Shown here piece after piece: positions 1 to 64,000 of a stretch of DNA of 64,000 nucleotides. Within the stretch, counting starts at the first letter, position 1, and every line of letters starts with the position of its first letter. The stretch covers positions 24,448,206 to 24,512,205 of the forward strand of contig NC_092400.1 in the NCBI RefSeq assembly GCF_030028105.1. The letters run 5' to 3'. Under the pieces are notes generated by a model. It was not told the DNA's origin. It made no database searches and saw only the letters and a list, made by a program, of their open reading frames with translations. The stretch comes from Mobula birostris. Lineage: Eukaryota. The position numbers and the translations under genes were made by a program.

Positions 1-434
1 TTGTACTCCAGAGGCCATTGGCCAAACTTCCCCATTCTTTTCCTTCCATAGATTATTCCATTGAATAACATCTGCACCACCTCAAAACGAAACATATATC
101 CTTCCTTGGGATAAATAAGGAGAATGAAACTCTGTACTATGCTCCATGTGCTCTCTCCCTAAAGGACTCTATAAACTGCAGCAAAGCCATTCCTCCCTTT
201 CCCATTCCTCTTCCCTATCCAGTTTAGCCATTGGAATCTTGAATGGAATTCTCATAATACACTTGAATAAAATAACTGTGCTGGAGGAGGGGTAACGCAC
301 AAACACAATACCAAGATCTGTATCAGCTAAAGAATGTAATCACTCCTTTACAACTACAACTTTAAACCACCATAGTGGAATTTCCTGCACCAGCTGCTGT
401 TTTATGGAATAATGGCGGCAAAACACTAAATAGA

Positions 435-1645
435 AGAAAGAATTTCCTGTTCTTGGGTGTCAATATCTCTGAGGATCTAACCTGGACTCAACATATCAAA
501 GCAGCTACAAAGAAAGTATGACAGTGACTATATTCCATTAGGAGTTTAAGGGATTTTGTATGTCACCAAAAATGCTCAAAAATTCCTACAGATGTTCAGT
601 GGACAGCATCCTAACTGGCTGTGTCATCATCTGGTATTGGGAAGGGGGAGGGGTGGAGGGGCTGCTGCACAGGATAAAAGTAAGCTGCAAAGAGTTGTAA
701 GCTAAAGCCTGATTTATACTTGTGCATTAACTCAACACTGTAACCTACGGAAGTGACTTATGCGCGTTGTGAGTATACTTGTGCTTTGGTGTGTCTGCGT
801 CGCTCTGCAATTCGCGCACATCACGCATGCGCACACACCTGCCCGTGCAAGGCTTCATGGTCATGGTAGTCTTTCTCGGGGTAAACAAGGAGCGAGCGTC
901 TTTTCTCGTAAAAGCGAAATGTGTCCTCCATAATTTCAGAGGTCTGTAAGACTTTATGGAAAGCATTGCAGCCAGAGTTCCTTCCCTGCCCTTCAGTCAC
1001 CCAATGGGAAGCTATTGCAGTGTAGGAGGAAATGCGATACTACCAAATGGACCAATCACAGTTGTTGCGGTCTGCGTTGCCGTGACGCGCGATTACATTT
1101 TGGGAGAGGTGCGCATTGCAGCAACGCAGGCTCTGGCGTAGGGATCCGAGTCGGCTTTGCGTAGGGTTTGCGGCGATGCAGTACTTACAGCGTCGCGTTG
1201 ACGCAGAAGTATAAATCAGGCTTTAGTCAGTTCCATCACGAGGACTAGCCTCCATAGTATCTAAGTCATCTTCAAAGATCAATGTCTAAAAACGTGGTGT
1301 CTATCGTTAAGGATCCCCATTACCCAGGATATACCCTCTTCTACCATCAGGAAGCCTGAAGCCTCACACTCAATAATTCAGGAACAGTGTTTTCCCCTCT
1401 GCCATCTGATTTCCGAATGAATAATGAATCCATGACCACAACCTCACCACCATTTTTATTTCTATTTTTGCACTACTTATTTAATTTAACTATTTAATAT
1501 ATATGTAATATATATGTATATATGTGTGTGTATGTGTGTGTAATTCACATTTTTTCTATTATTATGTATTGCATTGTATTGCTGCTGCAAAGTCAACAAA
1601 CTTCACAACATATGCCAATAATATTAAACCGATTCTGATTCTGAA
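435..1645 (+). mobile_element. Rex1/Babar-clade LINE 3' fragment, split by a Harbinger MITE
   Basis: Degenerate RT C-terminus (FLGVNISEDLTWTQHI...SILTGCVIIWY); resumes after 1225; ends in ATTAAACC plus a GATTCTGATTCTGA tail. Confidence 0.8.
706..1222. mobile_element. Non-autonomous PIF/Harbinger-like MITE, copy 1
   Basis: Terminal inverted repeats (TIRs) AGCCTGATTTATACTT...AAGTATAAATCAGGCT; TAA left and TTA right (TWA-type target); second copy at 34321-34835. Confidence 0.8.
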
Positions 1646-2810
1646 AGTTTAGAGGATCATGGGCCAAACACAGGTAAATGGATTTGAGTAGACATATTGG
1701 TTGTTATGAACAAGTTGGGACAAAAGGCCTATTTCCACCCTGCATACTTCTGTGCTCAGAGAGGGATGATTTCAATTTGGAACAATACAATCAGCTCTAT
1801 TTTGTCTCATTGAAACAACGGAAGAGATATGGGAATCACAGAGGTGAAATAGATTAGCAGGAGCCATTCATTCCATTGAATCCAAATCAGCTCTTGTAGA
1901 GCAATCCTCTAGCCCTATTCTGCCATTCTTTTCCTACAGCCCTGCAGCGTACAATTTCCTTTTGAAAGTGATTTGATTCTAGTTCCACACAGATTCTATT
2001 TGCCCACCTCTGAACCTACGGCCCCCGGTTTTCTAGTCACCTTCTCTCCATGCTCATCTTTTAGAACTCTGGCACTTAGTCAATGTAAAATTTTTTTTAA
2101 ATGCCGATGTTGGAAAAGTGAAACAAAAAAAAAATAACAGTAAGGCAGGTAACACTTGTGAAAGAAGGAAGAGTGCAAACATTTCAGGCTATAGGCTCTT
2201 CAGAACTGGGGAAAGGAACACAGTTTTGTTCCAAGCTTCAGTGAAGGTCTTTTATTCCTCCTCTGTTGGCTGGAAATCCTCTATCTTTCTCCATGTGAGA
2301 ATGTATCTCAGCAATAATGGAAATATCTGATCCCTAAAGATAATCTAATCTAATCTTCAGTTATATTTTTGTCTGCCAGTATCATCATATATTACAGTGA
2401 TCAGCTCTGGCATCTCTCTGGGCTTCGCAACTTCTCTCTGTGACACTTCTCCTGTGTCATCTGGTTTCCTCCTATGAGTTAAAAATGAACTGGTGGTTAG
2501 GTCAATTGTTTACTGTAGCTTGTCCCAAGTGTGGACGGGTGACACTTGTAGAGATCAAAAAGCTTTTTTGTGAGTAAGTTAAACTTCCAACCAGTAATTT
2601 CTGTTCAGCTTCTTGTCATAAACAGGAGCCAGTCTTCAGTTTCTAATGTAAATTGCCAGCAATAATCAGTCTAAAGTAAAAAAAAAGCTTTTCAAACAAA
2701 CAGTGCTGTCTTTAGACCTCAGGCAATTGTCCAACAACATAGGGCTGACTACTCAAGTAAGTTAATTGGGTTATGTTAATTGGGCTTGTATCAAACCAGC
2801 CAACACAGGC

Positions 2811-3355
2811 TGGTCTCCATACTTGAGGAAGGATATACTGGCTTTGGAGGCAGTGCAGAGGAAGTTCACCAGGTTGATTCCAGGGATGAAGGGGTTAACC
2901 TATGGGGAGAGATTGAGTTGCCTGGAACTATACTGTCTGGAGATCAGAAGAATGAGAGAGTTTCTTATAGAAACATACAAAATTTTGAAAGGGATAGATA
3001 AGATAGAAGTAGGAAAGTTGTTTCTATTGGTAGGTGAGACTAGAGTGAGGGGACATTGCCTCAAGATTCAGGGGAGAAGATCTAGGACAGAGATGAAGAG
3101 AAACTGTTTTTCCCAGAGAGTGGTGAATCTGTGGAATTCTCTGCCCAGGAAAGCAGTTGAGGCTTCCTCACTAGATGTATTTAAGAAACAATTAGATAAG
3201 TTTTTACATAGTAAGGGAATTAAGGGTTTTGGGGAAAAGGCAGGTAGATGGAGCTGAATTTATAGACAGATCAGATATGATCTTACTGAATGGCGGGTAG
3301 GCTCGATGGGCTGGATGGCCTACTCCTGCTCCTATTTCTTATGTTCTTATGTTAT
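2811..3355 (+). mobile_element. CR1 LINE 3' fragment
   Basis: ORF WSPYLRKDILALEAVQRKFTRLIPG...FSQRVVNLWNSLP; CR1 3' UTR with TTCTTATG repeat tail. Confidence 0.92.
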
Positions 3356-4500
3356 GTAAGTTATTTAGTTCAAGGAAGTTTGCAGACAACTTTGATACTA
3401 TCACTTAGAACATCAAAAAGCTGATCGATCAATAATTGGAAGATTTTTGTACTCAGATAGTTAACATACACAACATTAATTTTGAGTGCTTGGGAACTCT
3501 GTAACCAGAAACATTTAGAACATTTGTGTGATAAGGTATCTGAAAAATTATCACAAGTCACCTAAGTGGCAAAAAAAAAAGGATTAAATGTTAGAGAGCA
3601 GTCTTGCTTGTTAGGAATGGTCAAGGAACAGCAAGAAGAATGACAGGAAGATGCAATGAAATCAAATCCATTCCTCTGCCTTTGATTTCTGCATTTGTCT
3701 GCTACTCATTGGTTTGTCATTTTAGCTTACTGGAACTGTTTAGGAGATCTCTTTTTTTTTAGAAATCATTTGTAATTTGGACATCTTTTGTCAGATTTAA
3801 ATATGGTTTAAGAAGTTTTAGTGTATCACTAAAAAAGTGTACTACTTTGTTAGCTGTAAGTATCTCCTCCTTAGTAGGGCAAGGGGACCCACTTCTCTAA
3901 TGCTGGGTATTGGCAGCTAAACTTGCATGGAGAATAAACAGGGAAGTGATCTAGTCTTTGAAGACTAGGTGACTACAGTATAGCCCTCCCTTAAGTGAGG
4001 GTACCTATAGGATAGGTCTTAAGATCCTTGCTTGAGTGTAGAACTTCACAGCCAGCAAACCCAATGCTATCGCAAAAGGAACATGTATACAAAACCTAGT
4101 TGGCCACGCCAGTAGAACACTGCATGAGTTCCATTAAACTGAAGCCCCATCTGCTCTAAAAGCATCATTAGCTCTCGTTCTGAAAGCAACATTCTGAAGA
4201 ACATTGAAATCTAAAATAAATCAGAAAATGCTGGCAATACTTGGAAGGCCAGGGAGAAATTGTGGAGAGGAAAACATTGTCAATGTTTCTGGTCAGCAAA
4301 CTATCATTACAACTGTTGAGAGGTCAATACAACATTACAAGGTCAATGTAACATTTTGAGAACTAACTGCGTTCTGATTAGTTGACATAGGTCTAATCGT
4401 AAGTGACCTTTCTTCAAAATACTTTTAATGCTTGATTAATGCCTTGAGAAACTGTAAGGTTGAATGAAAGTCCTTAATCTATAAAGAAGGTGAAGGCCTC

Positions 4501-4635
4501 TGCCCCTTCCCTCTACAGTCCTGACGGAGGGTTCCGGCCCGAAACGTCGACTCATCGTTTCCACGGTTGCTGCCCGAACTGCTGAGTTCCTCCAGCATGT
4601 TGTGAGTGTTGCTTTGACCTTAGCATCTGCAGAAT
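4501..4635 (+). mobile_element. Penelope-like element terminal repeat with hammerhead-ribozyme motif
   Basis: AGTC-CTGACGG-AGGG-TTCCGG-CCC-GAAACGTC-GACT, followed by the TGCTGAGTTCCTCCAGCAT tail also seen downstream of the GIY-YIG ORF at 58760-59440. Confidence 0.8.
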
Positions 4636-4785
4636 ACTTTGTAATTAATTGTCAAATTTGATAGAAAACTTGCAATGTTTGACATTGCAATATCAAAATA
4701 TTGTCTTTCATTGGTTTGGACAATACAAACTGATAACATAATCATCAAAATTAGATATATTGGATACATTACTGTAAGTCAGTTT

Positions 4786-5183
4786 AGGTGGTGGGGTGGA
4801 GATATTTCTCTATCAAAGAAGTATAAAGTATTCTTTCCTTCTGCAAGTCTGCATGTCACCCTTGGGCAAGGTGTAGCATCTGCTCAACATTCCCCCCTGC
4901 CCCCTTGATCAGGGTCAGGTGAAGCCATAGGGAAGAGGTGGTGGATGGTCATTTGAGCAGCTGGTGCATATCAGAAATCCTAGTTATGTGACCATTGAAC
5001 CAGGCAGACAGTCTCTGAAGAGTATTAATAATGGCTGGGGTCATCTGTCTTGTAAAGACACTGTGCAGAAGAAAGCAATGGCAAACCACTTCTGTAGAAA
5101 AATTTGCCAAGACCAATCATGGTCGTGGAAAGACCATGATTGCCTACATCATATGGCGTGACACATAATGAACAAGTGAATGA
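4786..5183 (+). mobile_element. ~390 bp SINE-like retroposon with RTE/BovB-type motif, copy 1
   Basis: GCAATGGCAAACCACTTCTGTAG motif, 3' hairpin ATCATGGTC...GACCATGAT, short-repeat tail; five loci in the window. Confidence 0.75.
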
Positions 5184-7284
5184 TTAAGTCAAATGCATGT
5201 TCAAAGTGGTGGGATTTTCAAGCCTGCCATCAAGGAGCAGACAGATTTAAGGAGGCAAAGAAATACAAGAAGCCAATTCCAGAATTTAGTGGAAGTCAAT
5301 TGTTGGCACTGCACAGATTCTAGTGGAGGACCACTGAAGATTGGAGACCATTGGTACTAAGAATTTGAGGATACAGAAGTTTGAGGGTTGTGGGGTTGGA
5401 GGAGATTTAAGAATCTGGAGAGTGATGATGGAGTGAATTAAGCATAAGAATGGGCATTTTAAATCTTAAGTGTTGTCGACCTGATGTTGTATCAAGGTCA
5501 CTGAACGTAGGGATGATACTCTATTGGATTTCCTTAAAAAAATAAAACTGCAGTCGTTCCTAATCTGATTAGCACATAATGATAACCAATGTACTATAAT
5601 TGTAAGCAACACACACAAGTATCACAAATCAGGCATTCAATATTTGCTATTCCCTCAGTATACATGCCAATTGTGTAATTACCATATTTTAATAGATTTT
5701 AGAAACATTAATTATTCATATGTTTATCCTTTACTAATTAATGTGATCATCTCCACTTTGCTCTCAATTACCCTTTAACCTTACAGAGCAATCCTTAACC
5801 TATTGTAGAATCCTCAGGTAAAATTTTGTGATTATTTGCTTGTGCACAGCATAATAAACAATCCAATTAAAATGACAATTAACGGTAATGAGCCTTGTCT
5901 ATTCCCGCCCAGAGGCTGATAACTGTCAGTGGCAGTCATAGCCTAAAAGACTTTGTATCCTAGTCTGTTGTGTTGGGTCTGTCCTCAGTGAATCGATTTC
6001 ACATATGTCAGTATATGTCCTACGTAAACTTATGTCTACATGATCAAGTAAAACCTGTATTTGTAGCATCAGGCACACTTGGATTGGGATTTCTTCCATC
6101 TGACTTAACTTAAGATTGCGTCAAAGTTTATGCAGCTATTTATACTGAATTTCCCAGCAGCAATTTATGCTAGATTTTCCCATGAATCTCACTAGAAAGT
6201 GCCTGAATGATAAACCTGGCATGAAAGAAGCAGAAATCAGCTTGCTAAAGCAGTGACAAATTTGTAGAAAATACAGAGCACATACAAAATGCTGGAGGAA
6301 CTCAGAAGGCCGGGCAGCATCTATGGAAAAGAGTAGGGTCAATCTTTCAGATTTAGATTTCCAGCCTCTGCAGATTTTCTTGTGCTTGTGTAGAAAATAT
6401 GGTTAAGACGTTCACATATTCTCAGCCATTTTGGCATGTAAACTTCTGCAAAGTGTTTCCTTTCCTCAAATGTCCACAAAGTTTGCAACAAAAATTAAAT
6501 GAAACAGCATTGCCTCTTTGGAACGTGCATTGATTATTGTGTTCTGCTAAAAACTGACTTCCCCTCTTGTATCAGCAAGACTTCTGTTTCATCTCAAGTA
6601 AGCTATTTTTTTTCAACTGAGACTGGAAGTGATTCCATGGAAATGAAGGTTTCTTAGGCATCTATCCAGAGATCTGTAAATCCAGGAATCCAGAAACACA
6701 GTTATAAACAAAATGAAATGTGAACTATTTACTGAGTCATTGCACAGATACATGACAAATCATCTTTGCTTGTTTTCAGGTGACAAAGTAGAAGGGTAAA
6801 TTGAATCTGCTTGAAATATTATTCTGGTAATTAACTTACACAAAACAAAGTAAAATGGAATGCAATGTAACTTCCTTGTCATTAATTTTACTTTGGATAC
6901 CCATCTAGCTTTCTAATATCAGTTGGCCTCTGATAGATTAATAAAAACATATAATCTATTCTTTGTTGATCTCTGAGGAGCCAAAGTCTTCACCACACAT
7001 AAAATATTTAATCATGAATAATAGGACACATTTTTCAGCTCACCCTCCCTGGAAGGCAGGCAGGATATGATTGATAAATATTGTTCTTTCACTGAGAAAA
7101 TCTCAGTAAAATGATTGCATCCCCAATACAACATTTTAATGATATTTGAAAGAGTGTGAGGGCAGAAGATATTAATCACAATCTGGTGGTGTTGACAAGT
7201 TAATGATAATTAATTCTTCAAAGTATTCAAATATAAGGTATACCAACAAAATTCAGAATTTTTTTTTATATTCTTGGCCTTACA

Positions 7285-7810
7285 ATCATAGAGTCCCAGA
7301 GGACTACAGCACCAAAACAGGCTTTTTTTCATCCGCCTAGTTCATGCCTTGCTCCACCTGCACCTGGACCATAGCCCTCCATACCTCTCTCATCCATGCA
7401 CCTATCTAAGCTTCTCTTAAATGTTACCACTGAACCCACTTCTACCACTTCTGCTGGCAGCTTGTACCACACTCACATCACCCTTTGAGTGAAGAAGTTC
7501 CTCCTCTCACTCCCCTTAAGTATTTCACCTTTGACCCTAAACCCATGACCTCCAGTTCTAGTCTGATCCAACCTGAGGGGAAAGGGCCTATTGCATTTAC
7601 TTTATCTAGGCCCCTCATAATACTGCATGGTTCTATAACAACTCCCTATGCTCTAGGGATTAAAGCCCTAACCTATTCAAACTTTCCCTGTAACTCAAGT
7701 CCTCAATTCCTAACAACATACATGCGAATTTTCTCTGTAAAATTGGTTTTATTGGATTCCCCAACAATGCTATGGCTTTCCTGTGTCTATACCAACTTCC
7801 CCAGTAGGTA
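7285..7810 (-). mobile_element. CR1 LINE 3' fragment, decayed
   Basis: Reverse complement matches the CR1 ORF2 end (FFTQRV..W..LP) and 3' UTR. Confidence 0.8.
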
Positions 7811-7826
7811 TAAAATGATACGATAA

Positions 7827-8478
7827 TAGATTATAAGGACAGTCAGTCCTCGTTTATTGTCATTTAGAAATGCATGCATTAAAACATGATACAATGTTCC
7901 TCCAGAGAGATATCACAGAAACACAGGACAAACCAAGACTAAAACTGACAAAACCACATAATTATAACATATAGTTACAACAGTGCAAAGCAATACAGTA
8001 ATTTGATAAAGAGCAGACCTGGGCATGGTAAAAAAAGTCTCAAGTCCCGATAGCTCCATCATCTCACGCAGATGGTTAAAGGGAGAAACTCTTCCTGCCA
8101 TGAACTTCCAAGCACCGCAAACTTGCCGATGCATTGGAAGCACCCTACCGCAGCCGACTCTGAGTCCGCCCGAAAACTTCGAGCCTTCGACACCGAGCAC
8201 CAAGCGCCATCCTCTGCCAAGTGCCTCGAGCCCACCCCGGCCACCGAGCAACAAGCAAAGCCAAGGACTTGGGGCCTTCCGCTCTGGAGATTCTGGACCA
8301 CACAGTGGCAGTGGCAGCGAAGCAGGCATTTCAGAAGTTTCACCAGATGTTCCTCTGTGCTCTCACGTCTGTCTCCATCAAATCAGGATTGTGCACGGCA
8401 CTGTACTTGACAGATAACAGATATCATCAGCACCGGAGTGGCTGCTGCAGGCTGCGTCGCGCCGCTATCTTCTCCTCC
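7827..8478 (-). mobile_element. ~650 bp CpG-rich non-autonomous retroposon, copy 1
   Basis: Closely similar to 15243-15897 and 61297-61980; AATAAA, 3' hairpin and TAATC tail on the minus strand. Confidence 0.85.
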
Positions 8479-8919
8479 CTCCATATATTAAGGAACATAC
8501 CAGTTTTGTTTTTTTCGAACAGAAGATGCAATCACAGTCATTGGAGTCCAGCCTTGTGCAATGCCAATTGATAATTCAGCAATGGATGTTGTTCTGATGG
8601 TGATACAGTGCAAGATAAGCTTTTACATAAAATGTCTCTCAAAACTCCTCATCATCACCATTATGTGTTGTGTCGTGTGACATGGGTGATCTTGGTCTCA
8701 TGACCATGATTGCTCTTGGCAAATTTTTCTACAGAAGCGGTTTGCCATTGCTTTTTCTGGGCAGTGTCCTTATAAGATGGGTGACCACAGCCATTATCAA
8801 TGCTCTTCAGAGATTGTCTGCCTGGTGTTAGTGATGTGGAAATATACCTGTAATCCCTGAAGTCTTCATGAATTTGTAACTTCTGTAAAATTACAGTAAT
8901 GAAATGGGGTCTATGAAAT

Positions 8920-9360
8920 AAGACCATAAGACCATAAGACATAGGAGCAGAATTAGGCCATTCAGCCCATCGAGTCTGCTCCCCCATTCCATCATGGCTG
9001 ATCCTGGATCCCACTCAACCACATACACCTGCCTTCTCGCATTATCCTTTGATGCCCTGATCAATCAGGAAGCTATCAACTTCTGCTTTAGATATACCCA
9101 CAGTATGTGGCAGAGTATTCCTCAGATTCACTACTCTCTGGCTAAAAACAAATCTTCTTTACGTCTGTTCTAAAAGGTTGGCCCTCAATTTTGAAGCTGT
9201 GCCCTTTAGTTCTGGATACTCCCACCATAGGAAACAACCTCTCCACATCCACTCTATCTAGTCCTTTCAACATTCAGTAGGTTTCAATGAGATTACCCCA
9301 CATTCTTCTATATTCCAGTGAGTACAGGTCAAAAGCTGCCACACACTCCTTATTTGCTAA
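8920..9360 (-). mobile_element. CR1 LINE 3' fragment
   Basis: LYSLEYRRMWGNLIETY peptide; (AGACCATA)n tail on the plus strand. Confidence 0.85.
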
Positions 9361-9497
9361 ATCCTCAGGTGCTTTGCTGGTTTTGGCGAGAAAAGCTACA
9401 AGTGTGTCTGTGTTATATGGGAACAAGCTATCTTCTTCAAATATACGCAATTGTTTTCTGACCAGAGGGGATGTTTGATAACAGGGGGAACAGGACG

Positions 9498-9622
9498 GAA
9501 AACAAGAGAAAGTCTGCAGACGCTGGAAATCCAAGTGACACACACAAAATGCTGGAGGAACTCAGCAGGCCAGGCAGCACCGAGGGAGAAGAGTTAACAA
9601 AGTTTCAGGCCGAGACCTTGGA
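9498..9622 (-). mobile_element. Penelope terminal-repeat fragment
   Basis: CACACAAAATGCTGGAGGAACTCAGCAGGCCAGGCAGCA...TTTCAGGCCGAGACC. Confidence 0.8.
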
Positions 9623-10044
9623 ACTTCCTCTCCTTCCCTCCAAGCTACAGACGTTGTAAATGCTGCAAAGATCAAATGTGTAAATGAGAGAAGGACGAAG
9701 GCAATGGAGAAATGCAGTGTTATGGAATGGAGCAACCTAATCACTGTTGGTATAAAAGTACTTTGATTGAAACAGGAGGTTGGAGCTATACTTCCAGGTG
9801 AAACTTGGCTGGAAGTGTATCTCCCCTTGCAGGTAAAATAAATGCGTTAATAATGTGATCCACTCTGAATTTGTTGTGGTTTGTTTCTTTATATTGGAAA
9901 ACCTAGCTGAATGGTACATGCCGGAGGTCACATAGCCAGAGATTGTGATATGCACCAGCTACTCATACGACCATCTACCACCTGCTCCCATGGCTTCAGG
10001 TGGGTTAGGTAGGTGTTACACCTTGCCCAAGGGTGACCTGTACG

Positions 10045-12052
10045 TATAGTATCAATTCCAAAGAAGAAACATACAATTAGCCAGAAAAACAGCACACCTG
10101 AGGACTGGGAGAAATTCGGAGTCCAGCAGAGGAGGACAAAGGGCTTAATTAGGAAAGGGAAAAAAAATTATGAGAGAAAGCTGGCAGGGAACATAAAAAC
10201 TGGCTGTAAAAGCTTTTATAGATATGTGAAAAGAAAAAGATTGGTTAAAACAAATGTAGGTCCCTTACAGTCAGAAACAGGTGAATTGATCATGGGGAAC
10301 AAGGACATGGCAGTTGAATATTGAATAACTACTTTGGTTCTGTCTTCACTAAGGAGGACATAAGTAATCTTCCAGAAATAGTAGGGGACCAAGGGTCTAA
10401 TGAGATGGAGGAACTGAGGGAAATACATGTTAGTAGGGAAGTGGTGTCAGGTAAATTGAAGGGATTAAAGGCAGATAAATCCCCAGGGCCAGATGGTCTG
10501 CATCCCAGAGTGCTTAAGGAAGTAGCCCAAGAAATAGTGGATGCATTAGTGATAATTTTTCAAAACTCTTTAGATTCTGAATTAGTTCCTGAGGATTGGA
10601 GAGTGACTAATGTAACCCCACTTTTTAAAAAAGGAGGGAGAGAGAAACCGGGGAATTATAGACCAGTTAGCCTGACATCGTTGGTGGGGAAAATGCTAGA
10701 GTCAGTTATCAAAGGTGTGATAACAGCACATTTGGAAAGCGGTGAAATCATCGGACAAAGTTAGCATGGATTTGTGAAAGGAAAATTATGTCTGACGAAT
10801 CTCATAGAATTTTTTGAGGATGTAACTAGTAGAGTGGATAAGGGAGAACCAGTGGATGTGGTATATTTGGATTTTCAAAAGGCTTTTGACAAGGTCCCAC
10901 AAAGGAAACTTAAAGCACACCATATTGGGGGTATGGTATTGATGTGGATAGAGAATTGGTTGGCAGACAGGAAGCAAAGAGTGGGAATAAACGGGACCTT
11001 TTCAGAACGGCAGGCAGTGACTAGTGGGGTACCGCAAGGCTCAGTGCTGGGACCCCAGTTGTTTACAATATATATAAATGACTTAGACAAGGGAATTAAA
11101 TGCAGCATCTCTAAGTTTGCAGATGACACGAAGCTGGGCAGCAGTGTTAGCTGTGAGGAGGATGCTAAGAGGATGCAGGGTGACTTGGATAGGTTAGGTG
11201 AGTGGGCAAATTCATGGCAGATGCAATTTAATGTGGATAAATGTGAGGTTATCCACTTTGGTGGCAAGAACAGGAAAACAGATTATTATCTGAATGGTGG
11301 CCGATTAGGAAAAGGGGAGGTGCAACGAGACCTGGGTGTCATTGTACACCAGTCATTGAAAGTGGGCATGCAGGTACAGTGGGGGGTGAAAAAGGCGAAT
11401 GGTATGCTGGCATTCATTGCAAGAGGATTCGAGTACAGGAGCAGGGAGGTACTACTGCAGTTGTACAAGGCCTTGGTGAGACCACACCTGGAGAATTGTG
11501 TGCAGTTTTGGTCCCCTAATCTGAGGAAAGACATTCTTGCCATAGAGGGAGTACAAAGAAGGTTCACCAGATTGATTCCTGGGATGGCAGGACTTTCATA
11601 TGATGAAAGACTGGATCGACTAGACTTATACTCGTTGGAATTTAGAAGATTGAGGGGGATCTTATTGAAACATATAAAATTCTAAAGGGATTGGACAGGC
11701 TAGATGTAGGAAGAGTGTTCCCAATGTTGGGGAAGTCCAGACGAGGGGTCACAGTTTGGGGATAAAGGGGAAGGTTTTTAGGACTGAGATGAGGAAAAAC
11801 TTCTTCACACAGAGAGTGGTGAATCTGTGGAATTCTCTGCCACAGGAAACAGTTGAGGCCAGTTCATTTGCTATATTTAAGAGGGAGTTAGATTTGGCCC
11901 TTGTGGCTAAAGGGATCAGAGGGTGTGGAGAGCAGGCAGGTACAGGGTTCTGAGTTGGATGATCAGCCATGATCATACTGAATGATGGTGCAGGCTCGAA
12001 GGGCCGAATGGCCTACTCCTGCACCTATTTTCTATGTTTCTCTGTTTCTATG
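10045..12052 (+). mobile_element. 5'-truncated CR1 LINE with disrupted ORF2 reverse transcriptase
   Basis: KSPGPDG, NYRPVSLTS, YLDFQKAFDKVP, GVPQGSVLGP, FADDTKL; in-frame stop near 10762 and frameshift near 11660; TTCTATGT tail. Confidence 0.96.
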
Positions 12053-13233
12053 TTAACAGAGGGAAGGAGCACCTTACACCTCCTTTGTTAGAGACGAATC
12101 TCCAGCCTGCCACCCAAAACTACAACAATGCTTAAACTATATTGAATGCCAATTTAGATATGAACAAGAAAGTCTGTTCTGTTATCCTGGCCACTTTGGA
12201 ATAACCTAACTGGATTTGTACCTTGCTTTACTGTGGCATTTGGATGAGTGCAGGAACACGATCTCTTGTTTTCTCTTTCTTGAATACATTGAAAACATGT
12301 TGGTCAGTGATTATATCTGAAGGCGGGGACAAAACCAGCATTTACAATGTCTGCAGCTTGGAGGGAACGAGAGGAAGTTATGGAGCAAAGGGGAAGAAGT
12401 TAGTTTAGAGAGTTGGCGTGGGGATGAGGAAGAGCGGCTGAAGATCCTGAAGCATCGTATGATTAATTATTGACAAAACCTTTGATGACTCTGAAAATCA
12501 GTGTGCAGCAAGGTCAGCAAATGGAATTCTCCTTATTCTGCTTTTTCTCCATGTAGATTTTGGCTGTGGGAATAGCACTTTACAGGCAACTTCCCAAGAT
12601 ACATAAGAGTTCTATTCTTAGGAGCTATCTGTAAGATGACTTCCCCATAAGTCTTAAGCACTCTTAAGTCTTCTATGACCTGATCCATTTTCTATCATAA
12701 TCCACGTCAATTCGCTCTCCATACATTTGCTATAATACTTTCATTTTATTCGATAATCGCCTGAAAACTATCCATAATTAAATTAATGGAATATATACTG
12801 TATCCACTCACTAATCAATACCATGATTTATTATTAGTATCTATACTTGGAGAAGCCAAATGGATTGCAACTCACTATTATATTTTTTTTCACTCAAGTT
12901 GGTAAAACCTCTGGTGCAGGCATAGCAAAGCAAACTGATTTCTCAATTGCTAGGATCTTTTGGACTATTCTAGTGGTGTTTAGTGTTGTCGCTTTCTGGG
13001 GATTTACATAAATATTGCTGCGTCGGTCTAATTGTTTATTACTATTGTGTAGAACCTTTGGGATGATACCAGTCGACGATATTACTTTTGGGAAAATGTA
13101 TACCATGTTCATGTTCTATAGTCTTTCAATTTCCTCTTTTAATTCAGCATTTTTCTGGTGTTTTTCACATTGATTTCTGGATGTTATGTGTGTTTGGAAT
13201 GGCTATGCCTATTAAGTAAGTTGTTCTTGCTAG

Positions 13234-14094
13234 TGTTACAAGAATCACCCCTTGTAATAATGATCAGTGAGGCACAGAGAATCTGTATTTACCAACAAGT
13301 AACTTCTATTATTTCTACTGGAGGCACATGGGTTCACACTCTTATCTACCTGTGTGGTCCCTACTAGAACCCCTGACACTCCAAGGAGGTCAATGAAGAG
13401 AAAAGGTATTACCTGGGAAAGGAGCCTACGCTGGCCGGGCGTTCCTCATGGTCCCAATCTCCACGTGCCCATTGGGTCCTCCTTATCCGCGATGGTTGGT
13501 CCCTGGCTGCTGGAGAGTTATCGCCCCTGCGTATTTGGAGCTCCTGAGTCTTATGCTGTTTCTCATCAATTGAACCATTGGCTCTCCGCCCCATTGGCTC
13601 AAGGTCACCTGACCCACCTGGGTCACCTTCTTACTGGTCATTGTACAGGGCTACAGCCAACATTGTTCCATGTCTCTGCCCACCCCAGCCTTGTGTATTT
13701 GTGCCTTTACACTCTGACTGGTCCAAACCAGTTTAAATGAGGCAACCCAGACAGAGTCTAACAATATTACAGCTTGCTTCTTTGGCATTTTACATAACAA
13801 GTAGCTACTCCTCTGAGAATGGTCTCAAGTTTATTGCTCTGATTAGGTTGTCCCAGAGTCAAGAATCAATTCAGAGTCCATTCCCTTTACATAACAAATA
13901 GCTACTTTTTTTGAGAATGGTCTCAGGTTTAGCAGATCATTACTTGAAACTTCCTGTGTCCACATTCAGTTGCTCTGATTAGATTATCCAAGAGCACTAA
14001 TTATGTTCAGAGTCCACAAAATGGGGGAAACAAAGGCAACTAGCTTGTCTGCTTCCCCTGTCCTTGATTAGACTGCAGTTTCTTCTGCCCAACA
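13234..14094 (-). mobile_element. Solo LTR (861 bp) inserted in the R4/Dong RLE domain
   Basis: TGTTACA...CCCAACA ends; 4-bp TSD CTAG/CTTG; removal restores the host reading QDKQARTT; internal duplicated block; CCAAT boxes. Confidence 0.8.
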
Positions 14095-15242
14095 CTTGTT
14101 TATCCTGTAATATTATATCTGGATGGTTATTATGGATTGTCCTATCTGTAATAATGGATTGGTTGTAATATAATTTGTAGGACTCTGATTCCAAAACTGT
14201 TTCAGACCTGTACTTATAAGGTATGGTGCCTTTTATGAACATGTATTTTAAAGCAAGATTTTGGTGAGTATGTTTGCCACTTGATTGTGCCTGTGTAAGT
14301 AATCAGATTGAGTTAAACTGTTGCAGGATCCTGTAGTATGTTGGATTGTTTTTGGTTTCTCTCGGCATTTTCTGCATTTATTGTCTTGAATTTGATGGTC
14401 TTTTATTATGTATTTTTGATAAATTTTGTGTTAAACACTTGGTCCTGTATTGTCACCAGGAACCCCTTTGTTTCTGGAAAGAAGCCTCCAAGTCTCCGAC
14501 AAGCATTTGACACTTCCTTGTCAACACTGAATCATCTCAGATTGTGGGGATGTCTTCCATGGAGGTTCATGGTCTTCCCCAGTTAACTTTTTCTTCTATA
14601 GTGGAAAATTCTTCCATTTTTCTGGGTTGTGCTTTCATTTAAGTTTAGTAGTGCATACTTCTTATCAGAAATGCATATGCTTGCGTAGAGTGCTGAGCCC
14701 TGTTTTCATTGATGAAAATATGTCCTTAGGGGTTTTATTTGACCATTACGTAAACTTTTTATGTCTGTTCTTACTTTTCCTCCTTCTGTCCTGGGTAGTG
14801 TTAATCTAAGTGTCTTCGAGTATACTGTACATAGTGTTTTCTAAAATTTGTCGTTTCTGTTCTTATTTTTCCACTGGAAATTTTCCAGATTGGCTTTAGA
14901 CCAAGTTATTATACCAAAAGAATGCTTTAATATGGGTATAGCGAAAGTGTTTATTGCCTTTGTTATATTTTTACTATTGAGTCCTGTGAGTGGTGATTAG
15001 TTGCGGGATACAAGATACAAGATTTTCTTAAACCTTGAAGTAATTTCTGTCCAATGTTTTCACTGTATCGCACAATGATCTATTTTCTTTCCTTGTTGAT
15101 ATCCCAGATACTTATATCTTTCTTCTTCATCCATTGGTTGTATTGTATCCTGCTACTCTGTTTTGTATACTATTAGCTCCGTTACACCTTTCTTTTGCTT
15201 AATGTTCTGCATTTATCCACTCCAAAGTTCATGTTTATATCC

Positions 15243-15897
15243 AGGAGGAGAAGATGGCGGCGCGACGCAGCTTGCGCAGCCACTCCGGTGAATGATATCT
15301 GTAATTTGTCAAGTAGGGTGCCCTGCACAATCCTGATTTGATGGTGACAGATGTGAGAGAACAGAGGAACATCTGGAGAAATTTCTGAAATGCCTTTTTC
15401 GCTGCCGCTGTTACTGTGTGATCCAGAGTCTCCGGAGGGGAAGGCCCCTTGGCGACCAGGACAGGGTTGAAGAGCTCGGCAGAGATGGTGCTCGGTGTTT
15501 GGTGTCGAAGGGCTGGTCGGAGGCTTGAAGTTTTCAGACGGACTCAGAGTCGGCTGTGGTCGGCTGCTTCCAATGCATCGACATTTGTCGGTGTCTGGAG
15601 GTTTATGGCAGAGAGAGTTTCTCCCTTCCGCCGCCTGCTATAGGAGACTATCGGGAGTCGATCAGAAATTTGAGACTTTTTTTTACCGTTCCCATGGTCG
15701 GCTCTTTATCAAATTATGGTATTACTTTGCACTGCTGTAACTATATGTTATAATTATGTGGTCTTGTTAGTGTTAGTCTTTGGTTTGTCCTTTTTTTTGT
15801 GATATCACTCTGGGCGAGCATTGTATCATTTCTTAATGCATGTATGCACTTCTAAATGACAATAAACGAGGACTGAGTGTCCTCATAATCTAATCTA
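15243..15897 (+). mobile_element. ~650 bp CpG-rich non-autonomous retroposon, copy 2
   Basis: Starts GGAGGAGAAGATGGCGGCG; ends AATAAAC-GAGGACTGAGTGTCCTC-A(TAATC)n; ATATC on both flanks; interrupts the R4 RT. Confidence 0.88.
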
Positions 15898-17711
15898 ATA
15901 TCTCTAAAAAATAGTACTATTATTTGAATTAAGTGTTTTAGCTTTACTGATGAAGAAGTGTACAATTTCAAATTGTTCATGTACAGAAGATGTGTCAAGG
16001 TATAATTTGTTTGGATATCTCTGATTTGATACCCTATTTTCATCCAATTCAGTAAATTAGAGAGTAGGTTTAAAGCTAGAGAAAACCATAGTAGGCTTAA
16101 ACAGTCGGCCTGGAAAATGCCTTGGTGTATTTTGATAACGGTGGTTATTCTTTTTTGGTTGTTAATAAATAAGGAGATTATAGTATGCCAATGGTTCATC
16201 AGATGCAATAGGAATTTCACAAGTATTGGGTGTAGTTTATATATATTAAGAGCTTCTATTAACGTGAATGTGGGACAGAAACAAATGCCTTTTGGTAGTC
16301 AATATAACATGAAAGATTTCTGCATTTCTTCAGGGCTTGATTTAGAATTACAGAATCTATTATCAGTTGTTCTTTACATCCTTTCATGCCCTTATGGCAT
16401 CCTTTCTGCTCTTCTGTAAGCATACTGTGGTTATCTACAGTAAGTGAGTGGTGATTAGTTGCAAGATACAAGATGTTACCATTTTATAAATAGTTTGTAA
16501 ACATGTAATAGGACAATATTTTGATGGATCGTCTGTGATTTCCCCTGTGGGTAAAAGATATGTTTAACCTTCTGTCGAAAATTCAGCCACTTTTTCAGGA
16601 ATTTTAAGAAAAATGTTGGTATGTATTAATCAGTACAGATGAAGGCAGGTAACTTTTTTATCCCAATATTTATCATTATAATCACTGCATACATGTTTTA
16701 TAACTGCTTTTAGCATATCTATTATAACTTCAGGTGTTTGTATGTCTTCAATTGTGTGAGTGTATTCTTTTTCCTTCCAAATTCAGCTTACTTTTTAATG
16801 GTGCATCACCCTGTTTGACTAGATATTAAACTAAAAGTTCATTGTATCTCTGTAGGTGATTCTTTGCTAGGGTTGGTGACATTTTGGTGTGTTGAATCTA
16901 GTTTCAATGTCCTGTATAAAGTTTGTTTTTATTATTCCTGAACTCATAATTCTGTTTACTTTGTCTTTCGCATTTCATGTATTTATTAAGTCTGTCTTTG
17001 TATACACCAAGCTTTTGTTTTAGTCTATCTTTCATTAGGCAGATCATATCATGTATGGACCTTATATTTCTTTAGTATTTTCTTAGCTTTTCTCTTAACT
17101 TTCTTTCTCAAGTTATCTATTTTGTATTCCATTAGGCGGGCTATTTCTGCCCCTAAGGTTCAATTTTGTTTCTTAATCTCTTCTGCCATTTCAGTGTTCT
17201 TGTTTCATTGCTCAGTTTTGGGTCTCTATTAATGGCTGTGTCTAATTTGGAGCCATTGCACTGCACTGCTGTTAATGCTGCATAGTACGGTATTATGTGT
17301 AGTTCTTCAAATGTTTCAAGTTTTCCTAAATATGGTGGTAATATAGTATTTTTGAAATCATTAACAATTTTTATGAATTTTGGTGACGTGTTTTGTTTTG
17401 GTATGTATGGTCTTTGTGTTGGGTCAGTGTCCATGTATTCTGTTAGAGTGTTGTTAAATGTTAGAATATTTTTGTCTGTAAACTCAGCTTCATTATCAGT
17501 ATTCTGTAGAGGCCTTACGTCTGTGTTGTTGCTATTACCGTTAGGTTGTGGAGCAGTTGTTGGAGTAATGCTATTTTCATCACCGTTTCGGGGTGTGGCA
17601 CCTTCATTATATTCTTGTACAGCATTGTTGTGGTCTTTGAGTTGGTTTCTTTCTAGCTCTTGCCCTGCATCATGTTTTATTTGGTTTAACAATCTATAGA
17701 GATTAATCAAA

Positions 17712-18702
17712 TCACAAACAAGAGCAAGTCTGCAGGTGCTGGAAACCTGAGCAACACACACACAAAATTCTGGAGGAACTCAGCAGGCCAGGCAGCATCT
17801 AAGGAAAAAAGTACGGTCGACGTATTTGCTAATTGCCAGCTGCTTTTGGAGGAAGGCCCCTGTACTCGAGCGGTTCCTCCCTCTCTCTTCTGATGGGGCG
17901 AGAGGGAGCCTGTCGGTTCTCGAGACGGGAGTCTTGGAGGAGCAACGTGGAAGATGATAACATCAGAACAGCAAGTTGCTGATCTCAGCTCGCATTGTTG
18001 CAGGAGTGATCTCTCTCTCCCTTGTTGGGAAAGAGAGCCTGTCTGAGATACTGAAGTGCTAGATTATGGACTGTAGCTGGATGGACTCTGGATTAAGGAC
18101 TCTTTGGGGCTTCCACTGTGAAGTGCATTGTAGGTTGTTGGGGTGGGAGGGTCAGTGCTTCTGCAGGTGTGGGTGGGGGGAGAAGTAGAGTCGATACTTT
18201 CGCTGCTGCTTATGCAAAGGCAGGGGGCTTTGGGGCTTGGGTGCTTCTATCATTCATTCTAGTGGCTTTCTTTGTTTGGTGGGTCCCCACCACCACCCAG
18301 ATCATGCTCTCTTCTTGCTGCTGTAATCAGGTAGAAAGACCAAGAGCCTCAGGACCACCAGGTTCAAGAACAGTTGCTACCTCTCAACCATCAGGTTCTT
18401 GAATAAAAGGGGATAACTGCACTCAACTTCACTTGCCCCATCACTGAAGTGTTCCCACTACAAATGATCTCATTTCAAGGACTCTTTGTCTCATTATCTC
18501 ATGGTTTCATTATTTATTGCCATTTACATATTTATATCTGCATCTGCAGTTTGTTGTCTCCTGCACTCTGGTTGATCTTTCTTTGATCCTGTTATAGTTA
18601 CTATTCTATAGATTTGCTGAACAAGTTCACAAGAAAATGAATCTCAGGGTTGTATATAGTGACATACATGTACGTACATAATAACATTTATGTTGAGCTT
18701 TC
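17712..18702. mobile_element. Composite insert in R4: Penelope terminal fragment (-), non-autonomous Rex1-tailed family piece (+), Rex1 3' end (+)
   Basis: 17712-17823 Penelope tail; 17830-18282 homologous to the reverse of 33700-34200; 18283-18702 Rex1 3' region. Confidence 0.7.
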
Positions 18703-19301
18703 CTACTCGTTGTGCATTTACTTGCATGAAGAGATACTGCAGATGAAGTTTGTCCATGTATGCTGTCAAGCCTCAAGTTCTGTTACTTGATAATATACAC
18801 GCAGTATGAATGCGATTACTCCTAATGACCAATTCATGGGTGTCTTCCTTTTCTTAACTGCTTGAGTGGTCTCTGTTGTAAGTGAACTTCTCCCCTGAGG
18901 AATGCCTGCAGCAGGCACAGCCTGTGGTGTTGTTGGGCTCCTTTGAATGCTGGCAGTATCTTTTTCGGTTTTCCTGGTGCCTACCGACCTATTCAGCAGT
19001 GCACCACTAGCGGTTTGCCAACTGTCAGGGCCAATGCTAGCCCCAGGCATGCCCTGGAAATCCCCAGGCAGTGGCTGTATTACTCTATCCTGTCGACACC
19101 TCTCCATTTCTAAAGAGAAAGCATATTGCTTTTCATACCTGCAGCTACCCTTTGGTTTCAACCACCCTTAACATGGAGAACAGACTTTCCAAAAGTTAGC
19201 TCATTTGTAACTAGGGTAGTCTTTGTATATACTGGCCCAATACTGGGTTACTACCCAATGGGTGATTACTACCCTCAGGGAGGGAGGGGGAACAGGAGAT
19301 G

Positions 19302-19810
19302 AACTCAGTGACCACTTTATTGGTACACCTGTACAGCTGCTTATTAATGCAAATGTTTTATCAGTCAATCATGTGGCAGCAACTCAGTGCATAAAAGCGT
19401 GCAGACGTGGTCAAAAGGTTCAGTTGTTGCTCAGACCAAACATCAGAATGGGGATGAAATGTGATCTAAGTGACTTTGACGGTGGAATGATCGCTGTTGC
19501 CTGCCGGGTGGTTTGGGTATCTTGGAAACTACTGATCTCCTGGGACTGTAATGCACAACACTCTCTAGAGCTTACAGTGAGTGGTGCAAAAAAACAAAAA
19601 TAAATCCAGCGAGCGGCAGCTCTGTGAGCAAACTGCTTGGTTAATAAGAGAGGTCAGAGAATGTCTAGACTGGTTCAAGCTAACAGGAAGGTGACAGTAA
19701 TACAAAAAACCATGTGTGACAGCAGTGGTGTGCAGAAGAGCACCTCTGAATGCACAACACATTGAACGTTGAAGTTAAAAGGCTACAGCAGCAAAAGGCC
19801 AGGAACATAT
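19302..19810 (+). mobile_element. Internally deleted Tc1-like transposon, copy 1
   Basis: Left TIR CTCAGTGACCACTTTATTGGTACACC; transposase N-terminus MGMKCDLSDFDGGMI...GYSSKRP. Confidence 0.88.
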
Positions 19811-20179
19811 GCTGATTATGTATTTACATATTTGATAGTGTGTTTTGTATATTGCACTGTACTGCTACCACAGAACTACAAATTTCACGACATGATTAAA
19901 AAACCTGATTCTGATTCTGAAGAACGCATGAGATCTTAACAGTTTGGTCGAATATGACTAATAACTGTGGTGGCAGCTTGGACTACAGTATTTGGAGGAT
20001 ATTATTGTTCATGGTTTTCATGATCAGTGTACTTGCTTGGAAGCCAAAAGTACCACTAAGAGTGTTCACTATTTGTCATATTGCAATGGCACCACACGTG
20101 TTGGTAGACATGCGACCAGTAACTTTTAAACCTTGTGAGGAATTGCTTAATATATTGATGGCATTATAGAATACATCTT

Positions 20180-20575
20180 TAATTTGGTCAGCTCCATCAT
20201 GGGCACTAGCCTTTGTAGTATCCAGGACAGCGTCAAGGAGCAATGCCTCTAAAAGCTGGCATCCATTATTAAGGATTCCATCACCCAGATCTTGCCTTGC
20301 TCTCAGGGAGGAGGTGCAGAAGCCTGAAGACACACACTCAATGATTCACGACCAGCTTTTCCCCCACTGCCATCCGATTTCTGAACCGTGAACACTACCT
20401 CACAACTTTTTAAATTTTTATTTTTGCACTACTTACTTAATTTAACTATATAATACACATTCCTTATTGTAATTCACAGTTTTTTTCTCTATTATTATAC
20501 ATTGCATTGTACTGCTGCTGCAAAGACAACAAACTTCATGACATAAGCCAGTGATATTAAACCTGATTCTGATTC
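20180..20575 (+). mobile_element. Rex1/Babar 3' fragment
   Basis: Homologous to 1225-1645; ATTAAACCTGATTCTGATTC tail. Confidence 0.8.
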
Positions 20576-21277
20576 AAACTCAGTGTAATTACCGATATTT
20601 TTGTATTTGCGTAGTTCAACATTTTTACATCACTAAAGGTCTGAGATAGATCCAAGAACACAGAATAGTGCAGTACAAGATGTCTGTGTTGAACACAATA
20701 CAAATTTAAACTAAATTTCTTCTGCCTGCAAATGATCCATTTATTGTACTCTGCAAATTCATGTCTCTATTGTGTCTATGTAAACACCTTTTAAGTGCCC
20801 CTCTCACACCTGCTTCCACCACTATCCCTGGCAGCCTGCTTCAGGCATCTACAACTCACTGAGTAAAAAATCTTGCTCTGCAAATCCCCCTTAAACTTGC
20901 CCCCTGTCACCATAATGCACGTACCTTAGTATCTGAATCCTCAATGAAAAAGAGGCCTGCACAAGGTAAACTTGAACTAAACATGGCTGGAGCTCTCTGT
21001 CGTTGCCTGAATAAATCTCAAGGTAGTATATGGTGACCACATATGTTCCTTGATAATATACTTACTTTGACTTTCATGTATTTGGACTACAGAGATGAAG
21101 AAGTAAGATCAAGCCTATATAAGATATATAAAGCTTGTGCATTTCTATTTGATTCTCAATACTGGTCAAAATGTTATTTAGTGAGTTTATGGGCACGAGA
21201 AAGAAATGAGGAAAAGTAATTTTACTTAAGGATTTGCCCTTTAATCTTTGTAAAGTTGGAAGAAATAGAATCAATTG

Positions 21278-21660
21278 TTCATTCATTTGTTTATTATGTG
21301 CCGTGTTGTATGACATGGGTGATCATGGTCTTTTTCCTGATTATGGTTGTTCTTGGCAAATTTTTCTACACAAGTGGTTTGCATTGTCTTCTTCTGGGCA
21401 GTGTCTTTACAAGCCGGGTGACTCCAGCCATTATGAATACTCTTCAGCGATTGTCTGCCTGGCATCAGTGGTCGCATTACCAGGACTTGTGATGTGCACC
21501 AGCTGCTCGTACGACCATCCACCACCTGCTCCCATGGCTTCACGTGATCCTGATCGTGGGGAGGCTAGGCAGGGGCTACACCTTGTCCAAGGGTGACCTG
21601 CAGGCTAGTGGAGAGAAGGAGCGCCCTACACCTCCTTTGATATCTCCACCCCACCGCCCA
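21278..21660 (-). mobile_element. RTE-type SINE-like retroposon, near-complete copy
   Basis: Reverse complement of the 4786-5183 family. Confidence 0.8.
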
Positions 21661-21798
21661 AAGATTCATTCAGTGTCTTGAAAAAAGAATTGGACAGACA
21701 CCTGAGAGAGAATATTTTGCAGGACCATTTGAAGGAGGAGAGGAGTGACTCTGGCAGGATTGCTCTACTGGTATTCAACATGGTCTTGGTGGGCTTCC

Positions 21799-23286
21799 GA
21801 ATCAGAATGAGGTTTAATATTACCAGCGTATGGAGTGAAATTTGTTAACTTTGTGGTTGTACTACAATGCAATCAATACATGATAAATATAGAAAAAAAT
21901 GAATTACATGTATATATATTAAATAGCTAAATTAAATAAGTAGTGCATAAATAGAAACTAATAACATATTCAGAAAGTCAGAAGGCATGGGATCCAGGGA
22001 AGTTTGGCCAGGTGGATTCAGAATTGGCTTGCCTGCAGAAGACAGAGGGTCATGGTAGAGGGAGTACATTCAGATTGGAGGATTGTGACTAGTGGTGTCC
22101 CACTAGGATCGGTTCTGGGATCGCTACTTTTCGTTATTTTTATTAATGACCTGGATGTGGGGGTAGAAGGGTGGGTTGGCCAGTTTGCAGACGACACAAA
22201 GGTTGGTGTGTTGTAGATAGTGTAGAGGATTGTCAAAGATTGCAGAGAGACATTGATAGGATGCAGAAGTGGGCTGAGAAGTGGCAGATGGAGTTCAACC
22301 CAGAGAAGTGTGAGGTGGTACACTTTGGAAAGACAAACTCCAAGGCAGAGTACAATGTAAATGGCAGGATACTTGATAGTGTGGAGGAGCAGAGGGATCT
22401 GGGGGTACATGTCCACAGATCCCTGAAAGTTGCCTCACAGGTAGATAGGGTAGTTAAGAAAGCTTATGGGGTGTTAGCTTTCATAAGTCGAGGGATAGAG
22501 TTTAAGTGTTACGATGTAATGATGCAGGTCTATAAAACTCTGGTTAGGCCATACTTGGAGTACAGTGTCCAGTTCTGGTTGCCTCACTATAGGAAGGATG
22601 TGGAAGCATTGGAAAGGGTACAGAGGAGATTTACCAGGATGCTGCCTGGTTTAGAGAGTATGGATTATGATCAGAGATTAAGGGAGCTAGGGCTTTACTC
22701 TTTGGAGAGAAGGAGGATGAGAGGAGACATGATAGAGGTGTACAAAATAATAAGAGGAAAAAATAGAGTGGATAGCCAGCGCCTCTTCCCCAGGGCACCA
22801 CTGCTCAGTACAAGAGGACATGGCTTTAAGGTAAGGTGTGGGAAGTTCAAGGGGGTATTAGAGGAAGGATTTTTACTCAGAGAGTGGTTGGTGCGTGGAA
22901 TGCACTGCCTGAGTCAGTGGTGGAGGCAGATACACTAGTGAAGTTTAAGAGACTACTAGACAGGTATATGGAGGAATTTAAGGTGGGGGGTTACATGGGA
23001 GGCAGGGTTTGAGGGTCGGCACAACATTGTGGGCAGAAGGGCCTGTACTGTGCTGTACTATTCTATTCTATAACAAGTAGTGAAGTTTTGTTCATTGGTT
23101 CAATGTTCATTTAGAAATCTGATGGCAGAGGGGAGGAAGCTGTTCCTGAATCACTGAGTGTGTGCTTTCAGGCTTCTGTACCTCCTTCCTGATGGTAGCA
23201 ATGAGAAGAGAGCATGTCCTGGGCGGTGGGGTCTTTAATGATTGATGTGGCCTTTCTGAGGCACCGTTCCTTGAAGATGTCTTGGA
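21799..23286 (-). mobile_element. Rex1/Babar 3' fragment split by CR1 21967-23070
   Basis: GAATCAGAAT tail at the left end; host sequence resumes near 23075; ATAACA on both sides of the CR1. Confidence 0.75.
21967..23070 (+). mobile_element. 5'-truncated CR1 LINE
   Basis: SGVPLGSVLG, FADDTKV, FNPEKCEVVHFG, ERVQRRFTRMLPG; (TTCTA)n tail. Confidence 0.95.
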
Positions 23287-24479
23287 ATCTTTTTTTTTTG
23301 TAATTTATTTTTTTATTGAATTTCATCATCAAACAAACATTTCCATAAGATGTATTTCAGATAATGTACATATATATCATATTTGTCACAAAAATCTCCC
23401 AATGTCAACTGCAAATGAGATGGAGGCTGGAGTCGTGTGAAAGCGAAAATGTTAATAGATAGGTGCAACGGTCCCACTGAAAGAATGCTGCCTGTGCATC
23501 CTGAGAAGCTGAATTTTCCACAGATTCATCTTTTCAGGGTAGAGCAGACAAAGATATTTTGTTCTACAGTTATTTTGCAATTACTTCCCAGAATACTTAA
23601 AGGAATTGGAACCGGGACAAATTCAAATCATGGTTTGAAATCCCAGTAATGAGGAAGCCCGAGGTATACCAAACAATGACTCAATCGAAATGGAGACAAT
23701 GCTGAGCCCAGTACTCTGGTACCTTCCCCCCAATCTGACATGTAACTCTCTTCTATCCAATCAGCATGGCCCGCCACCATGCAGGCCAGATGCATCTTTC
23801 TGAGTTCGCAAACAAAATATTTTAGAGCACCTTGATGTGTTAGGAATCTTTAAAAAAGACACAGTTTTATTGATGCTTCCCATGTGAGTCAGTCAGATCC
23901 TGGAAACACCTGTCTCTGTCAATCAAGAGAGGTTCAACGCATTCAGAAGCCATCTGTGAACATCAAACAAGCATTTTTCAATTTAAGCATGAAATCACTT
24001 TGTACAATGTTATTGTAAAAGTGCCAAATTTATTCTTCTACCATATTTATATGGCTCCATATTTGGAGAGGTGTTGGCCATTTCTTTTAAATGATGTGAT
24101 GCCTTCATTAAAATAGTGGGTAAAGGAATTTGAAATGGAGCATTATCATCCATTTCAAATTGATATTGTGCAGTGTAATTTGCAGGCTTAGATTCTGAAA
24201 TGTTTAGTACTCAGGGATATTTTAAACTTAAAGCTAATCTCTCCCTAGGCAAAGCAGGAGATGATTAATTAGAGCTCTATATTGCTTCCAGTGTTCTTTA
24301 GGTCATGTTGCACAAGAAAAACAGCCTCATGCCTTCCCGGGGTTTGACTGGGGGGACTGACTATAGTTCCAATAAATTAAAAAAGAAGAATTGGAATTAA
24401 GGTATTATGAGCAACAGAGTGAGGGAGAGGAAGATCTGTAGAGATCAACAGGAATTCGGAGACTGTGTATGTGGTATCA

Positions 24480-24692
24480 CAATCGAAAGAAAATCTGCAG
24501 ATGCTGAAAATCAAAGCAATACACACAAAATGCAGGAGGAATTCAGCGGGCCAGGCAGCCTCTACGGAAAAGAGTAAACAGAAAGCGTTTTTGGCTGAAT
24601 CCTGATGCAGGGTCTCGGCTCGAAATGTCGACTGTTTACTCTTTTCCGCAGATGCGGCTGGCCTGCAGAGCTCCTCCAGCATTTTGTGTGTA
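24480..24692. repeat. Fold-back pair of Penelope terminal repeats enclosing a hammerhead motif
   Basis: Arm 24521-24581 is the near reverse complement of 24632-24692; spacer contains CTGATGCAGGGTCTCGGCTCGAAATGTC. Confidence 0.85.
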
Positions 24693-25964
24693 CAGTCCAC
24701 GTGGTGATGGGTGCGCGGCAAAACCGGAGAGAGTGACACCATGGAAGATGGACAATTAACATAGAAAATGAGGCAGAGTTGAATGTAAAGGAAAATGGCG
24801 CAAAGAGGAAAAGAAGAGAACAAAGATATTCTGACTCTAGTGGAATAGAACGGAACAGAACACAACAGATCAGCCTGTCGGCCTATGCTGTACTTGTCCA
24901 ACAGAATGCTGAAACAATTAAATACTCTCTGTCTGTTCATGATTCATATCCCTTCCATTCTCTGCATATTCATATGCCTTTTTTTAAAGCCTCTTTAACC
25001 TGAAATGCTTTCATCTGTAATAGTGTGCAGCTTCAGTCCTGTGGGACTTACCATTATTGCTAAATTAGCTGAACTGTAAACAGGGGCCATACAACCACTG
25101 GTTCAAGCCCTAGCGTGAAACTGGGTGGGGGGAAGGGGGTGGTCCTTAATGTAGCAATCATTCCTAATTTGCATATTAAAATGAGGCTGGCGCCCTCCAG
25201 ATTTGCCACAGCGGGTGCAATATTATATTAATTGACCCTTATTTGAGCCTATTACTGAGCAATTAACACCAATGTCAGCAAGTTCCATTGAGAAGTAATC
25301 TGTCATCATTTCCTTCTCAATCAGCATTTGAAAATGTACTTGTTAAACAAAAGCAAGAGCACTGAAGGGCGAAATTAGGCCATAAGACACAGGAGCAGAA
25401 TTAGATTGTTTGGCCCACCTAGTCTGCTCCCAATGTCAATGTCCTAACGCTAATGTTGGCAGACACTGAACATTTGCCAGAATACACAATGGTTTTAAAT
25501 ATTAGTTGTGGTTACTCGTTGTCATACAGTGTTGGATTATAAATAATTTTGCAGCAATTTGAACAGACAATTAACACTTACTATCATTTGTTTGGATAGC
25601 TGTGCTGTGAAGGTGCTTTCTCATGAATAAAGATTTCACAATGCAGCAGATATAGATCAATGCAACACTCATAACTATTGGGATTTAAAAGGTTTAGGCA
25701 CCATTTATATTGACCTTAGTTCCATTACAAAAATTGCATAAGAGACATTTGGTTTGTGGATCAGCTCAAAGGAAGAAATGGGCCAAGATGACAACCAATG
25801 GATTGCAATACAATATTTGACTTAAGCTCGCCATCATAGATAACCGATCACTGACGTGTTTGTGAGAGAATTACATGTGCGTTTCGGTTTAAAACGCACA
25901 GCCATTGCTCTGTTGGTCTAATTGTTTTTTGTTCCAGAGATAGAGGTTAGCATCGGATGTCTCT

Positions 25965-26236
25965 TGTACACAGGAAATATCAAAACTTGTGTCATTTGCG
26001 TCAAGGACCAACATAGTCTGAGGACTGTGCTGGGGGCATCCCGGCAAGTATCACCTCAAGAACTCATTAACCCGAACTTTAACCCTACGCCTTTGGAATG
26101 TGAGAGGAAACCAGAGCATGGGGAGGGAACCCACACGATCACAGGGATAATAGACAAACCCCTTACAGTCAGCGGCAGGAATTGAACTTTAATCGCCGAC
26201 ACTGTAAAATGTTGTGCTAATGGCTACTCCACCGTG
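25965..26236 (-). mobile_element. tRNA-derived V-SINE (HE1-like)
   Basis: Reverse complement has a degenerate A/B-box head and the V-domain GTGTGGGTT...GGTTTCCTCTCACATTCCAAAG. Confidence 0.75.
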
Positions 26237-26640
26237 AGGCTGCTTCCTTCCCACTAGTTTCTACAACGTTTTCCCAAAGTGTTTATTTTCTTATCTAGCC
26301 ATTCACAGGACGTAGATATCGCTGATTAACTTGATCAGTTCTTACACAGGGCAGTTAAGATCCAATTGAGTTGTTGTGGGTCTCAAGGCAGATACAGACC
26401 AGATCAGGCTTAGCCAGCAGATTTCCTTTTCTGACATCATCTTTTTACGTGGGCCCTGAGTTTCCAGTGGAGAATAAGCCGTTGATGACTTCCCAGTTGG
26501 AGTTCATCAATATTTCTGTAATCCGTTGTATCTACTGTACAGCAAATCACCCTATACAGCTTCACTAGAGCCCTGTTGGCCAGCCTTACCTGTTCCTACC
26601 TCTCGTGATGGGAACAGAGGTGAAACATTGGTGAACCATG

Positions 26641-27195
26641 CACACAGTGGCGAATTTACTAGGTACACCTGTACACCTTCTAGAAAATGCAAATGTCTAA
26701 TGAATTAATTGTGTGGCAGCAACTCAATGCATAAAAACATGCAGACGTGGTCAAGAGGTTCAGTTGTTCTTCAGACCAGACATCAGAATGGGGAAGAAAT
26801 GTGATCTAGGTGGCTTTGACAGTGGAATGATCGTTGGTGCCAGATGGGTTGGTTTGAGTATCTCAGGAACTGTCGATCTCCTGGGATTTTCAAACACGTC
26901 GTTCTTTAGAGTTTACAGGGAATTGTGTGAGAAACAAAAAACATTCAGTGAGCAGCAGTTCTGAGGGCGAAAATGCCTTGTAATGAGAGAGGTCAGGGGA
27001 GAATGGCCACACTGCTTCAAGCTGACAGGAAGGTGACGGTAACTCAAATAATCATGCATAACAAAAGTAGTGTGCAGGAGACCATCTCTGAACACGCAAT
27101 GCATCGAATTTTAGAATGGGTGGTCTACTACAGCAGAAGGCCATAAACATACAACCATGCACTTCAGGGGGTAATTAATAAAGTGGCCACTGGTG
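26641..27195 (+). mobile_element. Internally deleted Tc1-like transposon, copy 2, with both TIRs
   Basis: MGKKCDLGGFDSGMIVGARWVGLSISGTVDLLGFS; TIRs CACACAGTGGCGAATTTACTAGGTAC and GTAATTAATAAAGTGGCCACTGGTG. Confidence 0.88.
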
Positions 27196-27526
27196 AGATT
27201 TCATAATAGCTAAAGAAAATCAAAAGAAAATCTGCAGATACTGGAAATCTGAAATAACAGAAAGACTGCAAATGCATGAAGCACTTAGCTACCCAGACAA
27301 TATCTATGCAAAGGATAATGTTTTGTATTATTGATCATTGACCAGAACATTTTTTTTATGACCAACTGGTATTTTTGTGACCATTGTTTAACATGCTAGG
27401 GCTTTCTCTCTATCATCACCATTATCATTATCACTATTACTTTATCACTTCTTGTCAGTCACCTGATGTACAGTCACTCCTGTGTCTAGTGTCATTTTAG
27501 GAACATACAATCAATCTTTGTTTATA

Positions 27527-27765
27527 AAGCAACACACATAAAACGCTGGAGGAACTCGGCAGGTCAGACATAACCTATGGAAATGGATAGACAGTTGACG
27601 TTTCGGGTCGAGACACTTCATCAGGACTGCAAAGGAAGGAGGAAGAGGCCAAGATAGAAAGGTGGGAGTGAGGGGAAGGAGGTTAGCTAGAAGGTGATAG
27701 ATGAAGCCAGGTGTGTGGGAAAGGTCGAGGGCTGGAGAAGAGGGAATCTGACAGGAGGTGAAAGA
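27527..27765 (-). mobile_element. Penelope 3' UTR/terminal repeat with the best-preserved hammerhead motif (27592-27629)
   Basis: Minus strand reads CAGTC-CTGATGA-AGTG-TCTCGA-CCC-GAAA-CG-TC-AACTG. Confidence 0.85.
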
Positions 27766-28044
27766 GTGTGTAAGCTATCTGATGTATTTATATTTATTGT
27801 GTTTTGTTACTATTATTATTATTATTATTATTGTGCTCTTTATCTTGTTATGTTTTTTATGTTGATCTGGAATAACAATTATTTTGTTCTCCTTTACACT
27901 TGTGTATTGGAAATGACATTAAACGATCTTGAATTTTGATTCCTGAATCTCTTTGGAGTGAAGGAGGATGAGAGGTGACTTGATAGAGTGCATAAGATGA
28001 TATGGGACGTAGATGGATTGGACAGTAGGCACCGTTTTGCCAGA

Positions 28045-28287
28045 GCGCAGTGGTTAGTGTGATGCAATTACAGCTTGGGGCATTCTGGAGTTCAGAGTTC
28101 AATTTTATCACTGTACATCTTCCCCATGGAATTCCCCAGTTGGCTCATATTCCTCCCACAGTCCAAAGACGTACCAGATAGGTACATTGTAAATTGTCCC
28201 GTGGTTAGGTTAGAGGTAATTGAGGTTGTGGGTTGGCTGGAGTGGTGTTGGAAGACCCTACTCCATGCTGTATTGCTAAATCAAATC
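28045..28287 (+). mobile_element. tRNA-derived V-SINE, decayed
   Basis: GCGCAGTGGTTAG head; TTCCTCCCACAGTCCAAAGACGTAC; CATTGTAAATTGTCCC. Confidence 0.7.
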
Positions 28288-28384
28288 ATGGGTTGGAGGG
28301 ACTGTACTTTGCTGCACTGTTCCAAGTTTAATGAAAACAAAACTTCAGATTCTGAAATCTGGAACAAAAACAAAAGATATCAAA

Positions 28385-28772
28385 CAAAGCAACACACACG
28401 AAAGGCTGGGGGAACCCACAGGTCAGGCGGCATCAATGGAAATGATGCTTTCAGGCCGAGACCCTTCTTCAGGACTGGAAAGGGAGAGGGGAGATGCCAG
28501 AATGAAGAAGTGGAGGGGGGGGGAGGGCAAGGAGGGTAGCTAGGAGGTGATAGGTGAATTCAGGTGGGTAGGAAAGGTAAAGGGCTGGAGAGGAAGGAAT
28601 CTGATAGGAGAGGAGAGTGAACCTTAGGAGAAAGGGAAGGAGGAGAGGACCTAGAGGAGAAGATAGGCAGGTGAGAAGAGGTAAAGGGCCAGAGTGGGGA
28701 ATAGAAGCGGGGAAGGGGGAGGGATATATTTTTACTGGAAGGAGAAATTGATATTCATGCCATCAGGTTGGA
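28385..28772 (-). mobile_element. Penelope 3' fragment
   Basis: ORF end QPDGMNINFSFQ-stop, pyrimidine-rich 3' UTR, CTGAAGAAGGGTCTCGGCCTGAAA hammerhead remnant. Confidence 0.85.
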
Positions 28773-28969
28773 TGGAAACTCAGCCAGTCAAGAGGCATTT
28801 GTGGAAAATGAAACTGGTTAATATTTCAGGTGTAAGACCATTGAAAACTTTAACTGGTTTCTCTTTCAATGCCTTCTGTTTGAGTGATGAAATGCTTCAA
28901 TGCTTCTGTTTTTGTTTCAATTTCATTACCTTAACTAAGTTTGATTTAATAGATTTACTAGATACTAGC

Positions 28970-31900
28970 TGTACCATATACCTCCTGTACATGGTGCAGG
29001 AGGGAGGGCTTCAGATTTATAGATAATTGGGCAGTTTTCCAGGGAAGGTGGGACCTGTTCCGATGGGATGGTTTACATCTGAACTGGAGAGGGACAAATA
29101 TTCTTGCAGGTAAGTTTGCTAGAGAGGCTTCAGTGAATTTAAACTAGATACGGGGGCGGGGGACGCGGAGTATAGGAACAGATGTAGGGGAAAAGGAAGA
29201 AAAAGAAAATAGTAAAGTTGTTTGCACAGTTGGTGATAAACAGAGAGTAAGAGATGGAAAATTTCTTAAATGCATTTGTTTTAATGCTAGGAGCATTATA
29301 AGAAAGGTGGATGACCTTAAAGCATAGATTGATACCTGGAAGTATGATGTGTTAGCTATTAGTTAAACATGGTTACAGGAGGGGTATGATTGGCAACTAA
29401 ATATTCCTGGATTTAATTGCTTCAGGTGTTTTAGAATGGGAGGCACAAGAGGGGGAGGTGTTGCATTGCTTGTCAGAAAAGATATTACAGTGGTGCTCTG
29501 GCAGGATAGGTTAGAGGGCTTGTCTAGGGAGGCTATTTGGGTGGAATTGAGGAATGAGAAAGGTGTAGTAACACTTATGGGGGTGTATTATAGACCACCA
29601 AATGGGGAGCGAGAATTGGAGGAGCAAATTTGTAAGGAGATAGCAGATATTTGTAGTAAGCACAAGGTTGTGATTGTGGGAGATTTTAATTTTCCACACA
29701 TAGACTGGGAAGCCCATGCTGTAAAAGGGCTAGGTGGTTTAGGGTTTGTAAAATGTGTGCAGGATAGTTTTTTGCAGCAATACATAGAGGTACCAAATAG
29801 AGAAGGGGCAGTGTTAGATCTTCTGTTAGGGAATGAGATAGGTCAGGTAACGGAGATTTGTGCTGGGGAGCACTTTGGGTCCAGTGATCACAATGCCATT
29901 AGTTTCAATATAATAATGGAGAAGGATAGGTCTGGACCCAGGGTTGAGATTTTTGATTGGAGAAAGGTTAACTTTGAGGAGATGCGAAAGGATTTAGAAG
30001 GAGTGGATTAGGACAATTTGTTTTATGGGAAGGATGTAACAGAGAAATGGAGGTCATTTAAAGGTGAAATTTTGAGGGTACAGAATCTTTATGTTCCTGT
30101 TAGGTTGAAAGGAAAAGTTAAAAGTATGAGAGAGCCATGGTTTTCAAGGGATATTGGAAACTTGGTTCGGAAGAAGAGAGAGATCTACAATAAATATAGG
30201 CAGCTTGGAGTAAATGAGGAATATAAAGAATGTAAAAAGAATCTTAAGAAAGAAATTAGAAAAGCTAAAAGAAGGTATGAGGTTGCTTTGGCAAGTAAGG
30301 TGAAAATAAATCCCAAGGGTTTCTACAGTTATATTAATAGCAAAAGGATAGTGAGGGATAAAATTGGTCCCTTAGAGAATCAGAGTGGACAGCTATGTAT
30401 GGAGCCAAAAGAGATGGGGGAGATTCTGAACAATTTCTTTTCTTTATTATTCACTAAGGAGAAGGATATTGAATTGTGTAAGATAAGGGAAACAGGTAGG
30501 GAAGTTATGGAAACTATGATGTTTAAAAAAGAGGAAGTACTAGTACTTTTAAGGAATAAAAAAGTGGATAAGTCTCCGGGTCCTGACAGGTTATTCCCTA
30601 GGACCTTGAGGGAAGTTAGTGTGGAAATAGCAGGGGCTCTGACAGAAATATTTCAAATGTCATTAGAAACGGGGATGGTGCCAGAGGACTGGCGTATTGC
30701 TCATGTTGTTCCATTGTTTAAAAAGGGTTCTAAGAGTAAACCTAGCAATTATCAGCCTGTGAGTTTGACGTCAGTGATGGGTAAATTGATGGAAAGTATT
30801 CTTAGAGATGGTATATATAATTATCTGGATAGACAGGGTCTGATTACGAACAGTCAACGTGGATTTGTGCGTGGAAGGTCATGTTTGACAAATCTTATTG
30901 AATTTTTTGAAGAGGTTACTAGGAAATTTGACGAGGGTAAAGTGGTGGATGTTGTCTATATGGACTTCAGTAAGGCCTTTGACAAGGTTCCACACGGAAG
31001 GTTAGTTAGGAAGATTCAATCGTTAGTTATTAATATTGAAGTAGTAAAATGGATTCAACAGTGGCTGGATGGGAGATGCCAGAGAGTAGTGGTGGATAAC
31101 TGTTTGTCAGATTGGAGGCCGGTGACTAGTGGTGCGTCTCAGGGATCTGTACTGGGTCCAATGTTGTTTGTCACATACATTAATGATCTAGATGATAGGG
31201 TGGTAAATTGGATTAGTAAGTATGCAGATGATACTAAGATAGGTGGAGTTGTGGATAATGAAGTAGGTTTTCAAAGCCTGCAGAGAGGTTTAGGCCAGTT
31301 AGAAGAGTGGGCTGAAAGATGGCAGATGGAATTTAATGCTGATGAATGCGAGGTGCTACATTTTGGTAGGACAAATCAAAATAAGACATACATGGTAAAT
31401 GGTAGGGCATTGAAGAATGCAGCAGAACAGAGGGATCTAGGAATAATGATGCATAGTTCCCTGAAGGTGGAATCTCATGTGGATAGGGTGGTGAAGAAAG
31501 CTTTTGGTATGCTGGCCTTTACAAATCAGAGCATTGAGTATAGGAGATGGGATGTAATGTTGAAATTGTACAAGGCATTGGTAAGGCCAAATTTGGAGTA
31601 TTGTGTCCAGTTCTGATCACTGAATTATAGGAAAGATGTCAACAAAATAGAGAGAGTACAGAGAAAATTTACTAGAATGTTACCTGGGTTTCATCACCTA
31701 AGTTACAGAGAAACGTTGAACAAGCTGGGTCTTTATTCTTTGGAGCGTAGAAGGTTGAGGGGGACTTGATAGAGGTGTTTAAAATTATGAGGAGGATTGA
31801 TAGAGTTGACGTGGATAGGCTTTTTCCATTAAGAGTCAAACAAGAGGACATGAGTTGAGAGTTAAAGGCCAAAGTTTAAGGGTAACATGAGGGGGAACTT

Positions 31901-32317
31901 CTTTACTCAGAGAGTGGTAGCTGTGTGGAATGAGCTTCCAGCAGAAGTGGTTGAGGCAGGTTCAATGTTGTCATTTAAAGTTAAATTGGATAGTTATATG
32001 GACAGGAAAGGAATGGAGGGTTATGGGCTGAGTGCAGGTCGGTGGGACTAGGTGAGTGTGAGAGTTCGGCACGGACTAGAAGGGCCGAGATGGCCTGTTT
32101 CCGTGCTGTAATTGTTATATGGTTATATAGCCTACTGTATAATATGGGACTATTTTATGTCATAGTAACATGTTATTGAGCATGCGCTATTAGGCGCGTA
32201 TTGATCTGGATATATGTGTTCAGTTTGGGTTCCGTAAGTAAGAACTCCTGTTAATTTAGCTCCAGTCTCTAGCGTTTTTATTAATGATATTGTTGTGTGA
32301 TGGCCACATACACAACA
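28970..32317 (+). mobile_element. Short solo LTR (~200 bp) split by the 3.1 kb CR1
   Basis: TGTACC at 28970 and CACAACA at 32317; flanks CTAGC/TTAGC; CR1 flanked by CCTCCTGTA/CCTACTGTA. Confidence 0.6.
28990..32127 (+). mobile_element. CR1 LINE: ORF1 C-terminus (SGNH esterase) plus full-length but disrupted ORF2 (APE endonuclease and RT)
   Basis: WCRREGFRFIDNW...DGLHLNWRG; GGGVALLV, VYYRPP, IVGDFNFP, SDHN; YMDFSKAFDKVPH, YADDTK; several premature stops; GTTATATG tail. Confidence 0.96.
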
Positions 32318-34094
32318 TTAGCATTTACTAGACTCTAGGTTTGTTTGACTTATAAGGAAATGTGAACACAAGAAACAGAAGCAGGAGTAGTTACTCTGCC
32401 TCTTATGGTTACTCTTGCATTCAATAAAATAGCTCTGATATTTGTACGTCAATGCCTCTTGCCTGAACTAATTCCATTTTCATTGACTACTTGAATACCT
32501 GAGAATGTTACAATCCCCGTCCTGATTGAGTCTCCAGTGTCCTCGCAAGTGGAGAATTCTAATGATATGTCATCCTCTGATTAAAGGCATTTCTTTTCAA
32601 CAAAAGATCAATTCTTTATTTTGAGACAGTGATCCTCGATTTTATTCAATCAGCCAGGGAAATCATCAACACCTACCATGCCGAGCCCCATAAAAATTCT
32701 GAATATTTCAACGAGTAGGTTCAGTCTGTTTAATCTTTTCTATGGCATGGTAACAATCCCAGGAATTAGTCAATTTATTTAATACTCTGTTTCTGAGCTT
32801 TCTTAGTCAGATTCAAACACATGTCTTTGGATCAATGGCTCAAGCTGTTGGTCTCAAGTCCAGTGACATAGATGCAGGGGCCACGTGTCTATTTTCTGTC
32901 AGTAGGAGCCATGTATCTATTTTCTGTCTGCATTGCATTTTGTGCTGCACATTTATTATGGAATCTGTCACGTGGGTTGGGGCAGGGCAGAAGCCAACGA
33001 GCACAGTTACATATTCACGCTTAGTTAGATGCTGCTGGAGAGGGAGTGAGCCACGGGGTATGAGATCTTTTTGTTGACCGGTAACTTTGTTATTTCACTA
33101 ATTTAGTTCGACTACTGTTTGTTCATTATCGGAACATTAACTTTGCTAACTAGATTCCTAACTTTGCTTAGATACGCTACTTTGACGTTTCGGGGCTTCG
33201 ATGTTTCTCTCGTCCTAAGGGGTTTCTTTGTTTCGTGGATGCCTGTGAAGAGGATGAATTTCAGGAGGTATACTGTATACATACTCCAATATTGAATGTA
33301 CTTTAAAACCTTGAAACTTAATTAGAACATTATTAGACTGCTAATTATGCTATTGTACCATCTAGTCTAATTAGCTAATATTGCTAATTAGACTGCTATA
33401 TTGCTATTTTAGTTTTGTTAGATTTTTATACTGTAAGCTCGTTCATTTTTGCTGGAATCATATTAAAGGGTCGAACGCACTTCTCTGATTTGGAGCTTTG
33501 CTATTTGGAAGTGCGACATTCAGATTGGTTACCCTGTCTTAGTCCTTCAGAGAGTTTGGTTTGTTTTTGAATAACCGTTCTAATAGCTATTAAGCTACTG
33601 GAGAAGATTGATTTCAATATTTCAGCATCCAATAGTTCAAAGGTTCAATTGTTTAATTTAATATCAGAGAATATATACAATATACAACCTGAAATTCTTG
33701 CTCTTCACTGTCATCCATGAAACAGTAAAAAAAACCCAAAGAATGAACGACAGAAAAACATTAGAATCCCAAAGTTTCCTTTCCCCCTCCCATGTACAAG
33801 CAGTAGCAAAAGCATCAGCTCTCCTCCTCCCCCACCCACTTGCTCCAGCAAAAGCATTAACCCCTCACACAGCAAAGTCTCCAAAGAGAACATGACCTAG
33901 AGTCCATCAAAACCTACTGTCCATCCCGACACTTTGACAGTTCAGATAGGCTCGCTCTCTCACTAGCGAGGAAGAGAGAGAGACATTGGTCCCGCGACAA
34001 CGAGAGGGGTGGCCAACAGCTCACTGTTTCGATGTTACAAGCTGCTGCGTCGCTTGGCTGATTTCCCCAGCTCAAAGACCAACAGACACTCACT

Positions 34095-34097
<3 letters not shown>

Positions 34098-34125
<28 letters not shown>
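34098..34125 (+). repeat. (GA)14 microsatellite
   Basis: Direct reading. Confidence 0.95.
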
Positions 34126-34320
34126 TCACTCGAGTGCAGGTGCCTTTTGACAGCAGCACACACACACGCTTGCTGTCTCGATGTTTCAGTTTTCTGCTAT
34201 GCTTCAGTCGGTGGCATCGGCGAGGAACTGAGTTGTCCACAGAGTCACACCTGGAGATATCGAAAACTAGGCTGCATGGCGAGACCGAGATCGTGAACCC
34301 ACCAGCTGTGGAGGACCTTA

Positions 34321-34835
34321 AGGCTGATTTATACTTGTACGTCAAATGGATGCCGTAACCTACGCAAGTGGCCTATGCGCGTTGTGAGCATTTATACTTG
34401 TGCGTTTGTGTGTCTGCGTCGCTCTGTAATTCGGGCACGTCGTGCATGCGCACACACCTGCCCGTGCAAGGCTTCATGGTCATGGTAGTCTTTCTTGGGG
34501 TAAACAAGTTTAAAGCGAGCGTCTTTTCTTGTAAAAGCAAAATGTGTCCTCCATAATTTCGGAGGTCCGTAAAGCTTTAGGGAAAGCATTGTAGCCAGAG
34601 CTCATTCCCTGCCCTTCAGTCACCCAATGGGAAGCTATTGCAGCGTAGGAGGAAATGCGATGCTACCAAGTGGACCAATCACAGTTGTTGCGGTCTGTGT
34701 TACCGTGACGCGTAGTTATATTTTGGGAGAGGTGCGCGTCAGGCTATGGTGTAGGGATCCATGTAGGCTCCATGTAGGGTTCGCGGCACCGCCGCACCTA
34801 TGCCGTCGATTTGACACAGAAGTATAAATCGGTCT
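34321..34835. mobile_element. Non-autonomous PIF/Harbinger-like MITE, copy 2
   Basis: TTA|AGGCTGATTTATACTT...AAGTATAAATCGGTCT; body closely similar to 706-1222. Confidence 0.8.
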
Positions 34836-35584
34836 GCAGTTTGAGCTGCAGCTGTAGATCATGGACTCCGACAGGCCCTCAGCCACCTTGAAACGAAAGT
34901 AAAGACTTGAGAAAAGAAGAAGAATAAGCTGTTTCGTGGATGAACTGGAAGAAGTCATGTGGGTCCACAAAATCCATCTTCAGTTCTTCTCACTCCCACT
35001 CAGAGCCAACAAGACAAAGGCCCTGAATTTCCTGAAGCCTGAATGTTTTGTCAGCATCTCCCTGATACTGGGCCTCAGGCCTCATTACATTGGAGCCATG
35101 TGCTACTGGCAGGGGAGGTGGGGGAGTGGGTTCACCAGTGAAGAGATGTGTAATATTGCTGATGTTAAAAAGTGGCATGAGGTAAATGTGCTGGGAATCA
35201 GGATCAGGACTGCAGCCTAGTGTGATGTCACCAGAGTAAACTGCTGGAAGCAACCAGGGATAGGGGAGATGACACTAATGTGTAAGATGTGGATGTAGAT
35301 TGGTGGCTATTGGGGGTGGGGTGAAGCTGTCATTGTCTGCATCAGGACAAACTATTCTTATCAAAAATACTGGAACTGGCATTAAGAGTGTTACAAATAA
35401 ATATTCATGCTTACTACAGGTGGACATTTCGCCTCTTACTAATATAGTGGGAAGGACACTTCTGTTGCAAATCTGTCGGGTGTCTCTCTGCTTGCAATGC
35501 TGAAAAACAATTGCAGTGAATAATAGGTGCTGTGCGGGTGAATTTGACAAAATCTTACTCATTTACACCTTTCCAGTTTCTCTT

Positions 35585-36300
35585 AGAGTCATAGGTTTAT
35601 AGAGACCAAGCACAGAAATAGAGCCCTTGGCCAATCTAGCCAGTGCTGAATTATTATTCTGCCTATTTCCACTGATCTGTACTGTGACCATAGCCCCCCC
35701 CCGTACTCCTCCCATCCAGGTACCTACCCAAGTTTCTCCTAAATGTTGAAATACAACCCGCATTCACTTGCACTGGCAGCTCGTTCCACATTCTCACCAC
35801 CCTCTAAGTGAAGAATTTTCCCCTCATTCTCCCCTTAAACATTTCACCTTGCACACAACCTCAGTGGAAAAGGCCAGCTTGCAGTTGCCCTACCTACATG
35901 CCGCATAATTTTAACTACCTCTTATTAAGCCTCCCCTCACTCTCCTATGCTCCATGGAATAAAGTCCTAACCTATTTAACCATTCCCTATAACTCCTCAA
36001 GACTTGGCATCATCCTTGTAAATTTTCTCTGCACTCTTTCAATCTCATTGATATCTTTCCTGTTGGCTGGTGACCATAATTGCACACAATACTCCAAATT
36101 TGGCTTTGCCAACATCTTATACAACTTTATCATAACAGTCCAATTCCCGTACTCAAAACTTTGATTTATGAAGGCCTCCTTAGGGCTCCACCTACCTTTG
36201 ATGCCACTTTCAAGGAATGATGGATCTGTGTTCTCAGATTTCTCTGTTCTGCCGCGCTCCTCAGTGCCCCACTGCTTAGTGTACAAGTCCTACATTGGCT
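35585..36300 (-). mobile_element. CR1 LINE 3' fragment
   Basis: KPNLEYCVQLWSPANRKDINEIERVQRKFTRMMP. Confidence 0.9.
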
Positions 36301-36779
36301 TGTCGTTCTTATTTTGAATGCAATTAACGGTGCACTGATGATGTCCCCTCGTATGGTGACCAAACGTTTGCATGTAAATCGCCAAGATCAAAGAGCAGCT
36401 CAGCCCAACCAATTTGTAGTTAATATAGCTTGAAGTGTAACTATTGGCTAGATGTGTAATTATTCTTCTTTTTGGTTCAATGTTTCAGACATAGAGATGT
36501 TACTACTGACATCAGCGCTCTCCCTCAATATTGTACTGAACAGTTTTCCCAGGTTATTTTCTTTTTCCTGCAGCAGGTTTGAGATGTAACTTGCTGATTT
36601 TAACTAACCAACCATGGAAAATTAATGATGAAGTAAGATGGCATTTTAAACTCACGTTGAGTTCCTCTAGGATTTCCTCAAAATAATCCCCAAACAAAGG
36701 CTCCTTTCTAATTGTACCAAATCCCCTTGGTCCTAACTGTAACATTTCTTCTGCTCAACTAAGACATCTTAGTGGAGTG

Positions 36780-37700
36780 CAGGCAGTGTGGTCCATTTGA
36801 AGCCCTCTTTCTGCTAAGTCATGAAGTTGCGGGTTCAAATCATATCATAATTAAGATTTAGATTATAAGACTGCAAGACATAGAAGCAGAATTAGATCTT
36901 TAGGCCCATCAAGTCTGCTTTGCCATTCCATCATGGCTAATTTCTTATCCTTCTCAACCCCATTCTCCTGCATTCTGATACCCTGACTAATCAAGAACAT
37001 GTCAACCTCTGCTTTAAATGTACCCAATGACTTGGCGTCCCCAGCCAACTGTGGCAATGAATTCCACAGATTCACTATCCTCTGCCTTAAGAAATTCCTT
37101 CCTGTCACTGCTCTAAATGGATGTTCCTCTGTTCTGAGTTTGTGCCCTCTGGTCCTAGACACTCCCACTGTAGGAAACAACCTTTCCACATCCAATCTAT
37201 TTAGGCTTTTCAATATTCAATAGGTTTCAATTAGATCACCCCCCCACTGCCCCCCCCCCCCAATTTTTCTAAACTCCAGCAAGTACAGGCCCAGAGCAAT
37301 CAAATGCTCCTCATATGTTTTCCTTTCATTCCTGGTATCATTCTCATGAATATTCTCTGAACCAGCTTCAATTCCAGTGCATCTTTTCTTAGATAATGGC
37401 CCAAAACTGCTCAGAATACTCCAAGTGCGGTTCGAGCTAGAGTCAAGCTTGAAGCATTGAAATATTGAAATGAAACATTGAGGGAGTTTTGCATCATTGG
37501 ATTTGCTAGTCTTCAAGAGGAGCATTAAAATCACCTATCTCGACTTTAAGATTCCATGGCAGTCTAAGAAAAAGAATGTGAATTCTCCTGGTATCTTTCA
37601 TCAGCCAGTAGTACCATCCAGTCACTAGAATCAAATACTCATTTGCTGCTTCTGTTGCCTTGCACGTTCAGGTTCACAGCAGTACTACTGTTCTGTTAAG
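36780..37700 (+). mobile_element. Old DeuSINE/SacSINE1-like SINE split by CR1 36862-37430
   Basis: B-box-like GGGTTCAAATC at about 36831; Deu-domain-like CATTGAGGGAG...GATTCCATGGCA after the CR1; strongly diverged. Confidence 0.45.
36862..37430 (-). mobile_element. CR1 LINE 3' fragment
   Basis: SRTRGHKLR...RIVNLWNSLPQ; CR1 3' UTR. Confidence 0.9.
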
Positions 37701-38078
37701 GTATTCCTAACTTTTGTGTGTATATAAATAAGACATTTTCTTTATATTTCAAGAGAGATTCATGCACCTTGCTAAATAGAAGCCAAAGATAATGACAATG
37801 AAAGAGATGGGGCTGTCAGAGGAGAAGAAAGAAATCTTGCTCTTTACATCATGGGGAATTTGCACTGAACATTGATCTACCCAGATTTAATTTAATGGCC
37901 TGTGCATTCAGCGAGTAAAGCTTAAAAAAAAACAAATAAAGGTCATTTAATATGCCTTCCCACAGAAGCCTTGCGGTCAGCTTTTCTTCTGAGTTTGGGA
38001 CTGATCCAATCTTCAGTCTAGAAATAGGGACCTCAATTCCTGGGTTGTTTGTAATTTTAAAAAAAGATTGATCACTTT

Positions 38079-38507
38079 TGTTGTGTTTTGTAACTCTGAA
38101 ACATAAAACCAATTGATGCATTGATACTTGCACGGGGGAGTGGGGGAGAGAGGGCTTCTGTGTTCTAACTTTTTTTGTTATTCATTCTTTTGGAGTTCTG
38201 TTTTTCGGGGATGCCTGCGAAGACAAATATTTCAGGTTATAAACTGTATACATTCTCTGATAATAAACAGAACCACTTGAACCACTGAATTGAAAGAGAA
38301 ACACAGAGAGTCCAGAATGTGTGTGCTTAGTTTTATTTTACTTTCTACAAGGTGTGCACATATATTGTGGTGGCATGATGATGTACGCTATTCATGAACT
38401 TTTACATACTGTATAACCCATAATTAATTGTTTAAACAAAGAATGCTTTATCAAACAATATATTTACAATATTACTCAGATATTACTGAAATACTAAATA
38501 TATAATA
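38079..38507 (-). mobile_element. Gypsy-like solo LTR with a nested short retroposon (38117-38287)
   Basis: Perfect 5-bp TSD ACTTT (38074-38078 and 38508-38512); TGTTGTG left end; nested piece flanked by AATTGA on both sides. Confidence 0.75.
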
Positions 38508-38834
38508 ACTTTTAAATAGGAGTTCTTAAACACCAGTATTGTTAATGTAGATGAAAATTCAGGATACTCTAGCTTTCTTGATGGCTTTTAGCCGTGAAAA
38601 GGCTCTGCATAGACTCATTTGGTCTGTTTCACTACAAAATGACCTGCTGATCGTGAAGCAGGAAGAACCTAGTATGATTCTAGTGCTAATTCCTCTCTAT
38701 AGTTGCTATCTGACTTGCTGAGTTCACCTCGCATTTTGTGCTTTCAGCGTTGGATCTACAGAATCCCTTATGTTTAGGACACTGGATCTACATTTCACAA
38801 TGATCGGCTGATTTGTTCAGTAGGAATGCATCCT

Positions 38835-39330
38835 CTCAAGTGCATTGACTGATTTAGGTGCCAGGACAGACTGGAAAGTTTGGGTATGGGCTGGATGGAG
38901 GTGCTGGGTCCGGGGTCAGATTGTAAGGAATGACCTGCTATTTAGCTGATTTAAACGCTGGGCCAGATTGAAAAGATCAGGGTGTCAGGGCCAGAGGTGA
39001 GGGACGGGCCAGTATTAGGCTGCCTCTTGGTGAGGTTTACCCGTCTCCATGCTGAACCGAGGCTGTGGCCTATAACTAGTGGGCTCCTGGATCGGCTGTG
39101 ACTGGTTTTGAGCCTGTGGATTCACTTTTGTCAACTTCAGTTCTGAATGTTATTGCTTACTTTTACTGTTTGCACGATTTGCTATTTTTTCTGCACATTG
39201 GGTCTTTGACAGACTTCTTATTTTAATGGGCCTTATTGTTTTTTTTTGTTTTTGTGGCAGCCTGAAAAGAGATGAATCTCAAGGTTGTTTATAGTATACA
39301 TACTTTGACAATAAATATGCTTTGAACTTG
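38835..39330 (+). mobile_element. Non-autonomous Rex1-tailed retroposon with duplicated 5' sub-repeat
   Basis: CTGATTTA..TG..GG.CAGA.TG.AAA block repeated about 100 bp apart; tail GATGAATCTCAAGGTTG...AATAAAT...TTTGAACTT. Confidence 0.6.
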
Positions 39331-39434
39331 GTAAAGAAAAACATTGGTTTTATAGATCAACAGTCTTTAATTGCCCTGCAATGTCATTCATCTCTCCCAT
39401 GTTTATTTTAAAGTTATGGAATTCCTGAATTTAT

Positions 39435-39812
39435 GATGGCAGGGGTGAGATACGTCTCTACAATGCTTCCCCTCTGCTAACCTGTAGATCACCCTTGGGT
39501 AAGGTGTAATACCTGCTTAACCCCCTGATCAGAGTCACATGGAGCCACGGGAGCAGGTGGTGGATGGTCGTACGAGCAGCTGGTGCATATCACAAGTCCT
39601 GGTTATGCAACCCACTGACGCCAGGCAGACAGGCAGACAATCTCTTAAAAAGTATTGATGATGGCTGGGTCATCCATCTTGTAAAGACACTGCCCAGAAG
39701 AAGGCAATGGCAAGTCACTTCCGTAGAAAAATTTGCCAAGAACAATCATGATCATGGATACACCCCTGATGGCCTACGTCATATGACATGGCACATAATG
39801 ATAAAGATGATA
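39435..39812 (+). mobile_element. RTE-type SINE-like retroposon copy
   Basis: Same family as 4786-5183. Confidence 0.8.
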
Positions 39813-40958
39813 CTTACATTGTGCTTTCCTGAGACTACACCTGCTCTATTGTGCACAATTTGGTTCCCTCATCTAATATAAGTTTATATTTCCTATAGAG
39901 TGTGTGCTGTGAAAGTCCATCAGGCTAGATCTGTGAACGGCAGGTATGTCCTGTGGTAAGTGAATGAGTGGGCTAAACCTCTAATGTTTAAAATTTAGAA
40001 GACTGAGAAGTGACCAGTCTGATTTGTATGAAATTCTCTGATGACCGAATCAAGTAGCTATGTTCCCCTTGGCTGGGAAATCTAGAACTAGCTATCATTG
40101 TCTGCAAATGCTAGAAATTTAAAATCCACAGCAGCTCAGGTGGCCATTTCTCCCCCTACAGATGGTGCCTGCCCTTTGGATATTCAGCAGCAAACTATGA
40201 AAGTTATTTTATAGGCTATGGATAATGATTAATCCAGAGGTCAGGGCCTCACGGAGATAAGAAAGAGCAGCATCTATCTTTGTTGATTTTCATAAGGGTA
40301 TTTCTATTGTATATTGATCAGAACATCCCTATAGAATCACTCATCCGTTGAAGGTTGTTGATGTGAAAGAACAAAGGTTCTCTCTATTGGGAGATGCTCT
40401 AACCTTTGGAAGGACTGTACTTTCCAATCAAAGTCTCCTCCAAGCACGCCTTTGCAGTCAATGAGCCTCTGAGGACATTTGATCCACACACAAATATTTA
40501 CAGATATTGCCGTGCCTTTTGGGTAATTAATAACCCTTTGCAGTTTACTGATCAATATTTTGTTTATTGAAAGGGAAGATGAGAAAATAAATATAACTTT
40601 GTATTGCCACAATTCTTAAACGAGTTTAACTCAAAGAGATGTGAAATGGGATTGGCAGTGCTCTTTATATACGTCCTTCTGTCTCAGGTAAACAATGTGC
40701 CTTGTTATAAATAATGCTGTACTGGGGAGAGCTGACTGACTTCTATTAGACATTGAAAAGGTTTCCTTTTGTATTATGCAATCAGTTTCCTGGAACATCG
40801 ATATCATTGAGGAGAGGCAGAACTATCACAGCATCTCACAATATTTGTATCACCTCATCAGATGATGCCAACCCGTCATTAATAACTTCTCAAGGGTAGA
40901 CCTGGTCAGGGAGTGTCATAAGAGAAATGGGATAACCTGGACAAACTAGAAGACTCAC

Positions 40959-41210
40959 TGTTTCCTGTTAAATCGTTCCTGAATTGAAGCTTGCACGTGA
41001 AATTCTTCTCCTTGAATTTCTCCCCTTTTTGCCCAGTTGCTGGCATGGGTTGAACCAGCATCAGTTCTATCAAGGCTGAAGGATGCAACGGTCACTGTTA
41101 GTCCTGATACTTTTTCTGGGCTGCATTGAGGATCACTCCAGAGCAGACCAGCTGGTGAAGGTATTGCTTCACGGCGCTGCTCAGGAATAATTAGCGCCAT
41201 TGTGTGTCTC
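40959..41210 (-). CDS. Candidate host coding exon, gene unidentified (MALIIPEQRREAIPSPAGLLWSDPQ...QASIQERFNRK)
   Basis: Non-repetitive sequence; the open frame runs exactly to a consensus donor CA|GTGAGT; ATG in ACAATGG Kozak context; possible acceptor AATAG| gives 252 nt, phase 2-2. No homology recognised. Confidence 0.42.
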
Positions 41211-41698
41211 CTATTACAAACTGGGCCAGCTCTAGATCCTGGATGGTGTAATGGTGTTAGTAGAATGTTGTTTCCAACCAACTACTCATTGGTCTGGTAT
41301 AGTAGACCAAGAGAAATGAGAATACTGTGGCTTGTTTCAGGATGAAAGCATTAGGGATGAACCTTAAATTTTCTCAGACATGCTCGTTAGCTCATTAGAA
41401 TCTCTTCTGACTGATGCAAACTTCCAAAATTCCCACCCATTACCATCAAAGTAATCAATTTGCATCCCAACAAATTTCTTTGCATTTGTATCCTGTGCTG
41501 CCTTCAAAGAGCGAAGCAGATGACTTCAGCGTTCTTCGGTCTAAAGCCTTGGTGACCTCCCTAATGCAGGGCTGCGCAGAAAATTGCATGATGCTGCGTA
41601 TGTCCAGTTGAGGCACAAAAAGTCAGGATAAACGTTAATTTGACAACTGCTGAGGGGCACAAAAATTCAGAGTAATCACTACTTTGACATCCAATGCT

Positions 41699-41830
41699 AA
41701 GTCTTGAAGAGGTGTCTCAGCATGAAATGTCGACTGTTTACTCTTTTCCACAGATGCTGCCTGACCTTCTGAGTTTCTCCAGCATTTTGTGTGTGTTGCT
41801 TTGGATTCCAAGCATCTGCAGACTTTGTGT
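41699..41830 (+). mobile_element. Penelope terminal-repeat fragment, degenerate hammerhead
   Basis: GTCTTGAAGAGGTGTCTCAGCATGAAATGTCGACTGTTTACTCTTTTCC... Confidence 0.8.
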
Positions 41831-42188
41831 ATCAGCTTCATCAACCCATTTCTTTTCACCAATTGCTATTTCGTAGTGAAACATAGGCTAAAATAGTACA
41901 AACACACAGAAAACATCTGCCATAATACAAAAACATGGATTCAGACTGAATGTATTGGTGAAGAGATGGAGTTAGGGATTCATTATTTCTGGAAATTGTT
42001 CAGTAGGTTCCACTGATGTTTTGCTTTAAACAATTTGTGTATAATCTTAAGAACATGGCAACCAAATGCCTAACGTACTAATTCAGGAGGAGTGTAACAC
42101 AATTTACCTCAAAAAAGGCTGGATGGTTGAAGGTAAATATATCATCAGCCATTTGATAATCTGTGTTCCACTTTTTTTTCTGGGGGGC

Positions 42189-42435
42189 AGGCGGCACAGT
42201 AGCATATTGGTTAGCACAACGCTTTACGGTAGCAGCGACCCGGGTTCAATTCCTGCCACTGCTTGTTAGGAGTTCGCACATTTTCTCCACGACCGTGTGG
42301 ATTTCCTCCCGCAGGCCAAAGACGTACTAGTTGGTTTGTTAATTGGTCATTGTAAATTGTCCCATTATTAGGCTAGGGTTATAGGTGGTGTGGCCTATTT
42401 CGCACAGTATCCCTATAAATAAATAAAATAAATAA
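42189..42435 (+). mobile_element. tRNA-derived V-SINE (HE1-like)
   Basis: A box TAGCATATTGG, B box GGTTCAATTCC, V-domain, (TAAA)n tail. Confidence 0.85.
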
Positions 42436-42864
42436 TAATTTTTAAATGTTCTTTGAGTTACATTGTTCTGTGAAAGTATAGGTGGTTTGAGGCTTTTCTC
42501 TGGGAATCTCTATATCCAGGCTGTGAAAATTCAAGTACAACTTACACTTGTTTACAAACCTGCTCGTTATCAGAATAAAATGGGAAGTGACTTGACCAGC
42601 ACTTTCCAACAAATGCATTGAGAAGTCTCTGCATCTTCGGTATAAAGAAGGTGAAAAATAAAATGAAAGCCTGCATTTACATTGCACCTCACTGTGAGTT
42701 TCGAACATCTCAATGCACCTGACATCTTTATTCTTTCTCTATGAAACTTTTGTTTTAGCTTTTCGGCTGTGTGACTGGTCTTGGCTTTTGTTGTATAAAT
42801 TATTTTCTTACGAAATAAGCCTCCTGCCAGTTGCAGCCCCTACCTGCCATCCAATACATGGGAG

Positions 42865-43168
42865 GGGGTGTTTAAGAACAGAGGACACAGCTCATAATAG
42901 AGGGGATGGAGATGAGGAGGAATTTCTTTAGCCAGAGAGTAGTGTACCTATGCAATTCATTGCCACAGGCAGCTGTGGAGGCCAAGTCATTGGATATATT
43001 TAAGGTAGCGGTTGATAGATTCTTGATTAGTCAGGGCATGAAGGGGTACATGGAGAAGGCAGGAGATTGGGGCTGAGAGGGAAAATGGATGAGCCATGAT
43101 GAAATGGTTGAGTAGAGTTGATGGGCCAAATGGCCTAATTGTGCTCTTACATCTTATAGTCTTATATA
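42865..43168 (+). mobile_element. CR1 3' end
   Basis: AGAGGACACAG...GATGAGGAGGAATTTCTTTAGCCAGAGAG...; TCTTAT tail. Confidence 0.85.
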
Positions 43169-43771
43169 CGGTACAAAAAGGACTCATTTCAATTTTCTAA
43201 AGCAGAATTCTTGTACATACAATAAGAATAATGCAAACCACATCAGCATTCAATCATGCTGTTCATGAATTGCCTTGAATCTAGTAATGTAGTCTCATTT
43301 CAACAGTATTTAAGTGGATGATAATTACTTTGATGCCCAGAAGTGTAGGAAAGTAAGACATTAAGTAAGGGCTTTCTTTCTAGATACGCAGGACATTCAT
43401 TCCCTTGAGTGTGTTCATCCATTCAATTAGATTATTGATGATCCGTGTCTTAATCCCATCTGCTCATTTTGGTTCTGCAAACTTCAGAACCCTTGCCTAA
43501 TTAAAAATCTATAATTCTCCACATTGACGTTTTCATTTGTCTGGCCTCAGCAGCCTCTTGTGGGAGAGAGTTCTATGCTTTTCACGAAGAAAGGATCACA
43601 CAGTTCACTACCGAATGAACTCACTCTTGTATCAGATTAATGGGGGAGGATTGCATTCCTCGAAAAGAGCCTGCAGTGTGGTTTTCATTATGTGAAGCTG
43701 AGTCCTCGGCACATATTGTACATCAAGAAAACAGATGAAAGAAAACGAGCTTTTTTTTTACATGCACCAAA

Positions 43772-44738
43772 GGCATATTTAAGTTTGCCGATGACACCAC
43801 GGTCAATGGGCGAATCAATAGCGGTGATGAATTAGCATTCGGGGGGCGGAGGGGGTATTGAAAATCTGGCTAGGATGTGCTGCAACAGCAACCTCTCTCT
43901 CAATGTCAGCAAGAGCTGATTATTGACTACAGGAGGAGGAAACTGGTGGTCCATTCACCCATCATCAGAGGACTAGAGATGGAGAAGGTCAGCAACTTTA
44001 CAGAGGATCTCTCCTGGGTCCAGCATGTAAGTGCCATTATGAAGAAAGCACAGCAGCACCACTACTTTTTTAGGAAGTTTGTGAAGTTTCAGCGTGTCAT
44101 CTAGAACTTCAGTAGGTGTGAGTGGAGAGTAGACTGACTGGTTGCATCATGGCCTCCTGGTATGGAAACACCAATGCCCTTGAATGGAATAGCCTACAAA
44201 ATGTAGTGGATACAACCCAGTCCAACATGGGTAAAGCCCTCCCCATCATTGAGCACATCTACAAGGAGCAGTATCACAGGAAAGCAGCATCCATTATCCA
44301 GGAGCCCCACCATCCAGGCCATGTTCTCTTCTCATTGCTGCCATCAGGAAAGAGGTTCAGGAGCCTCAGGTCCCACACAAATCAGGTGCAGGAACAGTTA
44401 TTACCCCTCATCTATCGGGCTTTTGAACCAGAGGGGATAACTTCACTCACCCCAACACTGAACTGTTCCCACAACCCATTACTTCAATTTGAAGGAAATT
44501 GGTTTTCATGTTCAGTGGTTCTCATGTTCTCGATATTTAATGCATATTTATTTATACATTACTATTTCTTATTGTTTTTGCATTTGCAGTGTAATGTCTT
44601 TTGCACCTGGCTTTTCATAGATTCTATTGTGTTTCTTTGTATCCACGCTGAATGTTTGCAAGAAATGAATCCCAGGGTTGTATATGGTGCCATGTATGTA
44701 CTTTGATAATAAATTTACTTTGAATTTTCAACTTCGAA
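43772..44738 (+). mobile_element. Rex1/Babar LINE 3' fragment
   Basis: FKFADDTTV; ELIIDYRRRK; ESRLTGCIMASWYGN; HPGHVLFSLLPSGKRFRS; AATAAATTTACTTTGAA tail. Confidence 0.9.
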
Positions 44739-45018
44739 TGTTCTCACATAAATCATGTGAATTAATTTTATTCCAAATTTATTCCATCTCTCTGAATTCT
44801 GTAGGGCAAATTTCGGTTACCTGAATGGCTGTAACACAGGGGTCACCAGAATTTTCCCTTGTACTGGGCTCAGTTACCAGAATAAATAGCTTCCTTTCGA
44901 TTTAGGATCAATGAAGAAGGAAAGAATTGCAATTATTTCTCGTGCTTCAGGACCTTAGGATTTTGCACAGCAGGTTATAGATAGTGAAATACTTTCGATA
45001 TGTGGGTGCCCCCTGTTG

Positions 45019-47225
45019 TTCAAGGTTGACTATGGATGTTATACCCTAACTATTCATGTTGTTGGTGCAGTGGCTGACAAGATCAATGTGAGAGTGGCAG
45101 TCTCTTTTGCAAAGGTCACATCTATCAATGGTCTCATTTCTGCTGGAGATGCAGCATTTCTTTCTATGGGCCCATTTGCCTTCTCCTGGTTTCAGGAATT
45201 TTTCCTTGCCTGATCTAAGGTGTTGTTTCAGGGTTCGTTTCCATCTGGTGCAGTCGGCTGCAGGTTCCTGCCATGACGCAGCGTTGATGTCCATCACCTT
45301 CATTTTCCACTTGCAGACATGCTTGTAGCACAGTTGTGGGCGCCAGCGGTTCTCTTGCCTGAAGCCAGCTCACCATAGAGGATGTCTTTTCAGATGTGAC
45401 CATCCCGCGTGCGACAGACATGGCCCAGCCTACGCTGCATGAGCAAGGTGTGCACACTAGAGAGGCTGGCAAGAGAGAGAACCTCCATCTATGTCTCTCA
45501 ATGAAGTGCACAAAATGCGATGAAGGCTCCTTAAATGGAAGGCAATGAGCCTTCTCTTCTGCTTAATGTGCTGTTGTCCAGGTCTCTCTGTTGCACAGCA
45601 GTGTACTGGTGACACTGGTGCTGTACACTGCCACCTCTGTTTTGACTGGGACCTTGGAGTTCTCCCATACTTTTGTGATGAGGCAGGCAAGAGTTGTGGC
45701 AGCCTTTCTAATGCACTTGTCGATTTCTGTGTCCAAGGAGAGGTCTTCACTGATGATGTACCCCAGATACTCTGTATGTGAACTGAGGAACAACATCCTG
45801 TTTGCAGTTATCAACGATAATGGCTGGTGGTGCCTTCACATCTTATCCTAAGACCGCTTATGTGAAAGTGCTCCGAAGAGCTGCTGTTGCACTCTTCACT
45901 CCCCTTCGTTTTGTTGTGGAAGGATCTGATCATGCTCGGTAGACTTGGTGGGCAGTGTACCTTAGAGAAGGTCTGAACGAGCCCATCTCCGCTGACCAAG
46001 TCAAATGCTTTGGTGAGATCAATAAACGCAATGTCTTCTGTTCTCTGCACTTCTCTTGGAGTTGGTAGAGAAAATCATGTCCACAGTTGACCTTCCAGCA
46101 AGGAAGCCACTTCGTGATTCTGGGGAGACACGTTCTGTAGACTGTCAAGGTTTCTGGAAGACCCCCTCACTCCAGACACTGGCACCAGATGGACTTGACC
46201 CTGGTCCTTGGTAGCATGCTTTTCATACGTTCCTACATAGTGCAGACCGCCACACCGACCACTCGCAAGATCAGACTGCAGTCAAAGAAGTCCCATTGTG
46301 CTAAACAAGAAGATAACTCCCACATTGATGTCAACAAGATGTCTCACCCAGACCTGCTGCAGCAGTTTGCGAAGTCCTTCGAGAAAGAAGTGAGCACCCA
46401 TCATCCTGTAAACTCTGTTGCAGAGAAATTGGAATTTCTGCAGAATGCCATCTATAGCACAGCCTTAACTACCTTTGGGAAGAAGACCTTGAAAACAAAT
46501 AACTGGTTCAAAGCCAAATCCAAACAAGACGACACCCATCATTGAATCCAAACGTGCTGCTCTTGCCGAGTATTGGTATTCACCAAATGAGAGGATCCTA
46601 CATATCCTCTGGGCTGCTAGAGGTAAAGTTCAGCGGACGGAAAGGCGCTGTGCTGGTGAATAGTGGATGCAGTTTAGTGAAGGTGCCCAGACCACAGCAC
46701 TGACAGGCAATGTCAGGGGTGGGTGGAATGCCATTAAGAAAGCCCCTTGCCCGTCTCAGAGCAAGATGGCTCCCATCAAGTCCATAAATGGGGAGGTAAT
46801 CACAGACAGGCAAATAGATGGGGGGATGGATAGAATATGACTCAGATCTCTACTCCAGAGTGAACACTGTCATCACTTCAGCCCTGGATGCCATTAAGTG
46901 CCTGCTGACAATGGAAGAACTGGATGCAGAGCTCAGCAAGGCCATCCACAGCTTGGCCTCAGGGAATGCAGTGGGCATTGATGGGATTTCCCTAGACCTG
47001 ATCAAGCACTGCATGACCACCCTACTGCACCCACTGCATGAAGTCCTCTGTCAGTGCTGGCAGGAAGGAGCTGGACCACAGGATTTGAGGGTATCCAGGA
47101 ATGTTATCCCCTATAAAACAAAGCTGAGATAAGCAGCTGTAACAACTCCAGGGGCATCTCCCTCTTGAGTGTTGTTGGCAAAGTCTTGGCCCTTTTCTTT
47201 TGGTCCGCCTACAGAAGATGGCTGA
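45019..47225 (-). mobile_element. RTE (BovB-like) LINE with inverted 5' half
   Basis: 45019-46146 on minus: QLQEKCREQ, AFIDLTKAFDLVS, YLG..IS, C-terminal CDLCKRDCHSHIDLVSH. 46147-47225 on plus: APE end (RHWHQMDL), GIDGI, CWQEG, NSRGISLLS. CTGTTG on both flanks. Confidence 0.88.
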
Positions 47226-47234
47226 CTGTTGATC

Positions 47235-47750
47235 TGTTGGACTCCACTGTTTTGTTAAATGCTTTAAATAAGATATTAGATGAATTAATGTAAGAATAAA
47301 GTGGTAGATTAATCATACTTTGTACCTCTTTAACAAACTCGTGTATTTTTCACAGTAGTGGCGGTTAGTCCCCAATTAATGACAGAAAGCGGTATCATAG
47401 TTACAAAATGGTTTATCAACTTTCTTGTTTTTCATTGGCTAAGCATTAGCACATTACCCATATGATGTAATTGTGCAACCAATGATTGGTTTATTCTTAT
47501 CTAGAGAATTTCTCTTAACTCGATTATAAAGGTGACATTGTTTCAGAGGCGCCATCTTTTCTTTTTCTCTTCGCCTTCTTCATCTTTGCTTTTCATTGAA
47601 TCTCTGCTCATTCTCAGCTTTTCACTTAGTTTCAAATGCCTGTATCTTTATTTTAACTTTAAAATAAACAATCATTAAGAATTAAAACTCCTGTCCATTC
47701 TTAACTCCTGGAAGAATCCTAACAATGAGAAAAAGAGCAGAGATCCAACA
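47235..47750 (+). mobile_element. Probable solo LTR
   Basis: TGTTGGA...TCCAACA ends; CCAAT boxes, TATAAA near 47525 and AATAAA near 47663 in U3-R-U5 order; no clean TSD. Confidence 0.6.
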
Positions 47751-48154
47751 TAATGTAGTGGCTAGTTTGAGAATTGCGAGCTCCAATACGATAATAAGCA
47801 GATAAGCTATTCTCTGCATTGGTTGAGCGACAAACAATAGCTACATCACATCATTTACTGTCTCTAGATTTACGCACTGTTGCAATCCATGCATGTTGCC
47901 ATTTCTCCCCGTAACCATCCCATCACATATTCCCACCCCCCCGCACCATTATCTTACTTGTACACTAAATGTGAGGAAATTGTACTCAGCGCCTGCACAT
48001 CAGATTCTCTAATCTTTGTCAACAACACAGAATTACTTCTTCTGGCACTGTCTCAACATTTTCCAAATTTGATGAAAGATGATAATTTTGAAACATTAAC
48101 TTGAAATATTTCTCTTGGTAGCTGGATTACCAAGTTTATCAGAGATACAAACAG

Positions 48155-48690
48155 TCAAAATCAAAGACAAATTTATTATCGAAGTGCATGTATCTTGCCA
48201 TATACTATCTTGAGATTAATTTTCTTACAAGCATTTACTGTAAAGAAAAATAAAGAAATACAACAGAATTTATGAAAAAAGCTAGCCATAAACAAAGATT
48301 GGCAAACAACCAAAATGTAAAATAAGACAAATAGTGCAAATAAAAAAATAATACTGAGAATATAAGTTGGAGAGTCATTGAAAGTGAGTCTGTAGGTTGT
48401 GGAATTAGTTCAGAGTTGTGGTGAGTGAAGTTATCTACACTGGTTCAGGTGCCAGATGGATGTCGAGTTCCTGAACCTGCTGATGTAGGATCTCGGTCTT
48501 CTGTACATACTACCCAATGGTAGCAGTGTGACAAGAGCATGGCCTGGATGCTGGTCCTTAATGAGGGATGCTGCTTTCTTGTGGCAGTATTCTGCGTATA
48601 TGTGTTCAATGGTGTGAAGGGCTTTGTCTGTTATGGACTGGAATGTATTTGCCATTTTATGTAGACTTTCCTGTTCCTAGGCAGTGGTGT
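48155..48690 (-). mobile_element. Rex1/Babar 3' fragment
   Basis: KKAASLIKDQHPGHALVTLLPLGS..R; tail. Confidence 0.85.
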
Positions 48691-48727
48691 AAATTAGGTG
48701 GAGTTATACTATTGCAATAGTGTGGAT

Positions 48728-49093
48728 GGATTGCTTGTTCATTATGTGTCTGTCAATGACGTGGGTGATCATGGTCTTTCTGTGACCATGATTGTTCTTG
48801 GCAAATTTTTCTACACAAGTGGTTTGTCAATGCCTTCTTCTAGGCAGTGTCTTTACAAGATGGGTGACCCCAGCCTTCATCAGTACTCTTCAGAGATTGT
48901 CTGCCTGGTGTCAGTGGTCGCAGAACCAGGACTTGTGACATGCACCAGCTGCTCACACGGCCTGCTCACATGGCTTCACATGACCCTGATGGTGGGGCGG
49001 GGAGTTAGGCAAGGGCTACACCTTGCAGGCTAGTGGAGAGAAACAGAGCCTTACCACCTCCTTTGATAAAGATATATCTCCACCCCACCACCC
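48728..49093 (-). mobile_element. RTE-type SINE-like retroposon copy
   Basis: Same family as 21278-21660. Confidence 0.8.
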
Positions 49094-49739
49094 AGCTGGC
49101 TGGGTACAAATGTGAAATACTCAAGGTGGCTCAAGAGGAGCATAAACACCTACATGGATTGGCTGGACCAAATGACTGACTCCTGTGCCTTATATTCATC
49201 ATAATATTTGTAGACAAAGTGGACGGGATAAAATAGTGGCAAATGGATATCTAAGTAGAGCCACCAGGCTGGAGTCGATGCTGCCCCCCAGTGTTCACTC
49301 AGCAGAAGACAAGCTCTGTTGTGGTTGACTGCAGATTTCTGAGGCATTGATGGCTCTTGTCTGGAAGCTTTTAGTGCTTGGTTGCATCTTACTGATACCT
49401 TTATGTGCTTGCTATTTTTTTACATGCTATGTGTATAGAGTGCTGTGTGTGACTGTTGGTACTGTGTTTTGCAGCTTGACCCTGGAATAATGCTGTATTC
49501 ATGGCTATTCATGTATGGTAGAATGACAATTAAACTTGAATTGAATTGAAGTGTGAGGACATTGATTTTGAACTTGAAGGGGTTAAATTACTTCATAAAT
49601 AATGAACCTTAACCCAAATGAAAAACTAAATGCAACAGTGGAACATAATATGCTCGGGACGGGTACCAAAAATAATCTAAAAGGCTAATGGAACATTGAT
49701 CTTTATGCCTCTGTGACTGTGATGCAGACTCTATGGAAG

Positions 49740-50165
49740 GACTGATCGTTTTGGAGATGGCACAGTGGATGTTTCTTGGGATGAGGTATTTCAGTTATGA
49801 GGCAAGTCCGGAGAGCCTAGGTCTGTTTTTCCTGGAGCTATAAAGGTTAATGGGAGACATTATGGTGGGAGGGTCTCGGACCAGAGGACACAGCCTCAGA
49901 ATAGAGAGGCATCCTTTTAGAAGGGAGATGAGGAGGAATTTCTTTAGCTAGAGAGCGGTGAATCTGGAATTTGTTGCCACAGGTGGCTGTGGAGGCCAAG
50001 TGCTTACGTATATTTAAGGCAGAGGTTGATAGATTCTTGACTGGTCAGGGCATGAAGGGATACAGGGAGAAGGCAGGAGACTGGGGCTGAAAGAGAAAAT
50101 AGATCAGCCGTGATGAAATGGCAGAGCAGAATTGATGGGACAAATGGCCTGTTTCCATGATGTGT
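49740..50165 (+). mobile_element. CR1 3' fragments
   Basis: ACCAGAGGACACAGCCTCAGAATAGA...GAGATGAGGAGGAATTTCTTTAG; CR1 3' UTR. Confidence 0.8.
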
Positions 50166-52057
50166 GAGCCAGTAAAATGGTAACTAGTATACTAGATAGA
50201 GGGTGGAAGTTATGTAGCAACTACACAACATTAGATTACTCCTGGAAAACATAGGAGGAAGTGCTTTAGAGAGAAGTCTTTAGCCTTGGGTACATATAAT
50301 ATAGAACCAGTAGAATAATACTGAAACAAGGATCTTCCCCTTAGTAATAATGATTAGGGAGACACAGAGAGAATCAGTAATTATCAACAAGTACCGTTAC
50401 TGTCTCAACAGAAGAGCACATGAACTTATGTGTGCACCTACTAAGTTTTCCTGAGCCTCCAAGAACAGACAAAGAATAGAAAAGGTAATTCCTGTTAAAA
50501 GAAGTCTCTGCTGGTTATCTGGTCCTCATAGTCCCATTCTGAATCTCCATGTAACGTGCCCGTGGGGCACTCTACATCCACAATGATGGGTCATTGTTCC
50601 ACCACACCGGAAGCATCTGCTTTTATATTCAATCCTTACCAATTCAAATGTTGCAGTATTATTGACTAGGGGTCATTTGACTGACCTTTAATGCCTTCTT
50701 ATTGGCTCTGGTCCAAGCCAACATCCTTTTATTGTCCTTCTTTCTGCAAGTGACAACTGGTATCTTATGGCTCCTTGTTTTTTTCAGAAACTAGTTCGAA
50801 TCATTCAGGGCAGGCACAGACCCCAACATTCACAAACCTGCATGTTATATTATATCAAAGAACACTTCACAAATAACTTCTTATTTGGAAATTATCTCTA
50901 GTCCAGCAGATTACCTGAAGTATAATTGTGTCTACTTTAAAACATTACTCAAGCCAAGTAACTTCCATTCACAAAATGGAGGACATGGAGCCATTTCACA
51001 AAATGGCAGCCTCCATCGCCTTTGACTTCATGGCAAGAACAAAGACAACTGGTCTGTCTGCTTCTGCCATCTCTGATTCATTTGAATTTACTGTAGCTCT
51101 TTCTGGCCAATAATTCCTTTAGTCAAAAGGAGAGGTGACGGGAAAAAGTTGCTAATGTCTAAAATTTACTACTAGGTCCTTCAGGAACAAAGTTTGCAAA
51201 ACTTCTACATGCAAAAGATATAACTCTCTTTCACAAGTGATGATTGATGTTGAGTGAAATGTTAACTTAAAATTGGTGAACTTTTGATGACTTGAGGAAC
51301 GTGGAGCAAAGATGAGAATATGGATAAAGTCAGTTATAACTTCCCTGAATGGTGCAACAGACTTGTGAGGCTAAATGGGCTGATTCGAGTCCTATGTTTC
51401 TATGAGCTGGTGTTGGAATGATGCCCCAGTATGAATCATCTCCTTCAAGAAAGGAAGGGTAACAGAGAAAAACAGATGGAGAGCTGGAGATGAAAATGCA
51501 AAAAGTGAGAGCACCAGCTGGAAGACTCTGTTGAATAATATTTTAAAATTAATAATCCCTGATCAACAATTGAAAATACAGAATTAGTGAAGATGTACAT
51601 TGATTTCTATTGAAATTCAATATAATGGCTGGCATAAATATATCAATAATATTTGTCCTTTACAAATAAGGGTTAGAGTTCTGCTGGCAACAAACGGTAG
51701 CTAGGCAGAATTTACATTTTGTTTTCAGGAAGCTGTATGTGGCATTCAAACTGTAAATGTAGATCACTGCCCAACAGCTTTCATTACTGAGATAGTCCGA
51801 TCATTGGTGTGGTGGTAATGAAAGAGACCAGGGAGGGAAAAGCACAGGTAAAAATGATGCAAAAAGTGTCAGTTTTGTGAAAGAAATTTTTTTTTTACAG
51901 GAGTTGTTCAGTGATGGTTTTCACTCCGAGAACTGTGTTACTTTCTCAAACATATTGTGAGTTGTTCCAGTATTCAATGAAGAAATTAATAGACTTAGTA
52001 ACAGAAAACCAATGCAATATTGTGACTGACAGGATCACTTTCAGTGCTAAACTAATT

Positions 52058-53525
52058 TCAGAATCAGGTTCAATAACACTGGCAGATATCATGAAATTTG
52101 TTATTTTACAGCAACAGTAAAATTGCAATACTTAGTAATTAAAACAAACTATAAACTATAATAAGAAATATACATATAGATTAAATTAACTAAGCAGTGC
52201 AAAAAGAGAACTAAAAAAGTGGGTTCATTGTCTAAGCAGAAAAGTGATGGCAGAGGGGTAAATGTTGTTTTTAAAACATTGAGTGTGTATCTTCAGGCTT
52301 CTGTACCTCTTCCTTAATGGTGGCAATGAGAATAGGTCTTCAACGCCGCTTTTCCCGAGTCATTGCCCTTTCGGAGTTATCCTTGATGCTGGGGAGGTGA
52401 ATGCCCATGATGGAGGTGGCTGAGTTTACGACGTTCTGCAGCTTTTTTGCCGATCCTGTGCAGTGGCCCCCTCCATAACGGACAGTGATGCAACCAGTTA
52501 GAATGCTCTCCACAAGAAATTTGCAAGAGTATTTTGGTGACGTACCAAGTCTCCTCAAATTCCTAAAGAAATACGGCCTCTGTTGTCCCTTCTTTATAAT
52601 ATGTTGGAATCAGGATAGATTCTTCCCACTTTTGATCCCTTGATGAGGACTGATTTCATTCCCTCGACTTCCCTTTCCTGAGGTCCACGCTCAATTCCTT
52701 GGTCTTACTGACGTTGAGAGCAAGGTTGTTGTTGTGATCTGTTTCACACCTGTACTCCTCCTCGTCGCCATCCGAAATTCTGCCAACAAAGTTATGTCTG
52801 TGGAAAATTTCAAAGTTAAAGGTAAATTTATTATCACAGTGCATACACGTCACCATTTACAACTCTAAGATTCATTTTCTTGCGGGCATACTCAATAAAT
52901 CCATAATGAAAAAATAACCATAACAGAATCAATGAAAGGCTGCGCTTACTCGGGTGTTCAACAAGGGTGAAAAAGACAACAAACAATGCAAATACAAAAA
53001 TAAATAAATAATAATAATAATAAATAAGCAAGAAATATTGAAAACATGAGATGAAGAGTCCTTGAAAGTGAGTTCGTAAGTTGTGGGACCATCTCAACGA
53101 TGGGGCAAGTGAAGTTGAGTGAAGTTATCCCCTTTGGTTAAGGAGCCTGATGGTTGAGGGGTAGTAAGTGTTCCCAAACCTGGCGGTGTGGGTCCTGAGG
53201 CTCCTGTACCACCTTTTTGATGGCAGCAGCGAGCAGGCGAGTGTGTCCTGGGTGGTGGGGGTCCCTGATGTTGGATGCTGCTCCACATAGACGTGGTTAA
53301 TGGTGGGGAGGGTTTTACCTGTGATGGATTAGGCTTCATCCACTACTTTTTGTTGGATTTTCCATTCAAAGCCATCAGTGTTTCCACGCCACACTGTGAT
53401 GCAGCCAGTCAACATACTCTCCACTACACTAAAGATGGTGTTTGAGCTGCAGGTGTACAGAGACTACAGCAGTGGGATAAGCATGCATCCTTGAGTTGCT
53501 CCAGGGCTGTTTGTCAGCCAGTAGA
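52058..53525 (-). mobile_element. Two adjacent Rex1/Babar 3' fragments (52058-52800 and 52810-53525)
   Basis: VGRISDGDEEEYR, LNVSKTKEL.VD, ESILTGCITV.YG; two different tails (GATTCT-type and TTTGAA-type). Confidence 0.85.
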
Positions 53526-53729
53526 TTGCAAAGTGGGCTTTCTTCAACCCCTGTGTACATCTGTCTAAAGCATCTGCATTGATGATGCAATCCACCAATC
53601 CTTAAAAGAAGAAAAGTTAAGGCCTGTCTCTATCACTATGTCTGACTGGTGACACAAGTTCTACCTGTGTATTCCCCTAAAATCAGGGTAAGCAGATATC
53701 AGATTGCAGAGCAGCTTCACACAGACATG

Positions 53730-54264
53730 CAGTATTATGCAGAAGTCTTAAGCGCATATAGATAGCTAGGGAGCCGATGACTTTTGCACAGTACTGTAGT
53801 AATTTTATGTATTGCACTGAACTGTTGCTGCTGCTACAAAAAATAATTTTGTGATGAATGTGAGGGATTGTAAATCTGATTCTGATATGGGTCACTATTA
53901 TGGACTGAGAGTGGGAATGGGGCAGAGAGATGAGAATCAAGGTTGGGAAAAGGGGAAGGGAGAGAGGAACACCAGAGAGACGTCCTGTAATGATCAATAA
54001 GCAAATTGTTTGGAATCAAATGACTTTGGCTGGTGTCTCAGGGCTGGGTGTGTCTGCATCTACACCAATTGCCACCCCGGCATTCCTTTTCTACTACCTG
54101 TTCCACACCACTACTGTGGTGCTCCATCCTCACCATTCCCAACGTCCTTCACTCCGCCAGATTTACAGACTCGCTCTCCGCTCCATTTTGAAAAATACAG
54201 TACTGTGCAGCAGTCACAGGCACCCTGGCTATATATATGCACCCAAGAGTATTGCACAGGGTTC
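53730..54264. mobile_element. Composite Tc1-type MITE bounded by two ~67 bp palindromic TIR cassettes
   Basis: 53730-53796 and 54198-54264 are each degenerate CAGTACTGTGCA...TGCACAGTACTG hairpins and are inverted relative to each other; TA at the junctions. Confidence 0.72.
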
Positions 54265-54534
54265 TACTTGTCATTAGCCCAAGAATTTGCCACCAGGCAC
54301 ACTCTCAGTGATCAGAAATTGAAGCTACTTCTTTCACTTAAGCTGTTTTAATAAGCAAAATTTCCCATCAATAAAGCTGTGGGGGGAAAAATCCCTCCTA
54401 AATAGAATAAAACATGCATAGATAATGAAAAATTCAAATCCCCACCTGGTTACAATTAGCATTGTTTGGTACAGCCATCTTTCGTCGGTTTACAGTATCA
54501 TTCACAAAGCCACAATCTCTTGAAATCCCTAAAG

Positions 54535-54615
54535 CAGTAGTTCCCAGACTTTTTTTATACCAGTGAGCCTTACCATTAACCAAGGGGTTTGTGGACCCCA
54601 GGTTGGGAACATCTG
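54535..54615. mobile_element. 81 bp hAT (Charlie/MER5-like) MITE
   Basis: TIRs CAGTAGTTCCCA/TGGGAACATCTG; 8-bp TSD CCCTAAAG/CTCTAAAG. Confidence 0.85.
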
Positions 54616-55334
54616 CTCTAAAGGATCAAATGTGATGTGGTGTGCACCTTTGGGCTTTGTCTCCCATCACTGGTTTACCTCCATCGCTCAGAAGTTCTGC
54701 TTCCTTTGATGCTTTTCACTGCGCCGCTGACAGATTCCCCGCAGGCATGTGATTGTGCTCGGTACACACTGCTGTTCTGTTATCCATCATCATTGCTCAC
54801 CCAGATTTTTGAAAGATGTCAGAGGATAGTACAATGATCTCCTTCATCCTCCTGTGATCTATCAATCAGATTTAATGCAGCAGTAAGCAATCTTCACTTG
54901 TAAAATATCAAGGTATTGAATGAAATGCCATTGTCCGTCCTTGATTAAAATATCAAGCTTGAGGGAAGAATAAGGATGGTTGAAGACGCCAAAGAATATC
55001 GGTTGTCCTGAGGTCAAAGAGTACCAGGAATAATCTCCTCAATTACTTCTACAAAGCTGGCTCAGACATGATAAGCGAGATTTTTTTTTCTTATTCCTCC
55101 CTGGCATCTGGGCGTCATTGCCAGTGCCAGCATTTGCTGTGCCTTTCTCTGATTGTCTCTGAGAAGGTGATGGTGAGTCATTTCCTCGATCTGTGAGTTG
55201 ACGAACTTCTGTGGTACAGTTTGTTGGCTGATCCGGGATTTTAAGTCAGCAAGATAAAGGAACGGAGATGCGATTCCAGTTGAATAGGAGTGCAGATGTA
55301 AAAGCCCCCTGTAAATTCATTCATCATTCTAACT

Positions 55335-55858
55335 TACATTCAGTGGCCACTTTATTAGGTACCCGCTAATAAAATGTATGTTTGGATCTTCTGCCTTTGT
55401 TGCCCATCCAGCTGAAGATTCAGAGATGCTCTTCTGCACACCGCCGTTGCAACGCGTAGTTACTTGAGTTACTCTCGTCTTCCTGTCAGCTTGAATCAAT
55501 CTGGCTGTTCTGCTCTGACCTCTCTCATTAACGAGGCATTTTCACCTCTCAGAACTGCCACTCAGAGGATGTCTAGTACTTTTCGCACATTTACTTTGGA
55601 GACTCTAGAGACTGTTGTGTGTGAAAATGCCAGGAGATCAGCAATCTGAGAGATCCTCAAATCAATCTGTCAGGCACCAACAATCATTCCATGGTCAAAG
55701 TCACTTACATCACATTCTGATGTTTGGTCTGAACCACAAAGGAATCTCTTGACCATGTCTATATGCTTTTATGCATTGAGTTGCTGTCACATGATTGGCT
55801 GATTAGATATTTGGACTAATGACCAAGTGTACCTCACAAAGTGTTCACTGAGTGGGTA
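55335..55858 (-). mobile_element. Internally deleted Tc1-like transposon, copy 3
   Basis: TIRs CATTCAGTGGCCACTTTATTAGGTAC and GTACCTCACAAAGTGTTCACTGAGTG; reverse-complement transposase N-terminus. Confidence 0.85.
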
Positions 55859-55939
55859 TCACCGTCCTTTCGTTGTCGCCAAGCATGGAACTCCCAAGCA
55901 ATAGCAATTGGCAGCAGTCGGCTGGGGCATGGGCAATAA

Positions 55940-56920
55940 AGGGAGCATGGACAAAGCTGGGGCTGTTTTCGCTGGAGTGAAAGTGGCCAAAGTGTAACCT
56001 TAAAGAGGTTTATAAAATCATGAGGGGCATAGATAGATAATCATAGTCTTTTTTCCAGGGTAACTGAGCTGAACAGTAAAGGCCGTAGGTTTAAGATGAG
56101 AGGGGAGACGCTTAAAAGGGGTGTGAGGGATAAGATTTTCACACAGGGGGTGGAAGGTATTTGCAATGAGCTGCCAGAGGGGATGGCTGAGGCATGAACA
56201 ATTACAATGGTTAGAATAAATTTGGACATGTACATGGATAGGAAAGATTTAGACAGATTTAGAATAGAGCCCTAAGGTCATAGAAAAGTACAGTACAGAA
56301 ACAGGTCCTTCGGCCCATCTAGTCCATGCTGAAACCACTTAAACTACCTACTCCTATTGGCCTGCACTGAGACCATAGCCCTGCATACCCCTCCCATCCA
56401 TGTACTTATCCAAACTTCTCTTAAACATTGAAATCAAGCTCGCATGCACCACTTGTGCTGGCAGCTCGTTCCGCACTCTCACCAACTTCTGAGTGAAGAA
56501 GCTTCCCCTCATGTTCCCCTTAAACTTTTCATCTTTCACTCTTAACCCATAAGCTCTGGTTGTCATCCCACCCAACCTCAGTGGCAAAAGCCTTCTTGCA
56601 GTTACCCTGTCTGTACATCTCATAATTTTATATACCTCTATCAAATCTCCTCTCTATCTTTTACGTTCTAAGGAATAGGATCTTAACCTATTCAATCTTT
56701 CCTTGCAACTCAGGTCCTCCAGACCCAGCAACATCCTTGTAAATTTTATTTGTAATCTTTCAATTTGTTTTACATCTTTTCTGTAAGGAGGTGACCAAAA
56801 CTGCACACAATACCAATATTTAAGAGAGGAAGGTTTTAGAACGATATAGGACAAATGATCTTAAATTGGCACTGGGATAAATAATCAGCCAGAATCTTAC
56901 TCAATGGTGGAGCAACCGAA
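55940..56920. mobile_element. CR1 3' fragment (+) with a second CR1 3' fragment (-, 56275-56815) inserted in its 3' end
   Basis: CVQFWSPPYRKDV and MIEVYKIMR...FFTQKLV on minus; plus-strand CR1 UTR resumes near 56822. Confidence 0.8.
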
Positions 56921-57579
56921 AAGTGCCACCACCGTCCACTTTGACCAGTTTTGCTCTGACCAATTTTGGCAGCCTTCTTGATGCCATGTTTTATTCAACT
57001 GTTGCCCTGATGTCAAAGGCAGAGTTGGAAAATAATAAAATTGCGTAGGAGCATCACATTGAGCCTGTTCTCCCATTCACTAAGATCATGACTGACCCAG
57101 TATTAGTCACGCCATCACGTTCTTCCTCTATCCCACACTCCTTGACTCACCAGTCACTCTCACTTCATCTCTGGAATGATTGCTTCTCATTCTTGCACCC
57201 TTCTCTTCACCTCGACGTCACTGTCCATGGCCATTCCCCTTCCAATCTCTGCAATATCTCCAGACTCACCGCCAATGCAAGATCTTTTTGTTCTTTCAGA
57301 TTCGGTTTTTGAACCTTCTTTTTTAAGTTAAGTTGTTCCTTTTCTTGACTGCTGTATTATCAACAGTTTTCATTGTGCTGTTGTGTTGCTTACATCATTT
57401 TTTGCACATTTTTCACTTAGTTTCCCCTTTTCTATATTGTTCATCTGGTGGAAATCCCAACGGTGGTAAAATGTGTTACCATCTTCCATGCCAAATGTTA
57501 CAACAATACTTTTGATAAGGAGTCTATTGAAGCTCAAAATATTGTGGGTTCAAATCCCACTCCAGAGACCTTAGGTAAA

Positions 57580-57900
57580 TAGAATGGACTGCATTTGATC
57601 ATTAGGTGTTCCAGGTACATGAGTTTGACAAAAGCGCCACATTGGAGTATCACCAAGAGTTTATCACGAAACACATATCTCCACCTTTTGACTTTTTGAA
57701 ACAGCAGTTCGGTCCATTCGATAAATTGAGAAGCCTTTGGGTCTGACCGCTGTATCTAGTGTTCTGGGTGAAAGCCACATCTTGCTCAGACATAGAACAC
57801 AATAATCTCTCATTTCCCTCCATTACAGCAGGGTCTTCGATTTTGTTCCCCTGCAACTGCACATTTGCTACTCAGATCCTGGGTAGAGGGGATTTCATCC
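57580..57900 (-). mobile_element. Rex1-type APE endonuclease fragment inside an old DeuSINE-like SINE (57530-58010)
   Basis: KSKGGDMCFVINSW peptide; GTGGGTTCAAATCCCACTCCAGAGAC head to the left and ATACTGAGGGGGTGCCGCA Deu-like block to the right. Confidence 0.6.
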
Positions 57901-58643
57901 CTGTCTGTTGATACTGAGGGGGTGCCGCATTTTGAGCATATTTGTCAGTTGAATGGGCCATTAAACTGATGCTGCCTCTGATCTCTTGAGAGTAGGAAAC
58001 TATTATTGTCTTGCATAAGACAATAAAACTCCTATATGCTGAGTGATGGTGGCCGCCGAGTAAGGTTTACTGCATCTGCAGATTGAATCTGGGGCCTATG
58101 AACATTCCCACATGGTACTGGAGCATCGTGATGAGCAGACATAAGACAGCACTATGCAGGTGCCTGTCGAATCTTCTGAGGTTTTCTGGGAGTGGAGTTC
58201 GGAGAGGATGAGGGATGGGGTGGGTTGTGGGGGTTGCAGTGTCTGGGCCACAAGCTTCAGGAAGAATGGAGCTGGACATTGGGGGTTGAAGCGAGAATGT
58301 CAGACAGGTAGCAGCCCTGGAGGGGACAGGAGGCAGTGGACAATTTTACTCCCGAGGAGGACAAATTGTTGGCAGGTACGGAATGGAGGAGGGCAGGGTG
58401 GTGGGGATGGTGTTTGAGAGAGGATGGGGTAATCAAGAAAGAAAGGAAGGTGGAAGGTCATAAGAGGGAAGGGGAGAGTGAAGGGGGAGGTAGCTGAGAA
58501 AGAGAGGACAGAAAAAGTGGAGGAGGCTCAGAGTGGCAGGTAGGGTGTTTTGGAATAGACTGTAAAATTGTTACAGTATTTTTTTCTGCAGTTTAACTTT
58601 CCCAATCCCACTTGTATTTCATATAATTAGCTATGCAATTGTT

Positions 58644-58659
58644 CAGCGTCCCCTAGTGG
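58644..58659 (-). promoter_or_regulatory. CTCF-like motif
   Basis: CCACTAGGGGACGCTG versus the CCAC(C/T)AGGGGGCGC consensus, one mismatch; non-repetitive context. Confidence 0.4.
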
Positions 58660-58759
58660 TTACAATTCTTTGTATTATTTTGGAATCTTCTCGGGGAAAT
58701 CTCATTTTTGAATAGGGGCTATCTAACTGGTTAATTCTTATCTATAAATTTGAATGGAG

Positions 58760-60620
58760 GCAACACACACAAAATGCTGGAGGAGAACAGTGTCTATCGA
58801 AAAGAGTAAATGGTCAAAGTTTGGGGCTGAGACCCTTTATCAGAACTGGTAAAAAAATGATGAGAAGTTAGAGCACCTTCTGGTGGAGGGAGGGGAGGAA
58901 GAAGTACAAGGTAGTAGGTGATAGGTGAAACTGGGAGAGGGGGAGGGAGTGAAGTAAAGAGCTGGGAAGATGATAGGTGACAGAGATAAAGAACTGGAGA
59001 AGGAAGGATCTGATGGAAAGGGTAGATGACCATGGTAGAAAGGGAAGGGGTAGGAGCACCAGAGGGAGGTGATGTGCAGGTAAGGAGATAAGGTGAGAGA
59101 GGGAAACAGGAATGGGAATGCTGGGAGGGGGACATTTACTGGAAGTTTGAGAAGTCGAATTTCATGCCATCAGGTTGGAGGCTACCGAGACGGGATATGA
59201 GGTGTTGCTCCTCCAACATGTGTGGCCTCATCACGGCAGTAGAGGAGGCCATGGACTGATATGTCAGAATGGGAATGGGGTGTAGAATTGAAATGAGTGA
59301 GCACCAGAAGATCCGGCTTTTTCTGGCAGACGGAGTATAGGTGCTTGGTGAAGCGATCTCCCAATTTAAGTCGGGTTTCACCGATGTACTGCAGGCCACA
59401 CAGTAGATGCTCCCAACAGACTCACAGGTGAAGTGTCGGCTCACCTGGAAGGATGGTTTGGGGCTCTGAATGTTAGTGAGGGAGGAGGTGTAGGGGCAGG
59501 GGTAGCACTAGTTCCGCTTGCAGGGGCAGGGACCAGGAGGGAGATCAGTGGAGGGGGATGAATGGACAAGGGAGCCGCGTAGAGAGCAGTCCCTGCGGAA
59601 AGTGGAAAGTGCGGGAGAGGAAAGATGTGCTTGGTGGCAGGTCTTGGCAGGCACGGAACTCGCTGAGGTGTGGGCGCAATGGGACAAAGGTAAGGCCTTG
59701 CTGAGGACAGAATGCTCTGCCTCAGAGAGGGGAAGGTCAGAGGGAATAGTGAAGACCTGGCACAGATGAGAGCTGGGATCGGGGGGGGGGGGGGGAAGGG
59801 GTCTGGTAGTGTCTGGGGAGAGGGGAGGGTTGGATGTTTCAGGGATGGTGGGGTGGGAGGAAGATGGAGCCTCTGAGGACCCAAGAGTTGATGGTGGGAC
59901 CTGAGAGACACAGAGTAGTGGTGGGGGAAGGGGAGACAGGGGTTCCAGTGGCAGCACGTAAAGTTCCTACCTAGAAGTGCTGTTGGTCAAGGTCAAGGCC
60001 GGAGTTGGAGTTGGAGGTTGTGCAATTGGCACTTTGGAGGTGTCCGAGGTGGTTGGAACCTGCATGGTTGGCTGTGGAGTCCGGGTTTTGAATCTGCTCG
60101 GGATTGCCAGAGCCGTTGAGCACGGCAGCAGGGATCATGACCTGGAGACGCCCGTGCCTGTCAGCTTTGGAGACAGCAGGTTCTGTAGTCTGCGGATGAG
60201 CGATCCTCTGATGCTTGCAGGATGTGAGAAAATCAAAGAACTGGCAACTGAAATTGTGGATTTGACAGAGGATGAAGTATCAGACATGTACATTACAGGT
60301 GGCAGAGAGAGAATCCGGAAGTTGTGGAAGCGATTGGAATAGGGACCCCAGGTACCTCCTCTTGGCGGAAAGCATGGAGCGTAGAAGCAGTCAATTGATT
60401 GTGAGTACCCTGGGTTATCAGAGGGCCCGAGTTGAGAAGGTTGAAAACTGACCTGGAAGCCATGTGGCACAAGATGGCAGCAAAGACATACGCCCCCAGG
60501 AAGAATACGCAGCTGTGGTAGCAGATTTGGGTGAGCGCATGGTCGAAGAGTTGGAGGGCAGCTGAGATCGCAGAAGGGGAGTAGTGAAAGAAGGTTTCAC
60601 TGAATCTCGCAGAGGGGAAG
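58760..60620 (-). mobile_element. Internally deleted Penelope-like element: N-terminus plus GIY-YIG endonuclease, no RT
   Basis: FSETFFHYSPSAISAALQLFDH; VFTIPSDLPLSEAEHSVLSK; FRRDCSLRGSLVHS; HFTCES..IYC; GDRFTKHL..HFNS; EEQHLISRLGSLQPDGM; terminal repeat with hammerhead remnant. Confidence 0.88.
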
Positions 60621-61296
60621 ATTTGAATTTCTTCGGGGTAGGTATCCCTAATTAGAAAGGAATGCCTGTTATCTATGGTATAAGAACATGTCACATCATC
60701 ATCTTCTCTTCTTTTTTTCTTCTTTGTTATTCTTTCCTGACTTTGCTACTAGACTTTTGCTGCTCTCTGTTTCCGATTCCTTTGTTCTCTTAGCACTTAA
60801 TAAAATGCTCGTGAAGCAACTTATGCCTCATTTTTGACTTCTGAAAGAACCTCAGATCAAAAAGATCAGATTCCAAAGGAAGGATGACAAATGTAGGGAG
60901 AGAGGGAGTGAGGGGATGATGGCACTGGGAAAACAGGGAAGAGAGATTAAAGGGAACATGTGGGCTAGATTTCGTTTGTGTTTAGACCTATGTGTTTGTC
61001 CATAGACACAACAGAACTTTCTCCATTCAGTTTGCAACTTCCTTGTCCTTGTACCAAAACCTTGCTCTGGCAATGTTGCATGTTAATTGGTGTGCATGTG
61101 AATGGCTACCACTTCCCAGAACCAGAGGAAGCAGGCCTTTAAATCCAGGAGAATGCCTAAGAACTTTGGAATTCAGTGGAATATTGGAATCAAGGCTTTA
61201 ATGAGGTCTGGATCTGAGCAGTTCTAGCAGAAACCAAATTGAGCATCAGCGGGAAGTTTCACAAACATAAAAAAATCTGCTAATATGTCCTTAGGT

Positions 61297-61980
61297 GGGA
61301 GGAGAAGATGGCGGCGCGATGCAGCTCGCAGTGGCCACTCTGGTGGTGATGTCTTTTATTTGTCAAGTAGGGTGCCGTGCATAATCCTGATTTGATGGAG
61401 ACAGATGTGAGAGCGCGGAGGAACATCTGGTGAAACTTCTGAAATGCCCGCTTCGCTGCTGCTGCTACTGTGTGGTCCAGAATCTCCGGAGGAGAAGGCC
61501 CCGAGTCCTTGGCTTTGCTTGTTGCTCGGCGGCCGGGGTGGGGTCGAAGCACTCGGCAGAGGACGGTGCTCGGAGAGGCTGTGTCGGAGGGGCTGGTCGG
61601 AGGCTCGAAGTTTTCGGACGGGCTCAGAGTCGACTGCGGTCGGGTGCTTCCCATGCATCGGCAAGTTGGCGGTGCTTGGAGGTTCACGGCAGGGAGAGTT
61701 TCTCCCTTCTGCCGCCTGCTATCGGGACTATCAGGAGTTGATCGGAACTTTGAGACTTTTTTTTACCGTGCCCATGGTCTGCTCTGTATCAAATTGTGGT
61801 ATTGCTTTGCACTGCTGTAACTATATGTTATAATTATGTGGTTTTGTCAGTTTTAGTCTTGGTTTGTCCTGTTTTTTTTTGTGATATTATTCTGGAGGAA
61901 CGTTGTATCATTTTTTAATGCATGCATTTCTAAATGACAATAAACGAGGACTGAGTGTCCTCATAATCTCATCTAATCTA
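61297..61980 (+). mobile_element. ~680 bp CpG-rich non-autonomous retroposon, copy 3
   Basis: GGAGGAGAAGATGGCGGCG start; GAGGAC-TGAGT-GTCCTC hairpin; TAATC tail. Confidence 0.88.
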
Positions 61981-62220
61981 TTGGTGGATTTGACGTCTTG
62001 GTTGATAAGATCCTCCATTGCTCTGGTGATGATTGAGGAAAGACTGATGGATCTGTAATCTAACAGATTGAATTCAGCAACATCATTAGCTTGCATTTTT
62101 TTTCTTCACTCTAGCTCATCTTGTGGACATTCCTGGTATGAAATATTTACATGTTGATTTCATATAAGGTCAATACCTTCACTTTCAATGGAGTTCTTCT
62201 GCAGTGCAATTAGCTGGCTA

Positions 62221-62570
62221 TGTAACGATGAACTCAGGCTAGTGCACCCAGGCACGGAGTAACTGGAGACTCAAGCATAAAACGCCAATGAGAGTTTATT
62301 CACCGAAGAGCCAACAGAGATACGCAGGTCACTCAGAACAAACATCACTATGGAAAGGCTATTTCACTACTGAGCGACGAGTTCTCAGCGCGCATAACTT
62401 AATTAGTACAAGGTTGCACAAGAAATGCACAGTTACCAGTAAACAGCACAGAAAAACTTCAGGGAGCAATTAACAGGTGAAACGAGTCACAATTAGGTAA
62501 ATTAACGATATTCAGGTGAAGTAGAGCGTCAAGGGTTGGAACCCTCCGGGGCCTCTCAACTGGCACAACA
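62221..62570 (-). mobile_element. Probable Gypsy-like solo LTR (350 bp)
   Basis: TGTAAC...CACAACA ends; minus-strand AATAAA near 62295; CpG retained; flanks GGCTA/GGTTG match only 3 of 5. Confidence 0.62.
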
Positions 62571-62894
62571 GGTTGAGGTTGAGATGTTGATTCATCAGCT
62601 TGTGTGAGAGAAATAGGGCAGGCAGAGATGTGGAATACCTGACATTGAATTCATTCGCCCTCATTTTTCATGCACTAGTTGTTGATAGAAGCAATCTAAT
62701 TTGAGTGAGATCACACTCATGAATTTCCAGGTGTCGCTGCATTCTTCTGTGACTGAGGGATCTCTGTGTGCAGCTTACTGTAGGAATTCCAACATTTTCA
62801 TGACTGTAAAAGTTGAGCATTGCACATGCCTCCTCTTTCCAGAATCAATTTGATCTTTGTTTAACACTACATCAAAAAAATAGGAGCACAATTA

Positions 62895-63029
62895 AAAACA
62901 AGAGAAAATTTGCAGGTGCTGGAAATCCAAGCAGCACAAACAAAATGCTGAAGGAACTCAGCAGGCTAGGCAGCATCTATGGAAAAGAACAAACAGTTGA
63001 CATTTTGGGTTGAGACCCTTCATCAGGAC
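62895..63029 (-). mobile_element. Penelope terminal repeat with hammerhead remnant
   Basis: Minus strand GTC-CTGATGA-AGGG-TCTCAA-CCC-AAAATGTC-AACTG (GAAA changed to AAAA). Confidence 0.85.
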
Positions 63030-63241
63030 AATTAAGCTGAGATTGCTAGTGAGTTGTCAGCTAAAAGGTCTTCACTGTGCCTGCTTCAATTTTCAATACA
63101 CGGAACTTTTGAAACCTTGTAAAGGGCTGTTGCATCACTGATCTGCTTTCTCTTTGTGCTCTGCTATGACCCTGACCTGGTAGTCATTCCATGGTGCTGG
63201 GACATGGCACTTGAACATTCAGGCAGAAGACTGTGTGCAGA

Positions 63242-63488
63242 TTCAAAGTTTAAAGAAAATTTTATTATCAAAGTACATATGTGTCACCACATACAACCCT
63301 GAGATTCATTTTCCACGGGTATACTCAGCAAATCTATAGAATAGCATTGATAACAGGATCAATGAAAGATCAATCGGAGTGCAGAAGACAATAAACTGTG
63401 CAGATACAAATATAAATAAATAAATAGCAATAAGTAACAAGAACATGAGATAAAGAATCCTGAAGGCAAGATCTTTGGTTGTGGGAAT
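63242..63488 (-). mobile_element. Rex1/Babar 3' UTR fragment
   Basis: Homologous to the reverse of 18480-18700. Confidence 0.78.
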
Positions 63489-63489
63489 A

Positions 63490-64000
63490 TTTCTTTCTTT
63501 TTCAATATTTTTATTGATTTCTTACATAAAAGAATACAGAGTACAGTAGGATATATAATATATATCAATTACAACATATTGGAATCACAAACATAGTCTC
63601 GTTACCCCATATCCGTATATATTAAATTTAAACATAATACTGAAAAGAGATAATTTTATTATACAAAAAAAAATCTAAACCCACTACCAGAAAAAAAACA
63701 GCTGTTTGGTTAAAAAAAAGGAAAGGAAAAAATCCTTATCATATAATAAAACATATTGTTAGCCAACATCTGTGCTTAATAGCAAATCAAAGATTTTGAA
63801 AATAATTCAAAAGAGGTCCCCACAATGTTAAAAAATCTTGTCTAGGTTCAGAAATTGAACAGTGAACCTTCTGTAAATTTAAGCATGACATAACATCATG
63901 TAACCAATGAGTATGAGTAGGTGGAGTGACATCCTTCCACTTAAACAACAATGCCCTCCTGGCTATAAGAGACATAAAGGCCAAAATATGCAAATCATGT
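63490..64000 (-). mobile_element. L1-clade (fish L1/Swimmer-type) LINE 3' end, running off the window
   Basis: ORF2 C-terminus IARRALLFKWKDVTPPTHTHWLHDVMSCLNLQK...LWGPLLNYF-stop; T-rich 3' UTR, AATAAA and A tail. Confidence 0.85.

Follow-up and report, generated by a model that had tools for sequence, protein, structure and literature searches.

The window analysed here, a 64-kb stretch of DNA from Mobula birostris, carries a short hammerhead-like motif at several dispersed sites. This raises the question whether the copies belong to a mobile RNA in its own right, as an earlier note on the same DNA had proposed, or are the remains of a retrotransposon. The scattered copies are an ordinary repeat and not a new mobile RNA. 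They have a common 3′ end, which in one case is attached to the endonuclease of a Penelope-like element (PLE), their 5′ ends are staggered, inverted pairs with a one-sided tail occur among them, and every hammerhead bears a lesion. The motif is very probably a minimal type I hammerhead in the 3′ region of a Neptune-type PLE, and its copies are 5′-truncated, partly inverted and mutated remnants, for which target-primed reverse transcription is the likely origin and no activity is predicted. The individual features are compiled in Table 1.

Table 1. Hammerhead motifs, repeat copies and PLE relics in the 64-kb window. Numbers with a sign give 5′ ends relative to the predicted cleavage site.
Feature	Position	Strand	Description
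Focal hammerhead	4516-4553	+	A9>G; outer stem I pair C-C, leaving a 4-bp stem I
Focal predicted cleavage position	4548/4549	+	
Hammerhead	24597-24634	+	A9>C
Hammerhead	27592-27629	-	Only copy with the exact catalytic core
Hammerhead	~28444-28477	-	Deletion of the cleavage site along with the 3′ strand of stem I
Hammerhead	41699-41736	+	C3>U
Hammerhead	58811-58848	-	G8>A and G12>C
Hammerhead	62994-63031	-	G12>A
Focal insertion	4495-4633	+	21 bp of pyrimidine-rich 3′ UTR, hammerhead, 3′ end and tail; 5′ end -54
Longest copy	58756-60620	-	RT-deleted, frameshifted Neptune-type PLE (putative type): N-terminal piece, linker, GIY-YIG, 3′ UTR, dead hammerhead
Linker and GIY-YIG relic	59139-59618	-	Cx4Cx2C; stop at 59510-59508; frameshift near 59400
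N-terminal PLE protein relic	59652-59831	-	tblastn and profile
5′-truncated copy	28382-28772	-	5′ end within the final codons of the PLE ORF
5′-truncated copy	27526-27768	-	5′ end -175
Older partial arm	28773-28831	-	Directly upstream of the 28443 copy, same orientation; 11.0 bits
Head-to-head inverted pair	24482-24691		Minus arm 24482-24600 with tail; plus arm 24600-24691 without tail, A9>C hammerhead
Second inverted pair	6279-6389		Minus arm 6279-6352 without tail; plus arm 6353-6389 tail only
Short copy	41700-41826	+	Start at helix I (-32), with tail
Short copy	62896-63029	-	Start at helix I (-31), with tail
Short copy	9500-9617	-	Start within the hammerhead (-19), with tail
Short copy	17716-17823	-	Start shortly upstream of the cleavage site (-5), with tail
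Older, more diverged copy	4193-4316	-	Profile, 23.3 bits
Older copy, 3′ part only	27218-27316	-	Profile, 17.2 bits
Older copy, 3′ part only	38683-38772	+	Profile, 27.9 bits

The hammerhead motif and its state of preservation

The focal motif spans positions 4516-4553 (+), and the interval 4517-4552 corresponds to the version with a 4-bp stem. All seven main motif sites listed in the earlier note were confirmed, and self-comparison revealed the motif to be a portion of a longer repeat. A DNA profile of the 3′ end of this repeat identified 16 arms in the window above 8.2 bits, which was the best score among 20 block-shuffled windows (best score in the reversed window, 4.5); 11 of these matches formed the training set, and five lay outside it. 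Together, the 16 arms amount to ~3.8 kb, or 6% of the window. The profile search added nine arms to those listed before (4193-4316, 6279-6357, 6353-6389, 9500-9617, 17716-17823, 24482-24600, 27218-27316, 28773-28831, and 38683-38772). Two sites that had been regarded as older variants are plausible by eye and did not stand out in the profile search: the candidate at 2180 (-) scored 4.9 bits, which is within the shuffle range, and the one at 48068 was absent from the profile output at E ≤ 20.

The family consensus, derived from 11 arms, comprises a 5-bp helix I, CUGAUGA, an extra A, a 4-bp helix II with a 4-nt loop, GAAA, a self-complementary ACGU replacing helix III, and GUC. All consensus features described earlier (stem I, core, extra A, stem II, ACGT palindrome, and GUC) are thus present. 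Copies are 75-87% identical to the consensus, and the focal copy reads CTGACGG instead of the previously given CTGA(T/A/C)GA, i.e., A9 is replaced by G. The exact core pattern was matched once in the window, compared to 1.24 matches expected by chance, and a search against Rfam (4227 families) returned no match at E ≤ 1. It is therefore the family consensus, rather than any individual copy, that carries the argument. As judged from the sequence, this consensus fits the published consensus for minimal type I hammerheads of PLEs. According to PMC4209133, the metazoan PLE hammerheads share with it CUGANGA plus an extra residue, G10.1-C11.1, GAAA, the loopless palindromic 15.2-16.2, an NUH triplet, and a short open helix I with a pyrimidine-rich 5′ side; they likewise occur mostly as solo dispersed copies from truncated PLEs, with some opposite-strand pairs. 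A difference concerns helix II, which has 4 bp and a 4-nt loop here and 7-8 bp in Schistosoma (PMC4209133).

None of the seven copies combines an intact core with both stems and the cleavage site. In the copy that retains the exact core, 27592-27629 (-), the stem I pair beside the cleavage site is a C-A mismatch, and one stem II pair is broken. From hammerhead biochemistry, it is known that A9>G, C3>U, G8>A, and changes of G12 abolish activity or strongly reduce it. The roles of G12 and G8 in the hammerhead are described in PMC6155905, and a literature search for the effect of A9G gave nothing relevant. The copies in the window are thus predicted to be inactive. CpG positions within the hammerheads were changed in 14 of 52 cases. 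Core positions were changed less frequently (4/69) than downstream positions (58/409; two-sided p = 0.055), which we tentatively put down to selection on the source elements and ascertainment.

Folding of the 38-nt consensus yielded the 5-bp stem I and the 4-bp stem II with pair probabilities of 0.9-1.0. Single copies folded no better than shuffles (z from -1.4 to +0.4), and within its 3′-end context, the consensus was not predicted to form the hammerhead stems. The monomer was predicted to misfold, with the cleavage triplet bound by G5-G8, and the double hammerhead reached -19.9 kcal/mol versus -33.7 kcal/mol for the best alternative duplex in a nearest-neighbour calculation that ignores tertiary contacts. 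Covariation was weak. In an alignment that took in the unconfirmed candidates at 2180 and 48068, two-sided changes were found in four of nine pairs, a number equalled by 119 of 500 shuffles, and the covariation score was reached by 7 of 500 shuffles. As a single case, the copy at 41699-41736 (+) has its stem II pair 10.2-11.2 altered on both sides, from G-C to U-A.

Relation to a Penelope-like element

The earlier proposal that the hammerheads belong to Penelope elements was borne out by the longest copy (58756-60620), which carries a zinc-finger linker and a GIY-YIG endonuclease. Upstream of its end at 58756, this copy comprises a pyrimidine-rich 3′ UTR and then a broken reading frame, and the hammerhead follows the GIY-YIG stop codon at a distance of ~290 nt. 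The 59139-59768 frame, with one stop read as X, was applied to a phmmer search, revealing 346 proteins at E ≤ 0.001 (best match 1.3e-29, 73% identity). Among 14 matches scanned for domains, the nine with a length of 750-930 aa all contained RVT_1, and eight of these also contained GIY-YIG. The best named relatives come from stingray (73% and 69% identity in the best stretch), whale shark, and electric ray. When compared to one full-length relative, 59774-59652 corresponds to residues 173-216 and 59618-59233 to residues 760-897. The separation of these two blocks implies that, between 59652 and 59618, the copy lacks ~540 codons including the RT core. Both tblastn and a profile built from 10 full-length relatives confined the PLE coding pieces (N-terminal and linker/endonuclease) to 59139-59966, where nothing corresponds to profile positions 200-731; by the profile, the endonuclease was matched at 59185-59421 (E = 1e-13) and 59139-59507 (E = 1.4e-9), and a weak N-terminal match reached 60488 (E = 0.001). 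The CCHH motif of the endonuclease is readable across the frameshift. A Pfam search with the relic frames gave no family at E ≤ 0.01 and nothing useful at E ≤ 10, and a word-indexed comparison to longer proteins left no scoring match among 822 candidates.

The endonuclease is preceded by a Cx4Cx2C motif, which spans the in-frame stop at 59510. A CX2-5CxxC linker marks Neptune and Nematis (PMC8557442). By its linker and endonuclease, the longest copy is putatively assigned to the Neptune type, with the reservation that the linker is common to Nematis and that the RT is absent from the window. No intact member of the Neptune clade, i.e., of these endonuclease-bearing PLEs, and no autonomous PLE was found in the window; in the longest copy, the RT core is deleted, stops and frameshifts interrupt the coding sequence, and an upstream terminal repeat is lacking. 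An 8-bp word present at 60628-60621 and again at 58755-58748 (null probability 0.078) suggests a 1.87-kb insertion with a possible flanking duplication. The copy at 62896-63029 was considered as the 5′ repeat of this insertion and rejected, as it lies 2.3 kb apart and has its own flanking duplication. In its present form, 58756-60620 (-) is an RT-less deletion derivative with fused N-terminal and endonuclease parts. PLE coding pieces also lie inside public ray gene models named 'mucin-2' and 'polycystin-1-like' (P0002, P0003, and P0006), and these models are likely annotation artefacts.

Ends of the copies and alternative origins

Relative to the predicted cleavage site, the 11 well-preserved arms have their 5′ ends at ~-1805, -328, -175, -54, -32, -31, -30, -19, -17, -11, and -5. 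The ends at -17 and -11 result from ungapped extension (16/25 and 12/23 matches), and strict local alignment places them at +2 and +7. No arm starts exactly at the cleavage site. Scattered 5′ ends had been named in the earlier note as a sign of plain truncation, and the observed spread from -1805 to -5 largely corresponds to this. The 3′ ends fall into two classes, from +63 to +75 without a tail and from +90 to +103 with a tail of ~35 bp, and in both inverted pairs (24482-24691 and 6279-6389), the tail is present on one arm only. Besides 58756-60620, two copies extend into the PLE 3′ UTR or the end of the ORF. The same features are described for published PLE insertions, which are truncated at the 5′ end, have inverted upstream arms, and may carry a tail of 30-40 bp (PMC8557442, PMC3846280). 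Most single minimal hammerheads were read as truncated PLEs in 2014 (PMC4209133), and an excess of short ORF-less copies is expected from the 5′ truncation of PLEs (PMC4209133, PMC8557442). A clear target duplication was found for one of the 16 arms, namely the ~132-bp copy at 62896-63029, which is flanked by an 8-bp direct repeat (63035-63028 / 62895-62888; null probability 0.0043 per copy, 16 arms tested). A 7-mer listed as a target duplication of the 58815 arm was discarded as an artefact of reference length. At the junction between the 28773-28831 arm and the 28443 copy (-), we noticed a short TCCA-type microhomology on both sides, and this junction looks like a template jump or a deletion in a partial tandem.

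For such remnants of a Neptune-type PLE, a route of formation can be outlined. Elsewhere in the genome, an intact element in partial-tandem form would carry two hammerheads on one transcript, and pairing of their self-complementary ACGU sequences could create a common helix III. By analogy with related motifs, the paired hammerheads of the intact element would probably cut slowly after GUC and thus process its RNA, trimming it out of a longer precursor; the basis for this type of RNA processing by PLE hammerheads includes the review PMC6765202. The PLE protein would then nick the DNA, prime at the 3′ end, and mostly halt early, so that short 3′ ends would accumulate. Early stops or template switches during target-primed reverse transcription could give rise to the short, inverted, and deleted forms. 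As the inserted copies span the cleavage position, their templates were uncut, or rejoined, at this site.

We complemented the window by contigs from three public runs of one study, which have the same species label and are RNA only by guess, and compared them to positions 27450-28900 at 80% likeness. The majority letters of the listed contigs agree with the family consensus and restore G10.2 (at least 87-106 contigs per run), and loose ends supply the cleavage-site segment that is deleted in the 28443 copy (at least 54-78 contigs; best 18 of 1650 listed). Contigs continuing into the end of the ORF numbered at least 65 in one run, a count in which long copies are favoured. There was no pile-up of contig starts or ends among the rows listed for 27450-28900, and intron ends were not found among the best 15 of 226 contig joints, a result of little weight.

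In one alternative, which we consider quite unlikely, the ~130 bp between helix I and the tail end would form a SINE- or retrozyme-like unit that lacks autonomy and is moved in trans by the PLE protein; its tandem source arrays would lie elsewhere in the genome, and the window would hold scattered solo monomers. In line with this, the 5′ ends of three copies cluster at -30, -31, and -32 (p = 0.004 for a fixed window of 3 nt selected afterwards), and the flanking repeat of the copy at 62896-63029 would also fit an insertion of this unit. However, the cluster at helix I has a p-value of 0.165 for any window and of 0.07-0.8 at realistic boundary error, other start points were found in eight of the 11 arms, and a start at -30 leaves as few as two of the five pairs of stem I. 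A monomer released by cleavage is expected to start at +1 and to end with the 5′ half of the ribozyme, a permuted order that is found in no copy. Most contigs on stem II also reach upstream of stem I (at least 62-77 past its 5′ edge versus at least 87-106 inside stem II per run, with long copies favoured). Head-to-tail arrays of the 3′ end are absent from the 64-kb window; a preprint (10.64898/2026.07.22.740005) that reports retrozymes in one chondrichthyan describes monomers as spread over the chromosomes and arrays as clustered, so a source array could lie outside the window. With staggered 5′ ends, no clean start at the cleavage site, and no tandem array, the independent retrozyme-like unit of the earlier note finds no support in the window. 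We regard as similarly improbable that the PLE family additionally sheds a defined noncoding unit of ~130 bp, starting in a splice-acceptor-like manner at the 5′ strand of helix I, as a solo, non-tandem retrozyme precursor that is moved by the PLE protein in sharks and rays. The four copies with upstream sequence retained all have a pyrimidine tract followed by CAG at helix I, ending within its 5′ strand (4517-4518, 27627, 28475, and 58846), and in Penelope of Drosophila virilis, an intron ends at helix I. Each of three longer 3′ UTRs contains three to five other sites of this kind, and a U-rich 5′ side belongs to the published consensus of minimal hammerheads (PMC4209133); the CAG at helix I was therefore rejected as evidence for a splice acceptor.

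The hammerhead likeness could also be coincidental or vestigial. The hairpins would then be a signal that the retrotransposon uses for protein binding or priming, in a sequence that never self-cleaves. The lack of an Rfam match, the weak covariation, and the predicted pairing of G5-G8 with the cleavage triplet are in line with this, and roles other than cleavage were allowed by the authors of the 2014 study (PMC4209133). We nevertheless consider it unlikely, as the consensus reported from many unrelated animal PLEs is matched at each of the 11 fixed core positions, in the extra residue, in G10.1-C11.1, and in the palindrome and NUH, the motif sits at the expected place near the PLE 3′ end, and related motifs cleave as dimers (PMC4209133, PMC6765202). 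We consider it very unlikely that individual scattered copies are still active and cleave a host pre-mRNA or another read-through transcript. The exact core of 27592-27629 and the abundance of related copies in contigs of the runs guessed to be RNA could speak for such activity, but this copy has the stem I and stem II mismatches described above, and the closest copy on its strand (28443) is without the half that bears the cleavage site. Furthermore, cleavage was undetectable for a single minimal hammerhead and low for dimers (PMC4209133), and eight of nine Xenopus dimers did not cleave (preprint 10.64898/2026.07.22.740005). No convincing non-repeat Pfam domain was found in 146 non-repeat frames of ≥62 aa (five weak or retroelement matches), and the strands of the solo copies (three plus versus nine minus) show no significant bias (p = 0.15). 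A location within a long host intron is possible. For the cleavage of host pre-mRNA that the earlier note had envisaged, we thus found neither an intact copy nor a usable tandem partner nor a host exon. A search of sequencing runs with positions 4300-6300 listed no RNA run, which says nothing on expression.

Known systems and neighbouring repeats

As truncated PLE remnants with minimal hammerheads, the copies are of a kind already described in 2014. Animal non-LTR retrozymes resemble them in the type I hammerhead, the short noncoding units, the proposed origin from PLE terminal repeats, and the occurrence of solo monomers (PMC7229834; preprint 10.64898/2026.07.22.740005). However, retrozymes are described there as head-to-tail arrays of ~150-450 bp units with mostly canonical hammerheads and circular RNAs, whereas the copies in the window are solo or inverted, have 5′ ends staggered into the PLE ORF, and carry a minimal hammerhead. 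Unlike the fixed unit boundaries of retrozymes, 5′ ends coincide in only three of the 11 arms. Exact motif scans gave no matches in metagenome contigs, viral contigs, and prokaryote genomes, and a protein-based scan of viral contigs gave no match either. Regarding cartilaginous fish, supplement file 2 of PMC4209133 contained no match for shark, Callorhinchus, Leucoraja, or skate, and no shark- or ray-specific description was found in openly accessible papers. The window adds a cartilaginous-fish example, i.e., a dense PLE family whose 3′ ends carry a minimal hammerhead, and the compact 38-nt consensus is an easy substrate for addressing the role of weak ribozymes in Penelope elements. How retrozymes split off from PLE terminal repeats would become apparent only with a genome-wide peak of 5′ ends at the helix I boundary.

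Much of the remaining window is occupied by relics of LINE-type RT and endonuclease. Large relics are located at 29367-31616 (+), 10318-11866 (+), and 22070-22938 (+), with AP endonuclease and RT identified by Pfam on 29367-31613; we take these three relics to be of the CR1/L2 type. At 15855-17779 (-), frames resembling another non-LTR retrotransposon, without a Pfam match at E ≤ 0.01, are split by the 17716-17823 PLE arm. A repeat of ~680 bp is present three times (7827-8482, 15244-15899, and 61294-61977; 79-85% identical) and contains open frames of 120-160 codons on both strands, one of which was searched against Pfam and gave no match. Finally, a 44-bp sequence occurs twice with 93% identity, at 9622-9665 (-) and 12336-12379 (+), and one of its copies adjoins the 5′ end of the 9500-9617 PLE arm.

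Follow-up and report, generated by a model that had tools for sequence, protein, structure and literature searches.

A decayed, insect-like Dong element carrying three nested inserts and its possible origin by ancient horizontal transfer

The window analysed here, a stretch of DNA of 64,000 nucleotides, carries on its minus strand, between positions of about 19290 and 12876, the remains of a Dong-type element of the R4 clade of non-LTR retrotransposons; without its three younger inserts, this element measures about 3.9 kb. That the element is real and belongs to Dong we regard as secure. Its ancestor probably reached this host lineage, itself probably one of cartilaginous fishes, through an ancient horizontal transfer out of an arthropod-associated lineage. 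With slightly less assurance, we favor a fuller scenario in which an insect-type Dong, separate from Rex6, moved from arthropods into the ancestor of some group of rays or sharks hundreds of millions of years ago, multiplied to hundreds or thousands of copies, and became extinct. The likely transfer, with its direction and an age of hundreds of My, is a proposal that the distances fit rather than prove.

Structure and decay of the element

Removal of the inserts leaves 3901-3910 nt with an AT content of 64%, versus 58% for the window, which bears out an initial annotation of a near-complete, AT-rich element of about 3.9 kb (Table 1). Six-frame translation returned minus-strand fragments of one long ORF between 19107 and 12951, and tblastn pieces (19101 to 12948) are collinear with Dong-type proteins from residue ~6-14 to the C-terminus. 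Reconstruction of the ORF, which had been proposed as a check, yielded, when the sequence was aligned with frameshifts allowed to a profile built from 25 relatives, a collinear read-through of 1001 residues from 17458 to 12951, together with N-terminal pieces whose homology was found by TBLASTN (residues 6-116 of protein P0280, 40% identity, E 1e-16). Pfam searches with nine fragments of the element matched no relevant family, the RT included, and relatives of the element carry PF00078. No host gene was identified in the window, where none of nine ORFs was found in the protein collection, and the styles of its other repeats, which we take to be CR1, SINE, and Tc1-like ends, are the basis on which the host is called a probable cartilaginous fish, an assignment on which the whole case for transfer hangs.

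Table 1. Features of the element and its inserts in the window.
Feature	Coordinates	Strand	Remarks
Whole element: non-LTR retrotransposon of the Dong/R4 clade, near full length but decayed, interrupted by three nested inserts	12876..19290	-	5' end approximate
Putative 5' UTR, ~180 nt	19108..19290	-	Dong-expected ribozyme undetectable
ORF start (likely start codon, ATG 19107) and first part of conserved N-terminal domain	18703..19107	-	tblastn to P0280
Insert 3, composite built from younger host repeats	17710..18702		Self-BLAST copies, depth peaks; boundaries approximate
Remaining N-terminal region and most of RT	15903..17709	-	YIDYQKAF 16306, GIFQAD 16121, YMNN 15989-15969
Insert 2, SINE-like repeat	15242..15897	+	(CTAAT)n end, ATATC duplication, self-BLAST
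RT end, thumb/linker, CCHC knuckle, first half of RLE endonuclease	14095..15241	-	HPDII 14125-14111
Insert 1, likely solo LTR	13234..14094		Junction sequences, contig joints
Second half of RLE endonuclease and C-terminus	12951..13233	-	IGIAIP 13212, ISSTG 13082, QKATTLNTTRIV 12998-12963
3' UTR, A8, TATAATA	12876..12950	-	Compare the base run and (TAA)n that close relatives L001 and L003

The layout and motifs of a single ORF with RT, CCHC knuckle (C-x2-C-x8-H-x4-C, at 14376-14323), and endonuclease are as first annotated, but no intact ORF survives, as the read-through contains 16 stops and 13 frameshift calls, two of which fall at insert cuts and leave about 11. Similarly, both HPDII and IGIAIP of the RLE endonuclease were found, in keeping with the PD-D-K assignment, but an Asp of the nuclease has become Gly and the PD..D motif is split by insert 1. 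The peptides ISSTGIIPK and QKATTLNTTRIV occur in the window exactly as quoted, whereas the string given as IDIAIPNTHNIQK reads IGIAIPNTHNIQK, and the RT catalytic motif YMDD reads YMNN. Of the near-invariant residues, the element retains 77 of 94, as against 92-94 of 93-95 in three relatives, which corresponds to ~0.20 substitutions per residue of decay after the death of the copy. By these signs the copy is dead, and its sequence gives no indication of present function.

At the 3' end, the annotated tail was recovered at 12876-12890 as A8 (12883-12890) followed by TATAATA (12876-12882), the latter possibly a decayed TAA repeat. No (TAA)n array lies on either side of the element, the 3' side having only A8 and TATAATA and the 5' flank consisting of other repeats, one of which begins at 19299. 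No target-site duplication (TSD) was found around the element, which, with the repeat at 19299, leaves the 5' end at 19290 approximate; a candidate, TGAGTT, is present on both sides and was discarded because its 5' copy is the end of the neighboring repeat at 19299. In the 5' region, no Rfam ribozyme matched at E<=5, the fold z was -0.01, and the ribozyme descriptor score of 2.5 was equalled or beaten by 21 of 40 shuffles. A ribozyme, if once there, would be hidden by decay.

Relatives and phylogenetic placement

The best matches to the read-through are the proteins P0279 and P0214, with 49% identity over ~1015 aa (53-54% in trimmed columns), a likeness far greater than chance would give, and these two nearest relatives carry no species name. 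Four further proteins without species names (P0280, P0201, P0203, and P0211) follow at 43-46%. The closest named proteins are elements of the psyllids Diaphorina citri (M8J77_011910) and Cyamophila willieti (WDU94_008928), at 44% and 46% identity in BLASTP and 49% and 51% in trimmed columns, respectively. A phmmer search with a 123-aa piece of the RT matched 689 proteins, the best 150 of which were listed, and two follow-up searches listed the best 120 of 2008 and the best 120 of 782 matches. Among the matches listed, the first set of 120 includes 21 with species names, every one an insect, and the second set of 120 includes 39 (38 insects and one labelled Streptomyces), and cluster look-ups supplied names for one of ten and two of ten, insects throughout. 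In all, insects account for 48 of the 49 species-named relatives among the matches listed (331-332 proteins gathered), an excess that is biased, because the search seeds were insect-like and dead vertebrate copies are rarely annotated. A word-indexed search with an RT fragment gave no match among 131 candidates. None of 23 pattern matches on viral contigs was related, and so no viral vector was seen. Metagenome contigs contributed 11 related loci, none nearer than 38-46% at the amino acid level. Two of these (L001 and L003) finish in a base run and (TAA)n at the 3' end, and a third (L002) starts with (TAA)n; (TAA)n thus closes two of the seven relatives whose 3' ends were inspected and opens one, in agreement with the TAA targeting reported for Dong (PMC3812793, in excerpt).

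Trees were built with FastTree from the 219 of 331 rows that cover the RT to the C-terminus, and with IQ-TREE from 43 rows hand-chosen among them; the insect rows are unannotated and are called Dong-type from their structure and from TAA-flanked relatives. In these trees, the element falls with P0214, P0279, and both psyllid elements in a 9-row clade (support 100/100) that lies within an 11-row clade (100/99), and the named moth, beetle, and fly rows fall outside the element's clade. In a 25-row subset the grouping was kept, with SH-aLRT 99 under LG+C20 and 96/94 with the RT alone. Two alternative groupings, both defined only after the first trees were seen, were rejected by AU tests: monophyly of the 16 named insect rows without the element (p-AU 1.8e-5), and a grouping of the element with three outgroup-type proteins that lack species names and that we take to be Rex6-like (p-AU 1e-56). 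The R4/Dong identity proposed initially is upheld by both the protein searches and the trees, and the proposed insect-like affinity by the fully supported clade with the psyllid elements and the first of the AU tests. The RT phylogeny that had been called for keeps the psyllid grouping, but it contains no named vertebrate Rex6/R4 row, and the trees in general comprise neither such a protein nor the Dong of Bombyx mori.

Path lengths from the element are 0.85-0.87 to its sisters P0279 and P0214, 1.08 to Diaphorina (of which ~0.20 is post-death decay), 1.41 to Loxostege, and 2.3-2.4 to the outgroup type, and those from Diaphorina to the two measured moth elements are 1.23 and 1.37. On the insect side, the psyllid branch counted from the shared node is 0.52-0.57, shorter than the 0.6-0.7 per side that separates psyllids and moths, so a slow clock in fish is by itself an insufficient explanation. 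If the psyllid-moth distance represents vertical descent over roughly 380 My, the age we take for that split, the branch of 0.52-0.57 translates to about 300-350 My, a rough clock that transfers among insects could distort but that lies well below the protostome-deuterostome split at >600 My. By the same rough clock, P0279 and P0214 would have parted from the element more recently. Given a vertebrate host, the element tree is incongruent with the host tree. Cyamophila itself appears in two clades, 1.53 apart (P0245-P0263), and insects hold several old paralogous Dong lineages.

Nested inserts, copies in other organisms, and age of the insertion

Self-BLAST of the window identified 13238-13460, 15244-15899, 17710-17821, and 18287-18702 as repeats with further copies in the window, which substantiates the three inserts as annotated, and found no other window copy of the ORF-bearing parts of the element. 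Insert 1 is 861 bp in length, with TG...CA termini and a 4-bp duplication (CTAG/CTTG). Contigs from all four runs described below bridge it with a joint from 13229 to 14095 that skips 865 nt, or 861+4, as fits a solo LTR plus one TSD, and insert 1 is likely to be a solo LTR. Insert 2 is flanked on both sides by the 5-bp sequence ATATC and is presumably SINE-like, and insert 3 combines two or more abundant repeats.

Four organisms (A, B, C, and D) were compared at 80% likeness from one run each (X1, X5, X9, and X11, respectively, X9 being small). The region 15900-17700 was found in all four, with best word shares of 0.82, 0.41, 0.14, and 0.09; a skin-metagenome row with a word share of 0.05 was excluded as evidence, as were the other rows outside the four-run comparison. 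Relative to unique flank, depth in A, B, C, and D was 2242x, 3584x, 54x, and 1549x at the 3' end and 62x, 79x, 2x, and 37x at the 5' end, with an intermediate 565x over the RT in X1 and similar gradients in X5, X11, and X9. Contig depth is not copy number, and these values are therefore read only as indicating a multi-copy family with a strong 3' bias, which is the pattern of 5'-truncated LINE copies. For insert 2, depth over flank was 61968x in X1 and 70959x in X5 versus 705x in X11. This insert family is far rarer in organism D, and the arrival of insert 2 was thus probably later than the split of that organism.

Among the pieces listed, eight that seem paralogous differ from the window by 13.5-17.8%, values that are censored at 20%, and a ninth piece, from organism D, differs by 10.7% and may be the orthologue. 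Divergence of the flank was 1.5% in organism B. In organism D, which is more distant, one contig starts in the flank at 12138, passes the 3' junction, and reaches 12960; it shows 10.9% differences and 32 gaps. Because this contig spans the same 3' junction, the insertion predates the split of A and D and is old. The family is likewise old and common to four organisms, which makes any transfer ancient. The same contig, continuous from flank into element, disposes of the suspicion that the window holds contaminating or mis-assembled insect sequence. That suspicion would account for the insect-like protein, and the relative labelled Streptomyces is a reminder that database contamination occurs, but the three host repeats inside the element, its heavy decay, and its multi-copy relatives in four organisms also oppose this explanation, and we consider its probability negligible.

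Origin of the element and comparison with known systems

Nesting within an insect clade, together with a distance to the psyllid (1.08) below that between psyllids and moths, makes ancient arthropod-to-fish transfer the best reading of the data. The distances fit the horizontal transfer suggested at the outset, but the case is short of proof, as the closest relatives carry no species name, the tree contains no Rex6, and the host is probably, not certainly, a vertebrate. The mechanism outlined here draws each step from knowledge of the family (R2-like) rather than from observation of the element. The single ORF of an active element would have worked as that of R2, with the N-terminal domain binding DNA, the RLE endonuclease nicking an AT/TAA-rich target, probably at TAA-rich sites, and the RT copying the RNA from its 3' end by target-primed reverse transcription, so that most copies would be 5'-truncated and full-length ones rare. 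The active element may also have relied on an HDV-like ribozyme at its 5' end, of the kind whose self-cleavage has been demonstrated in the Dong of B. mori (PMC3774820, in excerpt). Afterwards, this copy decayed and received its three younger inserts.

Vertical descent would require a slowly evolving Dong paralog that was inherited from the bilaterian ancestor, kept in cartilaginous fishes, and lost in other vertebrates. We judge this unlikely, as we do its corollary that the closeness of the psyllid proteins reflects old paralogy and sparse sampling. Several Dong lineages do coexist in one insect genus, and the insertion does predate the split of organisms A and D. In the literature, vertebrate R4/Dong elements are known and patchy (excerpted text of PMC4350176), and one pre-amniote Dong-R4 fossil is described in human, with the argument that patchiness is often loss (PMC9004415, in excerpt). 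Supplement 6 of PMC7070016 tabulates Dong-R4 in 51 vertebrate rows, among them Callorhinchus, with a single family of 170 copies. If that family belongs to the same lineage, entry occurred more than ~400 My ago (the date being that in supplement 7) or was repeated. On the other side, the order of rows in supplement 6 indicates no Dong-R4 row for the whale shark (Rhincodon), and the psyllid branch counted from the shared node is less than half of the psyllid-moth path, even though protostomes and deuterostomes parted far earlier than psyllids and moths.

Alternatively, an aquatic group (molluscs, worms, or other marine invertebrates) could be home to the subclade and have seeded the psyllids as well as this lineage, or the element could have passed from fish outward, an origin that we rate as rather improbable. 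Seven of the nine closest rows from outside the window (the top ten with P0170 counted and the two psyllid rows subtracted) have no species name, among them the two nearest, P0279 and P0214, which could be non-arthropod. DongBg is known from a snail (excerpted text of PMC3812793), and, according to a literature listing, Dong-R4 is mentioned in cephalopod repeat papers. However, the named outgroups around the clade are all insects (Lepidoptera, Coleoptera, Diptera, and Hemiptera). The nameless sisters, the old insect paralogs, the Callorhinchus family, and the snail Dong all count against arthropod-to-fish transfer, which we nevertheless continue to prefer.

RLE-type retrotransposons are usually treated as mostly vertical, and the R4 elements of vertebrates are placed together under Rex6/Dong. 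If the preferred transfer is correct, a second, insect-type R4 lineage resides in cartilaginous fishes, vertebrate "Dong-R4" has more than one origin, and an old and undescribed cross-phylum retrotransposon transfer took place in a poorly screened group; the supplement of a 307-genome vertebrate screen, in the part available, includes only two cartilaginous fishes among three genus names searched. Transfer of R4-clade elements between mosquito genera has been reported (PMC7728395, in excerpt). Our literature search, the scope of which lay outside Repbase, Dfam, subscription journals, and bioRxiv supplements, turned up no insect-type Dong described from sharks or rays, and the word "Dong" is absent from the main texts of PMC7070016 and bioRxiv 2024.12.18.629015 and from the supplements of PMC12400950. 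The family may already be catalogued in Repbase or Dfam. Presence/absence markers are available in the nested inserts and in the shared locus.

Among known systems, the R2 proteins (PDB 9nl3, 9dou, 9nl2, and 8gh6) are homologous to the element from RT to RLE (subclade profile E 2e-48 to 5e-21), but R2 belongs to another clade and has another N-terminus, and the element does not lie in rDNA, as no Rfam match was found in the window. Rex6, the R4 element of teleosts, and the Dong-R4 elements of squamates and marsupials share with our element both membership of the R4 clade and the combination of RT and RLE (PMC6274825, in excerpt). The motifs encoded by published Rex6 primers (hand-translated from the accessible part of PMC3728117) are AYMERH and a C-terminal PGLW, whereas the element has DYLHRH and lacks PGLW; this comparison is weak, involving two short primer-derived motifs, and the C-terminal motif was found in none of the 331 gathered proteins. 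Dong of B. mori, DongAg, and DongBg likewise consist of a single ORF with RT, CCHC knuckle, and RLE. The element differs from these three in being dead, in having neither a (TAA)n array nor a detectable ribozyme, and in its probably vertebrate host. Dong, for which TAA targeting has been reported (in the same excerpted text as the snail element), shares with it an A-run and a TAA-like 3' end, and the element nests among insect proteins of the Dong type. No new mechanism is involved, and the element adds to the known R4/Dong clade.

Repeat families in and around the Dong copy

The decayed Dong/R4-clade copy shares the window with several other repeat families (see table). The family of about 650 bp, one copy of which forms insert 2, is a lineage-specific burst that could be used as a marker: measured as contig depth relative to the unique flank of the Dong copy, which is not a copy number, it reaches great depth in A and B, two of the four organisms with related sequence, and is about 100-fold shallower in organism D. 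Insert 1, probably a solo LTR, is covered in organisms A, B and D at about 400-700 times the depth of the flank. A copy of the repeat of about 500 bp, whose ends we take to be Tc1-like, directly adjoins the 5' end of the Dong copy.

Two of the LINE copies, presumably all of CR1 type, retain long open stretches of 306 aa (matching Pfam RVT_1, E 2e-20) and 534 aa, and are therefore much younger than the Dong copy. By motif style, the two decayed coding fragments resemble one RTE and one Penelope-like element.

Repeats and coding fragments in the window
Feature	Position	Strand
SINE-like repeat, ~650 bp (insert 2)	15242-15897	
SINE-like repeat, ~650 bp	7827-8478	
SINE-like repeat, ~650 bp	61298-61977	
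Likely solo LTR, 4-bp TSD (insert 1)	13234-14094	
Insert-1 repeat, partial copy	50326-50540	
Repeat, ~500 bp	19299-19809	
Repeat, ~500 bp	26638-27151	
Repeat, ~500 bp	55418-55853	
LINE copy	10318-12055	+
LINE copy	29367-32121	+
LINE copy	22150-22938	-
LINE copy	2766-3363	+
Decayed coding fragment	about 46100-47150	+
Decayed coding fragment	59441-59986	-

Organism C

In run X9 of organism C, a 225-bp contig piece is identical to the window at 16821-17045, although only 0.14 of the words were found in this organism; it is possibly a very near relative of A with thin sequence coverage.

Dong-type relative proteins

One full Dong-type protein (P0323, contig of 3992 bp) is annotated as a Streptomyces narbonensis RNA-directed DNA polymerase, and is likely animal contamination in a bacterial record. 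The proteins of the butterfly Vanessa and the noctuid Helicoverpa (P0285 and P0200) are separated by a tree path length of only 0.30, close to the Helicoverpa-Spodoptera distance of 0.24, and their closeness possibly reflects transfer within Lepidoptera.
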